A stretch of DNA of 64,000 nucleotides from Psammoneis japonica (lineage: Eukaryota), in contig QPGO01000071.1 in assembly GCA_008632985.1 (NCBI GenBank), positions 173,516 to 237,515 on the forward strand. Reading direction: 5' to 3'. The notes under the pieces are model-generated. The model was not told where the DNA came from, made no database searches, and saw only the letters and a list, made by a program, of their open reading frames with translations. Positions within the stretch are counted from its first letter, which is position 1, and each line of letters starts with the position of its first letter. This document shows, one piece after another, positions 1 through 64,000 of the stretch. A program made the position numbers and the translations under genes.

Positions 1-1447
1 GTTCGCGGCGATTTGCAGAAACACGGGATCGATTTTTTCGAGACCTGCGCGCCGGCAGTGCAATGGTCGTCCATGCGCCTTCTCCTCACCACGGTGCTCA
101 AGGAAGGTTGGACTGCACGTCAAGTGGACCACACTACAGCCTTCTGCCAAGCTGATGTCAAGGAGAAGGTCTGTGTAGAGCCTCCCAAGGGTTTCCAGCC
201 AAAATCGGGCGCCGATCTGGTGCTGAAATTGTTGAAAGGCCCACACGGCCTACGCCAGTCTCCCAAGTGCTTCTGTGAAAAGCTGAGGGACGGATTGCTC
301 GAAAGAGGATGGATTCAATCCGCCATTGACCCTTGTCTTTATTTCAAAAAGGGCATGTCATGTGTGGCACATGTTGATGACACCGTGTTCGCCGGCGCAT
401 CGGCCCAAGCCTTGGAAGCAGAGATTGCCAAGTTGGGCATTTCCAATGATGAGCAACGCCATGTCTTTGATCTACGTGATGAAGGCGAAGTCGGCAACTT
501 TCCAGGTGTCAAGATTCAAAAGCTCGAAGACGGCCGATTCCTCCTGACCCAACCCAAAAGTTCTCCGCACCGCACAGATGACCAAGTGCAACGGCGCACC
601 CACTCCTGCCTTGCCTGCTCCTGCTGGCAGCGATGCCGACGGGCCACTGTTCGACAAGCCTTATGACTGCCGTTCCGTGGTCGGCATGCTGATGTATCTA
701 GCGTCCAACAGCCGCCCGGACATTGCTTGCGCGACCCATCAAGTCGCACGGTTCTCCCACGCACCCAAGGCCTCCCACGCTGTGGCCATCAAGCGCATTC
801 TTCGTTGCCTGAAGGATGCGGCCGACAAAGGACTTATCCTAACTCCAACCGCCGATCAACGACTCGACTGCTATGTTGATGCTGATTTCGCGGGACTCTT
901 CAGTGTTGAAGATGGACAAGATCCCACGTCTGTTGAGTCACGTACGGGATGTGTCATTTGTTGTGCAGGATGTCCGATTGTCTGGGTGCCCAAGTTGCAG
1001 ACCCTCGTCGCACTCTCTGCCATGGAAGCCGAGCATGTCGCCCTCTCCCAAGCGATGCGTGATCTCATCCCCCTTCGCGAGATCGTGAAGGAAATCAACG
1101 CGCTCGTTTTCGGACAGCCGGACAGACAGACCGACATTTCGACACATTCGAAGGCTTTCCGACACGCCAACGACGGAACTGAGGATTCTCCCATTGACTC
1201 CACTAACCTCCCAGCATCCGTTGTGTACGAAGACAATGCTGCCTGCCTCCAATTCGCCCGCATGCCAAAATTGTCCCCACGAACCAAGCACATCGGCATT
1301 CCCTGCCATTGGTTTCGTGCTAAAGTTGAGGCTTTGGAGATCAAAATTGAGCCTGTGAGCTCAGCTGCACAGCTTGCTGACCAGTTTACTAAAGGATTGA
1401 CTGTTGATCTATTCCGTGCTGGTCGCAAAGCCCTCATGGGCTGGTGA
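1..1447 (+). mobile_element. Ty1/copia LTR retrotransposon pol 3' part (reverse transcriptase + RNase H), degenerate, frameshift near 555-580
   Basis: ORFs 13..666 and 578..1447 carry copia RT/RNase H motifs in mutated form: QVDHTTAF, PPKGF, KGPHGLRQSP (~KxLYGLKQ), DPCLY, VAHVDD (YVDD), SRPDI, CYVDADFAG, SRTG, EAEHVALS, YEDN, RTKHI, QLADQFTK. Confidence 0.95.
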
Positions 1448-1474
1448 CTGACAGTTCTCCTTCTCTTTTCGGTT

Positions 1475-1748
1475 GAGAGGGAGAGTCACGAGTCAACAAC
1501 CGAGTCTGATTCACGGATGACGCTTCCGGTCATGGATCTCTTCTTCCGGAAGAAATGTCCGTTGAGTCTTCTAGCGATAGTAATCGGAGTGACACACACG
1601 ACCGTTAGGTCATAATGTCATCTCCAATCCCTCGTGAGATCTTCTCACAATTCGTATCTTTAGCGTATCTTATTGTCCCAAAACTACTTCTTATCATCCT
1701 CTGTTGTATTGTACAACCTCAAGAGAGTCCTGAACTCTCCATCCTACA
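1475..1748 (+). repeat. Polypurine tract (GAGAGGGAGAG, 1475-1485) and probable 3' LTR of the copia element; LTR end uncertain
   Basis: Purine run 28 nt after the pol stop. Candidate LTR ends ...CTCCATCCTACA near 1748. The 5' LTR lies outside the window, so the end cannot be confirmed. Confidence 0.55.
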
Positions 1749-2223
1749 CAGTGTATTGTTGTATCCCAAGTCCTCGTGGACCTTCGCTGGTCGGATCAAA
1801 TTATCATCCACAAGATACTTGCCTGGTACAATAGGCCCTCGACTACTCTGGAGAGATAAGCTACAATAGACTCTAGCTAGTAGCCGTATTCAATGCCGAT
1901 AGACCACCCATGCCTCCTAGCATGGAAAGACTAGGCATTGATGAGCAATCAAACTTCAGATGGAAGAGCTATTTTGAATTTCATTCTGATTCAACGTGCT
2001 TCACCCGCGCTCACAACTTCTTGCACAATCTCTCTGGCCCTACTACTTCTACTCTAGAGCATCTCACGATCTCCATTATTTTCGGCCCATCAGAGCTAGT
2101 GTAGATACCAATTTTTTCGTTGTTATAGAACACAAGTCATCTAAAGTTACTCTTCTGATACGACTACATACAAAACAATGCGTCATGCCCATCTTTCATT
2201 CACCCAAAGCAATCCCTTTCGCT

Positions 2224-3646
2224 TTAGTGCCCATTTACATAGTACTCGTACTCTGGAATTTTGAGTGTTATGTTCCCTGCATACCCGACAACATCATCAA
2301 AGATGTCAAATGTCGTTGTGCCATCCTTGTAGACTGGAGCAAGGTCAACTTGTCCCATTGCACCTTTAAAGACATTTGTTCCACCATCAATTCCGATTGA
2401 TCCACCGATACCATCATAAATCTCACCACTAGCAGAAAAGGCATTTCCATCTGCATCGTTGTAAGTAAAGGAACATCGACCGCCACCTGGGAATTCATCG
2501 GAGCCATCGTTGTACTGCAGCCGGAGGCAGTCACCAGTTACCGACCCAATTTCATCGCCCGTATCGAAGTTGAAAAGAATATCATTATAGATGTACACAA
2601 CGCCGACTTCAGTTGTAAGGTCGCTGCCTGATTTAAGATTGATGCTTGTGGAGTTTGGTTGGAAGACGGGCATGTGGATTTTGGTAATGATGACGCCACC
2701 TGCAACAGCAAAAAGAAAGAGAAGAAACGCAGTGTGAGTAAGATGGCGCGGAAGATTGTTTGGACACACAATTCTTCCAAAACAAGGGCAGAATTAGAGG
2801 AAAGATCCAAAAGCTCACTTACCATAGTCGTCGCCTGTGAAATCAAACAAAAGTAGAGGGAGAAAATAAATGTGAGTAAGCAGGCATTACCAAAACAAAA
2901 TTCTCATTGATTGATTTGAATCGAAAGACTCTTTTCAAATCAGAATTCAAGGAAAGCTCCAAAATCCTTTCGTTTGCAAAAGATCACTCACCATATCCCT
3001 TTCCACCGCCATATCCCTTTCCATCACCATATCCACCACCATAACCCTTGCCTGTGGCATACTCGTAGCCCTTGCCTCCATATCCTTTTCCTGCGGCATA
3101 CTCGTAGCCCTTGCCTGCATATCCTTTGCCTTTGGCATAGCCCTTCCCTTCGTAACCCTTGCCTTTGGCGTAGCCCTTTCCATCGTAACCCTTGCCTTTG
3201 GCATATCCTTTTCCTTTGGCGTAACCCTTGCCATTGCCTCCCTTCTTGCCTCCGCCCTTTTTGCCACCTCCGCCTCCCTTTGCGTAGCCCTTGCCTTCGT
3301 GTTCGTATCCATCATCATAACCATAATCATGATAGTCGTACCCTTTTCCCTTGGCGTACTCGTACCCCTTTCCTTTGGCGTACTCGTATCCTTTTCCTCC
3401 GTAACCTTTGCCTTCATAGCCTTTGGCGTACTCGTATCCTTTTCCGCCGTAACCTTTGCCTTTGGCATACACGTAGCCCTTTCCTCCGTAACCTTTTCCA
3501 GAGTCGTGGTAGTCGATTAGGTTCGGGCTTCGGCTTCGGGTTCCTCAGAAGCTTCTGTTCCAGCAAGCTTTGCATCGTCCAAAGCACACAGGCTGAGATA
3601 CTTGCTAGGATCACAGCGGTCGAGTAAATCTTGATGCAACTTTCAT
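2224..3646 (-). CDS. Secreted Lys/Gly/Tyr-repeat protein with C-terminal dirigent/allene-oxide-cyclase-like domain (paralog 1); exons ~3646-2992, 2834-2823, 2699-2224
   Basis: ATG at 3646, hydrophobic signal-like stretch, acidic pro-segment, then (A/G)KGKGY/GKGYEY repeats (ORF 2984..3472). Two phase-1 GT-AG introns join in frame to ORF 2224..2769 (GDCLRL...CSFTY...GGSIGIDGGTNVFKGAMGQV). A few 1-nt indels are needed in the first ~130 nt. Confidence 0.75.
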
Positions 3647-4386
3647 TTTGCTTCTTGGGGAAAAACAACGACAAGGAAGAAATTGGGTGAGACGCCAATT
3701 GCAACAATTCGTTCTCTCGTGTGCTGCTTTCCAACACGAGAACCACCACCAGCTCCTTCGGATGTTGCTCGATAACTTACTCTCTTTCTTTGAAACACTC
3801 TTGTTGAGATTGTGTCTTTGAGACGACTCTTCTTGCTGGATTATGTTCTTGTTGTCGCGTTGGAAGCCGGATTTTGTGGGCGTTGCGAATGAGCCGGATT
3901 GGTTCGTAGCCGTTGAGATATGCGTTGGGAAATTAGTAATATCCAGAACATTACCTTGACCGGACAAAAATTTTAATGTATATAATTCGATTGTAAGGTT
4001 TAGATTATTCAACGCAATCATCGTATGCTGGTTATTGATCTAATAATGAACGGCGCGGCGCACCCGTCACGACTTCTTGCGACACGGAAGCTTCCAAATC
4101 TGCCGTTGAGAAGAAGATATTGTACTGTATGTGTTTGTCATTGAAATCTACGTGGAAGTATGCCGGGTATTTGTGGAACGCATGAGTGAGGATTGACTAT
4201 CGAATTGGTGTACTTTTGAAATTGGCCGTCTGTCGTCACGGCCGGATGAGTTGACAAAATCTTTTTTCCGTTGAAAGATTTCATCTTGGTGCCATTTCCC
4301 ATTTCCCATTTCCATCCATTGACGATGACACCGGTTCACACGTCACCTCGAATATAGCTACGCAGGTAAGCAGGGCAACCAAAGCA

Positions 4387-5882
4387 ATGACGGCGACGCA
4401 CCGATCAAGTCAGAATGCCGAGCGACCACAAAAAAGCCAATTTCATCACCTGAAGACGATCAATTACAGTGCGTTTCCTTGTATGACGACAGCAAGATCC
4501 TCATTAGCCCGCTTTTCAAAGACACCAATAGACTCCCGGAACGCTTTTCTCATCCACTCCTCACCCGGGCATCCGTGAGATACAACAACCCTCCAAATTC
4601 TGTGCGTTTCAAGCTAGACGGACACCCATGGTCAGATCACTACGGCAAAGCTGGCGTGCATTCAAGAAGAGTGGTAGTGGATCTTGTGTCTGCCATGTGT
4701 GAGACCGAACACGACCTGGTTGCTTGCGCAGATCTCTCACGGTTTCGGCATGGAAACGCAGGAAACTTGTTCTTTCGCCGCAAACAACAAGGATCGCCCG
4801 CGCAAGAAGTAGCATGCATATCCTTATCGGGTGACGACACTCTTCAGGTCGTCTCTGTCCCGCGCATGGAGAAGTCGCTATTTCCAGACGTTTTGAAGAA
4901 CTGGCAATGTGGTTATACCGAGCGAAACGGATGTCCTGAATATCGACTGAGAGGCAAACCGTGGTGTACTAGCACCAGTGACAACCTTTCGACTCACTTT
5001 ATCGTTTTGGAGATTCTCAGACTCATGAGGAATCTTGGCTGGACAACGTGCGTTCCGTTCGATTGTACATCCCGAGATCATGATGCCGACTCGTTATTGT
5101 TTACAAGAGATGCGACTAGTGACACCAGAATTTCAACTGTGGCGAAAGCCTGTCAAATGTGTTGTATTGGCTTGGAACAAGAAAATGTTTTGAGCTTGAT
5201 GGGTGATTTTGATGACCAGACAACAAGCGCATTGGAATCCGCCGTTGCCATCGGTTGGCCCGACGGAATAAAGAGAGTTTTCAAATCCAATAGCACTCAT
5301 CGAATCGAATGCAATGGTGAACCGTGGACTGCCAGAATCACTACAGAGTCGATTGCTGTACGGAGCCTTGTTTGTGTGGTGCTTGAAGAATTGAATCGAG
5401 TTGGTTGGAGATTGTACTGCGCCCCTGATTTGTCAAGGAAAAATTCTGCAACGTCGTCCTTCTTTTACGTCCGAGACAACTTCTCGACCGCAATACCGCC
5501 AAGAGTCTTTGGCTGCGTTTCGTTGAATAACAATCATAAAATCAACTGCATTCGACTGCCGCCGGAAATCTCGAAGGCCTTGGTGCATTTCCTCGAATCA
5601 TCGGACGGCTGCCCTTGGCCACACGGTCTCAAGTCAAACATGCAAGTACGAGATGAACTGTCTGCTGTGAGCGGCAAGTTTTGTCGGGACCCATGGAACA
5701 CATTTACAAAATCAAGAGACAAGGCAAAGGTGTCGTACTTGGTCACTATGATCCTCCACAAAATTCTTTGCACCCACTCGAGCTCACTTGTCTGCGCCGC
5801 AGGCGTTTCGGCCGCAACTATCGGCGAGGACGACGACCCACTTGACGTTGATACATTCTTCTTTTCGTTTGGCACAGTATAG
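4387..5882 (+). CDS. Hypothetical protein with four internal repeats (…K/R-L-x-G-x-PW… followed by an amphipathic helix and GW)
   Basis: 467-aa ORF 4479..5882 with KLDGHPW, RLRGKPW, ECNGEPW, KFCRDPW repeats. The likely ATG at 4387 needs one frameshift. Confidence 0.7.
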
Positions 5883-6879
5883 TGAGAAATAATCAAATCT
5901 GAAATCTCTGAAAACGTACTTCTCAAATATGAAGAATCATGAACCGAGCTTGCTTGACGCCAAAGCACTACAGGTAATGCATTTACTTGCCAACATTAGG
6001 CAAAAAAATTGTTTTCGTGAACTAAAACCTAGTACAACTCATCTTTTATTATGCGATTCAACAAAGATGCTCGATATCTTTCCTTTCATCAACGAGAACT
6101 GATCTAGCAGAAAATGGAAGATAGATCGGGAGCGGCGAACTCAAGAAGTCCAAGTGTAACCCAATGCCCAACTTTTTCTTCGAAATTTCAACGTATTGGC
6201 GAATTTACATTTGCGTGTAAATTTCTTGATCGCGTTTATGAAATACAAAACTATGCTTAGTATACTTTATCCTACTCGACAAAGCATAGTCACTTCCATT
6301 CTTAATCCACGTCCGGATAAGGCAGAACTCTTCTGGTTACTAGAAAGTGCAAGGAACAGGAATGGCTGCTGAAATTGCACCCGTAAAGCCTAGCGAATCT
6401 TCGAAGAGGTCAAAGAATGGATTCGTGCTATTTGGGTAAAATGGCGCGATAGGGATTTCACCAATGGCACCGACCCAGTCACCGGTGCCACCGGTGATTG
6501 CAAGTACCCCGCCATGAACGTCTTCAACCAAGCCTGTAGCAGTGATAGTGCTGCCTGCAGCGTCGCCATACGTAAGCGTGCAATACCCCCCACCTTTTGG
6601 AGCATCTTCTGGTGGATTTGGCATCAAGGTGGCATTATCGGCATCTGGTAGTACCGGTATCAAGGTGGCATTCCTTGTCCTGACACAATGTCCATGCGTA
6701 GTGCCGATCAGCTCGAGCTCGTCAAACTCCTCAAAAATGGTGAGGTTGTAGAGAAAACAGTCCCAAAGGAATGTTGCACCATACATGTCAAGGTCGAGTT
6801 GGTCTCCAAACCTATCCCAGCGGTAATCATAATCTGGCTGGTAGAATCCGAGGTCCAGAAAGTTGTACTTGTTGCAGCT
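5774..6879. repeat. Segmental duplication, copy A (copy B at 19414..20343)
   Basis: Shared CCACTCGAGCTCACTTGTCTGCGC start, shared 3' flank, and near-identical dirigent-domain coding sequence in paralogs 2 and 3. Confidence 0.9.
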
Positions 6880-7227
6880 GCCGGGGCCATGTCCTTCATA
6901 GTATCCTTTGCCGCCTTTGCCGCCTTTGCCACCTTTGCCACCTTTACCTTTGCTCTTCTTTCCACTGTACCCCTTCCCTTTGGCACTCTCATAGCCCTTT
7001 CCTTTGGCATACTCGTACCCCTTGCTTTCGTACCCCTTGCCTTCATACCGCGCATCTTCGTAGTGTCCTAGACGACCAGGAGACAGATCGCGCATCTCGT
7101 CCGCCGTCTCGGTGGTTTCCGCTTCAGGGGCTGCCTTTCTATGAAGAGATCCAATGCCGATGGCTTGAGTGGTCATGGTGGCCAAAGTCATCGCGATGAG
7201 ATGACGAATGGCGATTGAAAACTTCAT
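6340..7227 (-). CDS. Secreted Lys/Gly/Tyr-repeat protein with dirigent/AOC-like domain (paralog 2)
   Basis: MKFSIAIRHLIAMTLATMTTQA signal peptide, RDL site, EGKGY/KGGKGG repeats, then GHCVRT...CTLTY...ITATG...LAITGGTGDWVGAIGEI. Confidence 0.85.
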   Translation of the reverse strand: MKFSIAIRHLIAMTLATMTTQAIGIGSLHRKAAPEAETTETADEMRDLSPGRLGHYEDARYEGKGYESKGYEYAKGKGYESAKGKGYSGKKSKGKGGKGGKGGKGGKGYYEGHGPGSCNKYNFLDLGFYQPDYDYRWDRFGDQLDLDMYGATFLWDCFLYNLTIFEEFDELELIGTTHGHCVRTRNATLIPVLPDADNATLMPNPPEDAPKGGGYCTLTYGDAAGSTITATGLVEDVHGGVLAITGGTGDWVGAIGEIPIAPFYPNSTNPFFDLFEDSLGFTGAISAAIPVPCTF

Positions 7228-10200
7228 TGTGACGGCCTGTGGGACAAGTCTGCATGCACTGTGATGCAAATGATAACTGTGAGTTGAGTGAAGAAGGCAC
7301 GGAAGAGACACTGTCTTTTGCTCGCAATCGACTTACCTTTCGTGAATTGTGAGAGCTGTTGTGGTTGGGAAGCTTTTGCATTTGGAGTGGATTTCTCTTG
7401 CTTGTGACCAAACTTGCTTGGCACGACTTACTGGGCATTTCTGAAATTCCAATTTTGCCATGCGTTGAGTTTGGGATCTACCAGTCGCTACATAGATTCA
7501 AAGCTCAAAGCTTGTCATGTTGAATGTTTCGAGCGCGACCCAATCCAAGACCCAACTCACGCTTTCTTAAAGTAAATTTTGCCTTGACAATGTTGCTTTT
7601 TTATAAATGGCTGTTACAGAAACCAAAGCGTTTCATCGTTATCTGATAAAATCTCATTTCATGCATTGCTTCTGGTGAGTCTCGAGGACAGACATTTTGT
7701 TATTTGACTTAACAAGAACCAAAAATTCAAAATCCAGAAACACGACACATCAACATGATGGGCGCCGCGGCGAGATCGACGTTGAAGGGGCGATCTGGAT
7801 CTGGATCTGGACTCGCAAGCACGCAAGCACCGACGACGATGACAATGGGCAGCTTGTCATGTTGTGACCAGGGCAGCAAGCCATTTTGCTGTGGTTCTTG
7901 GATGAGTTTTGACAGGCTTCAAACTCACACATGACACAGTGTTTCTCATGACTTCCACCTGCCCTTCTTTGCTGTCCCAGGATTGGACACAGAGACGCTG
8001 ATGCAGCAACAAACAGGAGAGAAAAAACAACACCCACTTCTGCAACTGCTGCAGCCACTGAATGCAAACTCTGTTCCATTTTTCTGTCAGCATGCTGTGC
8101 AGATGAGGTGTTGCACCCTTGTTGACACACGGCAAATTCGCACTTTGCGCGAGCTGCTGCAAAAGCACTCCAAATGGGGGGCGTGTTTGGATGTAAGAAT
8201 GTAAAAGAAACTTGCATGGAATTTGCACTAAAACAGTCAGTCAATCTGTGCATTTGGGGTTTTGGTGAATGCTGGATGGGCCAAGTGTGTTTCTCAATGT
8301 GCAAACTGTGCTGGGGGAAGAGCTGGAGGGTGCTGGCATGCCGGGTTCTTTTGGCATTTTCACAGCCAAAGATGCCCCTCAAAGCAGGCAAGTCTGGAAG
8401 ACAAGATGCTGCAATGTCACCCAATGAGAGGAAAAGAACACATCAAAAATGAGCTGGAAGTGCTGGCTGGAGCCTGCGCCATCAAACTGCAGAGCAAAGT
8501 GCCCACTTCAGAGCACACACTCAAAAGGACACCCTGAACTTGCACAAAAGGTTGAAATGTCATGGACAGGAGAAGCTTCACATGAGATCAAGAGCACAGC
8601 TCTAAAAATGGCTCTTGTTCACTTGGCTTCAACCAAAGTTGCAGGAGACATTCGTGCATTTGATGCAGTTGTGAGGACCTCCCCCCAAATGCTGTGTCAT
8701 GTCAAGTGCACAGCACCACAGAGGATCAAAAGCAGTGCCACAGCTGCAATGATTTTCCAGCCTGATCAAGGAGTCTCTGGGACAACCAGGTTTTGGTGAT
8801 TTGTCATGGCACTGAGCAAAAGGCAGTCAAAATGGGCTGTGCAGGAAATGGGCTTCAACAGACTTTCAACAACTTGAGGGTTTTTCTTGCCATTTTTTGT
8901 CTCCATTCAAGGATTTCACCTTTGCTCCCTTGTGTTGGCTTTCCATGTCATTGCCCAGCATCTCAGGTGATCCACCCCCCAAAGTCGCCTCATGTTGTGC
9001 TCCCTCTGCTCTGCAAGAATGTTGTGCAAGACACTCTTTAAATTGACAACAGCACAGCTTGTTGATGTGCACCTGCCCGGATGTTTCAATGAGTGCACCC
9101 ATGGCTTAAAAAAAGTCTTTGTGTCTCCACAACTGCACTGCCTTCTTGGAATCTCTCAGCATCCACCCCACACCCCATGTTGACTTTTGTGATGAGGACG
9201 ATGCCATGACCACACACTGTCAAGCTTGTTTTAACCTGTGCTCATGCAGCAGCAGATGTCACCACAACACTGTCAGGCCCCTGGCATGCCATGTGCCATG
9301 CTTGTGCACTGGACAATGTTGCTGGCACAAAGTCATCAAGATTGTTGCATGCTGCCCATGTGGCAGCTGATGTCACCACCATCAGCCATGTCAGAGTTTT
9401 GCATGCCCTGGCTGAACATCATGCAACGTCATGACTCTCAATGTGTTGTTGTTTGTTCTGCACACCATTGCACCCCACATCAAGCTGTTGTGGCTGCTGC
9501 TGCTCCTTGTCAAGAACTCAACAGAATCCTGCACAATGTCCATTGGCTGCTTGGCAGGCTTTCACAATGCCTCTCCCCACAGCCCCAGCAATCTGTCTGT
9601 CATTGCAAGATGGTTGATGATGCCAAGTCAGTTCTTTCTACAAAATTGGGTGACTCCACCTTTGAACATGATAATGACAATTGCTCCCATTTGTTTTGTT
9701 CTGAAGTGTTGCCATTGTCTGCCATTGGCAGCCCTGTTGACCACCCCAACAGCATGAACTTGCTCCAGAACATGCACCCATTGTCAGCTCCAAAGCATTG
9801 CCATGAGCCATTGTTGACAGCCCCCACAGCATGACACCAACTTCAGAACACACACTCCTGGTTTCCTGGAAGATGACAATTGCCCTGCTTTGGCTCAGAT
9901 TGTTTTGGACTTGTGCACTGCCCAAACCATCTTGTTTCCACCAACAATGACTGATGACTGGGACTCTCATCATTGCAATGAGGCTGAGAAGGCCTTGTCT
10001 CAAACAGTTTTTTCTGTCATTCCATGTGGCAAATCTCCCTCCCACTGAACTCTCAATCAGCAAATCATTGCAAATTTTTCATGAGAGTGCTGCTTGACAG
10101 AAATTGATGCTCAGCTGAGAAACATGGAGCACCATGCCGATTGCCATGAAAAAGCAGAATCGTGGTTGTGCAAAAAGAAAAAGGCACCAAACAACCACCT

Positions 10201-13200
10201 GTTGTTCACAGAGATGGTTGTTGATTGTCACCTGTTGTCTGATGCATCATTTGAGGAGAGACACACTGATGCTTTTTTCAAGCATCACCTGGCAACATTG
10301 GCTCATGGTGACATGCTTGACCACAGCTCCACAACAAATTTTTCCTTCTTCAAACTCAGCTTTTGAAGTGGTGGTTGGCCAACAACAACAAATGTGACTC
10401 TCTCAGGGAACACCAAAACTGGGAAACCATGCTGAATGATGTCATTGCTGAATGTGTTAGCCACAAGGCAAAGCTCTCCATCATCTGACATGATGGAACA
10501 CCTCTCTCCATTGGGAAATTTGTCTGAGGTCAGGTTGGCTGAGTTGCAGAGGAAACCACCTTCCATGAATGCAACAAAACACACAAAATGTGTTGTTCTT
10601 GTTCAAAGCACAGCAAGCCACTCAAGCTGGGAGGATTTGGTGTTGCACTCACTGACCTGCCCCTCATGGTGTGTGGGTTTGAAAGCATGATGGAGATGGA
10701 CTTGAAGCTGATGGATCAAGGCCAGCAGAGTTTGTTCCTGGAAAATGGCAACTCCTCCCTCCTTGGTGGATCAGTTTTTGATCCTGACACATGCAGCAGC
10801 AGCAGCAGCAGCACTTCTGAAGCTGACTGGGCCTCTGCTGCCTCTGCCAACACTGGCTCATCATCTGGAGCCCATGGGAGCTTTTAGACAGTTTCTGAAG
10901 ATGAGGACTCCATCTCCTCTTGCAAGTCTTCTGAGTGGCCAGTTGGCATCAGTGAAGGCAGCAAGTCAGATGACAAACTTGAGGGTGAACTTGTGAAAGA
11001 GCCAAAGAGGAGAGCCTGGCTTGTTGCAGGTGTGCACTTTGGGGGTGCACAAGTCTGAGTTGACCAGTGATTGCATCCAGCTGCTTTTGACAAAAACATT
11101 TGGTGACAGCGGCAAACCCAACATGATCAACATGAAAGTTGGCATGGATGGATGCTGTGCTGGGATGGATCAACACACCATCAAGGCAGCACTGGAGAAT
11201 GGAGGTGATGCAACAATGACATGCCAGCGGGTGCACAACTTTGCTTTTCCCTTTGGGCAGAAGCTCAGAGGATTCAATGACAAAAGAAAGGCAATGTCCA
11301 CAGAGGGCCTCCACTGCTTGGTGAAGAAAGCAGTGAAGACGCAGCAACTGCAGGCAGAGGCATTTTTTAAAGAAACTGTTGCTCAGCTTTGCTCCTGTTG
11401 AAATGGCCAAGGTGGTGGCATGCTGCTGCAATCAAAGCTGTGCCAAGAAAACTCAAGACATTGGATCCACTGCCTTCCAAGATGGGGTGCAAAATGTTGT
11501 GATCAACACATCCTTTGCACATCCCTTGGACAGTGAAGCCAAGAAGAACATGGCAGTGGGTCAAGCCATGGACAAGAAGCTTGCTGAGGACACAATGAAA
11601 CATGCAAATGACCCCAATGCTGTTGCTGTCTTGCCCATTTGCTCCATGTTTGAAGTGGGGCTGATGAGAAATGTGGAAGTGCCGTGGTTTCAAGACAGCT
11701 CGGACAACAATGGCATGACAGTCATGGATGGAAATCTGGGTGTCTGGAGAGTTTCTGTCTCACAAGCTGAAGACAAGAACCAGTGGAGGCACACAGCCAG
11801 AGGAATGGGAAGTTCTTCAGCAGGTGCAGGAGGGTGGGTAGAAATGTGTCTTGGTGGACACCATGGGTGACAATCTCTGTGGACATGTCACCACCAAGGC
11901 AAGCAATGCTCTCCAAAATTTGCATCATGTCACATGCCAGAACTTCCAATGCATCCTTTGCATCAATGGATCTGAACAGGGCAAGGTCATGTGGGGTGCC
12001 TGGGTGCAATTCTCTGAAGAGCTGCAAGGCACACATTCTGCAAGAAAAGAAACAGATTGAGCAAGTGATCAATTGTGGTGCATGCAACAGCCACACATGC
12101 ACAGACTGTGAAACATTTTCAAATGCCCCCTGCCTGCTGAAAAGAACTCCAAAAATCTGTGCTGTCTCTCTTGTTGAAGCTGTCTCAAAAACAGATCTGA
12201 TGCACTTGCCCAGTGCCCGCCTCATGAGTGATTTCAGGTTCAAAATTCCTGTTGGCTGTGAAAGCCCCTGAGCTGCTGCAGTCCAGCACCTTCTTGCACA
12301 CCTTGTCCAACTGCAAGCACCGCACATCCACACGATGTTCCCAGCTCACCAAATTGAAGATTGCAGAGCCATCAACAACTTCCAAAACAGTGCTGACCAG
12401 CAGATCTGCTCTCTCAAGTCATTGCCTGCATCTCCAATGGGAACATTTTGTGCCAACAAGAAAGCTTTGACAGATGACCAAAGCAAGAAACACTGCAGCT
12501 CTGGCTGGTGGTGGCACCAGCCAGCACCAAAGCCAATCATGGTGAGGAAAGGGAAGCATTCAGAAGACAAAGGCATCAATGCTGTTCTTTCTGATTGTGG
12601 GGTTCTTGTTGGCAAGGAGGAGGCCTCAGTGGAGGTGGGTCATGCACTCAAACATGGCACAGTTGCAAACGCTGCACCCAAAGAATGCTTGGAAAGGAGG
12701 GTGGCTTGTTGCAGTGATGTCAACAACTGCCTGTCAATGTGCAACAATCCCTTCCTCACTGTGAGAATGAATGTCCATCCAAATCTTTATGGAGAATTGG
12801 AAAAAGCACAACAACAGTGTGTCACAGGGGGAGAAAAACACTCAACTGTTGCATGGGATGTCACAGCATGCACTTTTGCAATGACTCACCAAAAGCCAAG
12901 ATGGTTAGACCAGGACTGCTGTGGACTCCATTGCATGCCCTTTGAAGCTGCAACAAATGTGCAAGGCCAAGCTGCACACAGATTGTTGGGGTAAAACTCA
13001 GGTGTCAATGCAGGAAGAAAAGGGGCTCTGAGAACAAGAACAAGTTTTGACAGTGTGAAAGGTGAAAGCAATGCATGTGTGAATGTGCTGGACACATGCT
13101 TTGTGCAAGCCCACAAAGCACACCTTCATGAAGGTGACAGCTGGAGACAGTCACAATCAGTTGGTGCATCCACAGATCCACACTGCACAACAAAAGTCTG

Positions 13201-15450
13201 CACTGCCCGCTTGCACAATGCCCACGCACTTGTTGTGCCATGTGAACCTTGCAACACTCTTTCATTGAACATCACTTTTCACAGAGTCAATTGTCAAATC
13301 CATTTTCTGTGAAAGAATCTTCCAATTTTCTAGACTGAAACAGCATGCCAGCATTCTTGATGAGTTGCTGGAACCATCAACCAGCTTGTTCACTTGTCAC
13401 TTGCCCCCTGTTTCATGCAGCATGAAATGGACATCTCAACAACATTGGAGTGCAACATGATGAACACCTTCCTTGGACCATGTTCCATGCCACCTGCAAA
13501 TGATGTCAAGTTGCACCATGCAGAATTTGACAGAATGGCAAGAGCTTTGCAGCACGTGCAATGTCAAAACGGCAACAACACAGGTGGCCAGTCTTCATCT
13601 CATTGCAGAAGTCACACAGCACTTGCCATTGTGGAACCAACACACACGCATGACATGAGCTTGTAGAGATCACCTTGTGACTGACTCATCTCATGTGAGG
13701 ACTCTGATGACATGCAGCAAACAATGCAAATGAAGAGTGCAGCTTGTGGCAAAACAAAAAATTGTGAGTTTTTCCTTGCTGCACATTTCTGTGCACAAGC
13801 AGGGACAAAACAAAGACACAGATGCAGCAGCAAGAATACAAAAAATGCACTCAGCTGTCATGTGGCCTGGATTGCAAGAAAAATTGTCAACTGTGAACAA
13901 AGTTGAAAACAAAACACATGTGCTGCCAACAATTCAAACCAATCCACAAGATTGTCTGTTGTGATGATGGCCGTGCCAGATGTGTGACAAAAATGAGTGC
14001 AAATTTTGATGCTCTTGTTCACAACATTCTTCACATCAACAGCCAGAGTCAATCATTGCACCAAACCATCGCACCCATGACATTGTTCATCACAAATGTC
14101 AACAATTTGTGGCTGCTGTTGAGATTTCTTTTTGTCAAAATGACAGGGAGAACTTGCAGACATGGGAGGTTGTCCCACACACACCTGGCATCATCTGCTG
14201 CTTGCTTTGTCACTCTGCTTCTTTGGTGCCACATGGGTTGTCAGTGTGCTTCCATCCAAAATCAAATCATTTGCATCCACGGTGTTTTTGACTCCATTCC
14301 TGTTGGTGGTGAAGCACTTGAGACTTTTGATCAAGCTGCAACAAAAGTGTTTGTGAAAGCCTTCTGCAGCTGTTGCAACTTTTGGCTGCACATGACAAGA
14401 GTGGAGATGTGCTTTGGCAAAACAAGAGAGAAGTTGTTGGTGGATTTGTTGCCCTTGTTTCTCAAGATGGGTGGCTCAATTTTCCAGAACAAACCCATCA
14501 ATGTGACCTTTTGTGGTTTGCTGAGGCTGTGAACAAGCCTTCTTAAATGCAAGCAAGCACTGTCATCTTTGTTGGTGATGCGGTGCCTCAACATCTCAGC
14601 TCCATGCATGTTCTCAACCAAAAAACAAGGAAGGCACTCATTGAGATGGCAGCTGTGGGCTGGAAACAGATGTCTGGAGCAACTCCAAGAACAGCTGTGT
14701 CTGACAAGCCTGTGGACGCACTTCAATCCAACCAATCAACTTGGGAAAAGGCAAAATCATCTGATGAAAGCAGGTCATTCACAGAATGGGGGATCAATTT
14801 CTTCATGGATTTGCCACTGCTTTTGTGCTCCACTGCTCATTTTTTTCTCAGGCATGCCTTTTTTTGCAATCAATGGCAACCTGAGATGCAAACATTCATT
14901 GACAGAAAGCCTTGGGTGTGCACCGCAAATGGTCCAAGGCTGACAATGGTCATTTTGGGCACAACTCAAAGTTGCAGCAGCCCAGTCAAAGTGAGAGCAG
15001 TGAGTTGAAACCACGGAAGCTGGATGTTTGCAAGGAAAGCAACAGTGCAGCTGCCTGGGACAGTTGCCAGCAAATTCATTTTGTCAGCTGATCTTTGCTC
15101 ACAGCCACAAAGGATGTTTCCTTGTGACAATTTGTGTGTGTTGTTTGGTTGCAACAGAGCTGCAGCCTGCCTGGGGAAGTCAGGGTGGAAGCAGGAAAGT
15201 CATGTGCACTCCTCAATGACACATGATGGTTCAACAGTGAGCCAATCTTGAGTTTTCCAAGTCAGGGAAAAATCTGACTTTGCATTTGTGATGTCGTGCA
15301 GGAGGGAACATTTCAATTTGACAGGATCATTGTGATGTCACCAAAAGAACCTGAGAAAATCTGATCTGACAGCAGCACACCTGTGTGTGCAAGCATTGCA
15401 TCATGAACATCTTCTGCAACAATTTGACAGCAGCTGCCATTGTGGCATCA

Positions 15451-15689
15451 GCAAGAAACAGGAGGAAATCTGGCGGCATGTGGTGTGTGCAAGCATTGTG
15501 GCACATGGTCCCAAGAGCCCCAATGTGTGCTCAGGAAAATCATCTGACTTGCATTGGGGATGTCATCCTGCAAGAAACATGAGGAAATCCAACAGCACAC
15601 AGTGTGTGCAAGTGCTGCATTGCATGATCCTGAGAACCCCAATGTGTGCACAGGAATGTTGTCTGACTTTGCATTGGTGATGTCATCCC
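15451..15689 (+). repeat. Degenerate tandem repeat, ~119-bp unit x2 (partial related copies from ~15268)
   Basis: GCAAGAAACA.GAGGAAATC...GTGTGTGCAAG...CCCCAATGTGTGC.CAGGAA...TCTGACTT(T)GCATTGG.GATGTCATCC at 15451 and 15570. Confidence 0.8.
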
Positions 15690-17524
15690 AGGACTTGCGG
15701 GCTGCCTCCAGGTTGTGCCCCACAACAAATTTCCAAAGCCATGCAGAGTTGTCATCTCAATTGTTCAAAATTGTGCTCATCAAAATGCCATGTTTCTGAA
15801 TGAGATCACATTTCAAAAATGATGGCAACAACTCAGTGCATCAATGAATTAAGAATGTGCAGGAGGCCAATCATCACAGTTGTGAAATCAGGGGAAAAAC
15901 AGGGTTGGATTGAGCTGCGTGCCACACAAATGGACTTTGACAGCCAGCAGATCAGCGGCATTGGTGCAACTCCCACAAGGAGAAACAAGATGAGACTTTC
16001 AATGGCAGCAGATGCTCTCCAAGATGCCATGAGCACCAATGGTTGAAATGCCACTGTTGGCTGCAACCAGACAGAATCTCTGGATAACAAGTGACAAAAC
16101 AAAGACCACAGCTGCATGTCATTGTTTGACCATGACAACATCCAAAGTGCTGCTGCATCAGATGCTTGCACAACTCATCTTGTGAAGAAGCACACTGGAG
16201 CCACCAACTCCACCAAGGATGTGAGCAACATTTTCAGGGCTGCTGTCAAGAAGAAACACTGTGATTTTGTAAAGAACATGAAGAAGGGTGCCATTGACAG
16301 CAAGGAATCAATGCTGTTGGCAATCTGTTGCTTTGGCATGAGAAACAACAAGAGCAAATTCAGGGTCACTGACATCACCAAGTGTGTTGGCAAGAGGCCA
16401 GTCTGGGAGGGTTGGAGTGCTGCACTCTGCGTTGCCCATGGCAGCTGGGACACTCACTCCAATTCATTGTTGAGTGTTGAGGAAGCCCCATGGAAGAAAT
16501 GAGAGTGCAAGCACTCCAATGGATTTTGTTGCACCACACAGGAAGAAGTGTGGTTGTGGAACAAGGGTCATCACATCAGAGAAAACACACACAAAATCAG
16601 GGAGCTGAACAATTCTCTGAAGATGTGCTGCAATGTTGCTGCCTGCACATCAAGAACAGTGCAGAATGGAGAGGAGTGACCTCAAGAGAAGGACATCAGC
16701 TGTGCACCATTTCCAGGAAATGGTGCCAAGGGCAGACAAGTGTGTTTCAGAAGTGCAGAGAAAGCACAAGGCAAACTGCCCCATTCTCTCAAGCAGCCAC
16801 TCACCATTGCAAAAATGGTGGCATCAACTTTGGAAGGTTTGAGACAGTCATTTTCAGCACAGATGCCACAAGAATGAAATGGATGATGATGCCTTTGACT
16901 TTAGCAACAACAAGGGGACAGTGAACAAAGGCAGGCATGGGGAGTGGTGCACAAAACAGACAGCAAACAAGAGCTGTCCACAGCCATCTTTTCTCATTCT
17001 AAACAAAGGGGCTTGTCAGACCAAATGAGAACAAGCCACCAAGGAACAAAGTGCATTCATCAGGCAGCTGTGGTGAGCTTGAAGGTTCCTCCAGCATCAA
17101 TGACAGCACCTGTCCATCCAGCATCAGGCAAAGCAAGAAACCAAATCTGACAAAAAGGAAGGAGAGTGGCGCCAGTGACAAGACAAGCAGAAAAAAGGGC
17201 ACCCAACTAGAGCATGGGTGCAAACCCAGGTGCACTCATGTCTGCTGCCACCAACATGAATCAAGCAGCCACACATCTGCCAACAATGAACCAGGCCCAA
17301 ACCTCTCTGCCACTGATGAACAAGAGGAGCTGCCAGAGGATTGGCAAATCATCAAGAAACTGATCAGATGCAAGAAATGTTAAAACAGGTGTCTTGTTTT
17401 TTGGACACACAAGAGAAAACATGGAAACCTGAAGTTGGCCCAATGAGCAGTTGGTGGAGGAGCATCAGAAAAAGGCAGAAGGAGAAGAGGCAGAGAGCAT
17501 TGCCAACCAATGAAGGAAAAGTGT

Positions 17525-17645
17525 GTGTGCTGCATGTGCAGGGAACTCTTGCACAACAGAGTGCCTTGCATCAAATGTGGAGTCAAAAACCACAGGAGCT
17601 GCTCCTTTCAGCAGGCCAGTGGCAAGCACTGGTGCTTTGGTTGTT
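17525..17645 (+). pseudogene. PHD-finger-like relic within the mutated block
   Basis: ORF 17510..17761: CCMC-x9-CIKC-x4-HRSC-x9-WCFGC, the C4HC3 spacing with the conserved Trp. Confidence 0.5.
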
Positions 17646-19413
17646 GCAGATGTGAGGATGAGCAAAGCAGAAAAAGCAATGTGGAGTGCAAGGAGCAAAA
17701 TCACACCAAGCAGTCAGCACTTTTTAAGCTGTGTGACATGCCATGGGAGCTTTTCAATTGAAGGTGCAAAAATGGAAAATCAAGTGGACATGAATGACCA
17801 CAGAGCAGGACATTTGTGCGATGCAAAAAACCAAAAGATGCTGCAGAGCAGCATGCTGCATTTCTTGTGGTGACAATGTGTTGCAGGCAGAGGGGTGTTC
17901 CTAAAAGGAATGAAAAATGGAGCCCTGCTGAGATCATTTGAGTGGCAGCCATTTGTTTGTTTGTGGATGCAACAGCAGGATGTGTGGCATCACAGGTGGT
18001 GCTGTCAGCTGAAGAGAGAGAGAGCAGAGTCATGACAGTGGAACAAAGCTGATGGTGCAGAGTTTGAGTGCAGCAGAACAATGGTGTTGTCGGATGCAGC
18101 AGAGCAAAATGGTGAGGCATGGATGCAGTCATTGCATGATGGCTCCACATGTCAAATTGCACAATGTAGATTGGACAATGGCACAAGGAAACAGCACAAA
18201 TGCCAACTCCAAATTGCAGATGTGATGTGTGCATGATGTGGACAAATGCGCAGTCAAATTTCTTCTGACAGTGTGCCAATGATGTCACTCAATCACATCA
18301 AAGGAATTTGACTTTAGCAAGATGATGTCAGATGACAATGTCAAGCAGTCAGCCAAGACAAAAGTCTGATGTTGTTTGGTGATGTCACAGAGAAAACCAA
18401 GTCAGGTGTCTTGCCTTGACACAGGAACACCTGACATGAGACAAGATTGACAGGGGGCCCTCAAACTGGTGAGACACAACCCTTCTGGCAGTGGATGTGG
18501 TGGTGGAGGGATGCAAAACAACACAACCAGAGATGGACAGTGAAGAGGGTCCCTCATGACAGGCTCCATCCTGGGGAAACACATTCTCTGTTTGCAACAT
18601 CAATGGCAACAAGATGGGGGTGTCACTGTCAATCATTGTGCAGGAGTTTGCTGGGTGCACTGAAGGCAAACAACAACTGGTGGTGACCCATTCTGGTGGA
18701 CAAGGCCTGCCATTCATGATGCTTGGACTTGAGTGTTGAGATGCAGAGGAGGGCAAAAACTGCTTGGTTGTGCACAAAAAGTGCAAACCAGACATCAAGG
18801 GGTTTGAGCAAAATCTGCACCACACCTTGCTGGTGCTGCCCATGCAGAAAGTCACTGCCAAACTAGCTTTGGACCCAGGGTTTTAAGCTGGCATCAAGTG
18901 TGGCATTTTGGACCCCAACAACAATTCATGAAACCTGCAACAACTGAGTTTCTGGGAAGTGAGCAAGAGATTGGGTGCAATGATTAGAAGAGCTTCTCTT
19001 GCAGGTGCAAGAAACAATGAGCAAAGGAAAAAGGTTGTTGTTGCAGGAAGGCTAACTTGGTTTGCAACATCAAATCTCGGCAAGCCTCCATGCAAGGAAA
19101 TGCCTGTCCCAATGGAGATTACCAAGAAGACCTGGCTTGAACAACACTCCTGTGCATCTGAGGAGGGTTAAGGCCGGTGGTGTTGTTGGAGAGGGGGATC
19201 TCGAAGAACACCACGAAAGCATAGTTTTCAAAATCATGTGTGTGGGATATAATGAAGAGAAGCACCTAAGATATATACTCAGCATGCTGTGGATCAAGAT
19301 AGACTGTCTGCTGTGAGTGACAAGTTTTTCGGGACCCGTAGAACACGTTTGCAAAATCCAGTGACAAGGCAAACGTGTCATAGTTGGTAACTACGGTAAA
19401 AAATGCTATGAAA

Positions 19414-20343
19414 CCACTCGAGCTCACTTGTCTGCGCAGCAGGCATTTCGGTTAACGTGGATACATTCTTCTTTTCGTTTGACACAGTGTAGCGGGAAAC
19501 AATCAAATCTGAAATCACTGGAAAGGTAATTCTCACATCTGAAGAACCACGAACCGAGTTTGCTTGATGCCAAAGCACTACAGGTACACTACTTGTGCAT
19601 TTACTTGCATCGGGAGTTTCAAAAACAAGAAGCTCAAAGTAACCCAATGCCCAAATTTCTCGTCAAAGGCTTACGGTATTTGCGAATATCCTCTGCGAAT
19701 TCTACATCTGCGCGTGTTAAATATTCTGATCACGATTCTGAAATACAAAGCTATGCTTACTACACTACTTTATGCCACTCAACAACGCATATTCACTTCC
19801 AATCTAAATCCCCGTCCGGTTAAGGCAAAACTGTTCTGCTTAAAAAGTGCAAGGAACAGGAACGGCCGCTGCAATTGCGCCCGTAAAGCCTAGCGAATCT
19901 TCGAAGAGGTCAAAGAATGGATTCGTGCTATTTGGGTAAAATGGCGCGATAGGGATTTCACCAATGGCACCGACCCAGTCACCGGTGCCACCGGTGATTG
20001 CAAGTACCCCGCCATGAAAGTCTTCAACCAAGCCTGTAGCAGTGATAGTGCTACCTGCATCATTGCCAAACGTAAACGTGCAATATCCACCACCTTTTGG
20101 AGCATCTTCTGGTGGATTTGGTATCAAGGTGGCATTCCTCGTTCTGACACACGATCCATGCGTAGTGCCGATCAGCTCCAGCTCGTCAAACTCCTCAAAA
20201 ACGGTGAGGTTGTAGAGAAAACAGTCCCAAAGGAATGTCGCGCCATACGAGTCAAGCTCGAGTTGGTCTCCAAACCTATCCCAGCGGTAATCATAATCTG
20301 GAATGTAGAATCCAAGGTCCAGAAAGTTGTACTTGTTGCAGCT
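19414..20343. repeat. Segmental duplication, copy B (includes an orphan 3' fragment of the 4387..5882 gene)
   Basis: Aligns by eye to 5774..6879. Confidence 0.9.
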
Positions 20344-21021
20344 CCCATACTTTCCTCCATATTTTCCCTTTCCTGGACCAGGACTTGGACCAGGGCCGGG
20401 ACTAGGACCAGGACCATATCCTTCGTATTCTTCGTAGTATCCTTTGCCTTTTCCATATCCTCCCTTTCCAGGACCTGGACTTGGACCAGGGCCATATCCT
20501 TCGTATCCGTATTCTTCGTAGTATCCTTTGCCTCCGATGTATCCCTTGCCTTTATTATATCCTTTGCCTTCGATGTATCCCTTGCCTTCATAATAACCGC
20601 CTTCGGAAGAACTTCTCTTGCCACCCTTGCCTCCACCTCGTTTGCCACCTCTGCCTTTTCCTTCTCCACCTTCTCCTCCTCCCTTGCCACCTCTGCCTTT
20701 TCCTTCTCCGCCTTCTCCTCCTTTTCCTCCGTATCCCTTGCCTCCATAACCCTTTCCTTCGTAACCTTTGCCTTCATATCCTTTTCCTTCATATCCCTTG
20801 CCTTCGTACCCTTTCGCTGGTCCAGGAGACACTCTAGGTCCGGGGCTGCGTCTAGGTCCAGCGCTGTAGCGCTTCGGAAGACGACGGTTCTCTGCATCGG
20901 CGCCCACGAGAATTTCCTCAGTGGGAACAGTAGCTTGGAGAGAGTCTTGTTCGGCGGCAAACGAAGTCGCGATGGCCAAGGCCATTGCGCTGACGCACAT
21001 AATCCTGGTAATGATCTTCAT
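19840..21021 (-). CDS. Secreted Lys/Gly/Tyr(/Pro)-repeat protein with dirigent/AOC-like domain (paralog 3)
   Basis: 393-aa ORF: signal peptide, ENRRL site, (EGKGY)n, GG-rich and GPGPSP repeats. C-terminal domain nearly identical to paralog 2. Confidence 0.9.
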   Translation of the reverse strand: MKIITRIMCVSAMALAIATSFAAEQDSLQATVPTEEILVGADAENRRLPKRYSAGPRRSPGPRVSPGPAKGYEGKGYEGKGYEGKGYEGKGYGGKGYGGKGGEGGEGKGRGGKGGGEGGEGKGRGGKRGGGKGGKRSSSEGGYYEGKGYIEGKGYNKGKGYIGGKGYYEEYGYEGYGPGPSPGPGKGGYGKGKGYYEEYEGYGPGPSPGPGPSPGPGKGKYGGKYGSCNKYNFLDLGFYIPDYDYRWDRFGDQLELDSYGATFLWDCFLYNLTVFEEFDELELIGTTHGSCVRTRNATLIPNPPEDAPKGGGYCTFTFGNDAGSTITATGLVEDFHGGVLAITGGTGDWVGAIGEIPIAPFYPNSTNPFFDLFEDSLGFTGAIAAAVPVPCTF

Positions 21022-21797
21022 TGTGACGGCGGGGATTCAACTGCGAAAGCAGACAATGTTAATGTGTGAGAGACATATTAAACATCTTCTTGGAATGGAA
21101 GCGTCATGTTTTGAATTGACGTACCTGGGGAATGTGCTCCTTCTTGCGGCGCTCCTGATGATGTGGATGCGCAGCCAAGAATGATTTTGTGAGAGTCGAA
21201 ATGTCACCCCCGATTTTTGTGTGCGTTGAAGAGTCGTGGGTATGCGTTGGGATACGTCTACCGTGCCACGTAGAAAACTACAGGAAATGCCGTGACTCGA
21301 CAACGAAAAATTGTCCACCTCAACTGAATTGAGCACAAAATTTGGCGCACTCACATTTCATGCCAAAAACGTACTTAGGGTGCGATTATTAGCAAGATAC
21401 CTCAATCATGTATACTATATATATCTACAGTGTAAGATTTGATATCGGCGTTTAGGTCAGTGGTTCAATTGCATCATCCAAACATTAATAATATTAGAAT
21501 GGTTCAAAAAATTGTTTCCCAACGATGAGCATGACGTTATTTTTGGTGGACGGGCAAACGGCCAAAATAAAATTATTATTTTTTGCATGTCTGATGATCT
21601 CTTTCGATCTTCTCCTCTTCCATCTCGTTTCCAAATCTTTGTGTTAGATCACATCCACAAAGATACCTCTCTTACCTTGCGCAAGACAACCTACGTCGCA
21701 AGAGTGAAACCACATATGGAGAATAGAGTCAGAACAAGTGTTTCGTTCGTTATCTTTGCGATATTGTCACTCCTCTAAAACCGAAAACATCCGAAAC

Positions 21798-24700
21798 ATG
21801 CCGACAACGAATGTTGCAGAAGAAAAGGTTGAGCGAACGTCAGGAAACGGAATGAAGCACTCGACGAAACGTACCGAATGACATCCAGTGATAAAGAAAA
21901 CAAATCGCAAAGGCAACAAAGCCCCGTGCTCGTCGCAGTCGCAAACGAAGCGACTTGAGCCTCTCGGAAGAAACATCACTCTGGAGTCTCGAGAACGAAA
22001 GATCATCCAACAAAGAACACGATGCCGCTCTCGACCGATTCACAGAAGCGCAAAAGTGTGTCTCGTCATCCGACTTGTGGAGCCGTGAACCGTCTTTAGC
22101 AAAGTGCATAGTGCATTCATCTCAGTCGCTGGGAACGAAAAGGTCACAGCTTGGTGCCGGACTTTTGATGACAACCGCGGTGAACTACTCAACACTTGCA
22201 GAAAATAATAAAAACGCGTCTTCGAGTAAAACATTCGACTGAGGCTTTGAGAGTTACTATTCACGGTATTCGTGCGGTGGCTCCCTTTCTGGATAGAGGC
22301 TCGAGCAAGTGGGAGTCGGCTCTAAAGATTCTTTACCACGCGCTACTCATGGCGGCAGATATCGGCACGAATACAAAAAGTACCAGCACTACCAAGTGGG
22401 AATCGGCTACAATGTGCATTGCCGCTTATCAAGCACTTGGATTTCTCATTTCAGAGCACCAGATCATTAGTGAAAAAAGTGAGAGCGGAAAGCGAGTTTC
22501 GGTCAAGTTTAAGAGAGACCGGGATGCACAAGACCTTCTAGGAACTTTCCCGATGCCCAAACCAAAAGCTCATCCAAGAAGAATCAAGATGAGGTGTCAC
22601 CACTAGCTTCACACTTTTTACAATTGGCATCAGATCGACTTTGGCTGTTGCCAACATTCTTTCCAAACTCCCTGCGGGCGAGAAATGTTCAAAACGAGAA
22701 GAAGACGCGATGCATGACTACGGCGATCTTTCGTCAAACTTAATGATTGGTCCCTGCAAGCGACCTCAAATCATTATTTGATCTAGTCCTCTGTCTGGTA
22801 CGGGATGTAGCTATACCTTGGTTATCGGTCGCTACAAAGTCTCTTGGCACGGTGTGTAAGGAAGTGGTCGCCTCCAATACCAAGCGAGCGCATCGACTCC
22901 TTTGGGACGCTGCTGTGAAAGTAGAAGATCCAAAGAAGAACGATGACTATGATATACTTCTGGTATATCAACAAAGCTTACGGCTGCGAAAGACTGCAAT
23001 TCTTGCGTTCTTAATGTTTGACGAAGACGGCGCTTCGGGATTAGCAGAGCCATCTTTGATCGACAAGAGTCAGTTTTTATTAGCGTGTGGATATGCAAAG
23101 AAGGCCGCAGTCTATTCCGTACAGCAGCGATCGACCCATCTTCCGCCAGAAAGAAACACTGATATTGAAGATTTTCATCTGAGTGTTGGCTCGGCGCTGG
23201 ATAAATTGGCCGCGACGTTCGCTCGCGGCAAGGCGTTGTACCCATACGTTGAATATTGTTGCATCCGAGTCATTCACGTCGGTTCAGGCATAAACAGTGG
23301 TGACTGCGAGACGCCAGATTGTATCTTTGATCAATTGGGAGTACGTTATGTACATAGGCGGTGCCTTACTGCCTCAAGACCCGCGACTACAGTCGACGAG
23401 TACAATGCGTATTCGATCTGTGCTGCCATTGTCTTTTTCCTTCAAGGGTGCGTGAGGCTCTCAACCCAATTCTTAAAGAACGGAATAAAGAACGAAATGA
23501 TGGAAAGATAATGCAGGACTTTGGAAGTTCATGCAATTCACTCATTGCGTTTTTCAAGGATGTGTTCTTGTCCACGACGACTTGTGTAGACGCCGAAGTT
23601 TATGTTAAATGTTACAAGCTCTTGGCGCTCCATGCTCTTCCAAAGGTAGCGTATAAGATATTGGGTGATGAGTACAAAGAAACTGGAAAGGAAAGAGTAA
23701 AACCTACGAGAGAGCTTTCCGAAGCAACTAGGTAGTAGGCCGAATCCTTGCTGAATGCATCGCCCCAATGGCCGAAAGGATTGCTTCACATGTCGGCACC
23801 ACTCGCCAGATAAAGACCTTTTAGCAAAGCGCGAGAGCGCAGTGGATATGTACATGCGGTCTATATCTCTCTTTGATCGTATGCATTCATGGTCAAATGA
23901 AGAAGAGACTACTTTGATTTCAGCTCAAAGCGACGGAGCCATCAGATCCCTTCATCGTCTCGTTGCGGATATCTTGCAAGAAGAGCACGGTTTTCGTCTG
24001 CTGCTATTTTCCAGTCTATCGAAAATGCTGCAAAGTAAGTTCTGCTCTTATGACATGACATTCCCCCCTCAAGTAAGTCATCTTCCCTCGATTCTGACAC
24101 CAATGCACTGAACGTTTTCGTACAGGCGTTAGATACGGTAGGAAGGCGACGATGTGACCGAAAGGTAAGTAGACACGCATGTGTCAAGCCTTATTGGTAA
24201 ATTGAGCTGACTCAATGTTGTGCCTTCCTGCTCTTACTTTTCGCTATTAGGAGTATCATTCTTCTCTCCTGCCGCTGGTGTATTCCGCAAATCTTTATTG
24301 TCGGCTTTCCAAGATTCGACGTCAAAATTCGAGTGAGAAGGCAACATGTAGACTTCAATTGCGGTTTATACAAATTGCCACGATATTCCAACAGCTAGGT
24401 TATGACGCCAAGCAATTGTAGCAATGGTTTTAGGCGTTAGTTACGGAATTGATGAGAATACGAAGCTTCGTCCACAAGATTCATGCCAGGCCTTTTTCAC
24501 GCTACAAACTCTGCAACGCTTCACCAACGGTGTCGTAGATATCGACAGCGGGTCTGATTTCCGGTGGAAAATAAAAATCTGTGATAGGCCGGTTGATCTC
24601 ATTATGGTCAAAGTATTTCCTGGGACAGACAAGAGCGAAGAAGAGCAGGGAAAGAAACACGAGTCAACTTTCAATTGTACAGCTGCAGGAACAGCTGGCA

Positions 24701-27700
24701 TCCTCGGTGGAAAATCCGGCTTCAGGTTTCTTGAGCATTGAAGGTATCAGCCTTGGCGACATTTTCACTGCAGTAGTTTGAGCATGGCGACAACGTAGAC
24801 CAACGTGTTATACCATGCTCCGGAGAATTAGTGCGCGGGAGAATGAATCTGTTACTCGAATCCTTGGTTCATCTTGGTGGTGAAATCCAAAAAAGCATAT
24901 TGTCGACACAGCTGCAACGTAGTGGCAACGAACCGTGTTACGCGGCTTTGAATGAGAAATCACACAATCATGCCGAGGATCTGTTGCAGGAGTTTGAATC
25001 GGTTCTTCGTGTCTCTATAGCATTTGTGTCGAGGGGCAACGGCGGTGCTTGCGTACCATGGACTACTTCAGGGGAGACCATAGTGTACGCGGTTGCATCT
25101 AGCTGTTTGATGTCGTCGATGCTTCACCATGGGCTCCATCGATATCCTACGATTTCACGAAAGCCTAGCCACTTTGACGACTTTTATCTTGGACGAGTGT
25201 GCGACCTTGCAAGACAGGCAGAGGAGAGGTGGAGCTTGTGTTTGTCGCTTGAGGATAGCGAAAAAGAGGAACGGCTGATAAATGTTTGTGTCGGATCAGC
25301 CCTAAAATTGTACCACCTACAGCTACAGCGCCTTAGAAACTGCGAATGCGCATACGAAGAAGAGAACGCAGCAACACTGGCGATGGTTGTTGACGGAGTC
25401 AATCTCATCGACGAGATTCAAACAAACGATTTCTTCGAGAGCCTGGTCGACAGCGTTCGTATTGCTCTTCCTTCCATCTTGTCGACTTCAGTCAGACTTG
25501 AGACTTTCGCAGTGTCCATCGGGGATAACTTCCACGCTGCTGAAGCAGCGATTCTTGCGTCACGACTCTTGAATGGGGAGAGAAACTCTGGCAAGAGGCA
25601 TCTGCAGCCACAGTATTGATTGGTGAAGGGCTTCACTGCCTCGCAAAACCTATATTGAACAACGTGAATCTTGCCATAGCCTCAAAGGAGGAACGAGTCG
25701 TCGACTCGACGGAGGTACATTTCATGAATCTCTCCTGCTGGCTGAGCATCACGCTGTTGGCTTTCGGATAGAAGATAACTCAGACACGAGCAAAATTGAA
25801 ACGTTGAAAGATTTCATGCGTGATTTACTTGACGGGAGTTCAGAGCTTGATCATTTCGCGTACTGGGTGGCAAGTTCTTGCGTGGAAGCGTTGTCTGAGT
25901 GGTCGTTCGGCGTTGGCGACGTTCGAGCTTCTCTTCTTTATTCCAAGCAATGCTATCGCGTCTGTCAACATGCCATGACGAACAAGCTTTTCCCGAAGGA
26001 AGATCTGTGTCATTGGACTGAACTGATGTATTCGATTCTTCCATTGAAGTTTGCAAAAAGGAAACTTGCGTGTCTGAAGAGATCCTCAAATGCATATGCA
26101 CGATTGGGCGACCATAGGTCGTCCTTGCAGTACGCATTTTCTGGGGTCGACCAATCGCTTCTACAGATATTGAACGAAATTAAAAGTCCGGCCACCTTTG
26201 GAGAGCTACTGTCTTCAGGATTCCACGCCTTCAGCTCTTTGGAGCAAGTTGCCTACTTTCGGAATTTGTTGGAACTAAAAGCTCACTCATTGGCACCGGA
26301 CTCTGTTTCACGAGTTCTCTCCAAAGAAGAGTCACGTCTTGTGCGTACGCTTCACTCCCCCGTCTCTCAGAAATGAGTACGGTCATGGAAACGATTCGCA
26401 ATCTTGTCAGCGGTACGTCTGATGACTGCTTCTTTTTCCCATCTTTTGTTCGAACTTTCAACACTCACAAATTTGGTTTTGGCCGTGAATTGATCATCTA
26501 GTTGGAGATATGCATGTCGCAGGCGGTCAACGCTTCATTGACAGCGAACGTTCGCCGTATTACCAATTAGCGAAGGAGAAGTCGGCAAAAATGTTCTCTT
26601 CCCCCCCAAAGTCTCTCAGCCAACTACTCTCTGAACTGCCAGGCAGCTTTAAAGCCGATGCGATCATTGACACAATCTCGTCCTATCTCAAACTCAGAGA
26701 AATACAAATCATTACGTCCACTCTTGAATATTCAAAGACGTCGAACAAGGAGAAGGCAGAACAGATGTGTGTTGAACTTTTACAGTCCTCGAATACTCCA
26801 GCAGATTGTCGGGTATGGGTCTTCTACTACCTTGGGGTGATCAACATTTTCAATGCTCGACAAGAAGGTGATCTCTATAGTCTGTGGCAAAGCCACTCTA
26901 TAGGACTAGCAACCAGCCATGGAAATGAAACTAGTCGCGATCCTAACTCTTCTGCCTCAATTCAACAAGCACGAAAATGTTTCAAAGAAGTCTTGAAAGC
27001 TGCAGGACCAGCCTCGCAGATTTGTCGAGAAACGCGATGAGATGTATGGCACTGGTTGTTGGACCAGAGGCGCAGTCGGTCGAAATTGGCATGTCGGCTG
27101 CTGTATTGGTCCACACCTCCATTGGTAGTACCGCAAGGCAGGCAGTTTCTGGATACGGAAGCCTTGGAATGACAAAAGGCTCGAGTAGTCTTGATGACCT
27201 ATCTACAGTGAGTGGCTTTTTTGAGAACGAACCCAGTCATGCACAAATGTGTTTGAACCACTCGACACCCCCTTTCATGACTCAGACGCGCGAAACACCA
27301 ACATCTACCGTCACTTCTGCGAAGCGAACGAGGCGCTACCAGAAAATTGGAGTTCACTGCGGCAGCAATTTGCCCAACCGGGGAAGCCATAATTAGTACG
27401 GCCTATGTCTGTCCCAGTGTTGACAAACCCGTCCCACTCGGTTCGTACACGGTTTGCATATTTCCTGACGATCCTTCCGGAATCCATAATGACATGTTGC
27501 AACCATTGGATGACCTCATCCGTAGAAGTCAATGCCATTTGGAGGGCATGGACGACGAGAAAGTGAACGAGGTCTTCAACAAAAATCGGCAAAACAGAAC
27601 TGGTGGAAAGAAAGACAATCGGTTGACGAAGAGTTAGAGGAGCTTCTCGAACACGTTGAATCCAAGTATTTCAGTTCGGAATGTATCTCTCGCACGTTTC

Positions 27701-29018
27701 GGGGAGAAGAATTACCAGATGACGCTTCTCACGCAAGCGCGAGTAGCTTCGATAGCAATGAGAGCTCGGGAATCGCTTGCGGGAACCTCGCCTCAAAGTT
27801 TGAGTTGGCTTGCACCTTGAGAGAAACCGAGGATATAGTGGTAGATCAAAAGAGCCTTACAAAGACATGACCGTCGCCCAGATCAAAGCCCAGTTAGATG
27901 ATCACGGAGTCGATAGGGCACTGCATAGAAAGATGAGGAAGGCCGAACTGATTGATCTTCTGCGGGAGCACGATGAGTGCTTGACAAGTCAAAGCCAGTT
28001 CGGGCACGCCACCACAGGAGATGCCAGCAGTGATAGCAGCCTTTCTCAACCCGGTTCTTTCTTTGGTCAAAGTGATCAGAGCGGTACAGAAGATGAATGT
28101 CTTTTCCTAATCCTCGACGAGAACTTGCACCGATTTCCGTTCGAGGGACTCGGTTTTCTTGAAGACAAGGCCGTTTCTAGAATTCCGTCCATACCGTTTG
28201 CCATGTCCACAGTGTTGAATTTTAGAGCATCCAAGAAGCGGGACCAACGTCGATGTAAGTTGATGGTTGATCCCCAAAGCGCTAGCTATGTAGTAGATCC
28301 CGAGGCAAACCTGAGAAAAACAAGTGAGCGGGTGGTACCAGTAATCGAGGATATGTTTACAAGGCATGATTGGAGATGGAGAGGGACAGTGGGTTCTATT
28401 CCGGCGACCGATTTCGTAGAAGACGCTCTAAAGAAAGAAAATGGACTATTCTTGTACTGCGGTCATGGAGGAGCACGGACCATCTTTTCTCGGAAGCAAG
28501 TCGAACGCCTAATGCAAAGCACCGACGACTCTGGAAACGGGATTGCCAATACTGAGAAGCGACAATGCCGTGCAACGGTGATTTTGATGGGGTGTAGCAG
28601 TGGGAAACTTGAATCCGTGAATCGTAAGGACTCGCAATCTCGCGAGAACCTGGATATCTTTTATGAACCAGAAGGGATTGCGCTTTCCTATCTTTGCGCT
28701 GGTTCTCCATGTGTTGTCGGTAACCTGTGGGATGTAACGGATCACGACATTGACAGGTGAGTGTTTCTAACATGGAAAGTATGACTCATCATGCCCGAAA
28801 ATTATTCCTTTGCTCACCTTGCACTTTTAAAAACGCCGCGTGTACAGGTACTGTCTTGAGCTTCTCCGACGGTTTCTCGATTCCAACGACGACGACGGGC
28901 GTTCCTGGCGGACTGTGTCGCAAGATCACGAACGGCATGCAAGATGAAGTATATTGTAGGGTGTGCCCCCGTTTGCTACGGTGTTCCAGTTCATTGTTTG
29001 CGCCATGCTCTCGAGTGA
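21798..29018 (+). CDS. ESP1: Separase (peptidase C50), multi-exon, with many apparent frameshifts in this assembly
   Basis: C-terminal ILDENLHRFPFE, VSRIPS, YVVDPEANL, LYCGHGG (catalytic His), LMGCSSG (catalytic Cys), VVGNLWDVTDHDIDR; intron 28757-28847; final exon ...CKMKYIVGCAPVCYGVP. A chain of helical + strand ORFs upstream fits the long N-terminus. Start codon tentative. Confidence 0.85.
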
Positions 29019-29464
29019 ATGAAGCATCTACTTGACTAACATCCGGTTACCTGTAGTAACTTCACCTCTACTCTAGAGTAATAGCTCGGTAGGCCCTTCT
29101 AGACTCTAGTTTGTCCCTCTCTCTTTGGGTTTCTGGCGTGTTGGCGTCTTCAGTCTCCAAGTCTACAGTACCGTACAGTCTTGAACACATGAGCGTTTAT
29201 CTATTTTTTTATGATTTGCGCAAAAAATCTCAAATTGCGCATGAAAATACGAAAAAAGCGCCAGTCGGTCAAGTCGAGCAATTCACACTATTCAGTGCCG
29301 AAGATATTCGTATGCACATTTTTGAATTTGAATTGGCGATTTTTTGCAATGACAAGAGGACAAGCGCAAACAAGAACAGCACACAATCGATCATCATCCA
29401 CAGTCCTCGCACCTCGCACTCCTCTTTCCTTTTGCTCTCTCCTACCCTCCTACCGGTATCGACC

Positions 29465-30237
29465 ATGACGAAAAAATCGGCAAAGAACAAGTCGAAGAAA
29501 CAAGTCGTCAAAAACGACAAGTACAAAGACTTTTGGGCTTGGTTTCGGAGCAAGGAAGAAGATATCTTCAAACACCGTGTGGGTCTGATTGGTGAATCAC
29601 GGAGTGAGCTTCACATGGTGACGGAAGCTCCTTACTACGAGGAGTTGGAGAACGAGCTCGAAAAGGCTGGATTTTGTGGCAACTACGAGTTTTGTCCTTT
29701 GCCACAAGAGGGCGACACAAAGGTCAAGATGGAGTTTTTGTTGGGTGCAAACGGATGCAAACACAACTTTCCGTGGGTACGAGCCATGCAGAGGCACGCA
29801 CCCACGGATTTGGAGGAGCGTTGGCGATTTTTTTCTTTTTTCGCCAGCGACAGCCCCTTACACCAGGCTTTGGGGTAAACTTTGAGGGCCAATTCAATGT
29901 GGCCGCCGAGAAAGTTTCGTTTGACATGATTCCGGAGAAGGGTGGTAAAGTTTCGATTCGTCTGTTTCTCGATATTCCATCTGTAGTGTTTCGGCACTTT
30001 AAGGAAAAGTATATCGGCATTGGATGTCTATTCTTAGATGCGGCCTTGGGAGAATACGATGTGGAGACGCACTGCGGTTGTATCGATATTGTGGAGTATG
30101 CCAATCCCCATTTTCTTGACAACGATGGTCGAGTCCGTCCACTGATCGACCTTCCCGAGTGCTTTGATAAGATGATGGGGCGTACTTTTGCCAATAACGA
30201 CAAGGAGAATGCGGGACCAATCAAGAACGAGAAATGA
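29465..30237 (+). CDS. Hypothetical protein resembling a bacterial uncharacterized family; one frameshift in the T-run near 29830
   Basis: ORFs 29111..29878 and 29674..30237 join as FWAWF...GANG...FPWV...AP...W.FF.FRQR...FLDAALGEYDV...LIDLPECFD. Confidence 0.65.
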
Positions 30238-30480
30238 AAAGAGCCAAGCTCTTATTTAGATCTTGCTTGGGGCCTGGTTGTTACCAACTGTTGTCTCAGC
30301 TTTTACTGATCATGTGTAGGTCTCACACTTACGAGTAGTAGTAACAGGAGTTGTACTCAATACCAATTGTGGTGTTGACCTTGGTTTTAGCATACGTGAG
30401 TTTTATGTTCTTTATGTAGAAGAACTCAGTTTCAGAGGCGCTTCTCGATCAGCTTATTGACCGGCAAAAGAAATCATAAA

Positions 30481-33465
30481 TCAGCGTTGGCTTCTCCGGA
30501 ATCGCCGCTTGGAACGTTTCAGTGAGCGAACAATCATTAAGCACAACAAACCAAATTCCTGTATCAAGAGTAGAGTGCGCCACTCATCACTCTCCAAGGC
30601 ATCAGACGAATACATGTCCTCTCTGGCAGTCACCGGACGCTGGAGTCGACCATGCCTCCCGGGTCCTATAGCGGTTGTGTAGTAGGGAAGCCGCGATGAA
30701 TTCTCTGTGAATACTGCAAAATCGTACCATAGCGCCTGATTTGCGTCTGTTGTGTCGTTGTTTTCCTTGTAAACTCCCCGACTGTACATGTGAACGCGCG
30801 GGACCATACCCGTCAATTTCCCGTAATGGCGGTTCTCCTTCGTGCGAGGAGTCTCGGATGTTAACTTGGACCACGTGATTTCTGTGACATTGCCGTGTGG
30901 ACCAACATGGATTCTTCGCATCACCTTTTTGGTATTACAGCGCAAAATAGAAGCCAAGCTGCCAGAAACCTTACGCTGACTTTTGTAACATGGTACGAAA
31001 TCGAACTTAAGCAGTCTGGTATCACCAATGATTGGGAATCTCTCGACTCCAGTTACAGAGATATCACCCGGTGTAAAATCTGAAAACGGACTGCGGCCAA
31101 GAGCAATATTGAGAGCGCTGCCAAAAAGGCAGGGTCCGGTGAGATACAAATGTCCGAGGGCCAACCCAGTGGAGGTTTGAGGATCGGGGCAAAGATTCTT
31201 CATCAAATCTGGAAGGGTGTCGCGATTCAAGACCTGACTCACTAGCCTCGACAAAGCAATTGCTATTGCTGGATGTCCGGGATAGCTTGCAATCAAACCA
31301 GAAAGAAGACAGCTAGAGCGGACGCCTCTACCTTCAATCCTGGCACTTTGATCAACGGTTGTCAACAGCCCGATCTCGTCTCCCTGTAAAAGTTGCTCCA
31401 ACTCCAACTCCCCTTCACCAGGATAATAGAGATCGTTGTCGACGTAAACCCCGCCATTGATGAGAAGCCATGCATACCGAAATAGATCCGATTTGAAGGC
31501 ACCGGGTACCAAAGTGTCATAGGCTTCCAAGACAATTGATGGGAAATTCTTGGCTAGAAACGATCGAGCAGATTCGTTATCGAAGACCTTGTAGTCATAA
31601 CCATCCAGGCTCTTCCACTTTTCCATCATGTGGTACGTTTGCTGATATGCTTTGTCTGTGCCATTAGGAATAGGGTCCAACGAGTACCAGAACTGGCATA
31701 TGACTCGTGGAATCAGCTTGGATCTATTGCCATCGCGGGGGGATGATGGGTCATCACTCACATTGACAGGAAATACATGCCACTCCATGACATCTTTCGT
31801 TGCTGTTTTGAAATCGTCATTGTCACACGTGAACAAGTGTTCACAGGAACAAGTGCAAGAAAACAGTTGCGAGCACACACCACAATTGCCCATCTCAATT
31901 GATTCCAGGCAACGCTGACATTCATACTCCCAGCAAGGTACTTCAGGGAACTCGTCTTTTGCGTAAGTCCATTTCCCGGCTTTTCGAAAGCCAGCTTGGA
32001 TATAACCAGTATGATCAGTTGGGTCATTGACTTGCATAGTTTGGTTATACAAAAGCGTAGAGCCAAAACGGGACTCCATTGCTTTTGCTTTGGGTAGGAC
32101 ACTTTTGGTAATTGATGCTTCGAGAATCTCCTTATTTGGTCTCGCATACTCTCCAACTCGGGCCCGTTGAAAGAGACGGGGGAAAAGTTGCAACGCCTTT
32201 TGTGTTTTGCTCCCAGTCGGAATCCTCGACAGCGGTTTATGTAATGATGCATGGTCCTTCCCACAATACCCCGTGGCTGTATAGTCAATCTGCAAAAGAC
32301 CACGCCATCCCACTAGATTCTTCTCGGCCTTGTGAAACACGTGCGTATCCTCGATCCAAACTGTGCCGGCATTTCCAAATAGGGCCTCTTGTTTTTGCGT
32401 GAAGATGTTTTGTTTCAGATAATCCTCTGGCAGAACCTGAGATGCCATGGAGAGTGCATACTCTTCAACCAGATGATCGTACTTTGGTTTTCTCTTTCCA
32501 GTCCGACGCGATGGTCCCATGACATTTTGAGTGTAAGGAATGTACGTATGCGGCCCAAGTTTCGGATCGGTGGCATTTGTAAGATAGACAAAAACTTTGA
32601 CAGACCGGGCTGAATTAAAGTCCTTGTGCTAAGTATCAAATGAGAATTTCGTTGTTTTCCCGTCCTCTCGTGCGACGTTCATAAAGACGTCCACCGTCCG
32701 GATGACGGGCGGTGCGCCCAATAGGTCCTGGAGGACATCCAAAATAAAAGGATCATAAGCAATCTGCTGGACTTTAGCTAGTTCTAGCCCTTGGTTCAAG
32801 TCATGCAACATGAAGGTCCCGTAGTATTCCTTGTCGCGTGCCACTTCTGGTGTGAGCCCCTTCAAGGTCCATCCGTGCGCCATCTCCAAAAAGTCCTTGT
32901 TCTTTAGGTCGTCGGTCAAACCATCTAACCAATCCGAACTCATGGAACGAGGCAATACTGAAAGACCTTTTCCTTGAAACTCCTTGAGAGTCCTTTCTTT
33001 TTCAGCGTGAATGAGTTTTTTGTTTGGAAACAACGACTCCATTTGGTAACTGTCAGCCATTGTGATTTCAGAAAAGTCGGTTGTTCGCAAAAGATGGCCC
33101 ATTTGCTCAACTGCCTCTGTTGCTGGTTTCATACTTCCCGCTCTGGTAGTCAGCAAATAGAGTAGATTACGGTTTTGGGCATGGTTGTTGCGTCCTCCTA
33201 AAGCTTCCGTCACGAGGAGCTGTTCTGCAAGCCAGCAAGTATCGGTATAATTCCAAAACTCTGAATACTTCATTTGTAACGGTGGTGCTTCACCTGGACT
33301 GGGGCTTAGCATGTCGATCCGATTTAAATGGTCAAGCAATTCTCGATCGAATTCACATCGTGGCTCTTTATTGGATACACTCCTCGCCTCGACAGAGCCG
33401 ATTACAGGGACAAGAAGCGCTATCCATACTGTTCCGAGGCCGACTGCCAACGCATTGAGCTTCAT
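30481..33465 (-). CDS. Signal-peptide protein: PhyH-like 2OG-Fe(II) dioxygenase domain fused to glycosyltransferase family 32 (DxD) domain; in-frame TAG at 32629-32631
   Basis: ORFs 32629..33465 and 30481..32520 are in the same frame. The linker reads *HKDFNSARSVKVFVYLT...GPHTYIP, followed by GTVWIEDTHVFHKA. GT32 motifs IPRVICQFW, PGAFKSDLFRY, GGVYVDND. C-terminal hydrophobic segment. Confidence 0.75.
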
Positions 33466-33842
33466 GGTTCAACAGCCTCAATCTCTTCGCAACTATTGAT
33501 CCGAAACACTTTAGTTCGCAACACTCTCATCTCTCGTTTTGCCCACGCCCGTGGCCTAAAACGTTGACAACAATCCACGGCGAAATGAAAGATTGTGACG
33601 GGATTCAGTCCAAAAAATCTGTCGTGCGTCGTGCAACGGTTGGTGGCGTCTTCAGTCGTGTTTGGAAGCGTCCATCCTTCGTTCAGATGATTTGCCGCCA
33701 CAGATCGATTTTGGATTTTCAATTTGACGATCGCGAGATTGCCATCATCGCTTGCCACTCAATCAAGCACAACTAATAAAATCAACTGCTAAGAATATGG
33801 CATCGCATCATCTTTTCTTTTGTTGAATGACGTGCGGTAGGA

Positions 33843-35289
33843 ATGACAAGCAATCGGATGAGCTTATTGAGGACTGGGTATGTTTTGTTCACGATGATAG
33901 TGTCACTGAGAACATGCCGAGCTTTTTCGTCTCAGAGACTGGGCCATGTGACACGAAGAATTCGTCAACTGAGCTCTGCCAGAGACAGTATTGAAGTGGA
34001 TGAAGAGGGACGACGTATTCGAAAGAGGTCAAGCAATGTCAGTGATGGAGGAGGCTGGGATGACTTTGATCCGTTTGATAACGACAGCGGTGGTTCTTCA
34101 GAAACGAGCTCAGCAAGAGTCGCGACGGAAATCGACGAAAATCAAAGTTTCCTCCAAACAAACAAAAATACGGCGGTAGTCGGGGTAACAAACGATACCC
34201 ATCAAAAGAAAAGAGCGCGCAAGATCGTAAAATAAATCTAAAAGCGCTCGAGGGTGCAGGCTTTGTGCATTTGTATGGGCTGGCTTCTGTTTTGAATGCC
34301 CTCAAGGCCAATGTGCGTGACTTTCGGCGCCCAGAAGACGACATTGACCTGGATGAACTGGACGAGAATGACTTACACCATGAGATGCAGCAGCGTGAAC
34401 GGAAGCCACAAGCCCAGTACAGTCCGTGGCTGTTTTGCCAGGAACGTTCTCCTGGAAAGCGGACCAGTCGTTCGTCAGACAAGGCCGTGGCTGCGCAACA
34501 GGTGCAGGAGCTCGCGGCGGAGCGAAATATACCCATTGCTCACGTGGACAAGGGCGTTCTCAATACCCTATGTCAGAATCGACCGCATCAAGTACGTGTT
34601 ATATAAAAGATTCGGCCGAGCGATGGGAGTCCATGCTACTGGATATATGTCTTTTGAACTAACTGTGCTTTTCTTTCTGTATTGCTTCTGTGTTGCAGGG
34701 TTATGTTTTACGCTGTGGCAAGCTTTTCTTTGAACCTCTCTCGCGCATACCTCGTGATTCTAGCAAAACTCTCTGGCTTGTACTGGACGAAGTTGTCGAT
34801 CCACAAAATCTTGGTGCACTTTTGCGGAGTGCCTACTTTATGAGTGACCCCGACAAGTTGGGAATTTTGGTGTGTGCCAAGAACTCAGCACCGCCTTCCC
34901 CGGTCGTTAGTGCAGCAAGTGCCGGAGCCTTGGAACTGCTTCAAATATACAGCACATCCAATTTACCGAAAACATTGTCACAGGCAAGGGAGGATGGCTT
35001 TCGTATTGTAGGTGCTGCCGCGGCGCCTCCAACAAGTGACTTTGATTTGGCCAGACAAGACGCGGAGTATTTCGATCTGCAAGATTTTGTTGTTGACGAC
35101 AGTCGCCCGACATTGTTGGTATTGGGGTCAGAGGGACACGGTCTACGCAACTTGGTATCCAAGGCTTGTACAGACTTTGTTCGAATCCCTCCCGGTGTTG
35201 AGGATGCCGAGGGAGTTGATTCGTTGAATGTCAGTGTGACGGGTGGCATCCTGCTGTGGCATCTCTTGTGTGGAAGTCGTAAGTCTTGA
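33843..35289 (+). CDS. SpoU/TrmH-family RNA 2'-O-methyltransferase (organellar, MRM1/RlmB-like); intron 34592-34698
   Basis: LYGLASVLNAL, RPHQ|GYVL, LDEVVDPQNLGALLRSA, LVLGSEGHGL, VDSLNVSVTGGILL. Confidence 0.9.
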
Positions 35290-36439
35290 AAGAAACAATG
35301 GTTTTTTTGGAGCAATGATAATTGTTCTATGTTCTTCTTGAAACTAGAAGTATGTTCGAAAATGAAATTGCGTTCACTTTGCATCTTTCTTCACAACATC
35401 GGTTCTGCCTGAGAGTCTTCGACCACATATGAGTAGCTGTGGTTTGTCCTCAGCCTAAGACTTGTAGCCGTTTGCATTTTGGTTTGGCTATGTTACCTGG
35501 ATGCTCAATGCATATTGGCGTTCAATTTTTACATAACAACAAGCATGTGCTGAACTATCACAACTCCCAGTGGGTGTAGAGGCTCTGTCAACTCCCATAC
35601 CCGTAGCAACCTGCAACGGCAGCAGCACGAAACGCTTGATACAAGGAAGTCTTCACCATGATTCAATTGATTCTATAGCGCAAGGCGCATCTGCTTTCAT
35701 AAGAACCTATGGGCACCACGTAAAGATCAAAAAAACGAGCCGATGGTATCAAGAAACAATCAGAAAGAACTACTGTATACCAAAGAGATAAGAAGAGCAA
35801 TCACCTCCTTGTCCTGTCGATCCAACGTATCCGCAACTACTGATCCCCTGTAGCTGACTTACCTGTGTCCCGACATAACATGACATTCTCAACCACAGTA
35901 GCGCGTAATCATTCGTCTCGTCTTGTACTCATACAGAAGTTGGGGCTGGCCGCGTCAATGTCAAGACGCCCAAGTAGACGTAGCAATCGGTTGATCACGG
36001 GCGCAAGTATTTTTTGTGAATCAGCCGACAGTGGCAACGAGAGGCAGAAATCTGTTGGGATCACTTTCACTGCATTCAAGCCAGTCGGGAACGCGTGCGT
36101 AGGTTGTCGTTCAGGCAGTGTAGAACCCGCCAACAACGACAAAGACGAATCTGCAGCAAGACTTATCAGTCACGGAATGACCATTGGGCAGAAAAGACTT
36201 ATGCTCATCAACGGCGATGCCCTTTAGAAGCTACAGACTCAAAAAGGAAGAACGCACCTTCCTTACCTACGTACCAAGTCTTCAAAAATTCAAAAGTTTG
36301 AAGCTGACAATTATTTCCGTTCAAATAACGTTCGAAGATATGAACGGATTCATCACATTGTAATTTTATACATGAACAAATAAGAAATATTCAAATGCGA
36401 AACCAACCGTTTTCCGTTTTCACTTTGCTCCCAACAACA

Positions 36440-38672
36440 ATGGCGATCGGAATCACTACTTACTGTATCTTGAAGGCTCATCAGGACACACACAACATCC
36501 CACAAGGCCATTGAGGTCAATAACAATAACCGACGGAGGCTTACCTTCTACCATGTGGCAAAAGTTCTCGTACTCTATCAGCTAGTCTCCCTCTTGATGT
36601 TTTCAAACAAAATATTGCCGGGCACGTTCTATCGCCAGACCAGCGTTGTTTCGTCGGCATTGACGGGAGAAGAAAAGAAGGGATTTAGTTTGGAAAACGC
36701 GTATGAGATGCGAAACTTACACGAAAACTTTCCAATCAAGTGCGGGGAGCTCCCGGACTGGTTGCATCCTACAATTGAACCGCTGTTGCACCTGTATTAC
36801 AACGACCGAGAAGCAACTCCGAATAAACTCCGGTTCAATGAAGGTGGTCACGGAGGAGGAAACCTCACCCAAAAGCAAGTATGTACCCATGATGCGCTGC
36901 ACCGATGGAGACAACTGGCATCCAAGCTCAACATATCCGACTGGGCAGTCCATGGCGGTGGTGCCATGGGTGCCAAGTGCTTTGGAGCACTCAGTCCGTG
37001 GGATGACGATATTGATCTTACCGTTGGGAATTGCAGCGCACTCGATGCGCTTTGGAAAGCAAGCCCCAATGTCTCGGAGCATTTTCCTTCCCTTCCCACA
37101 CGTCGACATTCTCTCAATGAAGGGATGGTCATGTTTGATGCTCGCCTTGTGGAGGGTGACCTGATCCTCACCAGGGGAGACAAGTGCTGCCCGTGGTACA
37201 AGCTCTTGACAGTACAGCAAGCCTTTCTTGCATCGGATCAAGATGATATCCTTGGACTGGACATTGAATGCATGAGTCGAAGACTTTCGGGTCCAGAACA
37301 ACGTCCAAAACGTAGCTCTGGATGGACCGAGTACTTGAAACGAGGCGGACCACTAGACGACGTCATGTTTGGACCAACGAAGATCCAAATGATGCCGCCT
37401 ACCATTTTGGATTCCTATTTTCAATCGCGCTATGGCAAGCAGTCACCGTGTCGATATCCCTACAGCAATGGCGTGGTACAAGAGGCGTTTCCTATAAACC
37501 ATGCGTCGAATGAATCTTCCGAGACAATGTACATGGTGGATATTGAAACGTCAAGAATGGATTTTGCAATTTCCACTTGGTATATTCCGAAAGCTCAGCA
37601 GCGCGAGGAATGGCGCAAGCAAGCGGGAAACGGGAAGCAAAATGAGTATACGAGGGAGATTCCTAATCTCGATACAGTGGAGCTTGACAATTCCATCTCG
37701 CCTGGCTGCAACTGGGGACAGAACGCAACCCTCAAACTGATTGGATGGAACGCAGAGCGAGGCACGCATTGGGACAAGTTCTCAAGCATGATTACAGAGT
37801 TGGATGCTTTGCGGGATCCATATGTCATTTTGCTCAACGAAATGGACATTGGAATGGCTCGAAGCCACAATGTCCACACGGCCCGCAGGCTGGCACTGCA
37901 GTTGGGCTTTAATTATGCCTATGGACTCGAGTTTGTCGAGCTTACTCCCGGCACGGAAGCGGAACATAATGCAACAACCGGTCAACGCGATGCATTAAGT
38001 CTTCATGGAAATGCTATACTCTCCAAGTGTTTCATTGGAGACACGGTCACTTTGCGAGATACCTTGCCGAATGGCTATTTTACAAACAAACCAGTGAAAC
38101 ATATCAATGCTAATGGATTTGAAATCCGACTGGGTGGTCGCATGGGTTTGTTTGCCCGGGTTTTCCAAGAGGACCCCAACGGCACTCTTCACGAGAATAT
38201 GACTGCAAGGGATCGACTCGAGCTGCCTCCTCATTTTGTGGTTGGAAATGTTCACAAGGTTGGTGAAACGGAGGAGAATCGATCTTGGCTCTGGGACTAT
38301 TATGGCTTTGGCAAGCCGCCGGAAAACTCGACCAAGTACGAAGGCAAGGGAATTGACTCGGGCCAACAGCTCGGAGTGGTTATTCAAGGAGATTTTGGAC
38401 CCAAATTCTGTGCTTTGGGCGGCCTGGCCAAGATGAACAACTACCGGATCCACAAAACGTTTCCTGTCACGTGCTACCCAGACAGAGTGCGGTTCGGACC
38501 CATTGCCGGCGATTTCTTTTGCAGCAACATGCAAATGGAGCGAAATGTCGAGGTGTCTGCGCCGTGTCACTATCCAGAGGGCTCGCCGCCTCTAACACTT
38601 TCGGACCATGCTATTGTGTCTGTAGTAGTCAAGGCCAACCCTAGACTGGTGAATTCAACACCAATCATTTGA
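36440..38672 (+). CDS. LicD-like nucleotidyltransferase fused to endonuclease/exonuclease/phosphatase (EEP) domain
   Basis: 705-aa ORF 36555..38672: GGAMGA...PWDDDIDL (LicD); WNAERG, LLNEMDIGMARS, GNAILSK, GDF, SDHAIV (EEP). Start approximate. Confidence 0.75.
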
Positions 38673-39441
38673 AGGTTGGTTCATGACTTTGAAAAGTGAG
38701 TTCCGTACCGCACGAATTCTCGTTGTTTCGCTGTAATAGTGTAGCACCCATATCAATATACTAGAACATATCTCATAGCTCTATGCTTGAGCGTTTTTGA
38801 GACAAGTTAGTGATTCATTCAAGAGTCACTAGAACCATGCGTGGGCATCAGACGCCACTCTTGTGTAAGGACCAGGTCAGGGGTTTGCTCCCGCGTTTTC
38901 CCCATACGGGTCAGTCGTCACCATCACTCTAGCTACCGGTAGAGAGCACTCCGGCCGAATATATGCATCATGCATCGTTTTTCTTTGTCTTTGGTGCGTA
39001 CGGCAGGGACTTTTTGAACTTGGTCTGTCGAGTTACAGCTACAGTCATGAGATAGACTACTTCTTAGCTACGCTAGACTTAGTAGCTACTACAGTAGCTG
39101 CTAGCTACTTCTCTACTTCTAGCTAGTAGATTAGAGAGACTCGACTAACGCCCATACCGGTAGGCCCTACTCTCTCTAGCTACCTAGAGAGAGTAGCTAT
39201 TCTCTACTCTCTCTCTCTCTTCAGCTTGAAGCTACTCGAGGGTGCTCACCGCAGTCGGCCAGTCGGGCGGACGGGGATAGTGACAGACACAGACCTGCGG
39301 AGACGTCATTCAGCGCGGCGGAGTTCATCATCAGCCAGCTGTCAGCCAGCACAAAAATTGACGAAAAAATGCCAACGTCGCTGATGGAGGTAATGCTCTG
39401 CCGTCCCTATTAGTAAGACACCTCGTTTGCTCGTTCGAACC

Positions 39442-40425
39442 ATGACAATCATGTTTCAGTCTAGTGTCTTTGAAATCATCGTTGTGCTGTCGGTGCTCTC
39501 GGTGTCGACTGCATTTTTCGTATGCAGAACGTCAACAATTCGCTGCGGCGGCACAGCTCTCGCTGCGAGTTTAGACTTTTACTACAATGTTGACAAGCTC
39601 CCTAGTCGCGAGGGAGACATTCCGGTCCCTCGAAACGATGAGGAATACAACCTACACTATCGCATGTTTCGTCCAATGTCCTTGTCTTCGAGGCAAGCCG
39701 CTCCTGTGGTTGTTTTGCATGGCGGACCGTCACTGCCGTCCGACTACTTGTTGCCACTAGCCAAGGTGGTGCCCTATCGAAGTATCGTCTTTTATGATCA
39801 ATTGGGCTGTGGTGCTTCTGATGAACCTAAAGACTTGTCATGCTATTCCATATCCCAGGCGGTGGACGATTTGCAAGCGCTTCTCAAGAAACTTTCGATT
39901 CGTCAGTTTCATTTGTACGGACAGTCGTTTGGTGGTGTGCTTGCATATGAATATGTAAAGAGAATAGCTGAACAGGAGGATTCTACTGGCGATGAAGAGT
40001 GTCTATCCTTGGTTCTTTCTTCCGCTCCAAGCAGCATCCCAAAGTCATATGCCGACTATGATCGTCTGCTATCGGCCTGTGGTGACCCCGAAACTTTTCG
40101 TCAAACCCATCAGTGCCGTACTCCCGAGCTGCCTGCCCCACTAGCACAAGCCTATGCCAAGGCAGGCACTGTTTGGGGTGGACTGGATGTTGTGGCGGAC
40201 TATGTCGCAGAAGCTCCGTCATGTGCCGAGGCAATAAACAAGCTACCTAGTTGCATGCAGCTATTGGGAGAGTACGATTTCATTATTGATCCTGATTGGA
40301 AAAACATTTGGAGTAAACGGTTTCGGCAAAAAGAATTGTCCGGTTGCAGTCACCACGGGCTCTTGGAAAGCCCGACCATGTATGGTGATACTCTCGAGTC
40401 ATTCTTTACCGAGTATGATCCCTAG
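39442..40425 (+). CDS. Alpha/beta hydrolase, proline iminopeptidase-like
   Basis: VVLHGGP, YDQLGCGAS, YGQSFGG nucleophile elbow, GEYD, SHH. N-terminal signal + AF motif. Confidence 0.9.
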   Translation: MTIMFQSSVFEIIVVLSVLSVSTAFFVCRTSTIRCGGTALAASLDFYYNVDKLPSREGDIPVPRNDEEYNLHYRMFRPMSLSSRQAAPVVVLHGGPSLPSDYLLPLAKVVPYRSIVFYDQLGCGASDEPKDLSCYSISQAVDDLQALLKKLSIRQFHLYGQSFGGVLAYEYVKRIAEQEDSTGDEECLSLVLSSAPSSIPKSYADYDRLLSACGDPETFRQTHQCRTPELPAPLAQAYAKAGTVWGGLDVVADYVAEAPSCAEAINKLPSCMQLLGEYDFIIDPDWKNIWSKRFRQKELSGCSHHGLLESPTMYGDTLESFFTEYDP

Positions 40426-41025
40426 TAGCGGAGGGTTGCTTGAAAAAAGGATTTCTGTGAGACGCAAAATTTGCCTAGTCTTCCCTGACGTGAAAGCTTC
40501 CACTCTTCCTTGACATGCCGAGTTCTGTTTTTCAGTGTTGGTCAAAATGCCCCGGTCTTAAAAAGCATTAAGGAAGGACCACGTCACGCGCGCTGCTCTG
40601 AACATTCCATCGCAGCGTGGAGAAAGGAACCAAAGGCTCCGATGCTTGCATCCCCTTCTCGTCCAGTTGGATGTGGGCAGTACTCGTGCTTACCGTAAGA
40701 TGCGCAGTCCAGAGCACACCAATCCCAAGCGCAAAAGAAGTATGTAGAGTTGCAAACACACAAGAGTAGAAGTACTAATAGTCTCTCTTGACTCCAAAGG
40801 TTCAGTAGCTTTTGCTCCGATCTTTTTGCGTCTGGCCTGCGTTGCGGGGCGATCTTTGCTCTCGCGAGTATCGCGCGCGCTGACGGATCTCGCGATCTTT
40901 TCGCGAGTCAACACGCACTTCTGTTGTTTTTCTTCACCATGGGCACGGCAAGTTCGTTAGGTAGATCGCCGTCTCCGTCTCGCGAGATATTGTAAACTAC
41001 AATCACCATAAGCCTGCGATCTCAC

Positions 41026-42159
41026 ATGTCGACTGCTAGTAGGAAAACTGCAAGTACAACAGCTTCTCATGATCCACCCAGGAGGGTAATCATAGCCGGC
41101 GCTGGTGTTGTCGGGATCTCCACCGCCTACTATCTTGCGCGTAACCACAACATTCCATGCACCGTCATTGATCCGACGGGTATGATTGCACCCGCAGCAT
41201 CAGGCAAAGCCGCCGGATTCCTGGCTCTTGATTGGAGAGATGGTAGTGGGCCCCTTGAGCATCTTTGTAGACGTTCCTTTGCGTTGCATCAAGAAATTGC
41301 GGACGCCGTCGGTGCCGACACGATTCAGTATCGCCGAGTCAAGTGTGCCTTTGTTTCACTCGACAAGAAGAAATCAAGGCGAAAACGAAAGCGAACAATA
41401 TCGTGGCTCGATGTACAGGACGTGGACGCTGATTTTGTGGGGGACGAGGAGAGTTTGGCTCAAGTTCACCCAAAGATGTTATGCGAACGTCTATGGGAAG
41501 CGACTCTACAGAACAGTGATTCTACTTTATTACGTGGTAGAGTTGTTGGGCATGTACACAACAATGATGGGAACTTTGCTGGTGCCAAGATGCAAGACGG
41601 AAGTACTATCCCCGGAGATGCTCTACTCTATGCATGTGGTCCCTGGACGGCAGACAAAGTTACTGGTAGTAAGGCTCATAGCGTGCTTCTCACCATGAAG
41701 CAAGTTGAAAAGGAATGCGTATTCTTTACGGGTGGAAAGGACGGTGACTTTGAAGCCTTTGTGCGCCCAGATGGCACAGTCTTTTGTGCAGGCTTTTCTG
41801 GTGGAGATGCAGATGTAAACGTCACGGAGCGTCCTGGAGAAGAAGCGACAGACCAAAAAGCCTGTCAGGCACTTGTGGAAAACATAAACAAGGTAGCTTC
41901 CTCCTCAATATTGTCATCTGAACGTGGACGTGCTTGCTATCAACCAACGACACCTGATGATCTTCCAATGATGGGAGAATTGGAGGATGACAAATGCTAC
42001 GTTGCTGTCGGTCACTCGTGTTGGGGAATCTTAATGGGTCCCGCCACAGGAGAGACAATGGCGAATCTTATTGCAACCGGCACAAAGAGTACAAGCCATG
42101 TGAACCTTCGTCCCTTTAATCCGTTGCGTTTTGGTCCATTGAACATGGTGCCGGAGTGA
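41026..42159 (+). CDS. FAD-dependent oxidoreductase (DAO/glycine oxidase family)
   Basis: IIAGAGVVG, AASGKAAGFLA, ACGPW, ACYQP, GHSCWGILMGPATG. Confidence 0.92.
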   Translation: MSTASRKTASTTASHDPPRRVIIAGAGVVGISTAYYLARNHNIPCTVIDPTGMIAPAASGKAAGFLALDWRDGSGPLEHLCRRSFALHQEIADAVGADTIQYRRVKCAFVSLDKKKSRRKRKRTISWLDVQDVDADFVGDEESLAQVHPKMLCERLWEATLQNSDSTLLRGRVVGHVHNNDGNFAGAKMQDGSTIPGDALLYACGPWTADKVTGSKAHSVLLTMKQVEKECVFFTGGKDGDFEAFVRPDGTVFCAGFSGGDADVNVTERPGEEATDQKACQALVENINKVASSSILSSERGRACYQPTTPDDLPMMGELEDDKCYVAVGHSCWGILMGPATGETMANLIATGTKSTSHVNLRPFNPLRFGPLNMVPE

Positions 42160-42646
42160 AACCAAGTCATTTCAGAAGCAGCAGAGCTTATGTCGGAATG
42201 AAAAAAAGGCTCCGCCGTTTTCTAAGGCTCCTCGTGAGATCAGAAGATACTGCTGGATTGGCGAGAGGACAAGGATGAAGCCTATTTCTGACTAGCTCCA
42301 AGCTAGGCCTCGAGACTTCCTCGTTTACCATACTCTGCTCGGTGCTAAAGAGTAGACGTACTACTCCCGCCTTCTCTCGCAACCTTCGAGAGGAGAGTGT
42401 CACGAGGTCGTCGTCGTCACGAGCGCCGTACGTCGCGCGGATGCATGCGCGCGACCGCGTTTTCGACACAGTCTAACCGGCGTCCGTGGTTGGTCCGCGC
42501 AACGCAGATACTGTAGATGACCAACACGCACGACCACGCACTTGTCATCTCGCACTTTTTCGTGGCGCTATTCTTTTTTACACCGTGTTCTGAAGGCTTG
42601 CGGTGCATCTTATGCTTTCAATACCCAGCACTTGGAATTGATATCC

Positions 42647-44044
42647 ATGAAGAGGCTGTTCGTCGCGGCTCTATTCTGTGCATTTGTTGCATGCAGGACA
42701 GCGGCGTTTAGCGTAAGCACCGCGCAAAGTACAACCGTCAAGACCGAGTCGTCGTCGTCGTCGTCGTCGTCGCTGATATCAGACCTTGTTCAGCGAGAAC
42801 ACGACGACGAATTTGAGAGAGGAAGAGGCTTTTTCGGCTCCAGCGGGGATCTCAGTCGTGACCGCCAATCGTGGTCAGACGCGGATTTCAAGTCTTATAG
42901 TGTCGATGTAGGATGCGCTGGGCCAGATGAGCACTTGATGCGCAATGGAAACAAAGTGTTCGAGTCGGTAGCTCCAGTTTTGACCAAGCAAGAGTGTCAT
43001 GCCCTTATCGAAGAAGCTCGGGAAGCGATCGCTACAGGGCTTGCGACAGAAACACGTTCGCTTGGACGAGAACGGACAAACAGTGAACTTGGAGAGGCCC
43101 GTGTATCGACCCTGCCTCGAGCACGAGAATTTCTCAGCAAAGCTCTTCGTGAGAGGCTCTTTCCATTGCTAGAATCCCGTTTTGGAATTGACGACGAACT
43201 TACGGTGTACGATGCGTTGATTCTTGGAGTGATTGCACCTTCTCGTTCGCAACCCGTTCACCGCGATGCCTCGTTGGTGACCATCAACATTGCGCTTTCT
43301 CCTTTAGATTCATATGTTGGAGGAGGAACTTATTTTGAAGGTCTTGAAGGCGGACCGAAGCAGATCGAGCAAGGTCACCTTCTCTGTCATGCGAGCGGAA
43401 TGATGCATGCCGGTGTTTCAATCAGCTCCGGAGAGCGATGGGTACTTGTCCTATTTCTAATTTCCAAAAACAATAACCAGCTGGCACGCCGTTCTCATGC
43501 TCTTGGCCTACGAGCTTTTGAGAAAGACCTGGACAGGGCATCGGAGGCGTTCGAGGCGGGCCTCAAGGCTGCTCCAAAAGACCACCTCCTTCACACTGGT
43601 CTAGCAAGTGTCTTGTCAGAAAAAGGAGATAAGCTGTCTGCTGTTTCAATGTTAACGATCGCAGGTGACGAATACCCGCTGTGTCAGAAAGCCTTGATTG
43701 GGTCGGCGAAAATGATGCTTGAACAGCGGAGACCGCGAGCCGCGCTGAGACGGTTTGACAAGGCACTAGAGCAAATTGGAGATCGTGATTTGCTCGAAGA
43801 TGCCTGGCTTCCTTTGCGTGCAACGGGTTGGGATACACGCGTGCAGGCTGCCCGGTGTGCTCTTCTTTGTGCAGAGCATGAGGCATCGACAAAAGACAGC
43901 GGGTTGAGGAGTTGGTCAGCGGAACGATTGCCAGAAGCGATAGAAAGGCTGCGGATTGCTCTCGCCCCTGCACCAGACGACCCGCGCCTCGTTGGTATGC
44001 TGGCACGAGCAGAAACTTTGCTCAAAGAAGCCAGGACGGATTAA
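42647..44044 (+). CDS. 2OG-Fe(II) oxygenase (prolyl/lysyl hydroxylase-like) with C-terminal TPR repeats, probably plastid-targeted
   Basis: MKRLF...TAAF presequence; HRDASLVTINIAL, GGGTYF, HAG...GERWVLVLF; TPR-like helices after. Confidence 0.85.
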   Translation: MKRLFVAALFCAFVACRTAAFSVSTAQSTTVKTESSSSSSSSLISDLVQREHDDEFERGRGFFGSSGDLSRDRQSWSDADFKSYSVDVGCAGPDEHLMRNGNKVFESVAPVLTKQECHALIEEAREAIATGLATETRSLGRERTNSELGEARVSTLPRAREFLSKALRERLFPLLESRFGIDDELTVYDALILGVIAPSRSQPVHRDASLVTINIALSPLDSYVGGGTYFEGLEGGPKQIEQGHLLCHASGMMHAGVSISSGERWVLVLFLISKNNNQLARRSHALGLRAFEKDLDRASEAFEAGLKAAPKDHLLHTGLASVLSEKGDKLSAVSMLTIAGDEYPLCQKALIGSAKMMLEQRRPRAALRRFDKALEQIGDRDLLEDAWLPLRATGWDTRVQAARCALLCAEHEASTKDSGLRSWSAERLPEAIERLRIALAPAPDDPRLVGMLARAETLLKEARTD

Positions 44045-44436
44045 AGTGTCTCGTGTTGCCTAGACTGCATCTCGTCATCTCGAAAAGGAGATTTACTGTG
44101 GAAAATCGATCCAGATGTAGTCATTCGCCACTTCGCCTTGGACGGAAACCCGTCGTTTCCAATCGCTTGGTCATTTGTTGTGATGTGACTTGCTAACGGC
44201 CGGAATTGCAACAAGCATGACAGACTTCAGGCTTTAGTCTGTGGGTAGACTGAACGGCTTGCATGAACACTGCAAGTGTGGGGCAAGGTTTTGGCTCAAA
44301 ATAGTCTTGGCACCAAAGCTCCCCGGGAGCCCTTTTTTATGCAGTCAACTTGCAACTATCATACGGTCAGGTGTAGCGACCCATTATAGCGAGGAAAAGC
44401 GTATTTAAAGTTTGTTAAAAAATAAATGTTGATGAA

Positions 44437-47359
44437 CTACGCGAAGACACTTGAGGACTGCATCGCATGAAGATGTGCGTTGCGCCCACGCAACAGCGAA
44501 TCGTGCAATGACTCTGGAAGCAAATCTTTTCTTGTGATAATACCGACTACTTGATTATTGTGGTTCACAACACACAGAGATCGCAGTCCAAGGGTACGAA
44601 ACAATCGATAGGTTCGCTAAGGAAAGAAAAAGATGAAATTAACGTCAGAAGTCTGAGCAAGGGCGAATTGTGGGGCGCAAAGATTGTCGGTGCAGCTTGT
44701 TCTTACCTGAATGGATGCTGTCTCATTGACAGTGTAAGGCGCAGTATTGGCGTAGGGCCTCAAGTCTAGCCAACAGTTTCTATCACCACTCCTCATTTCT
44801 ACATCATCAATTGTGGGATACTTCGGATACGCCCTCTCGATTGTATCCCATTGCACAAGGGGACTCAGCCTTCGTGGACCGAGTGCCTCACACCCTCCGC
44901 CATTGGGTTGATCATAATCTCCCAAGTCATCCGGTTGTCCAAAGGCGCGGCGCTGCAACAGCGTACAGAGCATGGAACGGCTTGCGGTACCATACAATGT
45001 TCCACCAGTTGCTGTGTCGACAATGGGAAAGATACCGTGGGAGCACGACCGGAGCAAATCGTAAACGACGCCAGCACGTTCCACTGGGCGCAGACACTTG
45101 ACCTCAGTTCTCATGACTTGCCCCGCTACGATCTCATGCCGATCGGCAATGTTGGGGACCTCCTCTTCCAAAAACGGGATGTTCTTGAGCTTAATGTGAA
45201 TGTCATAGAGACCCTCGTTGAAGACGTTACCGGTGAATCGTGCCGCCATGAGGGTCAACATGAGCGGCAAGACATATTGCATGTCGCCAGTGGCCTCAAG
45301 TAGAATAACAGTAAGAGATATCGTCATGCGCGCCATACCACCCAATACCGCCGCCGCACCCATGAGGGCATAGGTTCCACTGTCGGCAAACGTTCCCGAG
45401 GTGTGGTCCAACTTGTGCAGCAAGTGACCGCATAGACGTCCAAACGCAGCGCCGGATAAGAGCGAAGGTACAAACAAACCCGATGGCACGGCGATACCGT
45501 ACACAACGGTCGCCAAACTGATGTAAGGCAAAAAGAAGAGAAACAATGCAGCTGATGAAAATGTACTGACGTCGTTGCTTCCTGATTCCCGAAAGTGAAA
45601 GAGTTGTTTAATCGCCGTATCGGCTTCGGTGAAAATAAGTGACGCCACCTCGTTGTACTCCTCTCCTTCTTTGCAGCGAAAGGAAACTAGAGCATTAACC
45701 AAATCCTAAATTACATCAAGAAGACTCTTTTTCGTGAGCAGCGCGAACAGAACGGGAGCAGAACGGAAGCAAATCACTACATGATCACTCACCTTTTCTT
45801 GATTGCTCCAATCCTGCATGTCAGTAGGGAGTGGAGTGCATCGGTTCCACAATACAGGCATAAGGAACGAAATCAATGTTACAACTAAACTAACACCAAT
45901 CACTTCCATAAACCGTCGGCATTTGGAGAAGTTGATATTCTTCATTCTCCATATCGTCAAGTGTTCGTTTGCAGCATTAAACACAGCTCCGATCAATCCT
46001 CCCAACGATCCAATGACGATAAAGAGAAGTAACTCCCAGATTGCAAAGTTTGAATTGTCTCCACTGTCGATCAAGTAAGTTGATACAAGGCGTGAGCCAA
46101 GTGAAAATAGCGACGCAGGTACAGATAATACAATGCACACAAACTCACGTCAAGCTGTTGAATTCACCAAACGAGAATAGCTTCTCCACATTCGCTTGTC
46201 CCCACATTGAGTCAAAATTCCGGACGGCAAACAACGTCCCCAAGGTAATCATGGCACAAAAGAAAGCTCTCCAAGTCAATTTGGTACTCCAGTATGATGC
46301 ACCCTCTTCCAAACTAAACAGCACGCCACCAATGGGCGCACCAAACGCAGAAGCGACACCGGCGGCAGCACCGCACGCCACAAAGTCTCTCTTTTCTCGG
46401 TCGTTTCGGAAATCAGAAAACCGTGAAAACGATGTGTCTACTCCCCAGAACTTGGTTCGGCCCTGACTAATGCCGGACGCCACAACCGCACCCGAATGAA
46501 CCATGGGTCCTGCAAAGCAAAACAAAATCATAAAGTTGAGAACCGCACGTACCTGCGAATCGGTATTCACACAAGAATACTCACCTTCCTTTCCGACGGG
46601 CAGTCCAGCTGCCACTGAAAACGTTACACCCACCACTTTGCACACAAGCGTCTTGAAGCGCGTCACCCGAGGCAAGTCAATTCCGTTGAGAAAGCACTTG
46701 ATTTCTGGAATTCCCGAGCCACCCGAAACCGGTTCCAGATACACAAATAAGGAAGCAATAGCAGCAAATAGAGTCTGATAAAATAAAAAGGCTAGAAATG
46801 CAGATCCACCAAAGGACGAATTGGTCGCTTCCGTGTCTCTCGCAGTGTCTGAATACGTCGCATCGTCGTCCACCACAAACATATCGTCTTCCTTCACAGA
46901 CGCGGCGGCGCTACTGCTGGACGAAGCCACACCCTGCTGCAGCAATTCATACACGGTATCATACTTTTTGCGACTCAGTAGTTTGGTAGCAAAGTTACAA
47001 AAGCACGCCAAACACCCCTGAATAATGCCCACCACCAAGGTCAGTGCCCAACGCTTGAGAGCACGTTTCTTTCCGGTAGTCCACCACTGTCCGCGGTTGG
47101 AAAAATGCAACTGAGCCACGTAGGCACGCCATACTTCGGACTCGTCGGGTTCGTAATTGTGTGATTGAATCGTAGACGATTCTGACGCATGTTGCAAGCT
47201 CTTGTACAGCGTACCACCACCTCCATACCCATCACCTCGAAGCGATCGTGGTTCGTCCTTGTAATGACCCATGGCCAAGTCTCCAAACGAATCTTCATCT
47301 TCATCGTCATCATGATCAATTCCGTTTAAGGAATGATGAGAGTGATGTTCTTCTGTCAT
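44437..47359 (-). CDS. CLC chloride/proton transporter (CLC-6/7-like) with CBS domains, multi-exon
   Basis: [65 protein letters not shown] region, last exon [12 protein letters not shown]...GIITRKDL. Confidence 0.95.
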
Positions 47360-47826
47360 TATATTAAAATACACTCAGCAACAACAAACAACACAACATA
47401 GACAAGAAACAACAACAGCAAAAGCCGCAGAGCAACAAAATGCGAAATGCGAAACGAAAAAAAGCGTGGGACGTTTACATCCTAGCGTTTTATAATGACA
47501 AAATCAATATGTTTTGAGTTGATAAAATTTACCCACGAATGATAAGAATCCCATTTATCAGCGGTGTACCGGGTAGTAGTGTGGTAGTGTGCCGTTCATG
47601 TGGGTGCGTACGTTGAGATTCCCAAATCGTGTTCGAGGATCCTTGAACATACAGTAGGGCCCTATTATTATTAGGGCCCAACTCTGCTAGAGTAGAGTCG
47701 TCTAGAGTAGAGTAGAAAGTAAGGTAGGTAGAACGTTAAAGAAAAGTTACAAACGCTACGTTTTAGTGAATGCATCAGTGATAAAGTGACAGTATGAACA
47801 ATTGAGTCGAGCATTGTCGTGTGTGA

Positions 47827-49121
47827 TCAGTGGCTAAACACCATTTCCTCTTCTTCTTGTCTAGCGGCAGGAAATAGAGTGACTTTTCGCCAAAAGTGTT
47901 TCATTGCTTTTCCTCCCTCACTTTGCCGTGATGGGCGGAGATAAGTCAAGCCTCGACGTGGACTGGCATCATCCGCAAAGACTTGTCCTTCTTTCGAGAC
48001 GTTCATCGAAGAACTTGCAAATTCAGTGAATCGACGTTGCTGTTGTAGTTTATTCAATTCAGATAATACTGTTGTAAAGCTTGGTCGAGACCGCGGGGAA
48101 CTCTGCCAGCAGGCTTGAAGTAGCATTCTCAGAGACCGATTGTTGCCAATTTCATTCAAGGCGGTCGTTCATGTCCGTAGGCTACTCGTTGTCGCAGTTC
48201 CCGGCTCCCAACCATGTCGGCAAACGGTTTCTGGAGTGTACAAATTTCATGCAAGAGGATTCCAAATGAATAAACATCCGCGGGTAGTCCATAATTTTGA
48301 CATATGGCAACTTCTGGTGCCATGTACCGAGGCGAACCAACGGGACGTCCAATTTCAATACAATGCAAGGGTCTAGCCAAGCCCAGGTCGAAAATTTTGA
48401 TCCGTCCCATGCCATCAAATCCACAATTGGCCGGCTTCAAATCACGAAACAGTATGCCATGTGAATGCATATACTCCATGGCTCGGGCAATACTCTTTGC
48501 GATTGTTTCTACCCTCTCATGCATGGCTCCCGCATCAAAGTGCCTTCGTTTGGAACGCTTTGTTAACGCCATCTTGTCTGACATTGTGTACCACTTTGCA
48601 GATTGTATTCTCTCTTCTAATCTCAATCGTTCCTGTGTCAAAAATTGCCCCAGCGTTTGAATCAAATAGTCCAAGACTAAAAAGCCGTCGCAGGCTTGAA
48701 GCGATTCTTCAAACGATCCAGCATTGACGCCGTGTAGCGTTATAATGTTTTCGTGCTGCAAACTGGCAAGTATTCTCGCTTCAATCGCCATGTCTACAGC
48801 TCCCGCCAAACACTGTCCCTTGTTTTCTTTGGCGAGTACGTCTGGTCGAAGCACCTTGATGGCTAGTAGCGATGATTCGTCGGCGGTTTTTTCATCGTTC
48901 TGTGGTTGTTCTTGTGTGTTTTTGAGTTGCACCTGATAGACAGCCGCAAAAGTACCGGTACCCAGCAGACTTCCTACTTGAACATGTGTCCAATCCAAGC
49001 TAAGGACCGAGCCATTATCAGATGGTAGATTTGAAAGAGTATCAAATTCATTCACTCGCTGAATTGCAACATGAGCTAATTCTTCCGTGGTGAGAGCATT
49101 TCTGTTTTCTTCTTGCGGCAT
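47827..49121 (-). CDS. Protein kinase (TKL-like), frameshift near 48158
   Basis: LGTGTFAAV, AIK, FRDLKPAN, DLG, GSPRYMAPE, DVYSFG, CW...RPSF. Confidence 0.9.
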
Positions 49122-49432
49122 TTTTTTTTGACGACAGGCTGAAACTCCGTAGAAAAAAATCAATTGTATTCACTTTTAGCTAGAAGCGTCTCTGGATATA
49201 GTACTTAGGGAAAGCCTTGCACAAAAAAACAAAAACAATAAGTGACAACACTTCAAAAGGATGTGGTTGGAGGGAGTTCTTCTTTGCTCTTTGCGCAGTG
49301 ATGTCGTCGCCATGTTGTGAGTTGTGAAGCCTTCAGCGATCATTCGTGCCACAAACGTAGCTTTCTACGTAAAATTCATATGCTGACGTGTCCCGACTTT
49401 CGAGGACGGCGAAGTAAGTGTTCCAGAATGTT

Positions 49433-49667
49433 NNNNNNNNNNNNNNNNNNNNNNNNNNNNNNNNNNNNNNNNNNNNNNNNNNNNNNNNNNNNNNNNNNNN
49501 NNNNNNNNNNNNNNNNNNNNNNNNNNNNNNNNNNNNNNNNNNNNNNNNNNNNNNNNNNNNNNNNNNNNNNNNNNNNNNNNNNNNNNNNNNNNNNNNNNNN
49601 NNNNNNNNNNNNNNNNNNNNNNNNNNNNNNNNNNNNNNNNNNNNNNNNNNNNNNNNNNNNNNNNNNN
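49433..49667. other. Assembly gap (235 N)
   Basis: Run of N. Confidence 1.
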
Positions 49668-50087
49668 GTACAGAAGAGCCATTCCACCAATGCCGTTGTA
49701 GCACGCTGTAGGGCCTACTACACATCATAACACCGGTACCTTACCGTGTTATCTTACTGAGACTTTCAATTACGGTAGGCATTCTTAGTCTGTGCTCTCT
49801 ATTGGTAGAGCTTTACGTTAAACTAGCTATTTGATGGTGCTAAAGTAGTGTGCGACACTACTGTAACAAGCGACATAGTTGGTGTACCTTTCAAAATTGG
49901 ACCGTTTGTCGTTGTCTGTTGGCGGCCAAACGAAGAAGGTCAAGGTCCGCCCGATTTCTAGCCTCATCACCTCAGGTTAAAAAGAAGAGTCCATAGCAGC
50001 CACGGCGAAGGCCTGTTCCCACGATCGCAACGAATTCTAGATCCATGTTGAGAAATACTCCCTCCATGTGAATCTTTGAGAAAATCT

Positions 50088-51955
50088 TCACCGTCGATGC
50101 TGTTCCCAGATAATGTGTGAGATACAGCATGCGCCGTTTTCTTTTGACACATTCTCGCCTGAATAGAAACATCCACAACTAGCCCCACGTTGCTACGTTG
50201 TGATTGTCCATCCAGTTCACCTTGTCCATTGGTCAGTCGCGACTTGACAAGACTAGAAAGGGCGCCACCGCCCATCATCCTAACATCGTCCAGGGTGTTA
50301 TCTTGGCGTTTGTGGGAATTTCCAAGAGAACACAAGTCTGTCGTTTCAGATATACACCAACGCCATCGATACCGGTCACTTTCGCAGCCTTTTCACCGCC
50401 GACGACAAAGGTCAAATCTTTATCCAATCGACACGCTTGATCTCCGCGTTTGTTGTTGGCTTCACAAATGACGAGCGAGTCGTCAAACCACGTTCGAGCA
50501 TCCGTGAGACTGCTAGAGTCTTGACTGATGAGGGACCTTCATACGGCAGCCATAACCGTAACGGACCGCTATCTGGAATCCCATACAATGCCACCTTCAT
50601 GTCGACATAACCCAATCCTCCACAATTTTCCACCTTTTTCTTGGTGTCGCGTTCCACCTTGTCCACGTCCAACACCCACCCCGACTTGTAGAGTCAAGAC
50701 TTGGTTCCATCATGAGGTCTCTCATTTGCTCCAAATCAGCGATACCAGACACCACTACAGAAGGAAGGACCCGATTCTCATCGATGCGGGCAGAAAGGAA
50801 GTCCGGCAAGAAATTTCATTGAGAATATACTCATCCGCATTGGTTTGGGGGTGTCCATACAAGAGGTGGGTCAGTGATTCATCTCCAGAAGGTGGCTGGA
50901 AATTGGTGGTGGAAATACAAGGTTGCTTTGTTCTTGTTCCGCGTACTGGCTTTCCAATCATCAATGTGCGTCATGACTTCAATGGCTCCTTCCATTGCCT
51001 CGACCAATGCATGGCAATCATCCATCCGATAAGTTCGTGTTCCTTTTTCTTTGGATGCCAAGAACTTTGCCAGGGCATCCATCTGGTGCACCAAATTGAT
51101 CCCATCTTGAAATCCCAAAGGGCGTTCTTGGTTTGGTTTCTCCAGCATGGCCTGGTCCACCAAGTTCTTGCCACGATTGACACGAATCGCATCCTTGACA
51201 ATATCCATCTCCACATACTTTTTCAGTAGATCGCTTCGTTGTCGGTTGCTATCCACCAAGATAAACATGGGTCTGTTGGAAAGCTGCATTCCCCGTCGAA
51301 GAAACGATTCCATAGCACTTGCTCCGTTGCCCTCGTTCATTCCATAATCCCATGATACAACGTCGGCTTCATCGCCTAAGAAATGCTCCAGACACCACCC
51401 ATATGGAAATGACGGAATACCACCAATGGCTGCATTCTTGACACCAAATCAATGCCCAGTGACTTTTTCATGGGTTCTTTCAGAATCCGTTCCAACACGA
51501 GAGGAAACGACTCGTGAAAATGATTTCCACGTCCCACCGTGACGGAATACCCCGAAAAGGCAACGTAAAAGGGTCGTCCGAGGGCGGCGGCACGAAGCAT
51601 GCGTTCTGCCGTCACGTATATTTCTCCATGGCTCTCAATACCTCGGCCAAGCATGGCCTCGGCTGCGACTCGACCTCCGTAACGTTTGTAAAATTCCTCC
51701 TTGAATTTCTCAATAATCATACTCGGTTCTGGAATGTCCGGCAGTGATTCTACATACTTTGATTCGTGTTCTGATTGTGTTTGTCGGGTGGAACAACTTT
51801 TGGGAAGACCGTAGCGCAAAGACGAGATAGACTCCCATGATAGTTATCGAAAGAACAAACAACATGCGTGGGGTGCGCTTATTGTTTGCCCGTCGTACTC
51901 CACGTCGATCCAACGGGAGAGTCTTTCGCGAGAAGGGCCTGGAACGATTATGCAT
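50088..51955 (-). CDS. Type-II membrane hypothetical protein with SGNH-hydrolase-like domain; several frameshifts
   Basis: N-terminal TM (MLFVLSITIMGVYLVFAL), AFSGYSVTVGRGN, AAIGGIPSFPYGWC, DVVSWDYGMNEG; ends ...CCISHIIWEQHRR*. Confidence 0.6.
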
Positions 51956-52246
51956 GTTGGTTCAGTGTATGAGGGTGGGATTATGGGTTAATAAGTGTGG
52001 ATGAGCAATCAGCCGCCGTCATTGTGAAGTTCACTGCGAGCAAAAATCGCCAAAGCCGGGTAGTATGTAGCATCGGCGCCCAAAAGCAATAGCACAAACA
52101 TATCTTTTTGGCCTGTCCGTACTTCAACATGCCATCAGCAAACACTTCACAGACTTCACAGACATCAACCGCCATGACAATGGAGGATCGCGAGGAATAC
52201 CTCTGAAAAACAGTAACAGCACTTCCCCTTTGCGAATATATCAACC

Positions 52247-53107
52247 ATGAAGCATCTGGGCAAACGCTTGACTTTGAATTTGCTTTTTTTCGCTTGCATC
52301 TATCGCGCTTCTCATGGATTTGTTCCTCCAACGCGATTGGCTCATCCGGTACTGCAGACATCCGCAGCAAAAACTACCACTCGGTCTCCTCCAACAGCAC
52401 TGGGATTGCATGGAATTGAGTTGAGCAACTTGTTCTATGATGATGTCTCAACCGCCTTTGATGCATGGGAGTGGACCGCCAATCTGGGTGCTCCTGCCGC
52501 TCTCGTGGCGGGTGCGGTGCTTGTCACGCTGAGTGAAACACGAGAGCAAATGTCTCCCCGCCGTACCGATAAGAATTGGGTACGAGTTGCCAAACAGCTT
52601 ACTCGATTTCTGTTATTGACATCCTTTGCCTTTGAAGTGATTTCCATCTTTGTGTCCACCATGACGGGGACGGTCTTGTTGAGCCACGGGCCAGCGACGA
52701 AAAAGGTTGGATACACGTCTCCCGTGGCCTTGTTGCATCATCATCACGAGTTTGAATTCTTGACGATTCAAATTGGATTTCTTCAGGGACTTTTGCATTG
52801 GTTGGGAGCCGTTGCGTTGGAAGTTATCATTCCAAAAGAAAAGGAGACACTGAGTGCGAGGCGAATGAACAGCTTTATGGCAAGCTGCCTACTGACTCTC
52901 ACTCTTTGGATACTTGCCTTTTACAATCATCACTTGAGTTTCTATTCGGATTATCTAGCAATGATTCAACGCTACATATGCTTGTTTGGAGCTCGATATT
53001 TTGGCAAGTTTCGTCCCATGAGTGTTCTATATGGCCCTTCGTCAATCATGACTTTTATTCTTGGATGGAGGGCTTTCAAATCAAGGCCTGATTTAGACGA
53101 AGATTGA
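52247..53107 (+). CDS. Hypothetical multi-pass membrane protein, probable plastid presequence
   Basis: 286-aa intact ORF with signal + GF motif and 4-5 hydrophobic helices. Confidence 0.75.
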   Translation: MKHLGKRLTLNLLFFACIYRASHGFVPPTRLAHPVLQTSAAKTTTRSPPTALGLHGIELSNLFYDDVSTAFDAWEWTANLGAPAALVAGAVLVTLSETREQMSPRRTDKNWVRVAKQLTRFLLLTSFAFEVISIFVSTMTGTVLLSHGPATKKVGYTSPVALLHHHHEFEFLTIQIGFLQGLLHWLGAVALEVIIPKEKETLSARRMNSFMASCLLTLTLWILAFYNHHLSFYSDYLAMIQRYICLFGARYFGKFRPMSVLYGPSSIMTFILGWRAFKSRPDLDED

Positions 53108-53998
53108 TGCCGGTGAGGCTACTAAAGGGGGGCTGTCGCAACTTACTTGCTAGCTTATAACAAAGTGATAGTCTCTTTCTGCGCTATGTTGGGTGCGACG
53201 TGTGTTATCTTGAGCTACAGAACAATTTTTTTAACGGATGCTACTAGAGAGTGACAATCACCAGCTAAAATCGTTGATGTCGCTTTCCTCACCGACAGTT
53301 CTCTCTTTCTGATCAGTACTCCTTTTAACTAGATTTAATAACGCCTCTAACCACACGAGCACTTTTAATAAACAGAATAGCACGCTCGTACGAGCCATTA
53401 TCTATCCCTCGTGGTTGGCGGCTTTCACTTGCTTCGAAAACAGTCCCGGCCTTTTCGCCGCATCGAAAGTAGCAAAACATAGCTAACGTCCAAGCACTCG
53501 TTCTTCAATATAGTTGCCTAATCCATGTACCTCGTCTGGGAGTTGGGTAGCTATCACTTGGAAGAGTGGTGCAAGTTCGAAAGTTGCAGAACGGCATGGG
53601 CTCCTCAAGAATTTGAAATTCAAAGGTCTGTTTGTTTGCGTGTCTGTGGCATGGGTTTATCCCTCCCGGTCATTTCGCAGAGGGACGGGCGGACTTCAAC
53701 GCACTCATGACGTCTCCGCTCCAGGGGCAATAGGAAAATACATCACCGCGACGAGCCGCGGGAAAGCGAGAAGCGAAGCAACTCACTCAGTCCTCATTGT
53801 TTGAACTCGAGCCCGAGCAACAATCGACTTTGCAAAAGTCCTCTAACCTTCGATTGGATCGTTTTGGGCAGTAGAGAGCGCTCAAGTACCTTAGAAGACG
53901 CTCATCCATTCTGTGCAAGCAATTTCAGTTAGATTCGATAGAATTTCGGCAACAGAAAAAGAGGCGTGATTTCTGAGAAAGAAACAACAACAGAAACC

Positions 53999-56900
53999 AT
54001 GGTGTCACCGTGGTACGATGATACCACGGATGAGTTGTGGTGCCCTTGTGACCAAAATGACACACTCGAAGCGAGAATGCTTCAGGAAGAAGGGTCAAGC
54101 AGCAGCGGAGAAACGTGGCAGATTGTCTACATGTGCTTTGTGTTGCTCTTTATGTTTGTCGCACTCATTTCCGATCGAATCGGTGCAGACATGGTCATGA
54201 TTACAGCGATTACACTCTGCATGACTCCCGGTATTATTTCCATTGAAGAAGGCCTCGAGGGCTTTGCCAATGAAGGACTGTTGACCGTGTTGGTACGTTG
54301 CTATTCAGGCGTTTGGGAGACTTGTTGTTGCTGGCGAGTGACGAGCTCAAAAATGTTCTTTGTTCTTTCAGGTTCTTTTTGTTGTAGCAGAAGGTATTTC
54401 TGCCACGGGAGCTTTGGACTGGTACATGGGAAAACTTTTGGGACGTCCGAAAACGGTTGCATCTGCGCAGCTGCGACTTATGGTCCCTATTGCGATTGTG
54501 TCTGCCTTTTTGAACAACACTCCGGTTGTGGCCGTGATGATTCCCATTGTGCAGCGATGGGGTAAGCACAATGGTATCAACCCACAGCAACTTCTGATAC
54601 CCCTGTCTTTTGCAAGTATTTTGGGTGGCACTTGTACCCTGATTGGTACATCGACCAACCTTGTTGTGGTGGGATTGTTGGACGCACGGTATCCGGATGA
54701 GAATTTGAACATTGGCTTGTTTGATTTGGGAGAATACGGTGTGCCGATAGCAATGGTGGGTATTGCGTATGTGCTGCTGGCATCACCATGGCTGTTGGCT
54801 GGAGCAAAGAAGAGCCGTGCTGGTGGAGGAGTTGACCCGCTCGAGGATGCAGAAGATGTGCTCTTGGGAGCTCGCTTGACAACATGGTCTCCCGCTGCTG
54901 GACGTTCCGTGAAGCGTTCTGGATTGCGTGAGACTGGTGGTATTTATCTTGTCAGTGTCTACCGTGCGGCAACGGGTAATGTGCATCGAGCCGTTGGACA
55001 AGACTTTGTTCTGAATGTGGGCGATGTCCTATACTTTACCGGTCTGATTGAAGGCTTTGGGGACTTTTGTGAAGAACATGGTTTGGAGGTTGTAACCAAT
55101 GAGATTGAAGAAGAAACTCTCTCGACGGGTGTAAACTCAATCAATGAGATGTTGGAAAATGGTGGTGATGACGTTGCAGAGAATGGAACTGCGACAACGT
55201 TGAACACGAAGGAAGAAGTTCCGGTTGCCGACGAACCCATTCCAACAGTTATCAAGAGTTCCATGTTGACAACCGTCGCAGAAGAGGCAGCATGCGATGA
55301 TATAGAGAAAGGCCGTGTAGAATGCGGGCTGACAAAAGAGTCTCTTCTTCAGTCTGACGCCGAGGAACGGCTGCGAGAGATAAATCGTATGACTGATATG
55401 ATCCGCGAGGGTACCTTGAAAGACGCCGAAGAAGTGGGTGGAATACACCCCAAGAAACACCACCGAAGGAAGCATCACGGAACCATGGCGGTAGGCTCTG
55501 CTCCACCTAAAATTGTCGTTACGCAGGAGACAAGGGGGGCGTTGCATCTAGTAGCGGTTGGAATCAACGCCAGGGATCGCCCCGGGTTGCTTCTGGATAT
55601 ATCCAAGGGCTTGCTACGTCTGGATCTGCAACTTCGTCACACGGAAGCAGCCGTCGTCGAAGAACGATCGGTGTCAATTTGGAGATGTGAAGCAATAGAG
55701 AGCAAACCTCACGATATCGAAGAGATTTGGTCGGTTCTTAGCGTACGTCTGTCGTTGTCGCCACTCTTTCTGATTTATTCTCTGATGACTACGATCCTGA
55801 CCTGATCCATTTCTATGATTTTTATTCCGAAGGCTTTGCTAGAAAGCGATAGTGGCGTCGAAGCAATCAAGAGGCGTGGATTGCGTGTCATAAGGTCAAT
55901 TGTGACAAAGTATTCTAGCCTACAGGGTAAGACTGCGGCCGAGGTTGATTTTCGTAATGCATACAAGGCAGCCATCGTGGCAGTGCAAAAAGGCGGAAAG
56001 AATTCAACGCAGCCATTATCGACTGTCAAGTTCGATGCCGGCGATATTCTCATTTTGCAGGCCAGCGACGATTCTCCACTCTTAACAAGACCACCCGAGG
56101 ACTTTTATAAGAACCTCGCTGAAGCTGAAAAGCCTCCGTCACGTTCGTCGTCTGTGGTGTCTCTTGTCAAAATGGTATCGAAACGCTTTGGCGCGGAGAA
56201 GGAGGACAAGAGTGTGGCATCAAGTCCAGACAGAAAAGGTCACTCAACTCCCGATTGGAGAACCCCAACTATCTCGCGCAACAACAGCATGGAGGAAGAT
56301 TTCTTCATTGCAGCCAATGAATCGGAAGACGAAGAAATTGATGAGCATGCGATAATCGATTTCGATGACATGGTATGTTAACATATCGCTTAGAAGTCGA
56401 TCGTGGGAGACGACTTTCTTCTGACTGAATTTCTTACTCTTCAAACTCCAGGTTCCGTTGGAAGAAGATGAAGGCCAGCGACATAGCGAAGAAATGGCGT
56501 CCGTTTGGAGAGACCTGGAAGTTTTGTTTGCGGACGATGACGGCTCCCCTCAGACAGCAACCACGAAAGAGTTCCTCACGGCTATGCAGGTCGCTCCCAA
56601 TTCCCAGCTGACAGGGAAAACTGTAGCACAACTCAACATCGACAAGCTTCCTGATGTTTTCTTAGTGAGCATTGAAAGATCCACCGAAGGCGTAGATGAA
56701 GAAGAGAAATCACATCGAAGGCATGTGGTTTCCTTTATATCTGACGCGATGTCAGGTGTGACCAACAGCATTGATGGCGGAAGTGTTCATGAATCAGTAC
56801 ATGATGCAGAACCGTCCTTCGTTACGATTGAGCCAGATGAACCATTGCAGGCTAATGATATCTTGTGGTTTTCTGGTTCTGCCTCGGCTATCGGAGATCT

Positions 56901-58250
56901 TCGGAAGATACCTGGACTCAAGTCATTCGAGAATTCAGAAGTGAAAAAGCTCGAAGACAAAATTCACGACCGCCGTCTGGTTCAGGCAGTTGTTGCTCGT
57001 CAAGGACCGCTTGTTGGTAAAACTGTCAGAGACGTCCGGTTTCGTACACGATATGGTGCAGCTGTAATTGCTGTACACCGTGAGGGAAGTCGCGTTCATG
57101 ACCATCCAGGAAAAGTCAAATTGCAGGCAGGTGACGTCCTTTTGCTTGAAGCAGGTCCTACCTTTGTCCAGAGAAGCAAAGAGAATGACAAATCCTTTGC
57201 CCTGCTGTCGGAAGTAGAAGACTCCACTCCACCTCGTCTCCGTTTGTTAGTGCCCGCTCTCGTCATTGCTCTTGCAATGCTTATTACTTTTACCGCTGGC
57301 GGTGCACCCCTACTTATTTGCGGTCTTATCGCAGCTATTCTCATGGTCATTCTGGGTATTCTCACACAGCAGGAGGCTCGGGATGCTGTGAATTGGGAAA
57401 TTTACTTGACAATTGCTTCCGCTTTTGGAATTGGTACGGCGCTTACCAACTCTGGAGTAGCCGGAGGTAAGTGCCTTTCGCAGCATTTATCAATATTGTA
57501 AGCCTTTTGCGGATTCTTCTCACCCAGCCTTTGTTTCAAATCAACATCTCAGGTATTGCGGACTTTCTCGTTGACATTGGCAATGCCATTGGGATGGGAG
57601 GTACGGTACAATAGCGTGCATAATGTCTGGGCGACGGTGGCGTCGAAACATTTTCTCACATCGTCCTTTCAACTTTTTTGACGTCAGGGGCTGGCTTGTT
57701 TGGCGCGGTCTACTTTGCTACCTTTCTTATCAGTAACGTCGTCACTAATAATGCAGCGGCTGCACTTGTATTCCCTATTGCTATGGATGCCGCCGAGCAA
57801 TCTGGAATAGACAGATTGCTCATGAGTTATTGTCTTATGCTTGGTGCGTCGGCAAGTTTCATGTCTCCATATGGCTACACAACAAACTTGCTTATTTATG
57901 GACCTGGTGGTTACAAGGCAAGTGTCAATCCTGAATAGACTCCGCTTTTCGGCGAGCTGGCTGAAGGCTATGTTCTTGTAACTGTTGTCTCACATGCATT
58001 CTGCAACGTGTTTGGACCTGCTCAGTACAAAGACTTCCTGATCTTTGGAACTCCAATGCAGATTGTCTTGTGGATTATCTCTGTTGCAATCCTTTCCATT
58101 CAGTCTTTCCCGTGGTATGCATCGTGGATTGTTACATTTTTAGCTCTCTTCTTTATTGCTGCTCGTCGAGTCACGGAAGGAGCAATCGCCAATTTAGTAT
58201 TCAAACGATGGAGGAAGGATAAAGAAGTTGCTGATGAGGAGCACAAATGA
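53999..58250 (+). CDS. SLC13/CitMHS-family (sodium:sulfate SLT-like) transporter with TrkA-C domains and an ACT-like insert, multi-exon
   Basis: GFANEGLLTV, SAFLNNTPVV, IPLSFASILGGTCTLIGTSTNLVV, TrkA-C repeats (FRTRYGAAVIAVHR), SNVVTNNAAAAL, SPYGYTTNL...GPGGY. GT-AG introns, e.g. 54293-54371. Confidence 0.92.
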
Positions 58251-58309
58251 TTTGATTTTCCGCAGGTCGTATCGTTTGTGATGTTGGTTCCATCCCGCCT
58301 TCATGCGGT

Positions 58310-58543
58310 TACAACGATTTGGTACGGGAGACGGGACCAGCTCCTCAGTCACGTATTGATTCATCTTAAATTTCAAACCTATAGATACTGTATATATATT
58401 CGTATGTGCGACGATCGATGGTCGAGCATAAGATGCAAAGTAACACACAAATCGAGGTAGACAGAGGCGGCTTGGCAACATAATGACGTCTACCATGTTG
58501 GTTTCACTCTTGTGTTGTCTGATTGTCAGAAACTTGGACGCTT
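58310..58543. repeat. Direct repeat copy 1 (copy 2 at 63457..63805): 3' end and 3' flank of a duplicated minus-strand gene
   Basis: TACAACGATTTGG...GGACCAGCTCCTCAGTCACG.ATTGATTCATCTTAAATT and AGAGGCGGCTTGGCAACATAATGACGTCTACCATGTTGGTTTCACTCTTGTGTTGTCTGATT are shared. The minus strand encodes SVQVSDNQTTQE* in both copies. Confidence 0.85.
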
Positions 58544-59050
58544 CTCCAGGAATAATTGATCTCTTGGACAGATGACTGGTCATCCGTGTTTTCCTGGTTT
58601 GAAGCCACATCCTGTGGCACTTGTCAACCTGTTGGAGCTCTGTTCTTGTGCCAGGCTTGAGGTGACATTGCCATGGGAACCTTTGTCAACACCCTGATGC
58701 AGGTGGTGCATGGTCCCTGGACCAATCTGCAGCTGTTGGCTTGGGGACTTCAAGGTTGGAAGCTTGGGGTTGCCCCCGCTCCTGCTCTGTGGGATGTTGC
58801 TTGGAAGAAGGATGCAGCTCAATCACCCATGGTCTTGAAGCAAACTGCAACAACTTAGAAAGACTGTGTTGGTGCCTTGGAAACACACTGCATCTGCTGC
58901 ATACTGCATGCACATGACATTGACTGCAGCCAGAGGCGTGCTGACCATGGTTGGGGGGGCGGCAACTCTGCAGCATTGTCCGCACCACAACTCAACCAAC
59001 TTTGTAGATGCTGATTGAAGTCAATGTCCTTGAAGACTTGGCAACTGCAG

Positions 59051-61240
59051 CTGTGGGTGGGGACGCCGTAGAAATCACGTGGGTGCCATTTTTTTAGTGA
59101 AATCAACCTCTGTGCCCAAATGGACCATGGCGGTCGTCGACGTCGTGACAAAAAAAAAGTGTCATCATCGCGACTCACAAGACTCAACGTGCGGTCACAA
59201 CGCGCAAGGCCGGGCTTCCAACTCCCGCCACAATGTTTGCCAAGCGACCACCAAGTCAACCTGCCGTTTCTCACCAAATCGCTTTTGCACCCTCAGAATC
59301 ACTGTTTCAGACAGCACCTTCGAAGCATTGCATCCGCCATCATCTTGTCAGGTGGAATGCTGCGAGGGGCTGTCTCGAACAACGATTTGGTTGAGACATT
59401 AAAAACAATGTCGACACTTGACCAACAAACATGCCGTTTCGCACCACACATCGCTTTCGCACCCTCAGGATCAACACAAAAAGATGCACATTTGATGCCA
59501 TCGTGTCCGCCGTCATCGAATTAGGCGAGGGGCTCCGAAGCACAATTTTTGGCGGCAGTTTCATCGAGCAATTTTGAAATGTCTGCGAATGACCTCACAT
59601 CTTGTCTGAACATCATGCCGTCATCCAAATGGCACCTTCACGAGAAACAGTTTTGTTGCATGCTGGAAACAAAGACCACAGAGACTCAATCTATCAGCAA
59701 ACAACTTGCCATCATGATGAAAGCTCTGAGAAAAGGATTTTTGGGCTCTTAGACTCTGAGACATTGAGAGCAATCGGTTCTGAGTTCACAACAAGCAACA
59801 AGTGTTCCAGCACTGCATTTTCGGCCATGTCAACAGGAAGAGCGCCACTGAGAGGCACATTGTGGAGAGCAATGGGTGGTTGGACATGGTTGGAGAAACA
59901 CGGTGCTGCAGCAGCAGTCATGGCATTTGATGAACAAGGACAAGCAGCAACCGAGGAGGACAAGGTTTGGACATGCAAGCGTGCAACATTCACGAAGTGG
60001 GCACAGACATTGTGTGTGATCCCAATGTGTTGACAATTGGCACCGGCATGGAGGAATGCACCAACTGTAAGTCAACTTTGTTGACGCAACAAAGACCATC
60101 AAGGAACGGTGTCCGTGCGCAAAGGTCATCGGCGGCAGTTCGAACCTTTCGTTTGGATTCCGAGGAGCAACGAAAATCCTCGAATCAATTCATGCCGTGT
60201 TCTTGAATCATGCAATCCTTGAGTCTGGAATGGATTTTGGTGTCATGAATGCGAAGGAAGTGCTTGCTGTCTTGATGAATTGGACGATGACACGAGGGTG
60301 CCATGCAAGAATCTTGCACTCAACAAGACAGAGGATGAGACAGACGAGATGCTAAAGCAAACAGCGCACAGAAGAGCACGCATTGATGCCAGAAAGAAGG
60401 GCTTGCCTCTGCCTTGGAAGCCCCATGGCAAACCTGCAAACAAGCCATGCCTTGCATTCTCTCATGACAAAGTCATCTCCAAACCTGCCATCGAACCGCC
60501 TCTGCTGATGCCAACGTCAGAAGCTGCAAAGAATCATGTCCTGAACAGACAAGCAGAAAGAACAAAATGGCAGAGCTCATTGTGCTTTGAAATGAGAACT
60601 TGGTTCCACCGCGAAATGGGCGTGCATTGGCACTCGGCGGATTTTTACACGGTGAAGTGTGGCAAAAGAGAGAAAGATGCCATTGATCGTTCTCTGCAAC
60701 TGGAGAGACAGCTGAAGTGGCAGATGCATTGTCGGAGACGTGATTGATTCCACATTTGATGTCGGTCACTTTTGGTGTCACAATGGCTGCAATGTCATTC
60801 CAAAACTGCAAACGAGACATCAAGGATTTTCAGTTGTGATTGCACGGTGAAGTGCGGCAAAAGCAACAAAAGCACCATTTCACGTTCTTTCCAACTGCGG
60901 AGTCAGGTGACTTGGTGGACATGTTGTTAGAGACGTGAGAGCCTCTGCTTTTGACACTGGCCAGCATTTGCATGACAAAAGTTGCAGTGTCATTCCAAAA
61001 CTACAAACGAGTGATGGTGGGATTTTCGAAAAATCAAAACATTTTCAGTCATGATTGCATGGCAAAGCACGGGAAAATGGCGGTCACTTCATCGATCTCG
61101 TCAACGACGAACACAATGCAAATGAAAAAGTTGCCCCCCATTTTAAGACCACTGCAACACCCTCCATGGACTGGGGCAGCTCTCGTTTTGATCCAAGAAA
61201 ATTCATCTCTACATGATTTCTACGGCATCCCCTCCCACAG
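59051..61240. mobile_element. 2.19-kb DNA transposon with 30-bp terminal inverted repeats and 3-bp (CAG) flanking duplication, probably non-autonomous or decayed
   Basis: Left end CTGTGGGTGGGGACGCCGTAGAAATCACGT (59051-59080) vs right end ACATGATTTCTACGGCATCCCCTCCCACAG (61211-61240), 27/30 inverted match. CAG on both sides. Confidence 0.8.
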
Positions 61241-61346
61241 CAGCATGCTCAAATGCAAAGGCTGTCAACACCTTGCAGGCCACGGGCATGTGCCTTCTTG
61301 TTCTGTGAAAGCCATGAAGAGTTTTTTGTGCCCTCTTTTTTGGCAA

Positions 61347-61765
61347 TGGGGATTTGTTCTTGAATGTGCCGATTGCCAATGATCAGCTTTGAAGCTCAAA
61401 TGCTGGTCAATGGCAGTTCTTCTGGCAAGGGTGACTCAATGCAAACCAACTTGGAGATGAGTCATTGCAACCTTGCAGAAGCTGGCACCGCAGGCTCTCA
61501 TTTGGAATGACGTTGGGCTCTGGAGCAAATCTCTTGAGCTGGGTCACTTCAATCAACAGTGAAGAGTTTTGTGGCTGCTTTCTCTTTGACAACAGGGGTT
61601 TGTTCTTGAGTGCACCGATTGCCAATGATCAGTTTTGAAATTCCAGTCAATGGCAGCTCCAGCAAGGGCAACTCAGTGCAAGCCAACTTGGAGATGGCTT
61701 GTTGCAACCTTGCAGAAGCTGACACCACAAGTTCTCATTTGGAGTGACGTTGGGCTCTGGAACAA
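61347..61765 (+). repeat. ~175-bp degenerate direct repeat (61347-61529 and 61595-61765)
   Basis: TTTGTTCTTGA...CCGATTGCCAATGATCAG...CCAACTTGGAGATG...TTGCAACCTTGCAGAAGCTG...TGACGTTGGGCTCTGGA shared. Confidence 0.85.
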
Positions 61766-62059
61766 AGATCTCATGGTCAACTTGTGACTGTGTTGATCCA
61801 TTGGATGCATGACAGCAGGGATGCCATGGCCAGCAAATCTGCGGTGCCCAACAGATGGTCTGCAGAAAAGTGAGTTAAAATGCAGGGTGCATTGTGCTGT
61901 GTGTGCTCTCAACCAGAGAGGGGCAAATGTCTCAATCTGTGATGCTGGTCATGACACGTGTCATGTCTGAGCCATGATCAGCCAATGCCCTCCAGATCTT
62001 TGTTTGTTGTTGCACTTTGACCCACCATGAGATCATGGACGGGTCATCTGACATCACCA

Positions 62060-63400
62060 CGCTCCACAGACACAGCTGTGTGACAACAACAACAGCTTAG
62101 AAGCATGTGCCATGCTGCTCTGCAGAGTGTCAGAACAAATTTCTCATGCAGAAAAAGTTCTTGAAGTGACCATTCATTGCTGGTGTTTCATGTCTCATTC
62201 TAACTTGCATGTTCCCACAGCTGTTGTTGATCAGTGCTTGCCATCATGCCTGGGCACTTGACATGCACTGGAGCCTTGCCCATGCAGCCATCATCTGCTT
62301 CAATGCATTCCCCTTCCTCCAGTTGATGGAGCAATCTGTCTTGGAGAAAGATCATCACATTCTCTGCAGAGAAATGGCCCTGAAATCCAAACAATGTTGG
62401 AAGTGCAAATGGCAGCTGCAGCTTCATGCCAGAGACCAGAATGCTTGAACATGAGCACAGAAGCATCCATCTTGTTCTCCAATCAGAAGCAACCTGTTTT
62501 TCACAACAAAGTCAGTGCCATCATCCACAGACACAAGGCAATCATTGCCGGTGTCATCTGTCTTGCAACTCTCCCAAATGATCTCATTTGAAGATGAGTT
62601 CAACAGAAAAGATTGGGTGAGAGCTTGCCAGCTCTTGTTGTCAAGCAAGAAACAACAAGCAGACAAACAAACATCACTGCCCTTCAGACAGGAGATCTCC
62701 TTGAAGATCCAGCAGATCCAAGATCTGTGGGTTGCCTCATCCACACCTTCAACACAGGAAGCAAGAAACAACAAGCAGACAAACAAACATCACCACCCCC
62801 TCCAGACAGGAGATCTCCTTGAAGAGCCAGCAGACCCAAGATCTGTGAGTTGCCTCATCCACACCTCCAACACAGGAAGCGCCCAAAAAAGCTCAGTGTT
62901 TCAGGCCCAGAGCCTCAGCTTCTGCCAACTGGCAATGATGACAGGCACCTTCTTCAAACTCTTCTTTTTGCAATGTGTTTTGAATGCAACATTTCAAATG
63001 TGACAGCAATGTCTGTCAGGGTGATGCAAACAAGCCAAGCCCTCCTGGCTTGAACTTTCAGCACAAACTTGCCCTCCAAAGAAGAAAGATGATCACCGGA
63101 AGGCGCAAGCACCAGCTCTCTTGCAGCATTTTCTGCTGTGAAGCAGCTGCAACTCTCACTTCCACACTGTTGCAACCAGGATGTGGACAAGTCTCCCATT
63201 CTGGAAAGACCAAATCTGGGGCAGTTGGGCTGGCATGCTGCCAGACCAGCCACAGAAGCAACTTCTTGGTGCAATCCAGAAATCAGCTTGCAACACAGGC
63301 TGTTTTTGATGTTTTGCGGGGATGCACCAAAACAATGACAGAGACAATGGGCACCCTGGCAGAGCATTGTGTGTTGTCGAGGAAAAACTCGTCCATGTCG
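62060..63400 (-). pseudogene. PIF/Harbinger-like (DDE_Tnp_4-type) transposase relic, with a 116-bp internal tandem duplication (62645-62760 / 62761-62878)
   Basis: Fragments across frames: FGASP, GVDEATHRSW, GNDCLVSVD(D)GTDF, FKHSGLWHE...IVWISGPF, GECIEADDGC, RHET..N.HFKNF...F*H...HGTCF*AVVVVTQL. Family assigned from recalled motif pattern. Confidence 0.75.
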
Positions 63401-63765
63401 AGGTGGCAATCTGCAGAGAAAAGGCCATCGGCGGAGAGAACTGGTGTTACTCACTGTACAACGATTTGGCACTGAGCACAGGACCAGCTCCTCAGTCACG
63501 GATTGATTCATCTTAAATTCGGAATCTTCATAGATGTATAAATGCGTATGTACAGATATTTGTGAATGAAAATTTGCTGCCAACACAAAAATCTGAAATA
63601 GGCTTCCTTAATCTTCTATTTTAAAAAATCATGCTCCACGCGTCATCGTCCATCGTCGCATCGTCCATCGTCCCCACACCCGATCGTCAAGATGACACGC
63701 AAAGTAACACAAATAGATGTAGATAGAGGCGGCTTGGCAACATAATGACGTCTACCATGTTGGTT

Positions 63766-64000
63766 TCACTCTTGTGTTGTCTGATTATCAGAAACTTGAA
63801 CGCTTTTGTGCTTCCTCTTCCTCGCTGTCCTGTGGCAAAATCAAACGATTTGTTGTTCCCTCGCTTTGCAGTTTCATCCTCACGAGGGGCGATTGATTGG
63901 CTAAAGAAGGAACCTGTGGAGTCCTTACTGCCCAAGGAGGATGCACTCGAGATTATTTCAGAACTCCTTTCCAACGATGAACTCATAAACGACAGCGAAG
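63766..64000 (-). CDS. 3' end of an unidentified gene continuing beyond the window (paralog of the decayed copy ending at 58504)
   Basis: Normal base composition. The two nucleotide differences between copies in the SVQVSDNQTTQE* frame are synonymous (GTC/GTT, GAC/GAT). Confidence 0.4.

Follow-up and report, generated by a model that had tools for sequence, protein, structure and literature searches.

Evidence for context-specific TpA hypermutation in discrete segments of diatom DNA

To our knowledge, the mutational genome defenses described so far (RIP, APOBEC editing, and CpG decay) all act on cytosine, and ADAR editing acts on RNA. We analyzed a window of 64,000 nucleotides (64 kb) of DNA from one sample of the diatom Psammoneis japonica, which is the evidence base for this report. 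Discrete pieces of this DNA very probably carry a real, context-specific transition hypermutation in which TpA becomes TpG or CpA. These A:T-to-G:C changes hit each strand independently of the other, one site at a time, and prefer TAY. They spare AA, AT, and other steps and have sharp borders. A copia fragment at positions 1 to 1571 is a lightly affected example, and two tracts at 7711 to 19050 (tract A) and 58553 to 63448 (tract B) are almost saturated.

Fungal RIP is likewise a dinucleotide-specific transition hypermutation of discrete segments with sharp borders and a dinucleotide footprint. However, RIP converts C:G to T:A, mainly at CpA, and so makes TpA, whereas here TpA is destroyed (observed-to-expected ratio [o/e], 0.04 to 0.24) and CA and TG are raised. 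RIP also needs duplicated DNA; here, the copia is multicopy, but tract A is single copy at 80% likeness or more in a public deep sequencing run (run X1), and it is the flanking direct repeats that have stayed unmutated. Fungal RIP requires an enzyme of the RID/DNMT4 type and takes place in a sexual phase. Diatom DNMT4 enzymes are related to fungal RID, and their function is given as unknown (PMC9998398). The decay of 5-methylcytosine at CpG resembles the present pattern in the symmetric, sitewise conversion of a self-complementary YpR step into TG or CA. The CG layer of tracts A and B is probably due to it. Its footprint is present in tract A (CG o/e, 0.07) and the right part of tract B (0.18), whereas CG is kept in the copia (0.90) and in the tract's left part (0.63). 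It is unable to remove TpA, and the loss of TA is wider and, in the copia, independent of CG.

ADAR hyperediting also changes A to G with a 5′ U preference and has known footprints in retroelement copies. ADARs are metazoan enzymes that edit AA too and favor a 3′ G, whereas here AA is spared and a 3′ pyrimidine is favored; ADAR edits moreover form strand-coherent clusters on one strand, whereas here TG and CA are about equal and random per site. APOBEC3 provides a mutational defense against retroelements, with gradients along the element and the least editing in the long terminal repeat (LTR) behind the polypurine tract (PPT), both of which may have counterparts here; however, it deaminates C on the minus strand only (G to A on the plus strand), while here A is changed on both strands equally. 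The natural target of TadA/ADAT enzymes is the A after U in a U-A-C anticodon-loop context, a motif that overlaps the T-A-Y preference found here, and evolved TadA deaminates A in DNA, but we know of no natural TadA/ADAT that hypermutates genomic DNA. No described mutation or genome defense pathway explains the TA-to-TG/CA pattern. In the full-text literature searched, which takes in few subscription journals, we found no description of TpA-to-TpG/CpA hypermutation in diatoms or other eukaryotes, and the accessible part of PMC2806351 mentions neither hypermutation nor mutational transitions nor dinucleotides.

A lightly affected copia fragment

The left end of the fragment is cut by the window edge and falls within the reverse transcriptase part of a copia pol gene (1 to 546, plus strand, frame 1), recognized from an RVT_2 domain in Pfam (PF07727; E = 8.1e-22; residues 2 to 174), the list of open reading frames (ORFs), and an alignment to 31 relatives; its YVDD motif reads HVDD. 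At 547 to 560 (plus strand) lies a frameshift, with the frame switching at about 547 and 11 nt missing relative to other copies. These nucleotides (insertions of 10 and 1 nt behind 555/556) are present in a run X1 contig with a depth of 834. The RNase H/C-terminal part of pol follows at 548 to 1447 (plus strand, frame 2), with its stop codon at 1445 to 1447 and no internal stops; 404 library proteins match it at an E value of 1e-30 or better, and the C-terminal pol region, ending in LMGW, was aligned with 30 relatives. The Ty1/copia class assignment is supported by RVT_2 and the RNase H/C-terminal pol part; the 5′ part of the element, where gag, protease, and integrase would be expected, lies beyond the window, which therefore shows no LTR pair. 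The frames used (182 plus 299 codons) contain 0 stops and one indel. Since changes of TA to TG or CA are unable to make stops, the stop-free frames give a rough bound on age only; with that rough bound, the TpA process was fast in the copia relative to other decay. To judge from its sequence, the copy is functionally dead, given HVDD, the loss of 10 of 11 conserved tyrosines, and the 11-nt deletion with its frameshift.

TA is scarce in this fragment. The first-pass annotation had put the number at fewer than about 20 in positions 1 to 1447 and had called CpG abundant; we counted 18 TA against 73.9 expected (o/e, 0.24) and 97 CG (o/e, 0.90), with TG and CA at 1.44 and 1.21, respectively. In ordinary parts of the window, the o/e is 0.53 to 0.59 for TA and 0.94 to 1.00 for CG. 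The depleted zone retains CG and extends past 1447 to 1571, the final TA-free gap being 1410 to 1572, and the next segment (1572 to 1771), the last part of the repeated element, has a normal TA content (16 in 200 nt). Run X1 shows loose ends at 1677 and at 1771, and one of its single-copy contigs begins at 1772, which places the end of the repeat at about 1771. Purine runs at 1475 to 1485 and 1547 to 1554 stand ahead of the 1572-to-1771 segment, which is possibly the 3′ LTR of the copia.

The scarcity by itself is less exceptional than had been supposed. Over a homologous 888 nt, the copia has 13 TA, compared to 16 to 36 (mean, 28.9) in 8 relatives with a GC content of 0.44 or more (from 34 of 80 metagenome loci); as these high-GC relatives are already TA poor in pol, the TA count alone is weak evidence. 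The classes of TA differ more clearly: over the same 888 nt, the copia retains 3 RTAY against 12.2 in the high-GC relatives but 5 YTAR against 5.4. What is exceptional in the copia is which TAs are gone, more than their raw number. Among the 80 metagenomic copia loci kept of 419 confirmed, none was hypermutated (TA o/e, 0.41 to 0.92; longest TA-free gap, 363 nt), although one of the two search patterns demanded tyrosine and so disfavored mutated copies in that set.

The direction of change can be read from the alignment to the 31 relatives (51 to 63% identity), in which we called a column conserved at 80% or more. Only 1 of 11 conserved Tyr columns is kept in the copia, the others having become Cys (6) or His (4), whereas 215 of 259 non-Tyr conserved columns are kept (P = 4.6e-7 by Fisher's test). 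The motifs listed in the first-pass annotation all stand opposite conserved residues (ETY>ETC, VDYT>VDHT, EVY>KVC, SLYGL>GPHGL, VVYVDD>VAHVDD, WEY>YDC, DIAYA>DIACA, LRYLK>LRCLK, RTGY>RTGC, EAEYIAL>EAEHVAL, and PYHWF>PCHWF), as do its Leu-to-Pro and Thr-to-Ala examples (FLGI>FPGV and STME>SAME). The replacement of Tyr by His or Cys fixes the direction as TpA loss, opposite to RIP, and TA falls while CG stays at an o/e of 0.90; the earlier claims of a TpA-specific TA-to-TG/CA change that acts on ancestral Tyr codons, does not depend on CpG decay, and has the reverse direction of RIP hold.

Of the 270 conserved columns, 54 differ between the copia and its relatives, and a single base change is enough to explain 37 of the differences: 13 TA>TG, 7 TA>CA, 4 other A:T>G:C, 1 CG>CA, and 12 transversions. 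Accordingly, 20 of 24 A:T>G:C changes lie in TpA, compared to about 15% expected (binomial P = 1.9e-13), and the 13 TA>TG and 7 TA>CA changes are interleaved along the copy without clustering (9 runs by hand count, against about 10 expected). For the copia alone, one could invoke ordinary lineage substitutions in a relaxed, nonautonomous family combined with a genome-wide shortage of TA. The relatives are indeed distant, 34 of the 54 conserved-column differences are not of the TA type, and the TA-poor pol of high-GC relatives points the same way. Yet ordinary substitution would have to replace nearly all conserved tyrosines solely by His or Cys, to concentrate A:T>G:C changes at TpA to the extent just described, and to reproduce the class pattern of the saturated tracts (RTAY lost, YTAR kept), and two nearly TA-free tracts lie within the same 64 kb. 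We consider this account very improbable.

Other copies of the element, seen among 40 of the 369 entries with other letters in run X1, differ from the window copy at YpR steps in both directions. Position 1201 is CA in the window and TA in another copy, position 1388 is TA in the window and TG in other copies, and positions 583 and 584 are CA in the window and TG in another copy. The totals of other letters in run X1, taken over all 20 kb (A>G, 53; G>A, 57; C>T, 64; T>C, 68; transversions, 118), carry no information on direction.

Two almost saturated tracts

The pattern extends beyond one element: elsewhere in the window, two tracts show it far more strongly. Tract A (7711 to 19050; 11.3 kb) has o/e ratios of 0.04 for TA, 0.07 for CG, 1.99 for TG, and 1.85 for CA. 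With 34 TA and 46 CG left in 11.2 kb, about 97% of TA and about 97% of CG are gone, while the GC content is that of the background, and the density of TG plus CA (238 per kb) equals the background density of TG, CA, TA, and CG combined (∼239 per kb). CG is still dense over the first 130 nt (7743 to 7837), and the right border is gradual (about 18860 to 19250). A six-frame read-through with X at stops gave no Pfam family and no transposable element (TE) or viral domain in tract A, and a homologue search with 11771 to 12991 returned nothing. The tract has a gene-like start, with an ATG at 7756 after an A-rich leader.

Within tract A, a multicopy island at 8128 to 8232 keeps 5 CG and 3 TA. It is represented by 12 contigs with a summed depth of 763 at 8239 (bin depth, 116, versus 55 to 65), and we read it as a later insertion; as it is unaffected, the process is not visibly ongoing there. 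The tract also contains a tandem repeat of two 120-nt units (15451 to 15690, plus strand) whose nucleotide identity is 76 to 77% and whose purine/pyrimidine identity is 95%, with 9 TG/CA doublets, i.e., sites with TG in one copy and CA in the other. Around the tract lies a direct duplication of normal composition, with a left copy at 5651 to 6882 (plus strand; overlapping a minus-strand ORF at 6340 to 7332) that is 76 to 83% alike to the right copy at 19297 to 20346 (plus strand; overlapping a minus-strand ORF at 19840 to 21036).

We considered whether modified DNA might have been misread in sequencing or base calling, with modified A read as G and 5-methylcytosine as T, an artifact that the first-pass annotation had wished to see checked against raw reads. 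Run X1 contigs cover tract A at 8318 to 10436, 10460 to 11564, 12170 to 13695, 13695 to 14876, and 15532 to 19909, with k-mer depths of 54 to 65, equal to those of the single-copy flanks, and about 0.5% other letters. With this assembly at single-copy depth in a public deep run, tract A is no assembly error. No library type is recorded for run X1, which may come from the same sample as the window's assembly; this leaves some room for a shared artifact. Nevertheless, the contigs that span tract A are clean (up to 315 kb, at a k-mer depth of ∼55 and ∼0.5% off the window), misreading would be needed at about 97% of sites with the same TG or CA each time, and the copia changes sit on one copy of a multicopy family. 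An artifact is thus very improbable.

Tract B (58553 to 63448; 4.9 kb) has lost TA almost completely along its whole length (20 remaining), while CG is kept in the left part (o/e, 0.63 at 58560 to 61100) and lost in the right part (0.18 at 61100 to 63440). Its ORFs of at least 45 amino acids number 87, and the 40 of them compared with Pfam gave no reliable family, the hits being subthreshold and at chance level (DUF498 at 20.4 bits against a cutoff of 33, the rest weaker). A repeat pair in the CG-keeping part (60645 to 61011, plus strand) shows the TA-to-TG/CA change directly, with 7 TG/CA doublets, one TA/TG pair, and CGs common to both copies. A second pair (61315 to 61766, plus strand) has a nucleotide identity of 80 to 82%, a purine/pyrimidine identity of 95%, and 6 doublets. 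The tract begins 10 nt behind a left direct repeat (58310 to 58543, plus strand) and ends 9 nt ahead of a right one (63457 to 63805, plus strand), both with normal TA and CG; these repeats are 10 to 20% diverged yet have retained TA.

The position of the borders bears on when the changes arose. Those of tract B fall within 10 nt of repeats on both sides, and that of the copia lies near a likely PPT/LTR junction. This coincidence with terminal direct repeats fits editing before integration better than a chromatin-wide process in situ. Under such a scheme, the genomic RNA, minus-strand cDNA, or episome of an element is deaminated at UA/TA and CG and then integrates, as with APOBEC3 for C. The mutated zone of tract B is the interior between the direct repeats, the copia zone ends about 120 nt past the pol stop, after the purine runs and where a 3′ LTR would be expected, and the host flanks are unaltered. 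Furthermore, the loss of CG in tract B, and less so its TA survivors, shows a left-to-right gradient, and gradients of this kind arise from the single-stranded exposure of minus-strand cDNA, as established for APOBEC3G and HIV. Tract A, however, is 11.3 kb long without a retroelement feature, and the YpR differences among the copia copies suit mutation in situ equally well. The strandedness described below also argues against this scheme, which we regard as quite unlikely.

A signature shared by the mutated segments

The number of YpR steps per bin is constant across all tract borders. The TAs that survive in the tracts are not a random sample: YTAR makes up 32 of 51 survivors, compared to 245 of 1,673 in the background (P = 2e-14), and the surviving fraction is 0.010 for RTAY, 0.058 for RTAR, 0.043 for YTAY, and 0.347 for YTAR. 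The mixed classes equal the product of per-strand survivals (0.10 × 0.59 = 0.059), and this fit to a two-strand model indicates that the strands were struck independently, with A in 5′-TAY-3′ changed about four times as often as A in 5′-TAR-3′. The first-pass annotation had proposed an A-to-G change at TpA on either strand; our figures sharpen its target to 5′-TAY-3′. The products split by flank as the two-strand model predicts. In tract A, the excess per kb with R_R flanks is 22.2 for CA versus 11.3 for TG, with Y_Y flanks it is 13.6 for TG versus 5.2 for CA, and with R_Y flanks it is 14.2 versus 14.1.

Overall, TG and CA are nearly balanced, with 1,300 and 1,363, respectively, in tract A; the left part of tract B has 255 TG and 266 CA. 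The choice between them is unclustered (χ2 = 90.7 over 111 bins). Editing of one strand before integration predicts a strong TG/CA asymmetry, which neither these counts nor the 13/7 split in the copia displays.

Other A-containing steps are at or near background levels. AA has an o/e of 1.16 to 1.19 in the tracts versus 1.14 to 1.20 in the background, AG equals the background, and AT stands at 0.87 to 0.93 versus 0.91 to 0.98. The untouched AA argues against ADAR-like and polymerase eta-like processes alike. The latter had been put forward in the first-pass annotation as error-prone patch repair by a Y-family polymerase (WA>WG), here set off by the deamination of cytosine at CpG. Such repair would couple A:T mutations with C deamination, and both layers do occur in tracts A and B. 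However, polymerase eta acts on AA as well as TA, and TA is lost without CG in both the copia and the left half of tract B, which makes this explanation scarcely credible.

Five repeat pairs inside the tracts contain 25 TG/CA doublets in 736 aligned nt, with a transition/transversion ratio of 126:46, whereas four flank pairs contain none in 1,242 nt, with a ratio of 76:67; purine/pyrimidine identity is 86 to 98% where nucleotide identity is 60 to 94%. The presence of doublets between tract repeats, and their absence from flank pairs, places the mutation later than the internal duplications. Apart from these internal tandem repeats, a purine/pyrimidine-coded BLAST search, in which E values are invalid on the two-letter alphabet and short hits were disregarded, found no unmutated partners of tract A, tract B, or the copia within the window. 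Purine/pyrimidine codon periodicity did not recover former frames, a result to be read with the fact that it missed even the copia's own frame.

The loss of CG forms a second, distinct layer that follows borders of its own: the copia lacks it, tract B shows it in part, and tract A has undergone it in full. Where both losses occur, the TA-loss domain is always wider than the CG-loss domain.

Possible origin and meaning

A symmetric base modification at TpA that decays like 5-methylcytosine at CpG would account for much of this signature. N6-methyladenine (6mA), or 5-hydroxymethyluracil (5hmU) or 5-formyluracil (5fU) made by a TET/JBP-type enzyme, might mispair or deaminate on each strand to yield TG or CA. 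The outcome would be symmetric, site by site, and unclustered; the survival figures suit independent decay of two strands, and TA and CpG are lost in the same domains, with the TA domain wider. In addition, 5hmU on both strands of TpA has been discussed as a source of instability (PMC11804724). Our literature search for 6mA, 5hmU, or TET/JBP in diatoms gave nothing relevant among the entries listed. We know of no TpA modification of this kind in diatoms, which weighs against such decay. Known eukaryotic 6mA is located at ApT, and AT is not depleted in the tracts. Furthermore, many TAs are gone from the copia although its CpG has been kept and almost no other decay is seen, which looks faster than a passive process. 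We therefore regard decay of a modified base as unlikely.

We instead propose that adenine would be converted to hypoxanthine in DNA by a deaminase preferring T-A-Y, and that this deaminase would serve as a mutational genome defense with mobile or foreign DNA as its target. The CpG layer we read as the ordinary deamination of 5-methylcytosine in silenced DNA or as a RIP-like process acting on CpG there. The parts of this proposal differ in strength. That a dedicated pathway is directed at mobile or foreign DNA seems somewhat more probable than the opposite. Adenine deamination as the chemistry is put forward tentatively, as a best guess that is less probable than not. The statement as a whole, i.e., TpA hypermutation by an adenine deaminase directed at mobile or foreign DNA, we hold to be evenly poised between right and wrong. 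As for the target, the earlier claim of targeting to TE DNA holds for the copia. It is not evident for tracts A and B, in which Pfam, applied to long ORFs, to the read-through of tract A, and to the 40 ORFs of tract B, gave no recognizable TE genes; tract A is also single copy, free of TE and viral domains, and gene-like at its start. Among 43 host ORFs of the window, Pfam revealed no deaminase, DNA methyltransferase, or TET/JBP domain, and Rfam and tRNA scans of the whole window returned 0 hits. The homologues of one host gene that carry names are consistent with a diatom host.

If true, the removal of TpA by A:T-to-G:C changes in DNA would differ in both chemistry and footprint from the cytosine-directed systems and would add to the known ways in which eukaryotes counter mobile DNA. 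An enzymatic agent would be nature's equivalent of the adenine base editors made in the laboratory. A broader possibility, doubtful at present, is a natural DNA-level "YpR-palindrome eraser" that defends the genome by deaminating TAY adenine on either strand of DNA that is mobile or invading, together with the loss of cytosine at CpG. By rewriting every TA and CG to TG or CA, such an eraser would destroy tyrosine codons, TATA-like signals, and target sites that contain TA while never making stop codons. It would be the first case in a eukaryote of natural DNA hypermutation directed at adenine and, chemically, the mirror image of fungal RIP. As the process is unable to make stops, hypermutated elements keep long frames and can be mistaken for genes in annotation. 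The footprint (TA o/e below 0.1, constant YpR density, and YTAR survivors) can be scanned for in protist genomes, where it could date or map silenced or foreign DNA and explain ORF-free "dark" tracts like the 11-kb one described here.

TpA loss in a dead copia fragment

Window positions 1 to 1447 hold the 3′ half of a copia pol gene (RVT_2 match, E = 8.1e-22), open on the plus strand in one frame from base 1 to about 546 and in a second from 548 to the stop codon at 1445 to 1447, with no internal stop in the latter. The frame shifts because 11 nt at 555/556, present in other copies in a public run, are missing; the YVDD motif reads HVDD, and the copy is dead. TA occurs 18 times, against 73.9 predicted from base composition (observed/expected [o/e], 0.24), in agreement with the fewer than about 20 that the first-pass annotation had counted by eye. 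CG is retained (97; o/e, 0.90) and TG (1.44) and CA (1.21) are raised; background parts of the window have TA at 0.53 to 0.59 and CG at 0.94 to 1.00. The depletion had been assigned to 1 to 1447, where it is real, but it is not confined to the open reading frame: it outlasts the stop codon by 124 nt, ending at 1571, and the following 200 nt, up to the repeat end at about 1771, contain 16 TA.

We searched 5.8 billion proteins with the copia pol and obtained 36 matches, 31 of them at 51 to 63% identity; these 31 relatives were aligned to both halves. Among the 467 columns with at least 20 relatives, 270 were conserved (at least 80% agreement), and every altered motif listed in the first-pass annotation was found opposite a conserved residue. 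The window deviates at 54 conserved columns, of which 37 can be explained by a single base change: 13 TA>TG, 7 TA>CA, 2 other A>G, 2 other T>C, 1 CG>CA, and 12 transversions. Only 1 of the 11 conserved Tyr columns still has Tyr (Cys in 6, His in 4), whereas other residues persist in 215 of 259 columns (P = 4.6e-7 by Fisher's test), and TpA holds 20 of the 24 A:T>G:C changes against about 15% expected (P = 1.9e-13). On this alignment, the Tyr losses and the TpA share establish for the copia element that TA became TG/CA and that the context is TpA, bearing out the proposed Tyr-to-His/Cys route at 10 of the 11 conserved Tyr. The TA>TG and TA>CA changes are intermixed (9 runs versus about 10 expected, by hand count).

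The TA scarcity, though genuine, is less exceptional as a raw count than it looks. Over a homologous 888 nt, compared in 34 of 80 metagenome loci (those among L001 to L041 with a match spanning residues 4 to 299), the window has 13 TA, versus 16 to 36 (mean, 28.9) in eight relatives with a GC content of at least 0.44. By class, RTAY stands at 3 versus a mean of 12.2 in these relatives and YTAR at 5 versus 5.4. The telling feature is thus which TAs vanished rather than their number. There are zero stops and one indel over 481 codons, and TA change is much faster than the other decay of the copy; this is a rough bound only, because the process cannot create stops. Two contigs of different metagenome assemblies (L065 and L066) carry near-identical copia pol (1 of 257 residues differing) with all Tyr intact, and each has a TA-poor, CG-rich stretch 3′ of pol (TA o/e, 0.14 to 0.17 over 500 nt).

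Two tracts with converted TA and CG

A 1-kb scan, together with the positions of every TA and CG, located two tracts far more depleted than the copia fragment, so the footprint does reach beyond one copia copy in the same 64-kb window. Tract A (about 7711 to 19050) has lost both dinucleotides, with 34 TA and 46 CG left over 11.2 kb (o/e, 0.04 and 0.07) and TG and CA at 1.99 and 1.85. Tract B (58553 to 63448) has lost TA throughout (20 left) and CG on the right, as a gradient (o/e, 0.63 in the left half and 0.18 in the right). The GC content of tract A (0.472) is close to background (0.479). Its TG plus CA (238 per kb) equals background TG, CA, TA, and CG combined (∼239 per kb), and YpR steps stay steady over all borders (57 to 70 per 250 nt for tract B, 110 to 141 per 500 nt for tract A). 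This constant density means that TA and CG were converted, not deleted or avoided. The remaining dinucleotides, AA, AG, and AT included, are at background values. CA exceeds TG in the last part of tract B (136 versus 79 in 62300 to 63300).

The domain of CG loss always lies inside that of TA loss: the copia fragment has lost TA in part and kept CG, tract B has lost TA all over and CG on the right, and tract A has lost both, with 12 CG retained in its first 130 nt (7743 to 7837). The two layers are therefore separable. CpG decay, which has the same symmetry and acts on a different base, is excluded or disfavored as the sole cause; as first proposed, TA loss is independent of it, being present where CG is kept (copia, left of tract B). 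In the gene-dense background at 20400 to 58300, TA is at 0.53 to 0.59, TG/CA at 1.14 to 1.21, and CG near 1.0, and a weak genome-wide TA>TG/CA pressure is possible.

Repeats within the tracts date the changes. Five in-tract pairs are 60 to 94% identical in nucleotides and 86 to 98% identical in purine/pyrimidine, with 126 transitions versus 46 transversions and 25 TG/CA doublets per 736 aligned nt; in the unmutated flanks, four pairs give 76 versus 67 and no doublets over 1,242 nt. A doublet, in which one copy reads TG where its partner reads CA, is the expected result when a single ancestral TA (or CG) was resolved separately in each copy. In the tract B pair 60645/60840, seven doublets and one TA/TG pair occur while CG is retained in common, which is direct evidence of TA>TG/CA in that tract. 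The changes are mutations that postdate the internal duplications.

A single study supplied the public data, with three runs from the same sample; their contigs were placed on window positions 1 to 20000 at 80% likeness. The deep run X1, possibly the assembly's own sample (library type unrecorded), covers tract A with contigs at 8318 to 10436, 10460 to 11564, 12170 to 13695, 13695 to 14876, and 15532 to 19909, with 2 to 19 differing letters per piece and a k-mer depth of 54 to 65, versus 54 to 61 in single-copy flanks. The reads therefore contain tract A, at single-copy depth; it is not an assembly or polishing product, and an artefact is unlikely. Copia is covered without base-by-base resolution. 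Even single-copy DNA differs by ∼0.5% (e.g., 10 letters per 1,631 nt at 1772 to 3401), reflecting either heterozygosity or an isolate other than the assembly's. The summed copia depth of 2,000 to 4,000 is read as tens of copies at a likeness of at least 80%. Between-copy differences, drawn from 40 of 369 rows, fall several times at YpR steps and in both directions: the window has CA at 1201 (TA in another copy), TA at 1388 (TG in others), CA at 583 to 584 (TG in another), and TG at 1375 (CG in others). Such differences hint that the copies were hit independently of one another.

Neither a six-frame read-through nor the long ORFs of tract A yielded a Pfam family, 40 of the 87 tract B ORFs of at least 45 amino acids gave no family above threshold, and the best tract A ORF chain (11771 to 12991) had no homologue. 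No gene is recognizable in tract A, whose translation abounds in Cys, His, Gln, and Trp. Its beginning is nevertheless gene-like: an A-rich leader precedes an ATG at 7756, 45 nt into the tract, and the first 130 nt are rich in CG. It is flanked by diverged direct copies of host-like DNA (5651 to 6882 and 19297 to 20346), each overlapping a minus-strand ORF. Inside the tract, an island of 105 nt (8128 to 8232) has normal composition, keeps 5 CG and 3 TA, and is multicopy (summed depth of 763 over 12 contigs at 8239). It is probably a short repeat that inserted later, and on this reading no ongoing change is visible at that place. Direct repeats bound tract B within 10 nt on both sides (58310 to 58543 and 63457 to 63805); they are 79 to 90% alike, with normal TA and CG.

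Elsewhere the window carries unremarkable eukaryotic DNA, densely packed with genes: separase, glycosyltransferase, CLC channel pieces, kinase, DAO oxidoreductase, SpoU methylase, and citrate-transporter-like genes; scans of the window found no RNA families or tRNAs. Each named DAO homologue comes from a diatom (5 among 120 matches listed, 46 to 49% identity), and the best other matches listed reach 53%. ORFs 2920 to 3627, 6340 to 7332, and 19840 to 21036 have no Pfam family and share a short internally repeated motif (e.g., 3042 to 3163 versus 3363 to 3499; 6967 to 7047 versus 20730 to 20813); the latter two, which are diverged tandem paralogues, lie on either side of tract A. The minus-strand CLC gene (44617 to 47374) spans three ORFs (44617 to 45705, 45709 to 46149, and 46145 to 47374) and the citrate-transporter-like gene is split across 54342 to 57501, probably by introns or frame changes. 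A scaffold gap of 235 N (about 49416 to 49650), in a low-GC kilobase, adjoins the minus-strand kinase ORF 48156 to 49169.

Flanking context and strand

For tracts A and B without the island, the expected TA density was taken from 42.4 kb of background and set against the TA that remain. The surviving fraction was 0.010 for RTAY, 0.058 for RTAR, 0.043 for YTAY, and 0.347 for YTAR, the last class making up 32 of 51 survivors versus 245 of 1,673 background sites (P = 2e-14). Survival is multiplicative: 0.10 for the A of TAY times 0.59 for that of TAR, on independent strands, gives 0.059, matching the mixed classes, and TAY was struck ∼4.4 times as often as TAR in units of hits. The products in tract A agree with this independent-strand TAY model, with CA in greater excess than TG at purine-flanked steps (22.2 versus 11.3 per kb), TG greater than CA at pyrimidine-flanked steps (13.6 versus 5.2), and the two equal at R_Y steps (14.2 versus 14.1). 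The TG-versus-CA choice was not clustered along tract A (χ2 = 90.7; 111 bins of 100 nt). CG survivors (19 RCGY, 9 YCGR, 12 YCGY, and 14 RCGR, versus background counts of 516, 587, 625, and 636) have a flank bias that takes the same form as that of TA but is weaker. Of the proposed A-to-G change at TpA on either strand, direction and strands hold, and the target is sharpened to 5′-TAY-3′.

Candidate mechanisms

The process is a dinucleotide-specific A:T>G:C change with a 3′-pyrimidine preference, acting on both strands independently; it is limited to discrete segments and can be told apart from CpG loss. Repeat-induced point mutation (RIP) shares its logic but has the opposite chemistry and requires repeats; it is excluded or disfavored because its direction is opposite, and with TA lost where CG is not, the first-pass view that neither RIP nor 5mC decay explains the pattern is upheld. 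Pol-eta-type error-prone repair, offered there as a candidate, is disfavored because AA is untouched, at background in the tracts. The same holds for an ADAR-like process, against which the favored 3′ pyrimidine (not 3′ G) and the lack of strand clusters also count. The near equality of TG and CA disfavors APOBEC-type editing of a single cDNA strand. Retroelement editing by ADAR or APOBEC has the same targets and differs in context and strand behavior.

With modest confidence, we infer adenine deamination: an enzyme with a T-A-Y preference, directed at mobile or foreign DNA, would deaminate adenine to hypoxanthine in DNA. Its closest competitor is the decay of a symmetric TpA modification. Neither this decay nor adenine deamination explains why, in tract B and apparently in copia too, the element interior is hit and the terminal repeats are spared, the latter being 10 to 20% diverged without TA loss. 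Editing of the element before integration would give that mutated interior with spared repeats, yet the strand symmetry counts against its simple form; this is the main contradiction. The motif of TadA-type deaminases overlaps T-A-Y, and we know of no role for them on genomes; together with RIP, CpG decay, and the ADAR and APOBEC types, they are the nearest known parallels. No pathway known to us accounts for the footprint, and full-text literature searches turned up no account of a footprint like it. Diatom DNMT4, a relative of fungal RID, is of unknown function according to one report (PMC9998398), and the available part of a diatom paper (PMC2806351) does not mention hypermutation or dinucleotide bias.

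The original observation therefore stands, its interpretation is supported in part and sharpened, and adenine deamination is a candidate mechanism. We place the finding among cases of mobile-DNA hypermutation that depend on sequence context. Its footprint is both extreme and consistent within itself and is readily testable genome-wide, and if an adenine-directed DNA enzyme is responsible, it would be categorically new.

Follow-up and report, generated by a model that had tools for sequence, protein, structure and literature searches.

Extent and borders of the TA-erased domains

How could kilobases of a diatom chromosome come to lack nearly every TA and most CG dinucleotides between genes of normal composition? 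The question is raised by a block (block 1, Table 1) within the window, the whole 64-kb stretch of DNA analysed here. Its 11,511 nt contain 37 TA, compared with ~461 expected from the density in 20000–49000, while the observed/expected ratios over its CpG-poor part (7838–19221) reach 1.98 for TG and 1.84 for CA. Per kb, the TA ratio is 0.01–0.08 and the CG ratio 0.02–0.16 across 8001–19000, against mostly 0.4–0.9 and mostly 0.75–1.26 in the remainder of the window, and the TG and CA ratios inside the block are 1.7–2.4, i.e. roughly twofold. The depletion of TA and CG far exceeds chance.

At the left border, the final TA of the flank is at position 7710 and the following one at 8194, and the change takes ~100 nt. 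At the right border, TA rises from 1–2 per 100 nt over 18801–19200 to 8 per 100 nt from 19201, giving a gradient over ~400 nt. These counts at both edges bear out the sharp borders described in an earlier note on this DNA, which had placed them, correctly to a few bases at either end, at ~7715 and ~19220. CG is dense in 7743–7837, sparse thereafter, and back from ~19330. Since the leader at 7743–7837 is rich in CG and free of TA, the TpA domain begins ahead of the CpG-poor domain. Read depth is level across the borders and mostly flat inside the block, with several higher stretches (13.5–15.8 kb and 17.5–18.0 kb).

The paralogous genes on either side encode proteins with 87% amino-acid identity over 179 residues. 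At the DNA level, 5651–7047 matches 19297–20778, and the duplicated unit of paralog B stops ~75 nt from the right border of the block. The closest relatives of two host proteins are 52–62% identical, and the flanking genes indicate that the host is a diatom. Two observations that would speak against its reading had been named in the earlier note. One was a TpA ratio similar to that of the host, and the TA ratio proved to be ~0.6 in the flanks and 0.05 in the block. The other was contaminant or viral DNA with intact genes, which is at odds with the diatom genes on both sides, the equal read depth and the absence of intact genes.

A further TA-erased domain (block 2), which the earlier note had missed, lies at 58554–63447. 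The two TA-depleted domains of the window together make up a quarter of it, and their borders fall within ~100 nt except at the graded right end of block 1.

Table 1 Features of the TA-erased domains and their surroundings (positions in the window).
Feature	Coordinates	Strand	Details
Left flank: paralog A, secreted GKGY-repeat protein, with 3′ flank	5651..7311	-	normal composition
Block 1, TA-erased domain, non-coding-like	7711..19221	.	11,511 nt, between two tandem paralogous genes
TA-free, CG-rich leader at left edge of block 1	7743..7837	.	13 CG and 0 TA in 95 nt
CpG-poor part of block 1	7838..19221	.	50 CG vs ~648 expected, observed/expected 0.08
Old tandem duplication, period ~100–119 nt	15281..15693	+	TG↔CA swaps at 8/25 and 3/25 aligned pyrimidine-purine steps
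Right flank: paralog B with 3′ flank	19297..21021	-	normal composition
Block 2, second TA-erased domain	58554..63447	.	4,894 nt; 20 TA vs ~196 expected
Block 2 sub-zone, TpA loss only	58554..61229	.	TA observed/expected 0.10, CG 0.63 (100 CG)
Block 2 sub-zone, TpA and CpG loss	61230..63447	.	TA observed/expected 0.02, CG 0.15
Old tandem duplicate in block 2	60645..61082	+	TG↔CA swaps at 10/47 aligned steps
Old tandem duplicate in block 2	61314..61773	+	TG↔CA swaps at 7/46 aligned steps
Young tandem duplicate	62644..62881	+	93% identical; TG↔CA swaps at 0/24 aligned steps

Conversion of TpA and CpG to TpG and CpA

The pyrimidine-purine steps of block 1 (37 TA, 50 CG, 1317 TG and 1378 CA) add up to 2782, compared with 2728 expected from the host density, and the gain of ~1072 TG+CA compares with a loss of ~1017 TA+CG. 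The G+C content (47.3% vs 48.0%) is as predicted for TpA and CpG conversions together. Because the step total and the G+C content both fit an exact conversion of host-like DNA, they argue for a mutational origin.

Old internal duplicates of the blocks carry TG in one copy opposite CA in the other. Such double swaps occupy 30 of 198 aligned steps in six block duplicates but none of the 224 aligned between the paralogs on either side of block 1, whose composition is normal, and they imply TA or CG as the ancestral step. They also occur within the TpA-only zone of block 2 (10/47 aligned steps). The tandem duplicate at 62644–62881, as judged from its sequence, arose after conversion.

A native composition would mean foreign DNA, viral or horizontally acquired, in which selection, such as that imposed by nucleases or dinucleotide-sensing defences, had kept TA and CG rare from the outset. 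Sharp borders like those of an insertion, and the lack of homology to other DNA of the window after pyrimidine-purine normalisation, would suit it. However, the swaps and their zero count in the control pair call for ancestral TA or CG, the step total and G+C content equal those of host background after conversion, residual TA and CG sites are not the same in two assemblies (below), and intact genes, domains and coding periodicity are all absent. We regard a native composition as very improbable, and read the evidence as indicating that the composition of the block arose by mutation.

The second assembly consists of contigs from run X1 (a k-mer assembly, contigs up to 315 kb, depth ~55–60), which match the block at >99% identity. 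Run X1 probably represents the sample behind the window, so that its contigs do not count as independent evidence at the read level. Differences were counted among 40 of the 91 listed, which cover 7931–12016 inside the block. Among the 26 block substitutions listed in this span, 14 are exchanges between TA/CG and TG/CA, which may be alleles or errors; these also include one TG↔CA double. Again among the differences listed, 8 of 33 residual TA/CG sites read as converted in the X1 assembly, probably from the same sample, as against differences at ~0.3% of other positions. They comprise 3 of 13 residual TA in 7711–12016 and 5 of 20 residual CG, each reading TG or CA in X1. The direction varies: among the differences listed, TA or CG was kept by the window eight times and by X1 six times.

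These comparisons bear on a read-level artefact, in which modified DNA (5mC at CG, modified TA) would have been base-called as the transition partners and the true TA and CG would be intact. In its favour, the stretch is present in one public run alone, possibly the source of the assembly, and the window has many single-base insertions relative to the X1 contigs, a trait typical of long-read assemblies. But the k-mer assembly that matches the block requires accurate reads, and the split in direction among the differences listed is not that of a one-sided error. Miscalls on one strand would moreover leave the consensus mixed, with T/C in the first and G/A in the second position, and would make TA and CG as often as remove them, yet both are ~95% missing. 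An artefact of this kind is hardly to be expected.

The two converging transitions proposed in the earlier note, TpA→TpG/CpA and CpG→TpG/CpA, are thus backed by mass balance, duplicate swaps and assembly differences. At steady state, the (TG+CA)/TA ratio of 73 would imply that TpA is lost at least ~70-fold faster than it is gained.

Strand symmetry, sequence context and separability

TG makes up 48.9% of the TG+CA steps (TG:CA 48.9:51.1), without runs or local skew. The lag-1 autocorrelation of TG/CA steps is 0.025, compared with a permutation standard deviation of 0.019, and the dispersion chi-square is 24 with 22 degrees of freedom, indicating no over-dispersion. The conversions are strand-symmetric and independent between neighbours.

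Hypermutation by APOBEC, AID or ADAR resembles the pattern in its deaminase-type transitions, as used against foreign nucleic acid. These enzymes act on single strands, leaving clusters that are coordinated by strand and lie in TC/WRC or UA contexts. The diatom events, by contrast, are strand-symmetric and uncorrelated and fall at two palindromic dinucleotides; with TG equal to CA and neither autocorrelation nor over-dispersion, single-strand deaminase hypermutation was rejected.

Strand symmetry likewise disfavours RNA editing followed by retro-copying, in which UA in a transcript or dsRNA would be edited by an ADAR-like enzyme, then reverse-transcribed and inserted. Edits on one strand would yield TA→TG alone, in conflict with the even TG:CA ratio. 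Reverse transcriptase, LTR and a poly-A-type end were not found in the block, and conversion in place persisted after the internal duplications. ADAR prefers a 3′ G, whereas the order of 3′ bases in the blocks is T, C > G > A. On the other side, ADAR usually prefers U 5′ of the edited A, as stated in a preprint on Bigelowiella natans (Mettrop et al., bioRxiv 10.64898/2026.01.13.699255, 2026). Such an origin is very improbable.

The survival of TAN trinucleotides was tallied over both strands, separately for blocks 1 and 2. It was 0.23 and 0.22 for TAA, 0.10 and 0.16 for TAG, 0.04 and 0.07 for TAC, and 0.015 and 0.018 for TAT, respectively. TA loss is set by the 3′ base, in the order TAT > TAC > TAG > TAA. 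Residual CG has no context bias like that of residual TA, and the observed/expected ratio of AA is unchanged in the block (1.17 vs 1.16).

The TpA and CpG losses are separable because block 2 is TA-free throughout and CG-poor in its right half only. TpA loss there reaches 2.7 kb past CpG loss, and the single mutator domain envisaged in the earlier note does not hold. These observations weigh on a coupled process, in which a G:T mismatch at methylated CpG would trigger error-prone repair of the polymerase-eta type that mutates nearby TpA, or in which a dual-specificity ADAT2/3-like deaminase would act on the C of CG as well as the A of TA. Polymerase eta mutates A at WA motifs, and the TpA and CpG losses do overlap over most of block 1. 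Against this, 58554–61229 is nearly TpA-free yet retains two-thirds of its CG, the leader of block 1 is rich in CG and devoid of TA, TpA erasure is further along than CpG erasure, and residual TA has a context bias that residual CG lacks. Polymerase-eta errors include transversions, whereas the conserved pyrimidine-purine total means that the changes were essentially all transitions; the stable AA ratio is also against the model. The polymerase-eta version was set aside on separability, transition-only changes and unchanged AA, and a coupled process as a whole appears unlikely. The preprint cites ADAT2 enzymes with deaminase activity on A as well as C (bioRxiv 10.64898/2026.01.13.699255); we think it improbable that one dual A/C deaminase lies behind both losses.

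Because TpA is its own reverse complement, A→G and T→C changes within it look the same, and modification of thymine is equally compatible with the pattern. The T in TpA might be oxidised, for example to 5-hydroxymethyluracil, and mispair with G to give T→C, in which case the hierarchy can equally be read as a 5′ preference, ATA > GTA > CTA > TTA. In dinoflagellate DNA, 5-hydroxymethyluracil prefers TpA, according to older literature. The precedent favours adenine deamination, which the preprint puts forward as a hypothesis (bioRxiv 10.64898/2026.01.13.699255), and we accord the thymine route a small probability.

Proposed explanation, known systems and block content

We consider it probable that domain-limited TpA hypermutation, together with CpG decay, rewrote resident non-coding and probably silenced diatom nuclear DNA. 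Both blocks would be resident nuclear DNA, essentially non-coding and probably silenced, and two domain-limited transition processes would act on it in double-stranded form. The first would be a TpA-specific hypermutation to TpG or CpA with the signature seen in B. natans, most simply a putative deamination of A after T on either strand, which proceeds fastest ahead of a pyrimidine. The second would be CpG→TpG/CpA decay through deamination of 5-methylcytosine placed by a diatom CG methyltransferase. The first covers a wider domain and has advanced further than the second, and each conversion strikes either strand at random, irrespective of its neighbours. Conversion went on after the old duplications inside the blocks, and two versions of the locus still seem to differ by it. 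Chromatin state may be what sets the block borders.

In the hypermutable regions of B. natans, the preprint reports that every GC-biased mutation was at TpA, giving TpG or CpA, with the rate measured directly in mutation-accumulation lines; it describes 124 TpA-depleted clusters, and its targets are integrated giant-virus and virophage DNA (bioRxiv 10.64898/2026.01.13.699255). As far as the preprint describes that system, the two share TpA-confined mutation to TpG or CpA on either strand, kilobase-scale domains in an otherwise normal genome, a lasting footprint of TpA depletion with CpA and TpG enrichment, and, for many of the affected regions in B. natans, a lack of annotation. They differ in host, which is a chlorarachniophyte (rhizarian) there and a diatom (stramenopile) here, and in extent, the TA observed/expected ratio being 0.45 in the giant-virus region of the preprint and 0.05, near completion, here. 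CpG is also lost in the diatom blocks, whereas the word 'CpG' does not occur in the main text of the preprint. The regions described there are viral, while neither viral nor transposon content was detected in the diatom blocks, and the mutation rate was measured there and is deduced here. The 3′-neighbour hierarchy was observed in the diatom blocks.

The CpG losses are consistent with decay of methylated cytosine, assuming that the blocks are methylated: CG changes to TG and to CA evenly between the strands, in a domain without genes. The CG observed/expected ratio of 0.08 is below that of methylated vertebrate DNA, roughly 0.2, and the blocks also lose TpA, which methylation decay does not explain. 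In diatoms, CG methylation of transposable elements is reported for DNMT5a, and many diatoms are described as having DNMT4 enzymes akin to the fungal RID protein (PMC9998398). Fungal RIP likewise brings a burst of transitions that is limited to a domain, depends on dinucleotide context and destroys coding capacity. However, RIP makes CpA→TpA and so raises TpA, and it requires duplicated DNA. Here TpA is erased, the true paralogs adjacent to block 1 are unaffected and read depth is mostly flat, and fungal-type RIP was rejected.

A search of the literature outside subscription journals did not turn up any diatom for which TpA erasure had been described. A mutator that erases a dinucleotide within defined chromosomal domains would be a novel type of genome defence for eukaryotes; to our knowledge, one has been measured in a single organism to date. 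The finished footprint in a diatom suggests that the system could be widespread in the SAR supergroup. Tentatively, TpA-directed hypermutation may be an old system, linked to genome defence or heterochromatin, that is common to this supergroup and that in diatoms runs to completion beside cytosine methylation, leaving 'TA/CG-null' islands by a T-A-pyrimidine rule. TadA/ADAT-type adenine deaminases have a T-A-pyrimidine-like context (U33-A34 in tRNA). The diatom blocks allow the TpA process to be separated from CpG decay, and the order TAT > TAC > TAG > TAA is a sequence rule that any candidate enzyme has to match. The question also moves to a group with knock-out-capable models, such as Phaeodactylum tricornutum, according to one source on diatom methylation (PMC9998398).

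As for what was erased, Pfam searches of six-frame translations with stops as X gave no significant family for block 1, whole and in halves (E ≤ 10; 6 + 12 frames), or for the six frames of block 2; the best rows over both blocks, DUF498, GAIN_A and DUF7598, had non-significant E values of 0.024–0.058. A phmmer search with the 240-residue open frame at 12272–12991 gave no match among 1.84 billion representatives, and neither Rfam nor tRNA models matched anywhere in the window. When the two blocks were compared by BLAST with the entire window, with all pyrimidine-purine steps rewritten identically, the internal tandem duplicates were the only matches: LTR and TIR were not found in either block, and the blocks resembled neither each other nor the flanking genes. 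The transposable element that the earlier note had supposed as the target thus gains no support from the Pfam, 1.84 billion-representative and LTR/TIR searches, though heavy decay could mask such an origin. The removal of TA target sites for transposons, also raised in the earlier note, is speculative. The target is not recognisably foreign, and its decay is advanced enough that it could conceal the source.

Blocks erased of TA and CG thwart homology-based annotation of transposons and viruses. The period-3 signal of block 1 has a median of 1.8, compared with 5–12 in genes. Near-absence of TAA and TAG leaves more long open frames in the blocks, and these may misguide gene prediction: 11 frames of at least 150 codons were found, against 5.5 ± 2.6 in 100 Markov simulations, of which three reached 11, a mild excess.

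Composition and borders of the two TA-erased blocks

The window has a G+C content of ~47% and background observed/expected ratios of ~0.6 for TA and ~1.0 for CG. In all 1-kb bins of 8001–19000, these ratios were 0.01–0.08 and 0.02–0.16, respectively, with TG and CA each at 1.7–2.4. Together with the residual TA and CG counts in the table, this confirmed the TA- and CG-depleted block (block 1) described in an earlier note. Its left TA border lies in the interval from 7710 to 8194, where the next TA occurs, and its right border is graded, with 1–2 TA per 100 nt in 18801–19200 and 8 per 100 nt afterwards. With a second TA-erased domain (block 2), which the note does not list for this finding and in which the left 2.7 kb retains the majority of its CG, the blocks occupy ~16.4 kb of the 64 kb window. 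The low G+C of the 49001–50000 bin is due to a scaffold gap (235-N run, 49433–49667).

Coordinates and properties of features in the window
Feature	Positions	Strand	Property
Paralog A, tandem, left of block 1	6340–7311	−	Secreted GKGY-repeat protein
Block 1, TA-erased	7711–19221		37 TA; ~461 expected from the density in 20000–49000
Block 1 leader, CG-rich, TA-free	7743–7837		95 nt; 13 CG
Block 1, CpG-poor part	7838–19221		50 CG; ~648 expected
Paralog B, tandem, right of block 1	19840–21021	−	Secreted GKGY-repeat protein
Transporter, first frame	54360–55805	+	CitMHS/TrkA-C
Transporter, second frame	56458–57501	+	CitMHS/TrkA-C
Block 2, TA-erased	58554–63447		20 TA; ~196 expected
Block 2 left zone, CG kept	58554–61229		CG observed/expected 0.63
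Block 2 right zone, CG lost	61230–63447		CG observed/expected 0.15

The sole public sequencing run containing the stretch (X1) provided a second assembly, with k-mer contigs matching block 1 at >99% and a depth of ~55–60, about even within and beyond the block. This agreement excludes an assembler artefact, but the window was probably assembled from the X1 sample itself, and the comparison is not independent at read level. Among the 40 of 91 difference rows listed, exchanges between TA/CG and TG/CA account for 14 of the 26 substitutions inside block 1, and at six positions read as TG or CA in the window, X1 retains CG or TA; one X1-window pair is a complete TG↔CA swap. Part of the flank rows derive from the ends of contigs and are possibly paralog-derived. 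Of 33 surviving TA/CG sites in 7711–12016, eight are converted in X1. The differences suggest two haplotypes still diverging.

Many single-base indels (12 listed and 25 more) separate the window from the X1 contigs at 8529–17020, and may be long-read consensus errors of the window or true indel heterozygosity. X1 depth reaches 69–150, versus ~55–60 elsewhere, at 13506–14072, 17475–18041 and 20310–20876. Extra X1 contigs, 90–95% alike, run into loose sequence free of TA and CG at 17559 and 17835, and similar contigs near 20750–20789 have loose ends of normal composition. These patterns hint that related paralogous copies, likewise converted, may exist at other genomic sites, and that the GKGY gene may contain a repeat family.

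Mutational origin of the converted steps

Block 1 contains 2782 pyrimidine-purine steps, compared with 2728 expected for an equal length of host DNA; the ~1072 TG+CA gained correspond to the ~1017 TA+CG lost. The G+C content of block 1 (47.3% versus 48.0%) fits ~420 TA gaining G or C and ~600 CG losing one. A TG facing a CA in duplicate copies requires two adjacent transitions, and is rare unless both steps descend, by separate events, from a TA or CG in the ancestor. Such swaps were found at 30 of 198 aligned steps in six tandem duplicates within the blocks, versus 0 of 224 in a normal paralog pair of similar divergence beside block 1; a young block 2 duplicate (93% identical) had 0 of 24. 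The mass balance, the swaps and the X1 differences support the earlier proposal that TpA and CpG were both converted to TpG/CpA by two processes.

TG makes up 48.9% of TG+CA steps. Neighbouring steps show no autocorrelation (0.025; permutation standard deviation 0.019), nor are the steps locally over-dispersed (chi-square 24, 22 degrees of freedom). Events thus appear to fall singly and on a random strand. This opposes both one-strand RNA editing with retro-copying and processive single-strand deaminases. TA survival by 3' base, counted on both strands, was 0.23 in block 1 and 0.22 in block 2 for TAA, 0.10 and 0.16 for TAG, 0.04 and 0.07 for TAC, and 0.015 and 0.018 for TAT, with TTAA the most frequent surviving context; no 3'-base bias of this kind was present at residual CG. 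From the (TG+CA)/TA and (TG+CA)/CG ratios of 73 and 54, loss at steady state would be at least 50–70 times faster than regeneration via ordinary transitions.

In the block 2 left zone, TpA loss is complete and CpG loss just one third done, and the CG-rich leader of block 1 also lies within the TpA-loss domain. Complete TpA loss where CG persists implies separate processes or different domains; block 2 thus makes TpA loss separable from CpG loss.

Identity of the blocks and comparison with known systems

Six-frame Pfam searches with stops masked yielded no significant family in either block, nor in block 1 at E ≤ 10. A 240-residue open frame of block 1 had no relative among 1.84 billion representatives, and coding periodicity in block 1 was at the non-coding level. 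With converted steps neutralised, comparison of both blocks with the window revealed neither LTRs nor TIRs, and the blocks resembled neither each other nor other parts of the window. The slight excess of open frames (11 versus 5.5 ± 2.6) could reflect either chance or a weak trace of former coding. Since no family, relative, LTR or TIR was found, the transposon identity assumed in the earlier note is unsupported, and we regard a transposon or viral origin as possible.

The literature searched contained one direct precedent, a preprint on Bigelowiella natans (Mettrop et al., 2026, bioRxiv 10.64898/2026.01.13.699255), whose main text uses neither of the terms CpG and diatoms. As described there, 231 of 302 nuclear mutations in mutation-accumulation lines fell within an integrated giant virus and virophage; virus-region mutations were practically all A→G or T→C, the GC-biased ones all on TpA. 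The genome contains 124 TpA-depleted, CpA+TpG-enriched clusters, mostly unannotated, and an ADAT2-like adenine deaminase was proposed without demonstration. The blocks are best classed with this TpA hypermutation, in a host of a different supergroup lineage; fungal RIP is their opposite and creates TpA. CG methylation of diatom transposons by DNMT5a is established, according to PMC9998398, which also describes RID-related DNMT4 enzymes of unknown function as widespread among diatoms. Given the B. natans precedent and diatom CG methylation, the blocks are best filed as TpA hypermutation in a new lineage, overlaid by ordinary, very advanced CpG decay. In this pathway, TpA would be lost through adenine deamination or thymine modification, and CpG through enzymatic or spontaneous 5mC deamination, within borders that may be set by a chromatin rule.

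Host and flanking genes

The best named relatives of two flanking proteins are exclusively diatom: Seminavis, Pseudo-nitzschia, Nitzschia, Cylindrotheca and Thalassiosira for an oxidase (46–49% identity), and Attheya, Thalassiosira oceanica and Cyclotella for a transporter. For both, identity was at most ~62% for any relative spanning most of the query. These genes place the window in an unannotated diatom genome that lacks close sequenced kin and differs from Bigelowiella.

Paralogs A and B, of normal composition, share 87% identity across 179 residues; at the DNA level, the duplicated unit is 5651–7047 and 19297–20778. The right border of block 1 lies ~75 nt from the edge of this unit, and the left border 400 nt upstream of the left ORF start (7311). 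Each translation likely carries an N-terminal signal peptide, judged by eye, and contains low-complexity repeats of GKGY/GPSPGP type. Their C-terminal domain of ~180 residues is conserved (87% identical) and contains cysteine; at E ≤ 0.001, neither protein matched any Pfam family. On the opposite strand, the GKGY-gene repeats create a long frame as well (20014–21069). The two transporter frames, ~650 nt apart, probably belong to a single gene interrupted by an intron or frameshift.

Follow-up and report, generated by a model that had tools for sequence, protein, structure and literature searches.

Two context-specific transition processes have probably acted on the mobile DNA of the diatom Psammoneis japonica, and the one that removes TpA works at about 4-7 times the per-site speed of the one that removes CpG. 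The evidence comes from one stretch of 64,000 nucleotides (contig QPGO01000071.1, positions 173,516 to 237,515 of the forward strand), which is called the window here and is numbered from its first letter. The first process would change TpA to TpG or CpA, that is, A:T>G:C, on both strands. It would be limited to transposons and other inserted DNA, stopping sharply at their borders, and would depend on the flanking bases, R-TA-Y being the most sensitive context and Y-TA-R a protected one. The second would be the usual decay by which CpG becomes TpG/CpA, as expected with deamination of 5-methylcytosine. Because the first would be the faster, young or still-amplifying families, represented by a TIR element and a copia element, would be stripped of TpA with most of their CpG kept, and old insertions would have lost both dinucleotides. 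In the TIR element most of the TpA loss would have been inherited from the family, and further TpA loss and slower CpG loss would have followed at the locus. The comparisons described below establish the direction, the context, the localisation and the relative rate of these changes.

Composition and structure of the depleted elements

Genes with long exons are closely packed in the window. For two of these genes, each named protein in the best 120 matches belongs to a diatom, at 45-66% identity, and no near-identical protein is on record; the host lineage, which a protein atlas had left unresolved, was resolved by this homology. Positions 20000-58000 minus an N run (37.8 kb) were used as the genic background, in which the observed/expected ratio (o/e) is 0.98 for CG and 0.58 for TA. 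Four independent elements, all in this one window, depart from it; two have lost TpA only and two have lost both dinucleotides, and their TA o/e is 0.02-0.23 against a minimum of 0.43 in genic windows. The TIR element at 59051-61240 (2190 bp) contains 95 CG (o/e 0.75) and 14 TA (o/e 0.10). Compared with 356 background windows of 2190 bp, in which the minimum o/e was 0.43 for TA and 0.80 for CG, it lies far outside for TA and is slightly low for CG, and the lowest TA count in 2000 mononucleotide shuffles of its sequence was 114. Its sub-stretch 59101-59400 (300 bp) holds 21 CG (o/e 1.05) and no TA, which bears out an earlier description of it, made from the letters, as CpG-rich and almost TA-free. 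The copia fragment (1-1500), of which the same had been said, has 99 CG (o/e 0.89) and 18 TA (o/e 0.23). A further example put forward at that time, 7747-7845 (99 bp), indeed has 12 CG and no TA, but with only about 3.9 TA expected it is marginal when taken alone.

The DNA on both sides of the TIR element is low in both dinucleotides, again as described: the left flank, 58555-59050 (496 bp), has 5 CG (o/e 0.15) and 3 TA (o/e 0.11), and the right flank, 61240-63400 (2161 bp), has 18 CG (o/e 0.14) and 3 TA (o/e 0.02), the o/e ranges for both flanks being 0.14-0.17 for CG and 0.02-0.12 for TA. The CG density of the element differs 5-fold from that of its flanks (Fisher p = 3e-15), whereas the TA density differs only 2.5-fold (p = 0.05). 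Block 1, taken over 8000-19000, has 45 CG (o/e 0.07), 34 TA (o/e 0.04) and 238 TG+CA per kb, and the CG o/e of the old blocks is 0.07-0.17. Low CpG with normal TpA was found in no 1-kb window.

The sum CG+TA+TG+CA is nearly the same everywhere: the background has 239.6 per kb, copia 239.3, the element 246.6, block 1 245.0 and the flanks 235.7-242.2. As CG and TA drop, TG+CA rises from 144 per kb in the background to 197-238 in the depleted classes, the remaining 12 dinucleotides showing far smaller departures, and GC content is unchanged in depleted DNA (0.47-0.51 vs 0.48). The depletion has sharp borders, which lie at about 1411-1571 (where TA changes abruptly at the edge of the copia fragment), 7711, 19170, 58546 and 63456. 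The two losses had been called decoupled; this holds for their chemistry, which is independent, but not for their place of action, in which they are coupled by the same sharp boundaries.

The element at 59051-61240 (unstranded) is read as a non-autonomous, multi-copy TIR transposon carrying a captured host gene fragment. Its left TIR (59051-59080, plus strand), which keeps one TpA in CCGTAGAAATC, and its right TIR (61211-61240, minus strand) were recognised from the inverted-repeat arms, which are 35 nt long (59046-59080 and 61211-61245) and 89% complementary, and from a 19-mer core that occurs at the two element ends only in the whole window; two matches were obtained in 0 of 100 shuffles. 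The 3-bp target-site duplication CAG can be read directly at 59048-59050 and 61241-61243. Target duplications of 3 bp are a property of PIF/Harbinger or CACTA elements. Two subterminal direct repeats of ~170 bp lie at 59240-59600 and three direct repeats of ~195-215 bp at 60631-61240, all on the plus strand. When public-run contigs were placed on 58000-64000 and their depths summed, the flanks came to 56-65 and the element to 750-2000, or 13-35 times single-copy depth, so the family has about 13-35 copies and the host site is single-copy DNA; the contigs diverge at the left end of the element, near 59046. No transposase domain was found by Pfam in ORFs of at least 70 aa, and no Pfam domain besides the gene fragment was found in the element. 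TIRs, a target-site duplication, multiple copies and absence of a transposase, by which a non-autonomous TIR DNA transposon is recognised, are all present. The element resembles Pack-MULE-like gene-fragment transposons in its TIRs, 3-bp duplication and subterminal repeats, in being present in many copies, in lacking a transposase and in carrying a captured piece of a host gene. No autonomous partner of it was seen within the window, and no RNA data set was listed as containing it.

The other depleted elements are the copia fragment and two blocks. The former (1-1500, plus strand) includes a reverse transcriptase (RT) at 1-663 (RVT_2, E=1e-21), in which the catalytic YVDD is replaced by HVDD. 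A metagenome search with this RT gave three distant loci (33-36% identity), which were used as a composition control. Six tyrosine columns common to these three relatives read H, H, C, F, L and Y in the window, the changed-tyrosine codons being CAC, CAT and TGC. The TA o/e of the relatives is 0.73-0.85, so low TpA is not a copia trait. Block 1 (7711-19170) is large and doubly depleted, as judged from composition and borders. Block 2, which surrounds the TIR element, consists of a left part (58546-59047) and a right part (61244-63456; 18 CG, 3 TA), and by composition and depth, and on the left also by its border, it is older, single-copy host DNA from which CpG and TpA are nearly gone. A tblastx comparison of copia and its three metagenomic loci with the old blocks gave one chance-level match. 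When the TpA-depleted regions were searched with Pfam (142 ORFs, each 70 aa or longer), the copia RT, Pterin_bind and a few chance-level weak matches were the only results, with no domain recognised in block 1 (7711-19170), and read-through translations of 61244-63456 and 7750-11651, with stops as X, contained no protein domain. A mobile or foreign origin of the old blocks is assumed in this report.

Conversion of TpA and its flank dependence

Five lines of evidence show that the TpA poverty is the result of conversion by mutation. The element was compared with its sister copies by means of the best 40 of 595 variant rows, which gave 38 in-element sites at which at least 76% of the contig depth differs from the window copy. 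Among these best 40 of 595 rows, 10 of the 38 sites are TG or CA here and TA elsewhere, 13 have TG or CA here where the sisters have CG, one goes the opposite way for CpG (CG here, CA elsewhere) and the other 14 are 7 transitions and 7 transversions; the sister-copy contigs may share a sample with the window, and the majority state may not be ancestral under parallel mutation. In the single-copy flanks the window and the run contigs show 0-1 differences, and one of the two differences is TpA/CpA, at 58902. Repeats inside depleted DNA agree with this, for 24 of 37 adjacent double-transition differences between repeat pairs are CA|TG, the outcome expected if one ancestral dinucleotide was resolved in two ways. 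The three direct repeats at 60631-61240 contain 12 CA|TG double differences and also the TA/TG pair that had been pointed out earlier, CTGCA at 60808 against CTACA at 61003; a second pair is found at 60647/60842. Changes of the type A:T>G:C cannot arise by cytosine deamination, so TpA loss is a separate process and, as had been proposed, not a by-product of 5-methylcytosine deamination.

The captured gene fragment, which lies at 59884-60546 on the plus strand, is derived from methionine synthase (MetH). It spans the last part of the pterin-binding domain and the linker after it, is frameshifted and decayed, and has 2 TA (o/e 0.05) and 26 CG (o/e 0.64). The Pterin_bind Pfam match was weak and below threshold (E = 0.009), and it was confirmed by later MetH searches, in which four MetH relatives were retrieved and tblastn pieces in three frames reached E values down to 1e-46. 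The ancestral residues were inferred from these relatives and not from the host's own gene; on this basis 33 of the 141 codons conserved among the aligned relatives are changed. All five inferred T>C changes stand before A (three Val codons, GTA>GCA, one Ile codon, ATA>ACA, and one Tyr codon, TAT>CAT), and two of three inferred A>G changes stand after T. The other changes comprise 6.5 of CpG type, 4 other transitions, 9.5 transversions and 6 multi-step changes. The fragment shows that the TpA poverty of the family was acquired by mutation and is not native.

TpA loss also follows a flank rule, in which RTAY is the most sensitive class and YTAR is protected. Residual TA in the old blocks (n=41) comprises 26 YTAR, 13 mixed and 2 RTAY sites, against background shares of 15%, 53% and 32%, respectively; the flank effect has a chi-square of ~76 for TA and a marginal ~6 for CG (both by hand). 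The private changes give the same order, TA lost in the element relative to its sisters being 4/4 RTAY, 6/13 mixed and 0/7 YTAR sites among the best 40 of 595 rows (permutation p = 0.0009). At mixed sites, all six private changes in these best 40 rows are R-T-A>R-T-G, whereas by composition the element has gained nearly equal amounts of RTGR (+15.5 per kb) and YTGY (+17.2 per kb) and several MetH-inferred changes have the opposite orientation, so that these lines of evidence conflict. A Y-C-G preference of CpG decay is marginal. Furthermore, when block 1 is divided into bins of 500 bp, its numbers of TG and CA scatter no more widely than a binomial predicts (variance of z 0.92), and strand-coordinated editing clusters were detectable on that scale neither in block 1 nor in the element; the right flank of block 2, with its four bins, is over-dispersed for TG/CA (p = 0.01). 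TAG is retained among the 41 residual TA as TTAG (8), GTAG (4) and CTAG (3).

Relative speed of the two losses and alternative readings

A family sequence was obtained by reverting the 38 sites from the best 40 of 595 rows to the majority state, and it contains 109 CpG (o/e 0.85) and 23 TpA (o/e 0.16). Relative to it, and within the same best 40 of 595 rows, the window copy has privately lost 10 of 23 TpA and 13 of 109 CpG, a per-site ratio of ~4.5 (Fisher p = 0.001), which supports the claim that TpA is lost faster per site in a young element. Ordinary sites in these 40 of 595 rows show 7 transitions in ~1926 positions and CpG bases 13 in 218, which makes CpG bases ~16 times (by hand) and TpA bases ~60-80 times faster than ordinary sites. 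Rate ratios computed by hand from o/e values are 6.6 for the element and ~10 for copia. The old blocks (13.7 kb) retain 69 CG and 41 TA, and these similar residues suggest a smaller rate ratio of ~1.7, except if what is left consists mostly of the slow YTAR class. They fit an equilibrium of mutation and reversion in which the TpA residue is dominated by the protected flank class.

The original prediction also held that TpA loss precedes CpG loss, and in this form it found no support. The 13 private CpG losses and the ~16-fold CpG rate, both from the best 40 of 595 rows, mean that there is a rate difference and not a sequence of events; the two losses are concurrent and that of TpA is the faster. 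Nor can nesting order show younger insertions losing TpA first, because the family sequence was already at a TA o/e of 0.16 (best 40 of 595 rows), that is, most of the TpA deficit was present in the family at insertion. The ~16-fold excess at CpG bases in these best 40 rows, in turn, points to decay of the methylation type on the element itself, and the second process presumably reflects methylation. A deficit of CpG offset by an excess of TpG/CpA in repeats, as 5-methylcytosine decay produces, is what is found.

That the element family is TA-poor by origin, its composition being inherited with no TpA process in the genome, is very unlikely. A natively TA-poor family consensus had been named in advance as a finding that would refute the earlier inference, and the majority-adjusted family sequence does, taken literally, have only 23 TA (o/e 0.16; best 40 of 595 rows), so that the deficit mostly predates insertion. 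However, the element carries a fragment of a host housekeeping gene in which conserved Val, Ile and Tyr codons are now GCA, ACA and CAT, with T>C before A in five of five cases, and such a composition is acquired rather than native. Moreover, 10 further TA have been lost here and kept by the sisters (best 40 of 595 rows), CA|TG pairs stand at 12 places between the internal repeats, YpR totals are conserved, and the same loss recurs in the unrelated copia fragment and in two blocks that are likewise unrelated, the distant copia relatives having normal TA. A TA-poor origin is contradicted by the MetH fragment, the sister copies, the repeats and the YpR totals alike. Still harder to credit are selection, acting against TA in transposon RNA that is expressed, and an artefact of assembly or sequencing. 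UpA avoidance is common in expressed RNA, and the background TA o/e is already 0.58, but the affected sequences are frameshifted pseudogenes with function-destroying changes (YVDD to HVDD), o/e values of 0.02-0.10 lie far under the genic minimum of 0.43, and public-run contigs match the flanks with 0-1 differences. Selection and artefact are both contradicted by the pseudogene state, the depth of depletion and the agreement of the contigs.

Two other readings accept that TpA is changed and differ in how CpG is treated. One machinery might act on all self-complementary YpR steps (CpG and TpA) in silenced DNA with unequal efficiency, and the common sharp borders, the common end products and the activity of both losses in the young copy, with 10 private changes at TpA and 13 at CpG among the best 40 of 595 rows, would agree with it. 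It is nevertheless unlikely, for the chemistry is opposite (A:T>G:C vs G:C>A:T), copia has a TA o/e of 0.23 with a CpG o/e of 0.89, and the flank effects are unlike (chi-square ~76 for TA and ~6 for CG). In addition, the hypermutation described in Bigelowiella natans is TpA-only (230/231), CpG being unmentioned in the available portion of that text (10.64898/2026.01.13.699255). The difference might instead be one of targeting and not of rate, the TIR family and copia escaping CpG methylation and still being edited at TpA, and the old blocks being methylated for unrelated reasons. The young elements have a CpG o/e of 0.75-0.89, near background, which would be in line with this, but CpG bases have changed at 13 of 218 against 7 of ~1926 for ordinary positions (best 40 of 595 rows), a ~16-fold excess, and targeting is quite unlikely as the explanation. 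The reading preferred here is that of two processes of unequal speed.

Relation to known systems and significance

The nearest known system is that of B. natans. In mutation-accumulation lines of this organism, according to the part of the preprint available (10.64898/2026.01.13.699255, Mettrop et al.), 231 mutations fell in two integrated viral regions; of these 231, 230 were A>G or T>C changes, every one of the 230 at TpA, at a rate of ~6e-7 per site per generation and in some lines only. The same part of the preprint reports that transposon domains (RT, DDE) are enriched in TpA-poor coding sequences and proposes an ADAT2-like adenine DNA deaminase; it has 0 occurrences of CpG and gives no flank rule past TpA (10.64898/2026.01.13.699255). 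As far as that source goes, B. natans (integrated giant-virus and virophage DNA) and the window have in common a TpA-restricted change to TpG/CpA on either strand, its confinement to inserted or foreign DNA with the remaining genome unaffected, and a long-term state in which TpA is scarce and CpA+TpG abundant. Changes almost only of the type A>G or T>C at TpA were found in the window too, and they stay within mobile or foreign DNA and leave the genes next to it untouched, if the origin of the old blocks is as assumed. In context and localisation, the window pattern behaves mechanistically like B. natans hypermutation. There are also differences. B. natans is a rhizarian chlorarachniophyte, whereas the host of the window is a diatom (stramenopile). 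As described in the available part of the preprint, the targets there are integrated viruses, whereas here they are transposons (a multi-copy DNA transposon and copia), and the mutations there were seen de novo, whereas here the signature is read from sequence alone. Depletion is deeper in the window (o/e 0.02-0.10, against 0.45 in the NCLDV region of B. natans in that part), and deep CpG loss, on which the available B. natans text is silent, co-occurs here. By the accessible part of one study, diatom methylation is chiefly at CpG, over repeats (PMC5124317).

Other systems account for less. Decay of CpG by 5-methylcytosine deamination explains the CpG half, CpG>TpG/CpA in repeats, but gives no A:T>G:C and is ~4.5 times slower per site here (best 40 of 595 rows). 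Fungal RIP is likewise a dinucleotide-specific transition hypermutation which degrades repeated or mobile DNA into sharp-bordered, unrecognisable blocks. RIP, however, is C>T mainly at CpA and thereby creates TpA and lowers GC, whereas in the window TpA is destroyed, GC is unchanged and single-copy blocks are affected. It was rejected on the grounds that TpA is lost and not gained, TG/CA is doubled and GC is unchanged. ADAR-type hyperediting and adenine deaminases of the ADAT/TadA type share with the window A>G changes with a 5' U/T preference. ADAR has a 3' G preference. In the window, unlike in ADAR-type hyperediting, the change is strand-symmetric, is seen in a DNA transposon and leaves TAG retained; ADAR-like RNA hyperediting was rejected on the symmetry of TG/CA at 500 bp, the affected DNA transposon and the retained TAG.

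In the papers searchable, TpA hypermutation of foreign DNA was found once, in the B. natans preprint, and the literature searched yielded nothing on diatom transposons losing TpA. New in the present case are its occurrence in a diatom, the setting of TpA loss beside that of CpG and the flank rule, by which RTAY is the most sensitive class and YTAR is protected. The captured gene fragment, the sister copies and the nested insertion together form an internal clock, and the first estimate is obtained of the speed of the TpA process relative to 5-methylcytosine decay. We infer that the TpA process is enzymatic, perhaps by adenine deamination, thymine modification or something else, and that it probably serves genome defence; the flank rule is a testable constraint on any candidate enzyme. 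A TpA-stripping signature in a diatom suggests that such a process is widely spread among major marine phototrophs. It is put forward tentatively, and with some doubt, that diatoms possess an enzymatic, TpA-specific A:T>G:C editing with R-TA-Y preference, which would mark new transposons and disable them before CpG methylation decay and independently of it and which, together with that of B. natans, would point to an old SAR-wide defence. Hypermutated transposons escape homology searches and their GC stays normal, and the TAA and TAG stops vanish, so that long false ORFs arise. If the proposal is true, the editing system would be the mirror image of fungal RIP, and these genomes would owe to it much of their TG/CA-rich 'dark' DNA that defies annotation, as well as spurious long ORFs.

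CpG decay and its sequence context

One distant copia relative, which comes from a different organism and served as a composition control, shows CpG decay without TpA loss: this metagenome contig of 1563 bp (L003) has a CpG o/e of 0.28 with a TpA o/e of 0.73, and therefore such decay occurs elsewhere. The same combination of low CpG and normal TpA was not found within the window. Among the residual CpGs of the old depleted DNA, counted over 8000-19000, 58501-59045 and 61246-63400, R-CG-Y is relatively enriched (22/68 versus 22% in the genic background, 20000-58000) and Y-CG-R is depleted (10 of the 68 versus 24%), and the TG gains there are more frequent in Y-TG-Y than in R-TG-R. By these counts Y-C-G may be the favoured context of CpG decay, with a marginal effect only.

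Residual TpA in the element and its flanks

The non-autonomous TIR transposon inserted in the second depleted block (element, 59051-61240) contains only 14 TpA in total; nonetheless, the TpA in CCGTAGAAATC is retained in both terminal inverted repeats, at 59069 and 61221, and this site may be required for transposition. In the single-copy flanks of the element (58546-59047 and 61244-63456), contigs of the public run, aligned over 58000-64000, depart from the window sequence at just two places. One of these, at 58902, is a TpA/CpA difference at one of the few remaining TpAs, in CATAC, which belongs to the sensitive R-TA-Y class. It could be a polymorphism still being produced by the TpA process, although only this one site is involved and the change could have gone in either direction. 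In addition, contig depth summed over 63427-63627 reaches 521 and TpA is normal there; either this is a repeat without TpA depletion, or the (CATCGTC)n microsatellite at 63644-63673 accounts for the depth.

Repeats around the depleted blocks

On either side of each doubly depleted block stand direct repeats whose DNA is of normal composition. Block 2 (58546-63456) lies between 58317-58545 and 63457-63808 (79-90% identity), which match its edges exactly, and block 1 (7711-19170) is situated between paralogous 1.1-kb segments at 5651-6882 and 19297-20346 (76-83% identity). These repeats could derive from the mode of insertion or duplication of the blocks. Furthermore, genes with Gly/Lys/Tyr-rich short tandem repeats (unit 9-45 nt) occur three times within the window, at 2915-3627, 6900-7050 and 20370-20815; a Pfam search of the ORFs tested matched no family.

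GC content and open reading frames

GC content in the two blocks is 0.47-0.51 versus 0.48, since A:T>G:C change at TpA and CpG decay cancel each other out. TAA and TAG stops are almost missing from both blocks and, because of this, open reading frames reaching 240 aa arise that have no homologue and could be mistaken for genes.
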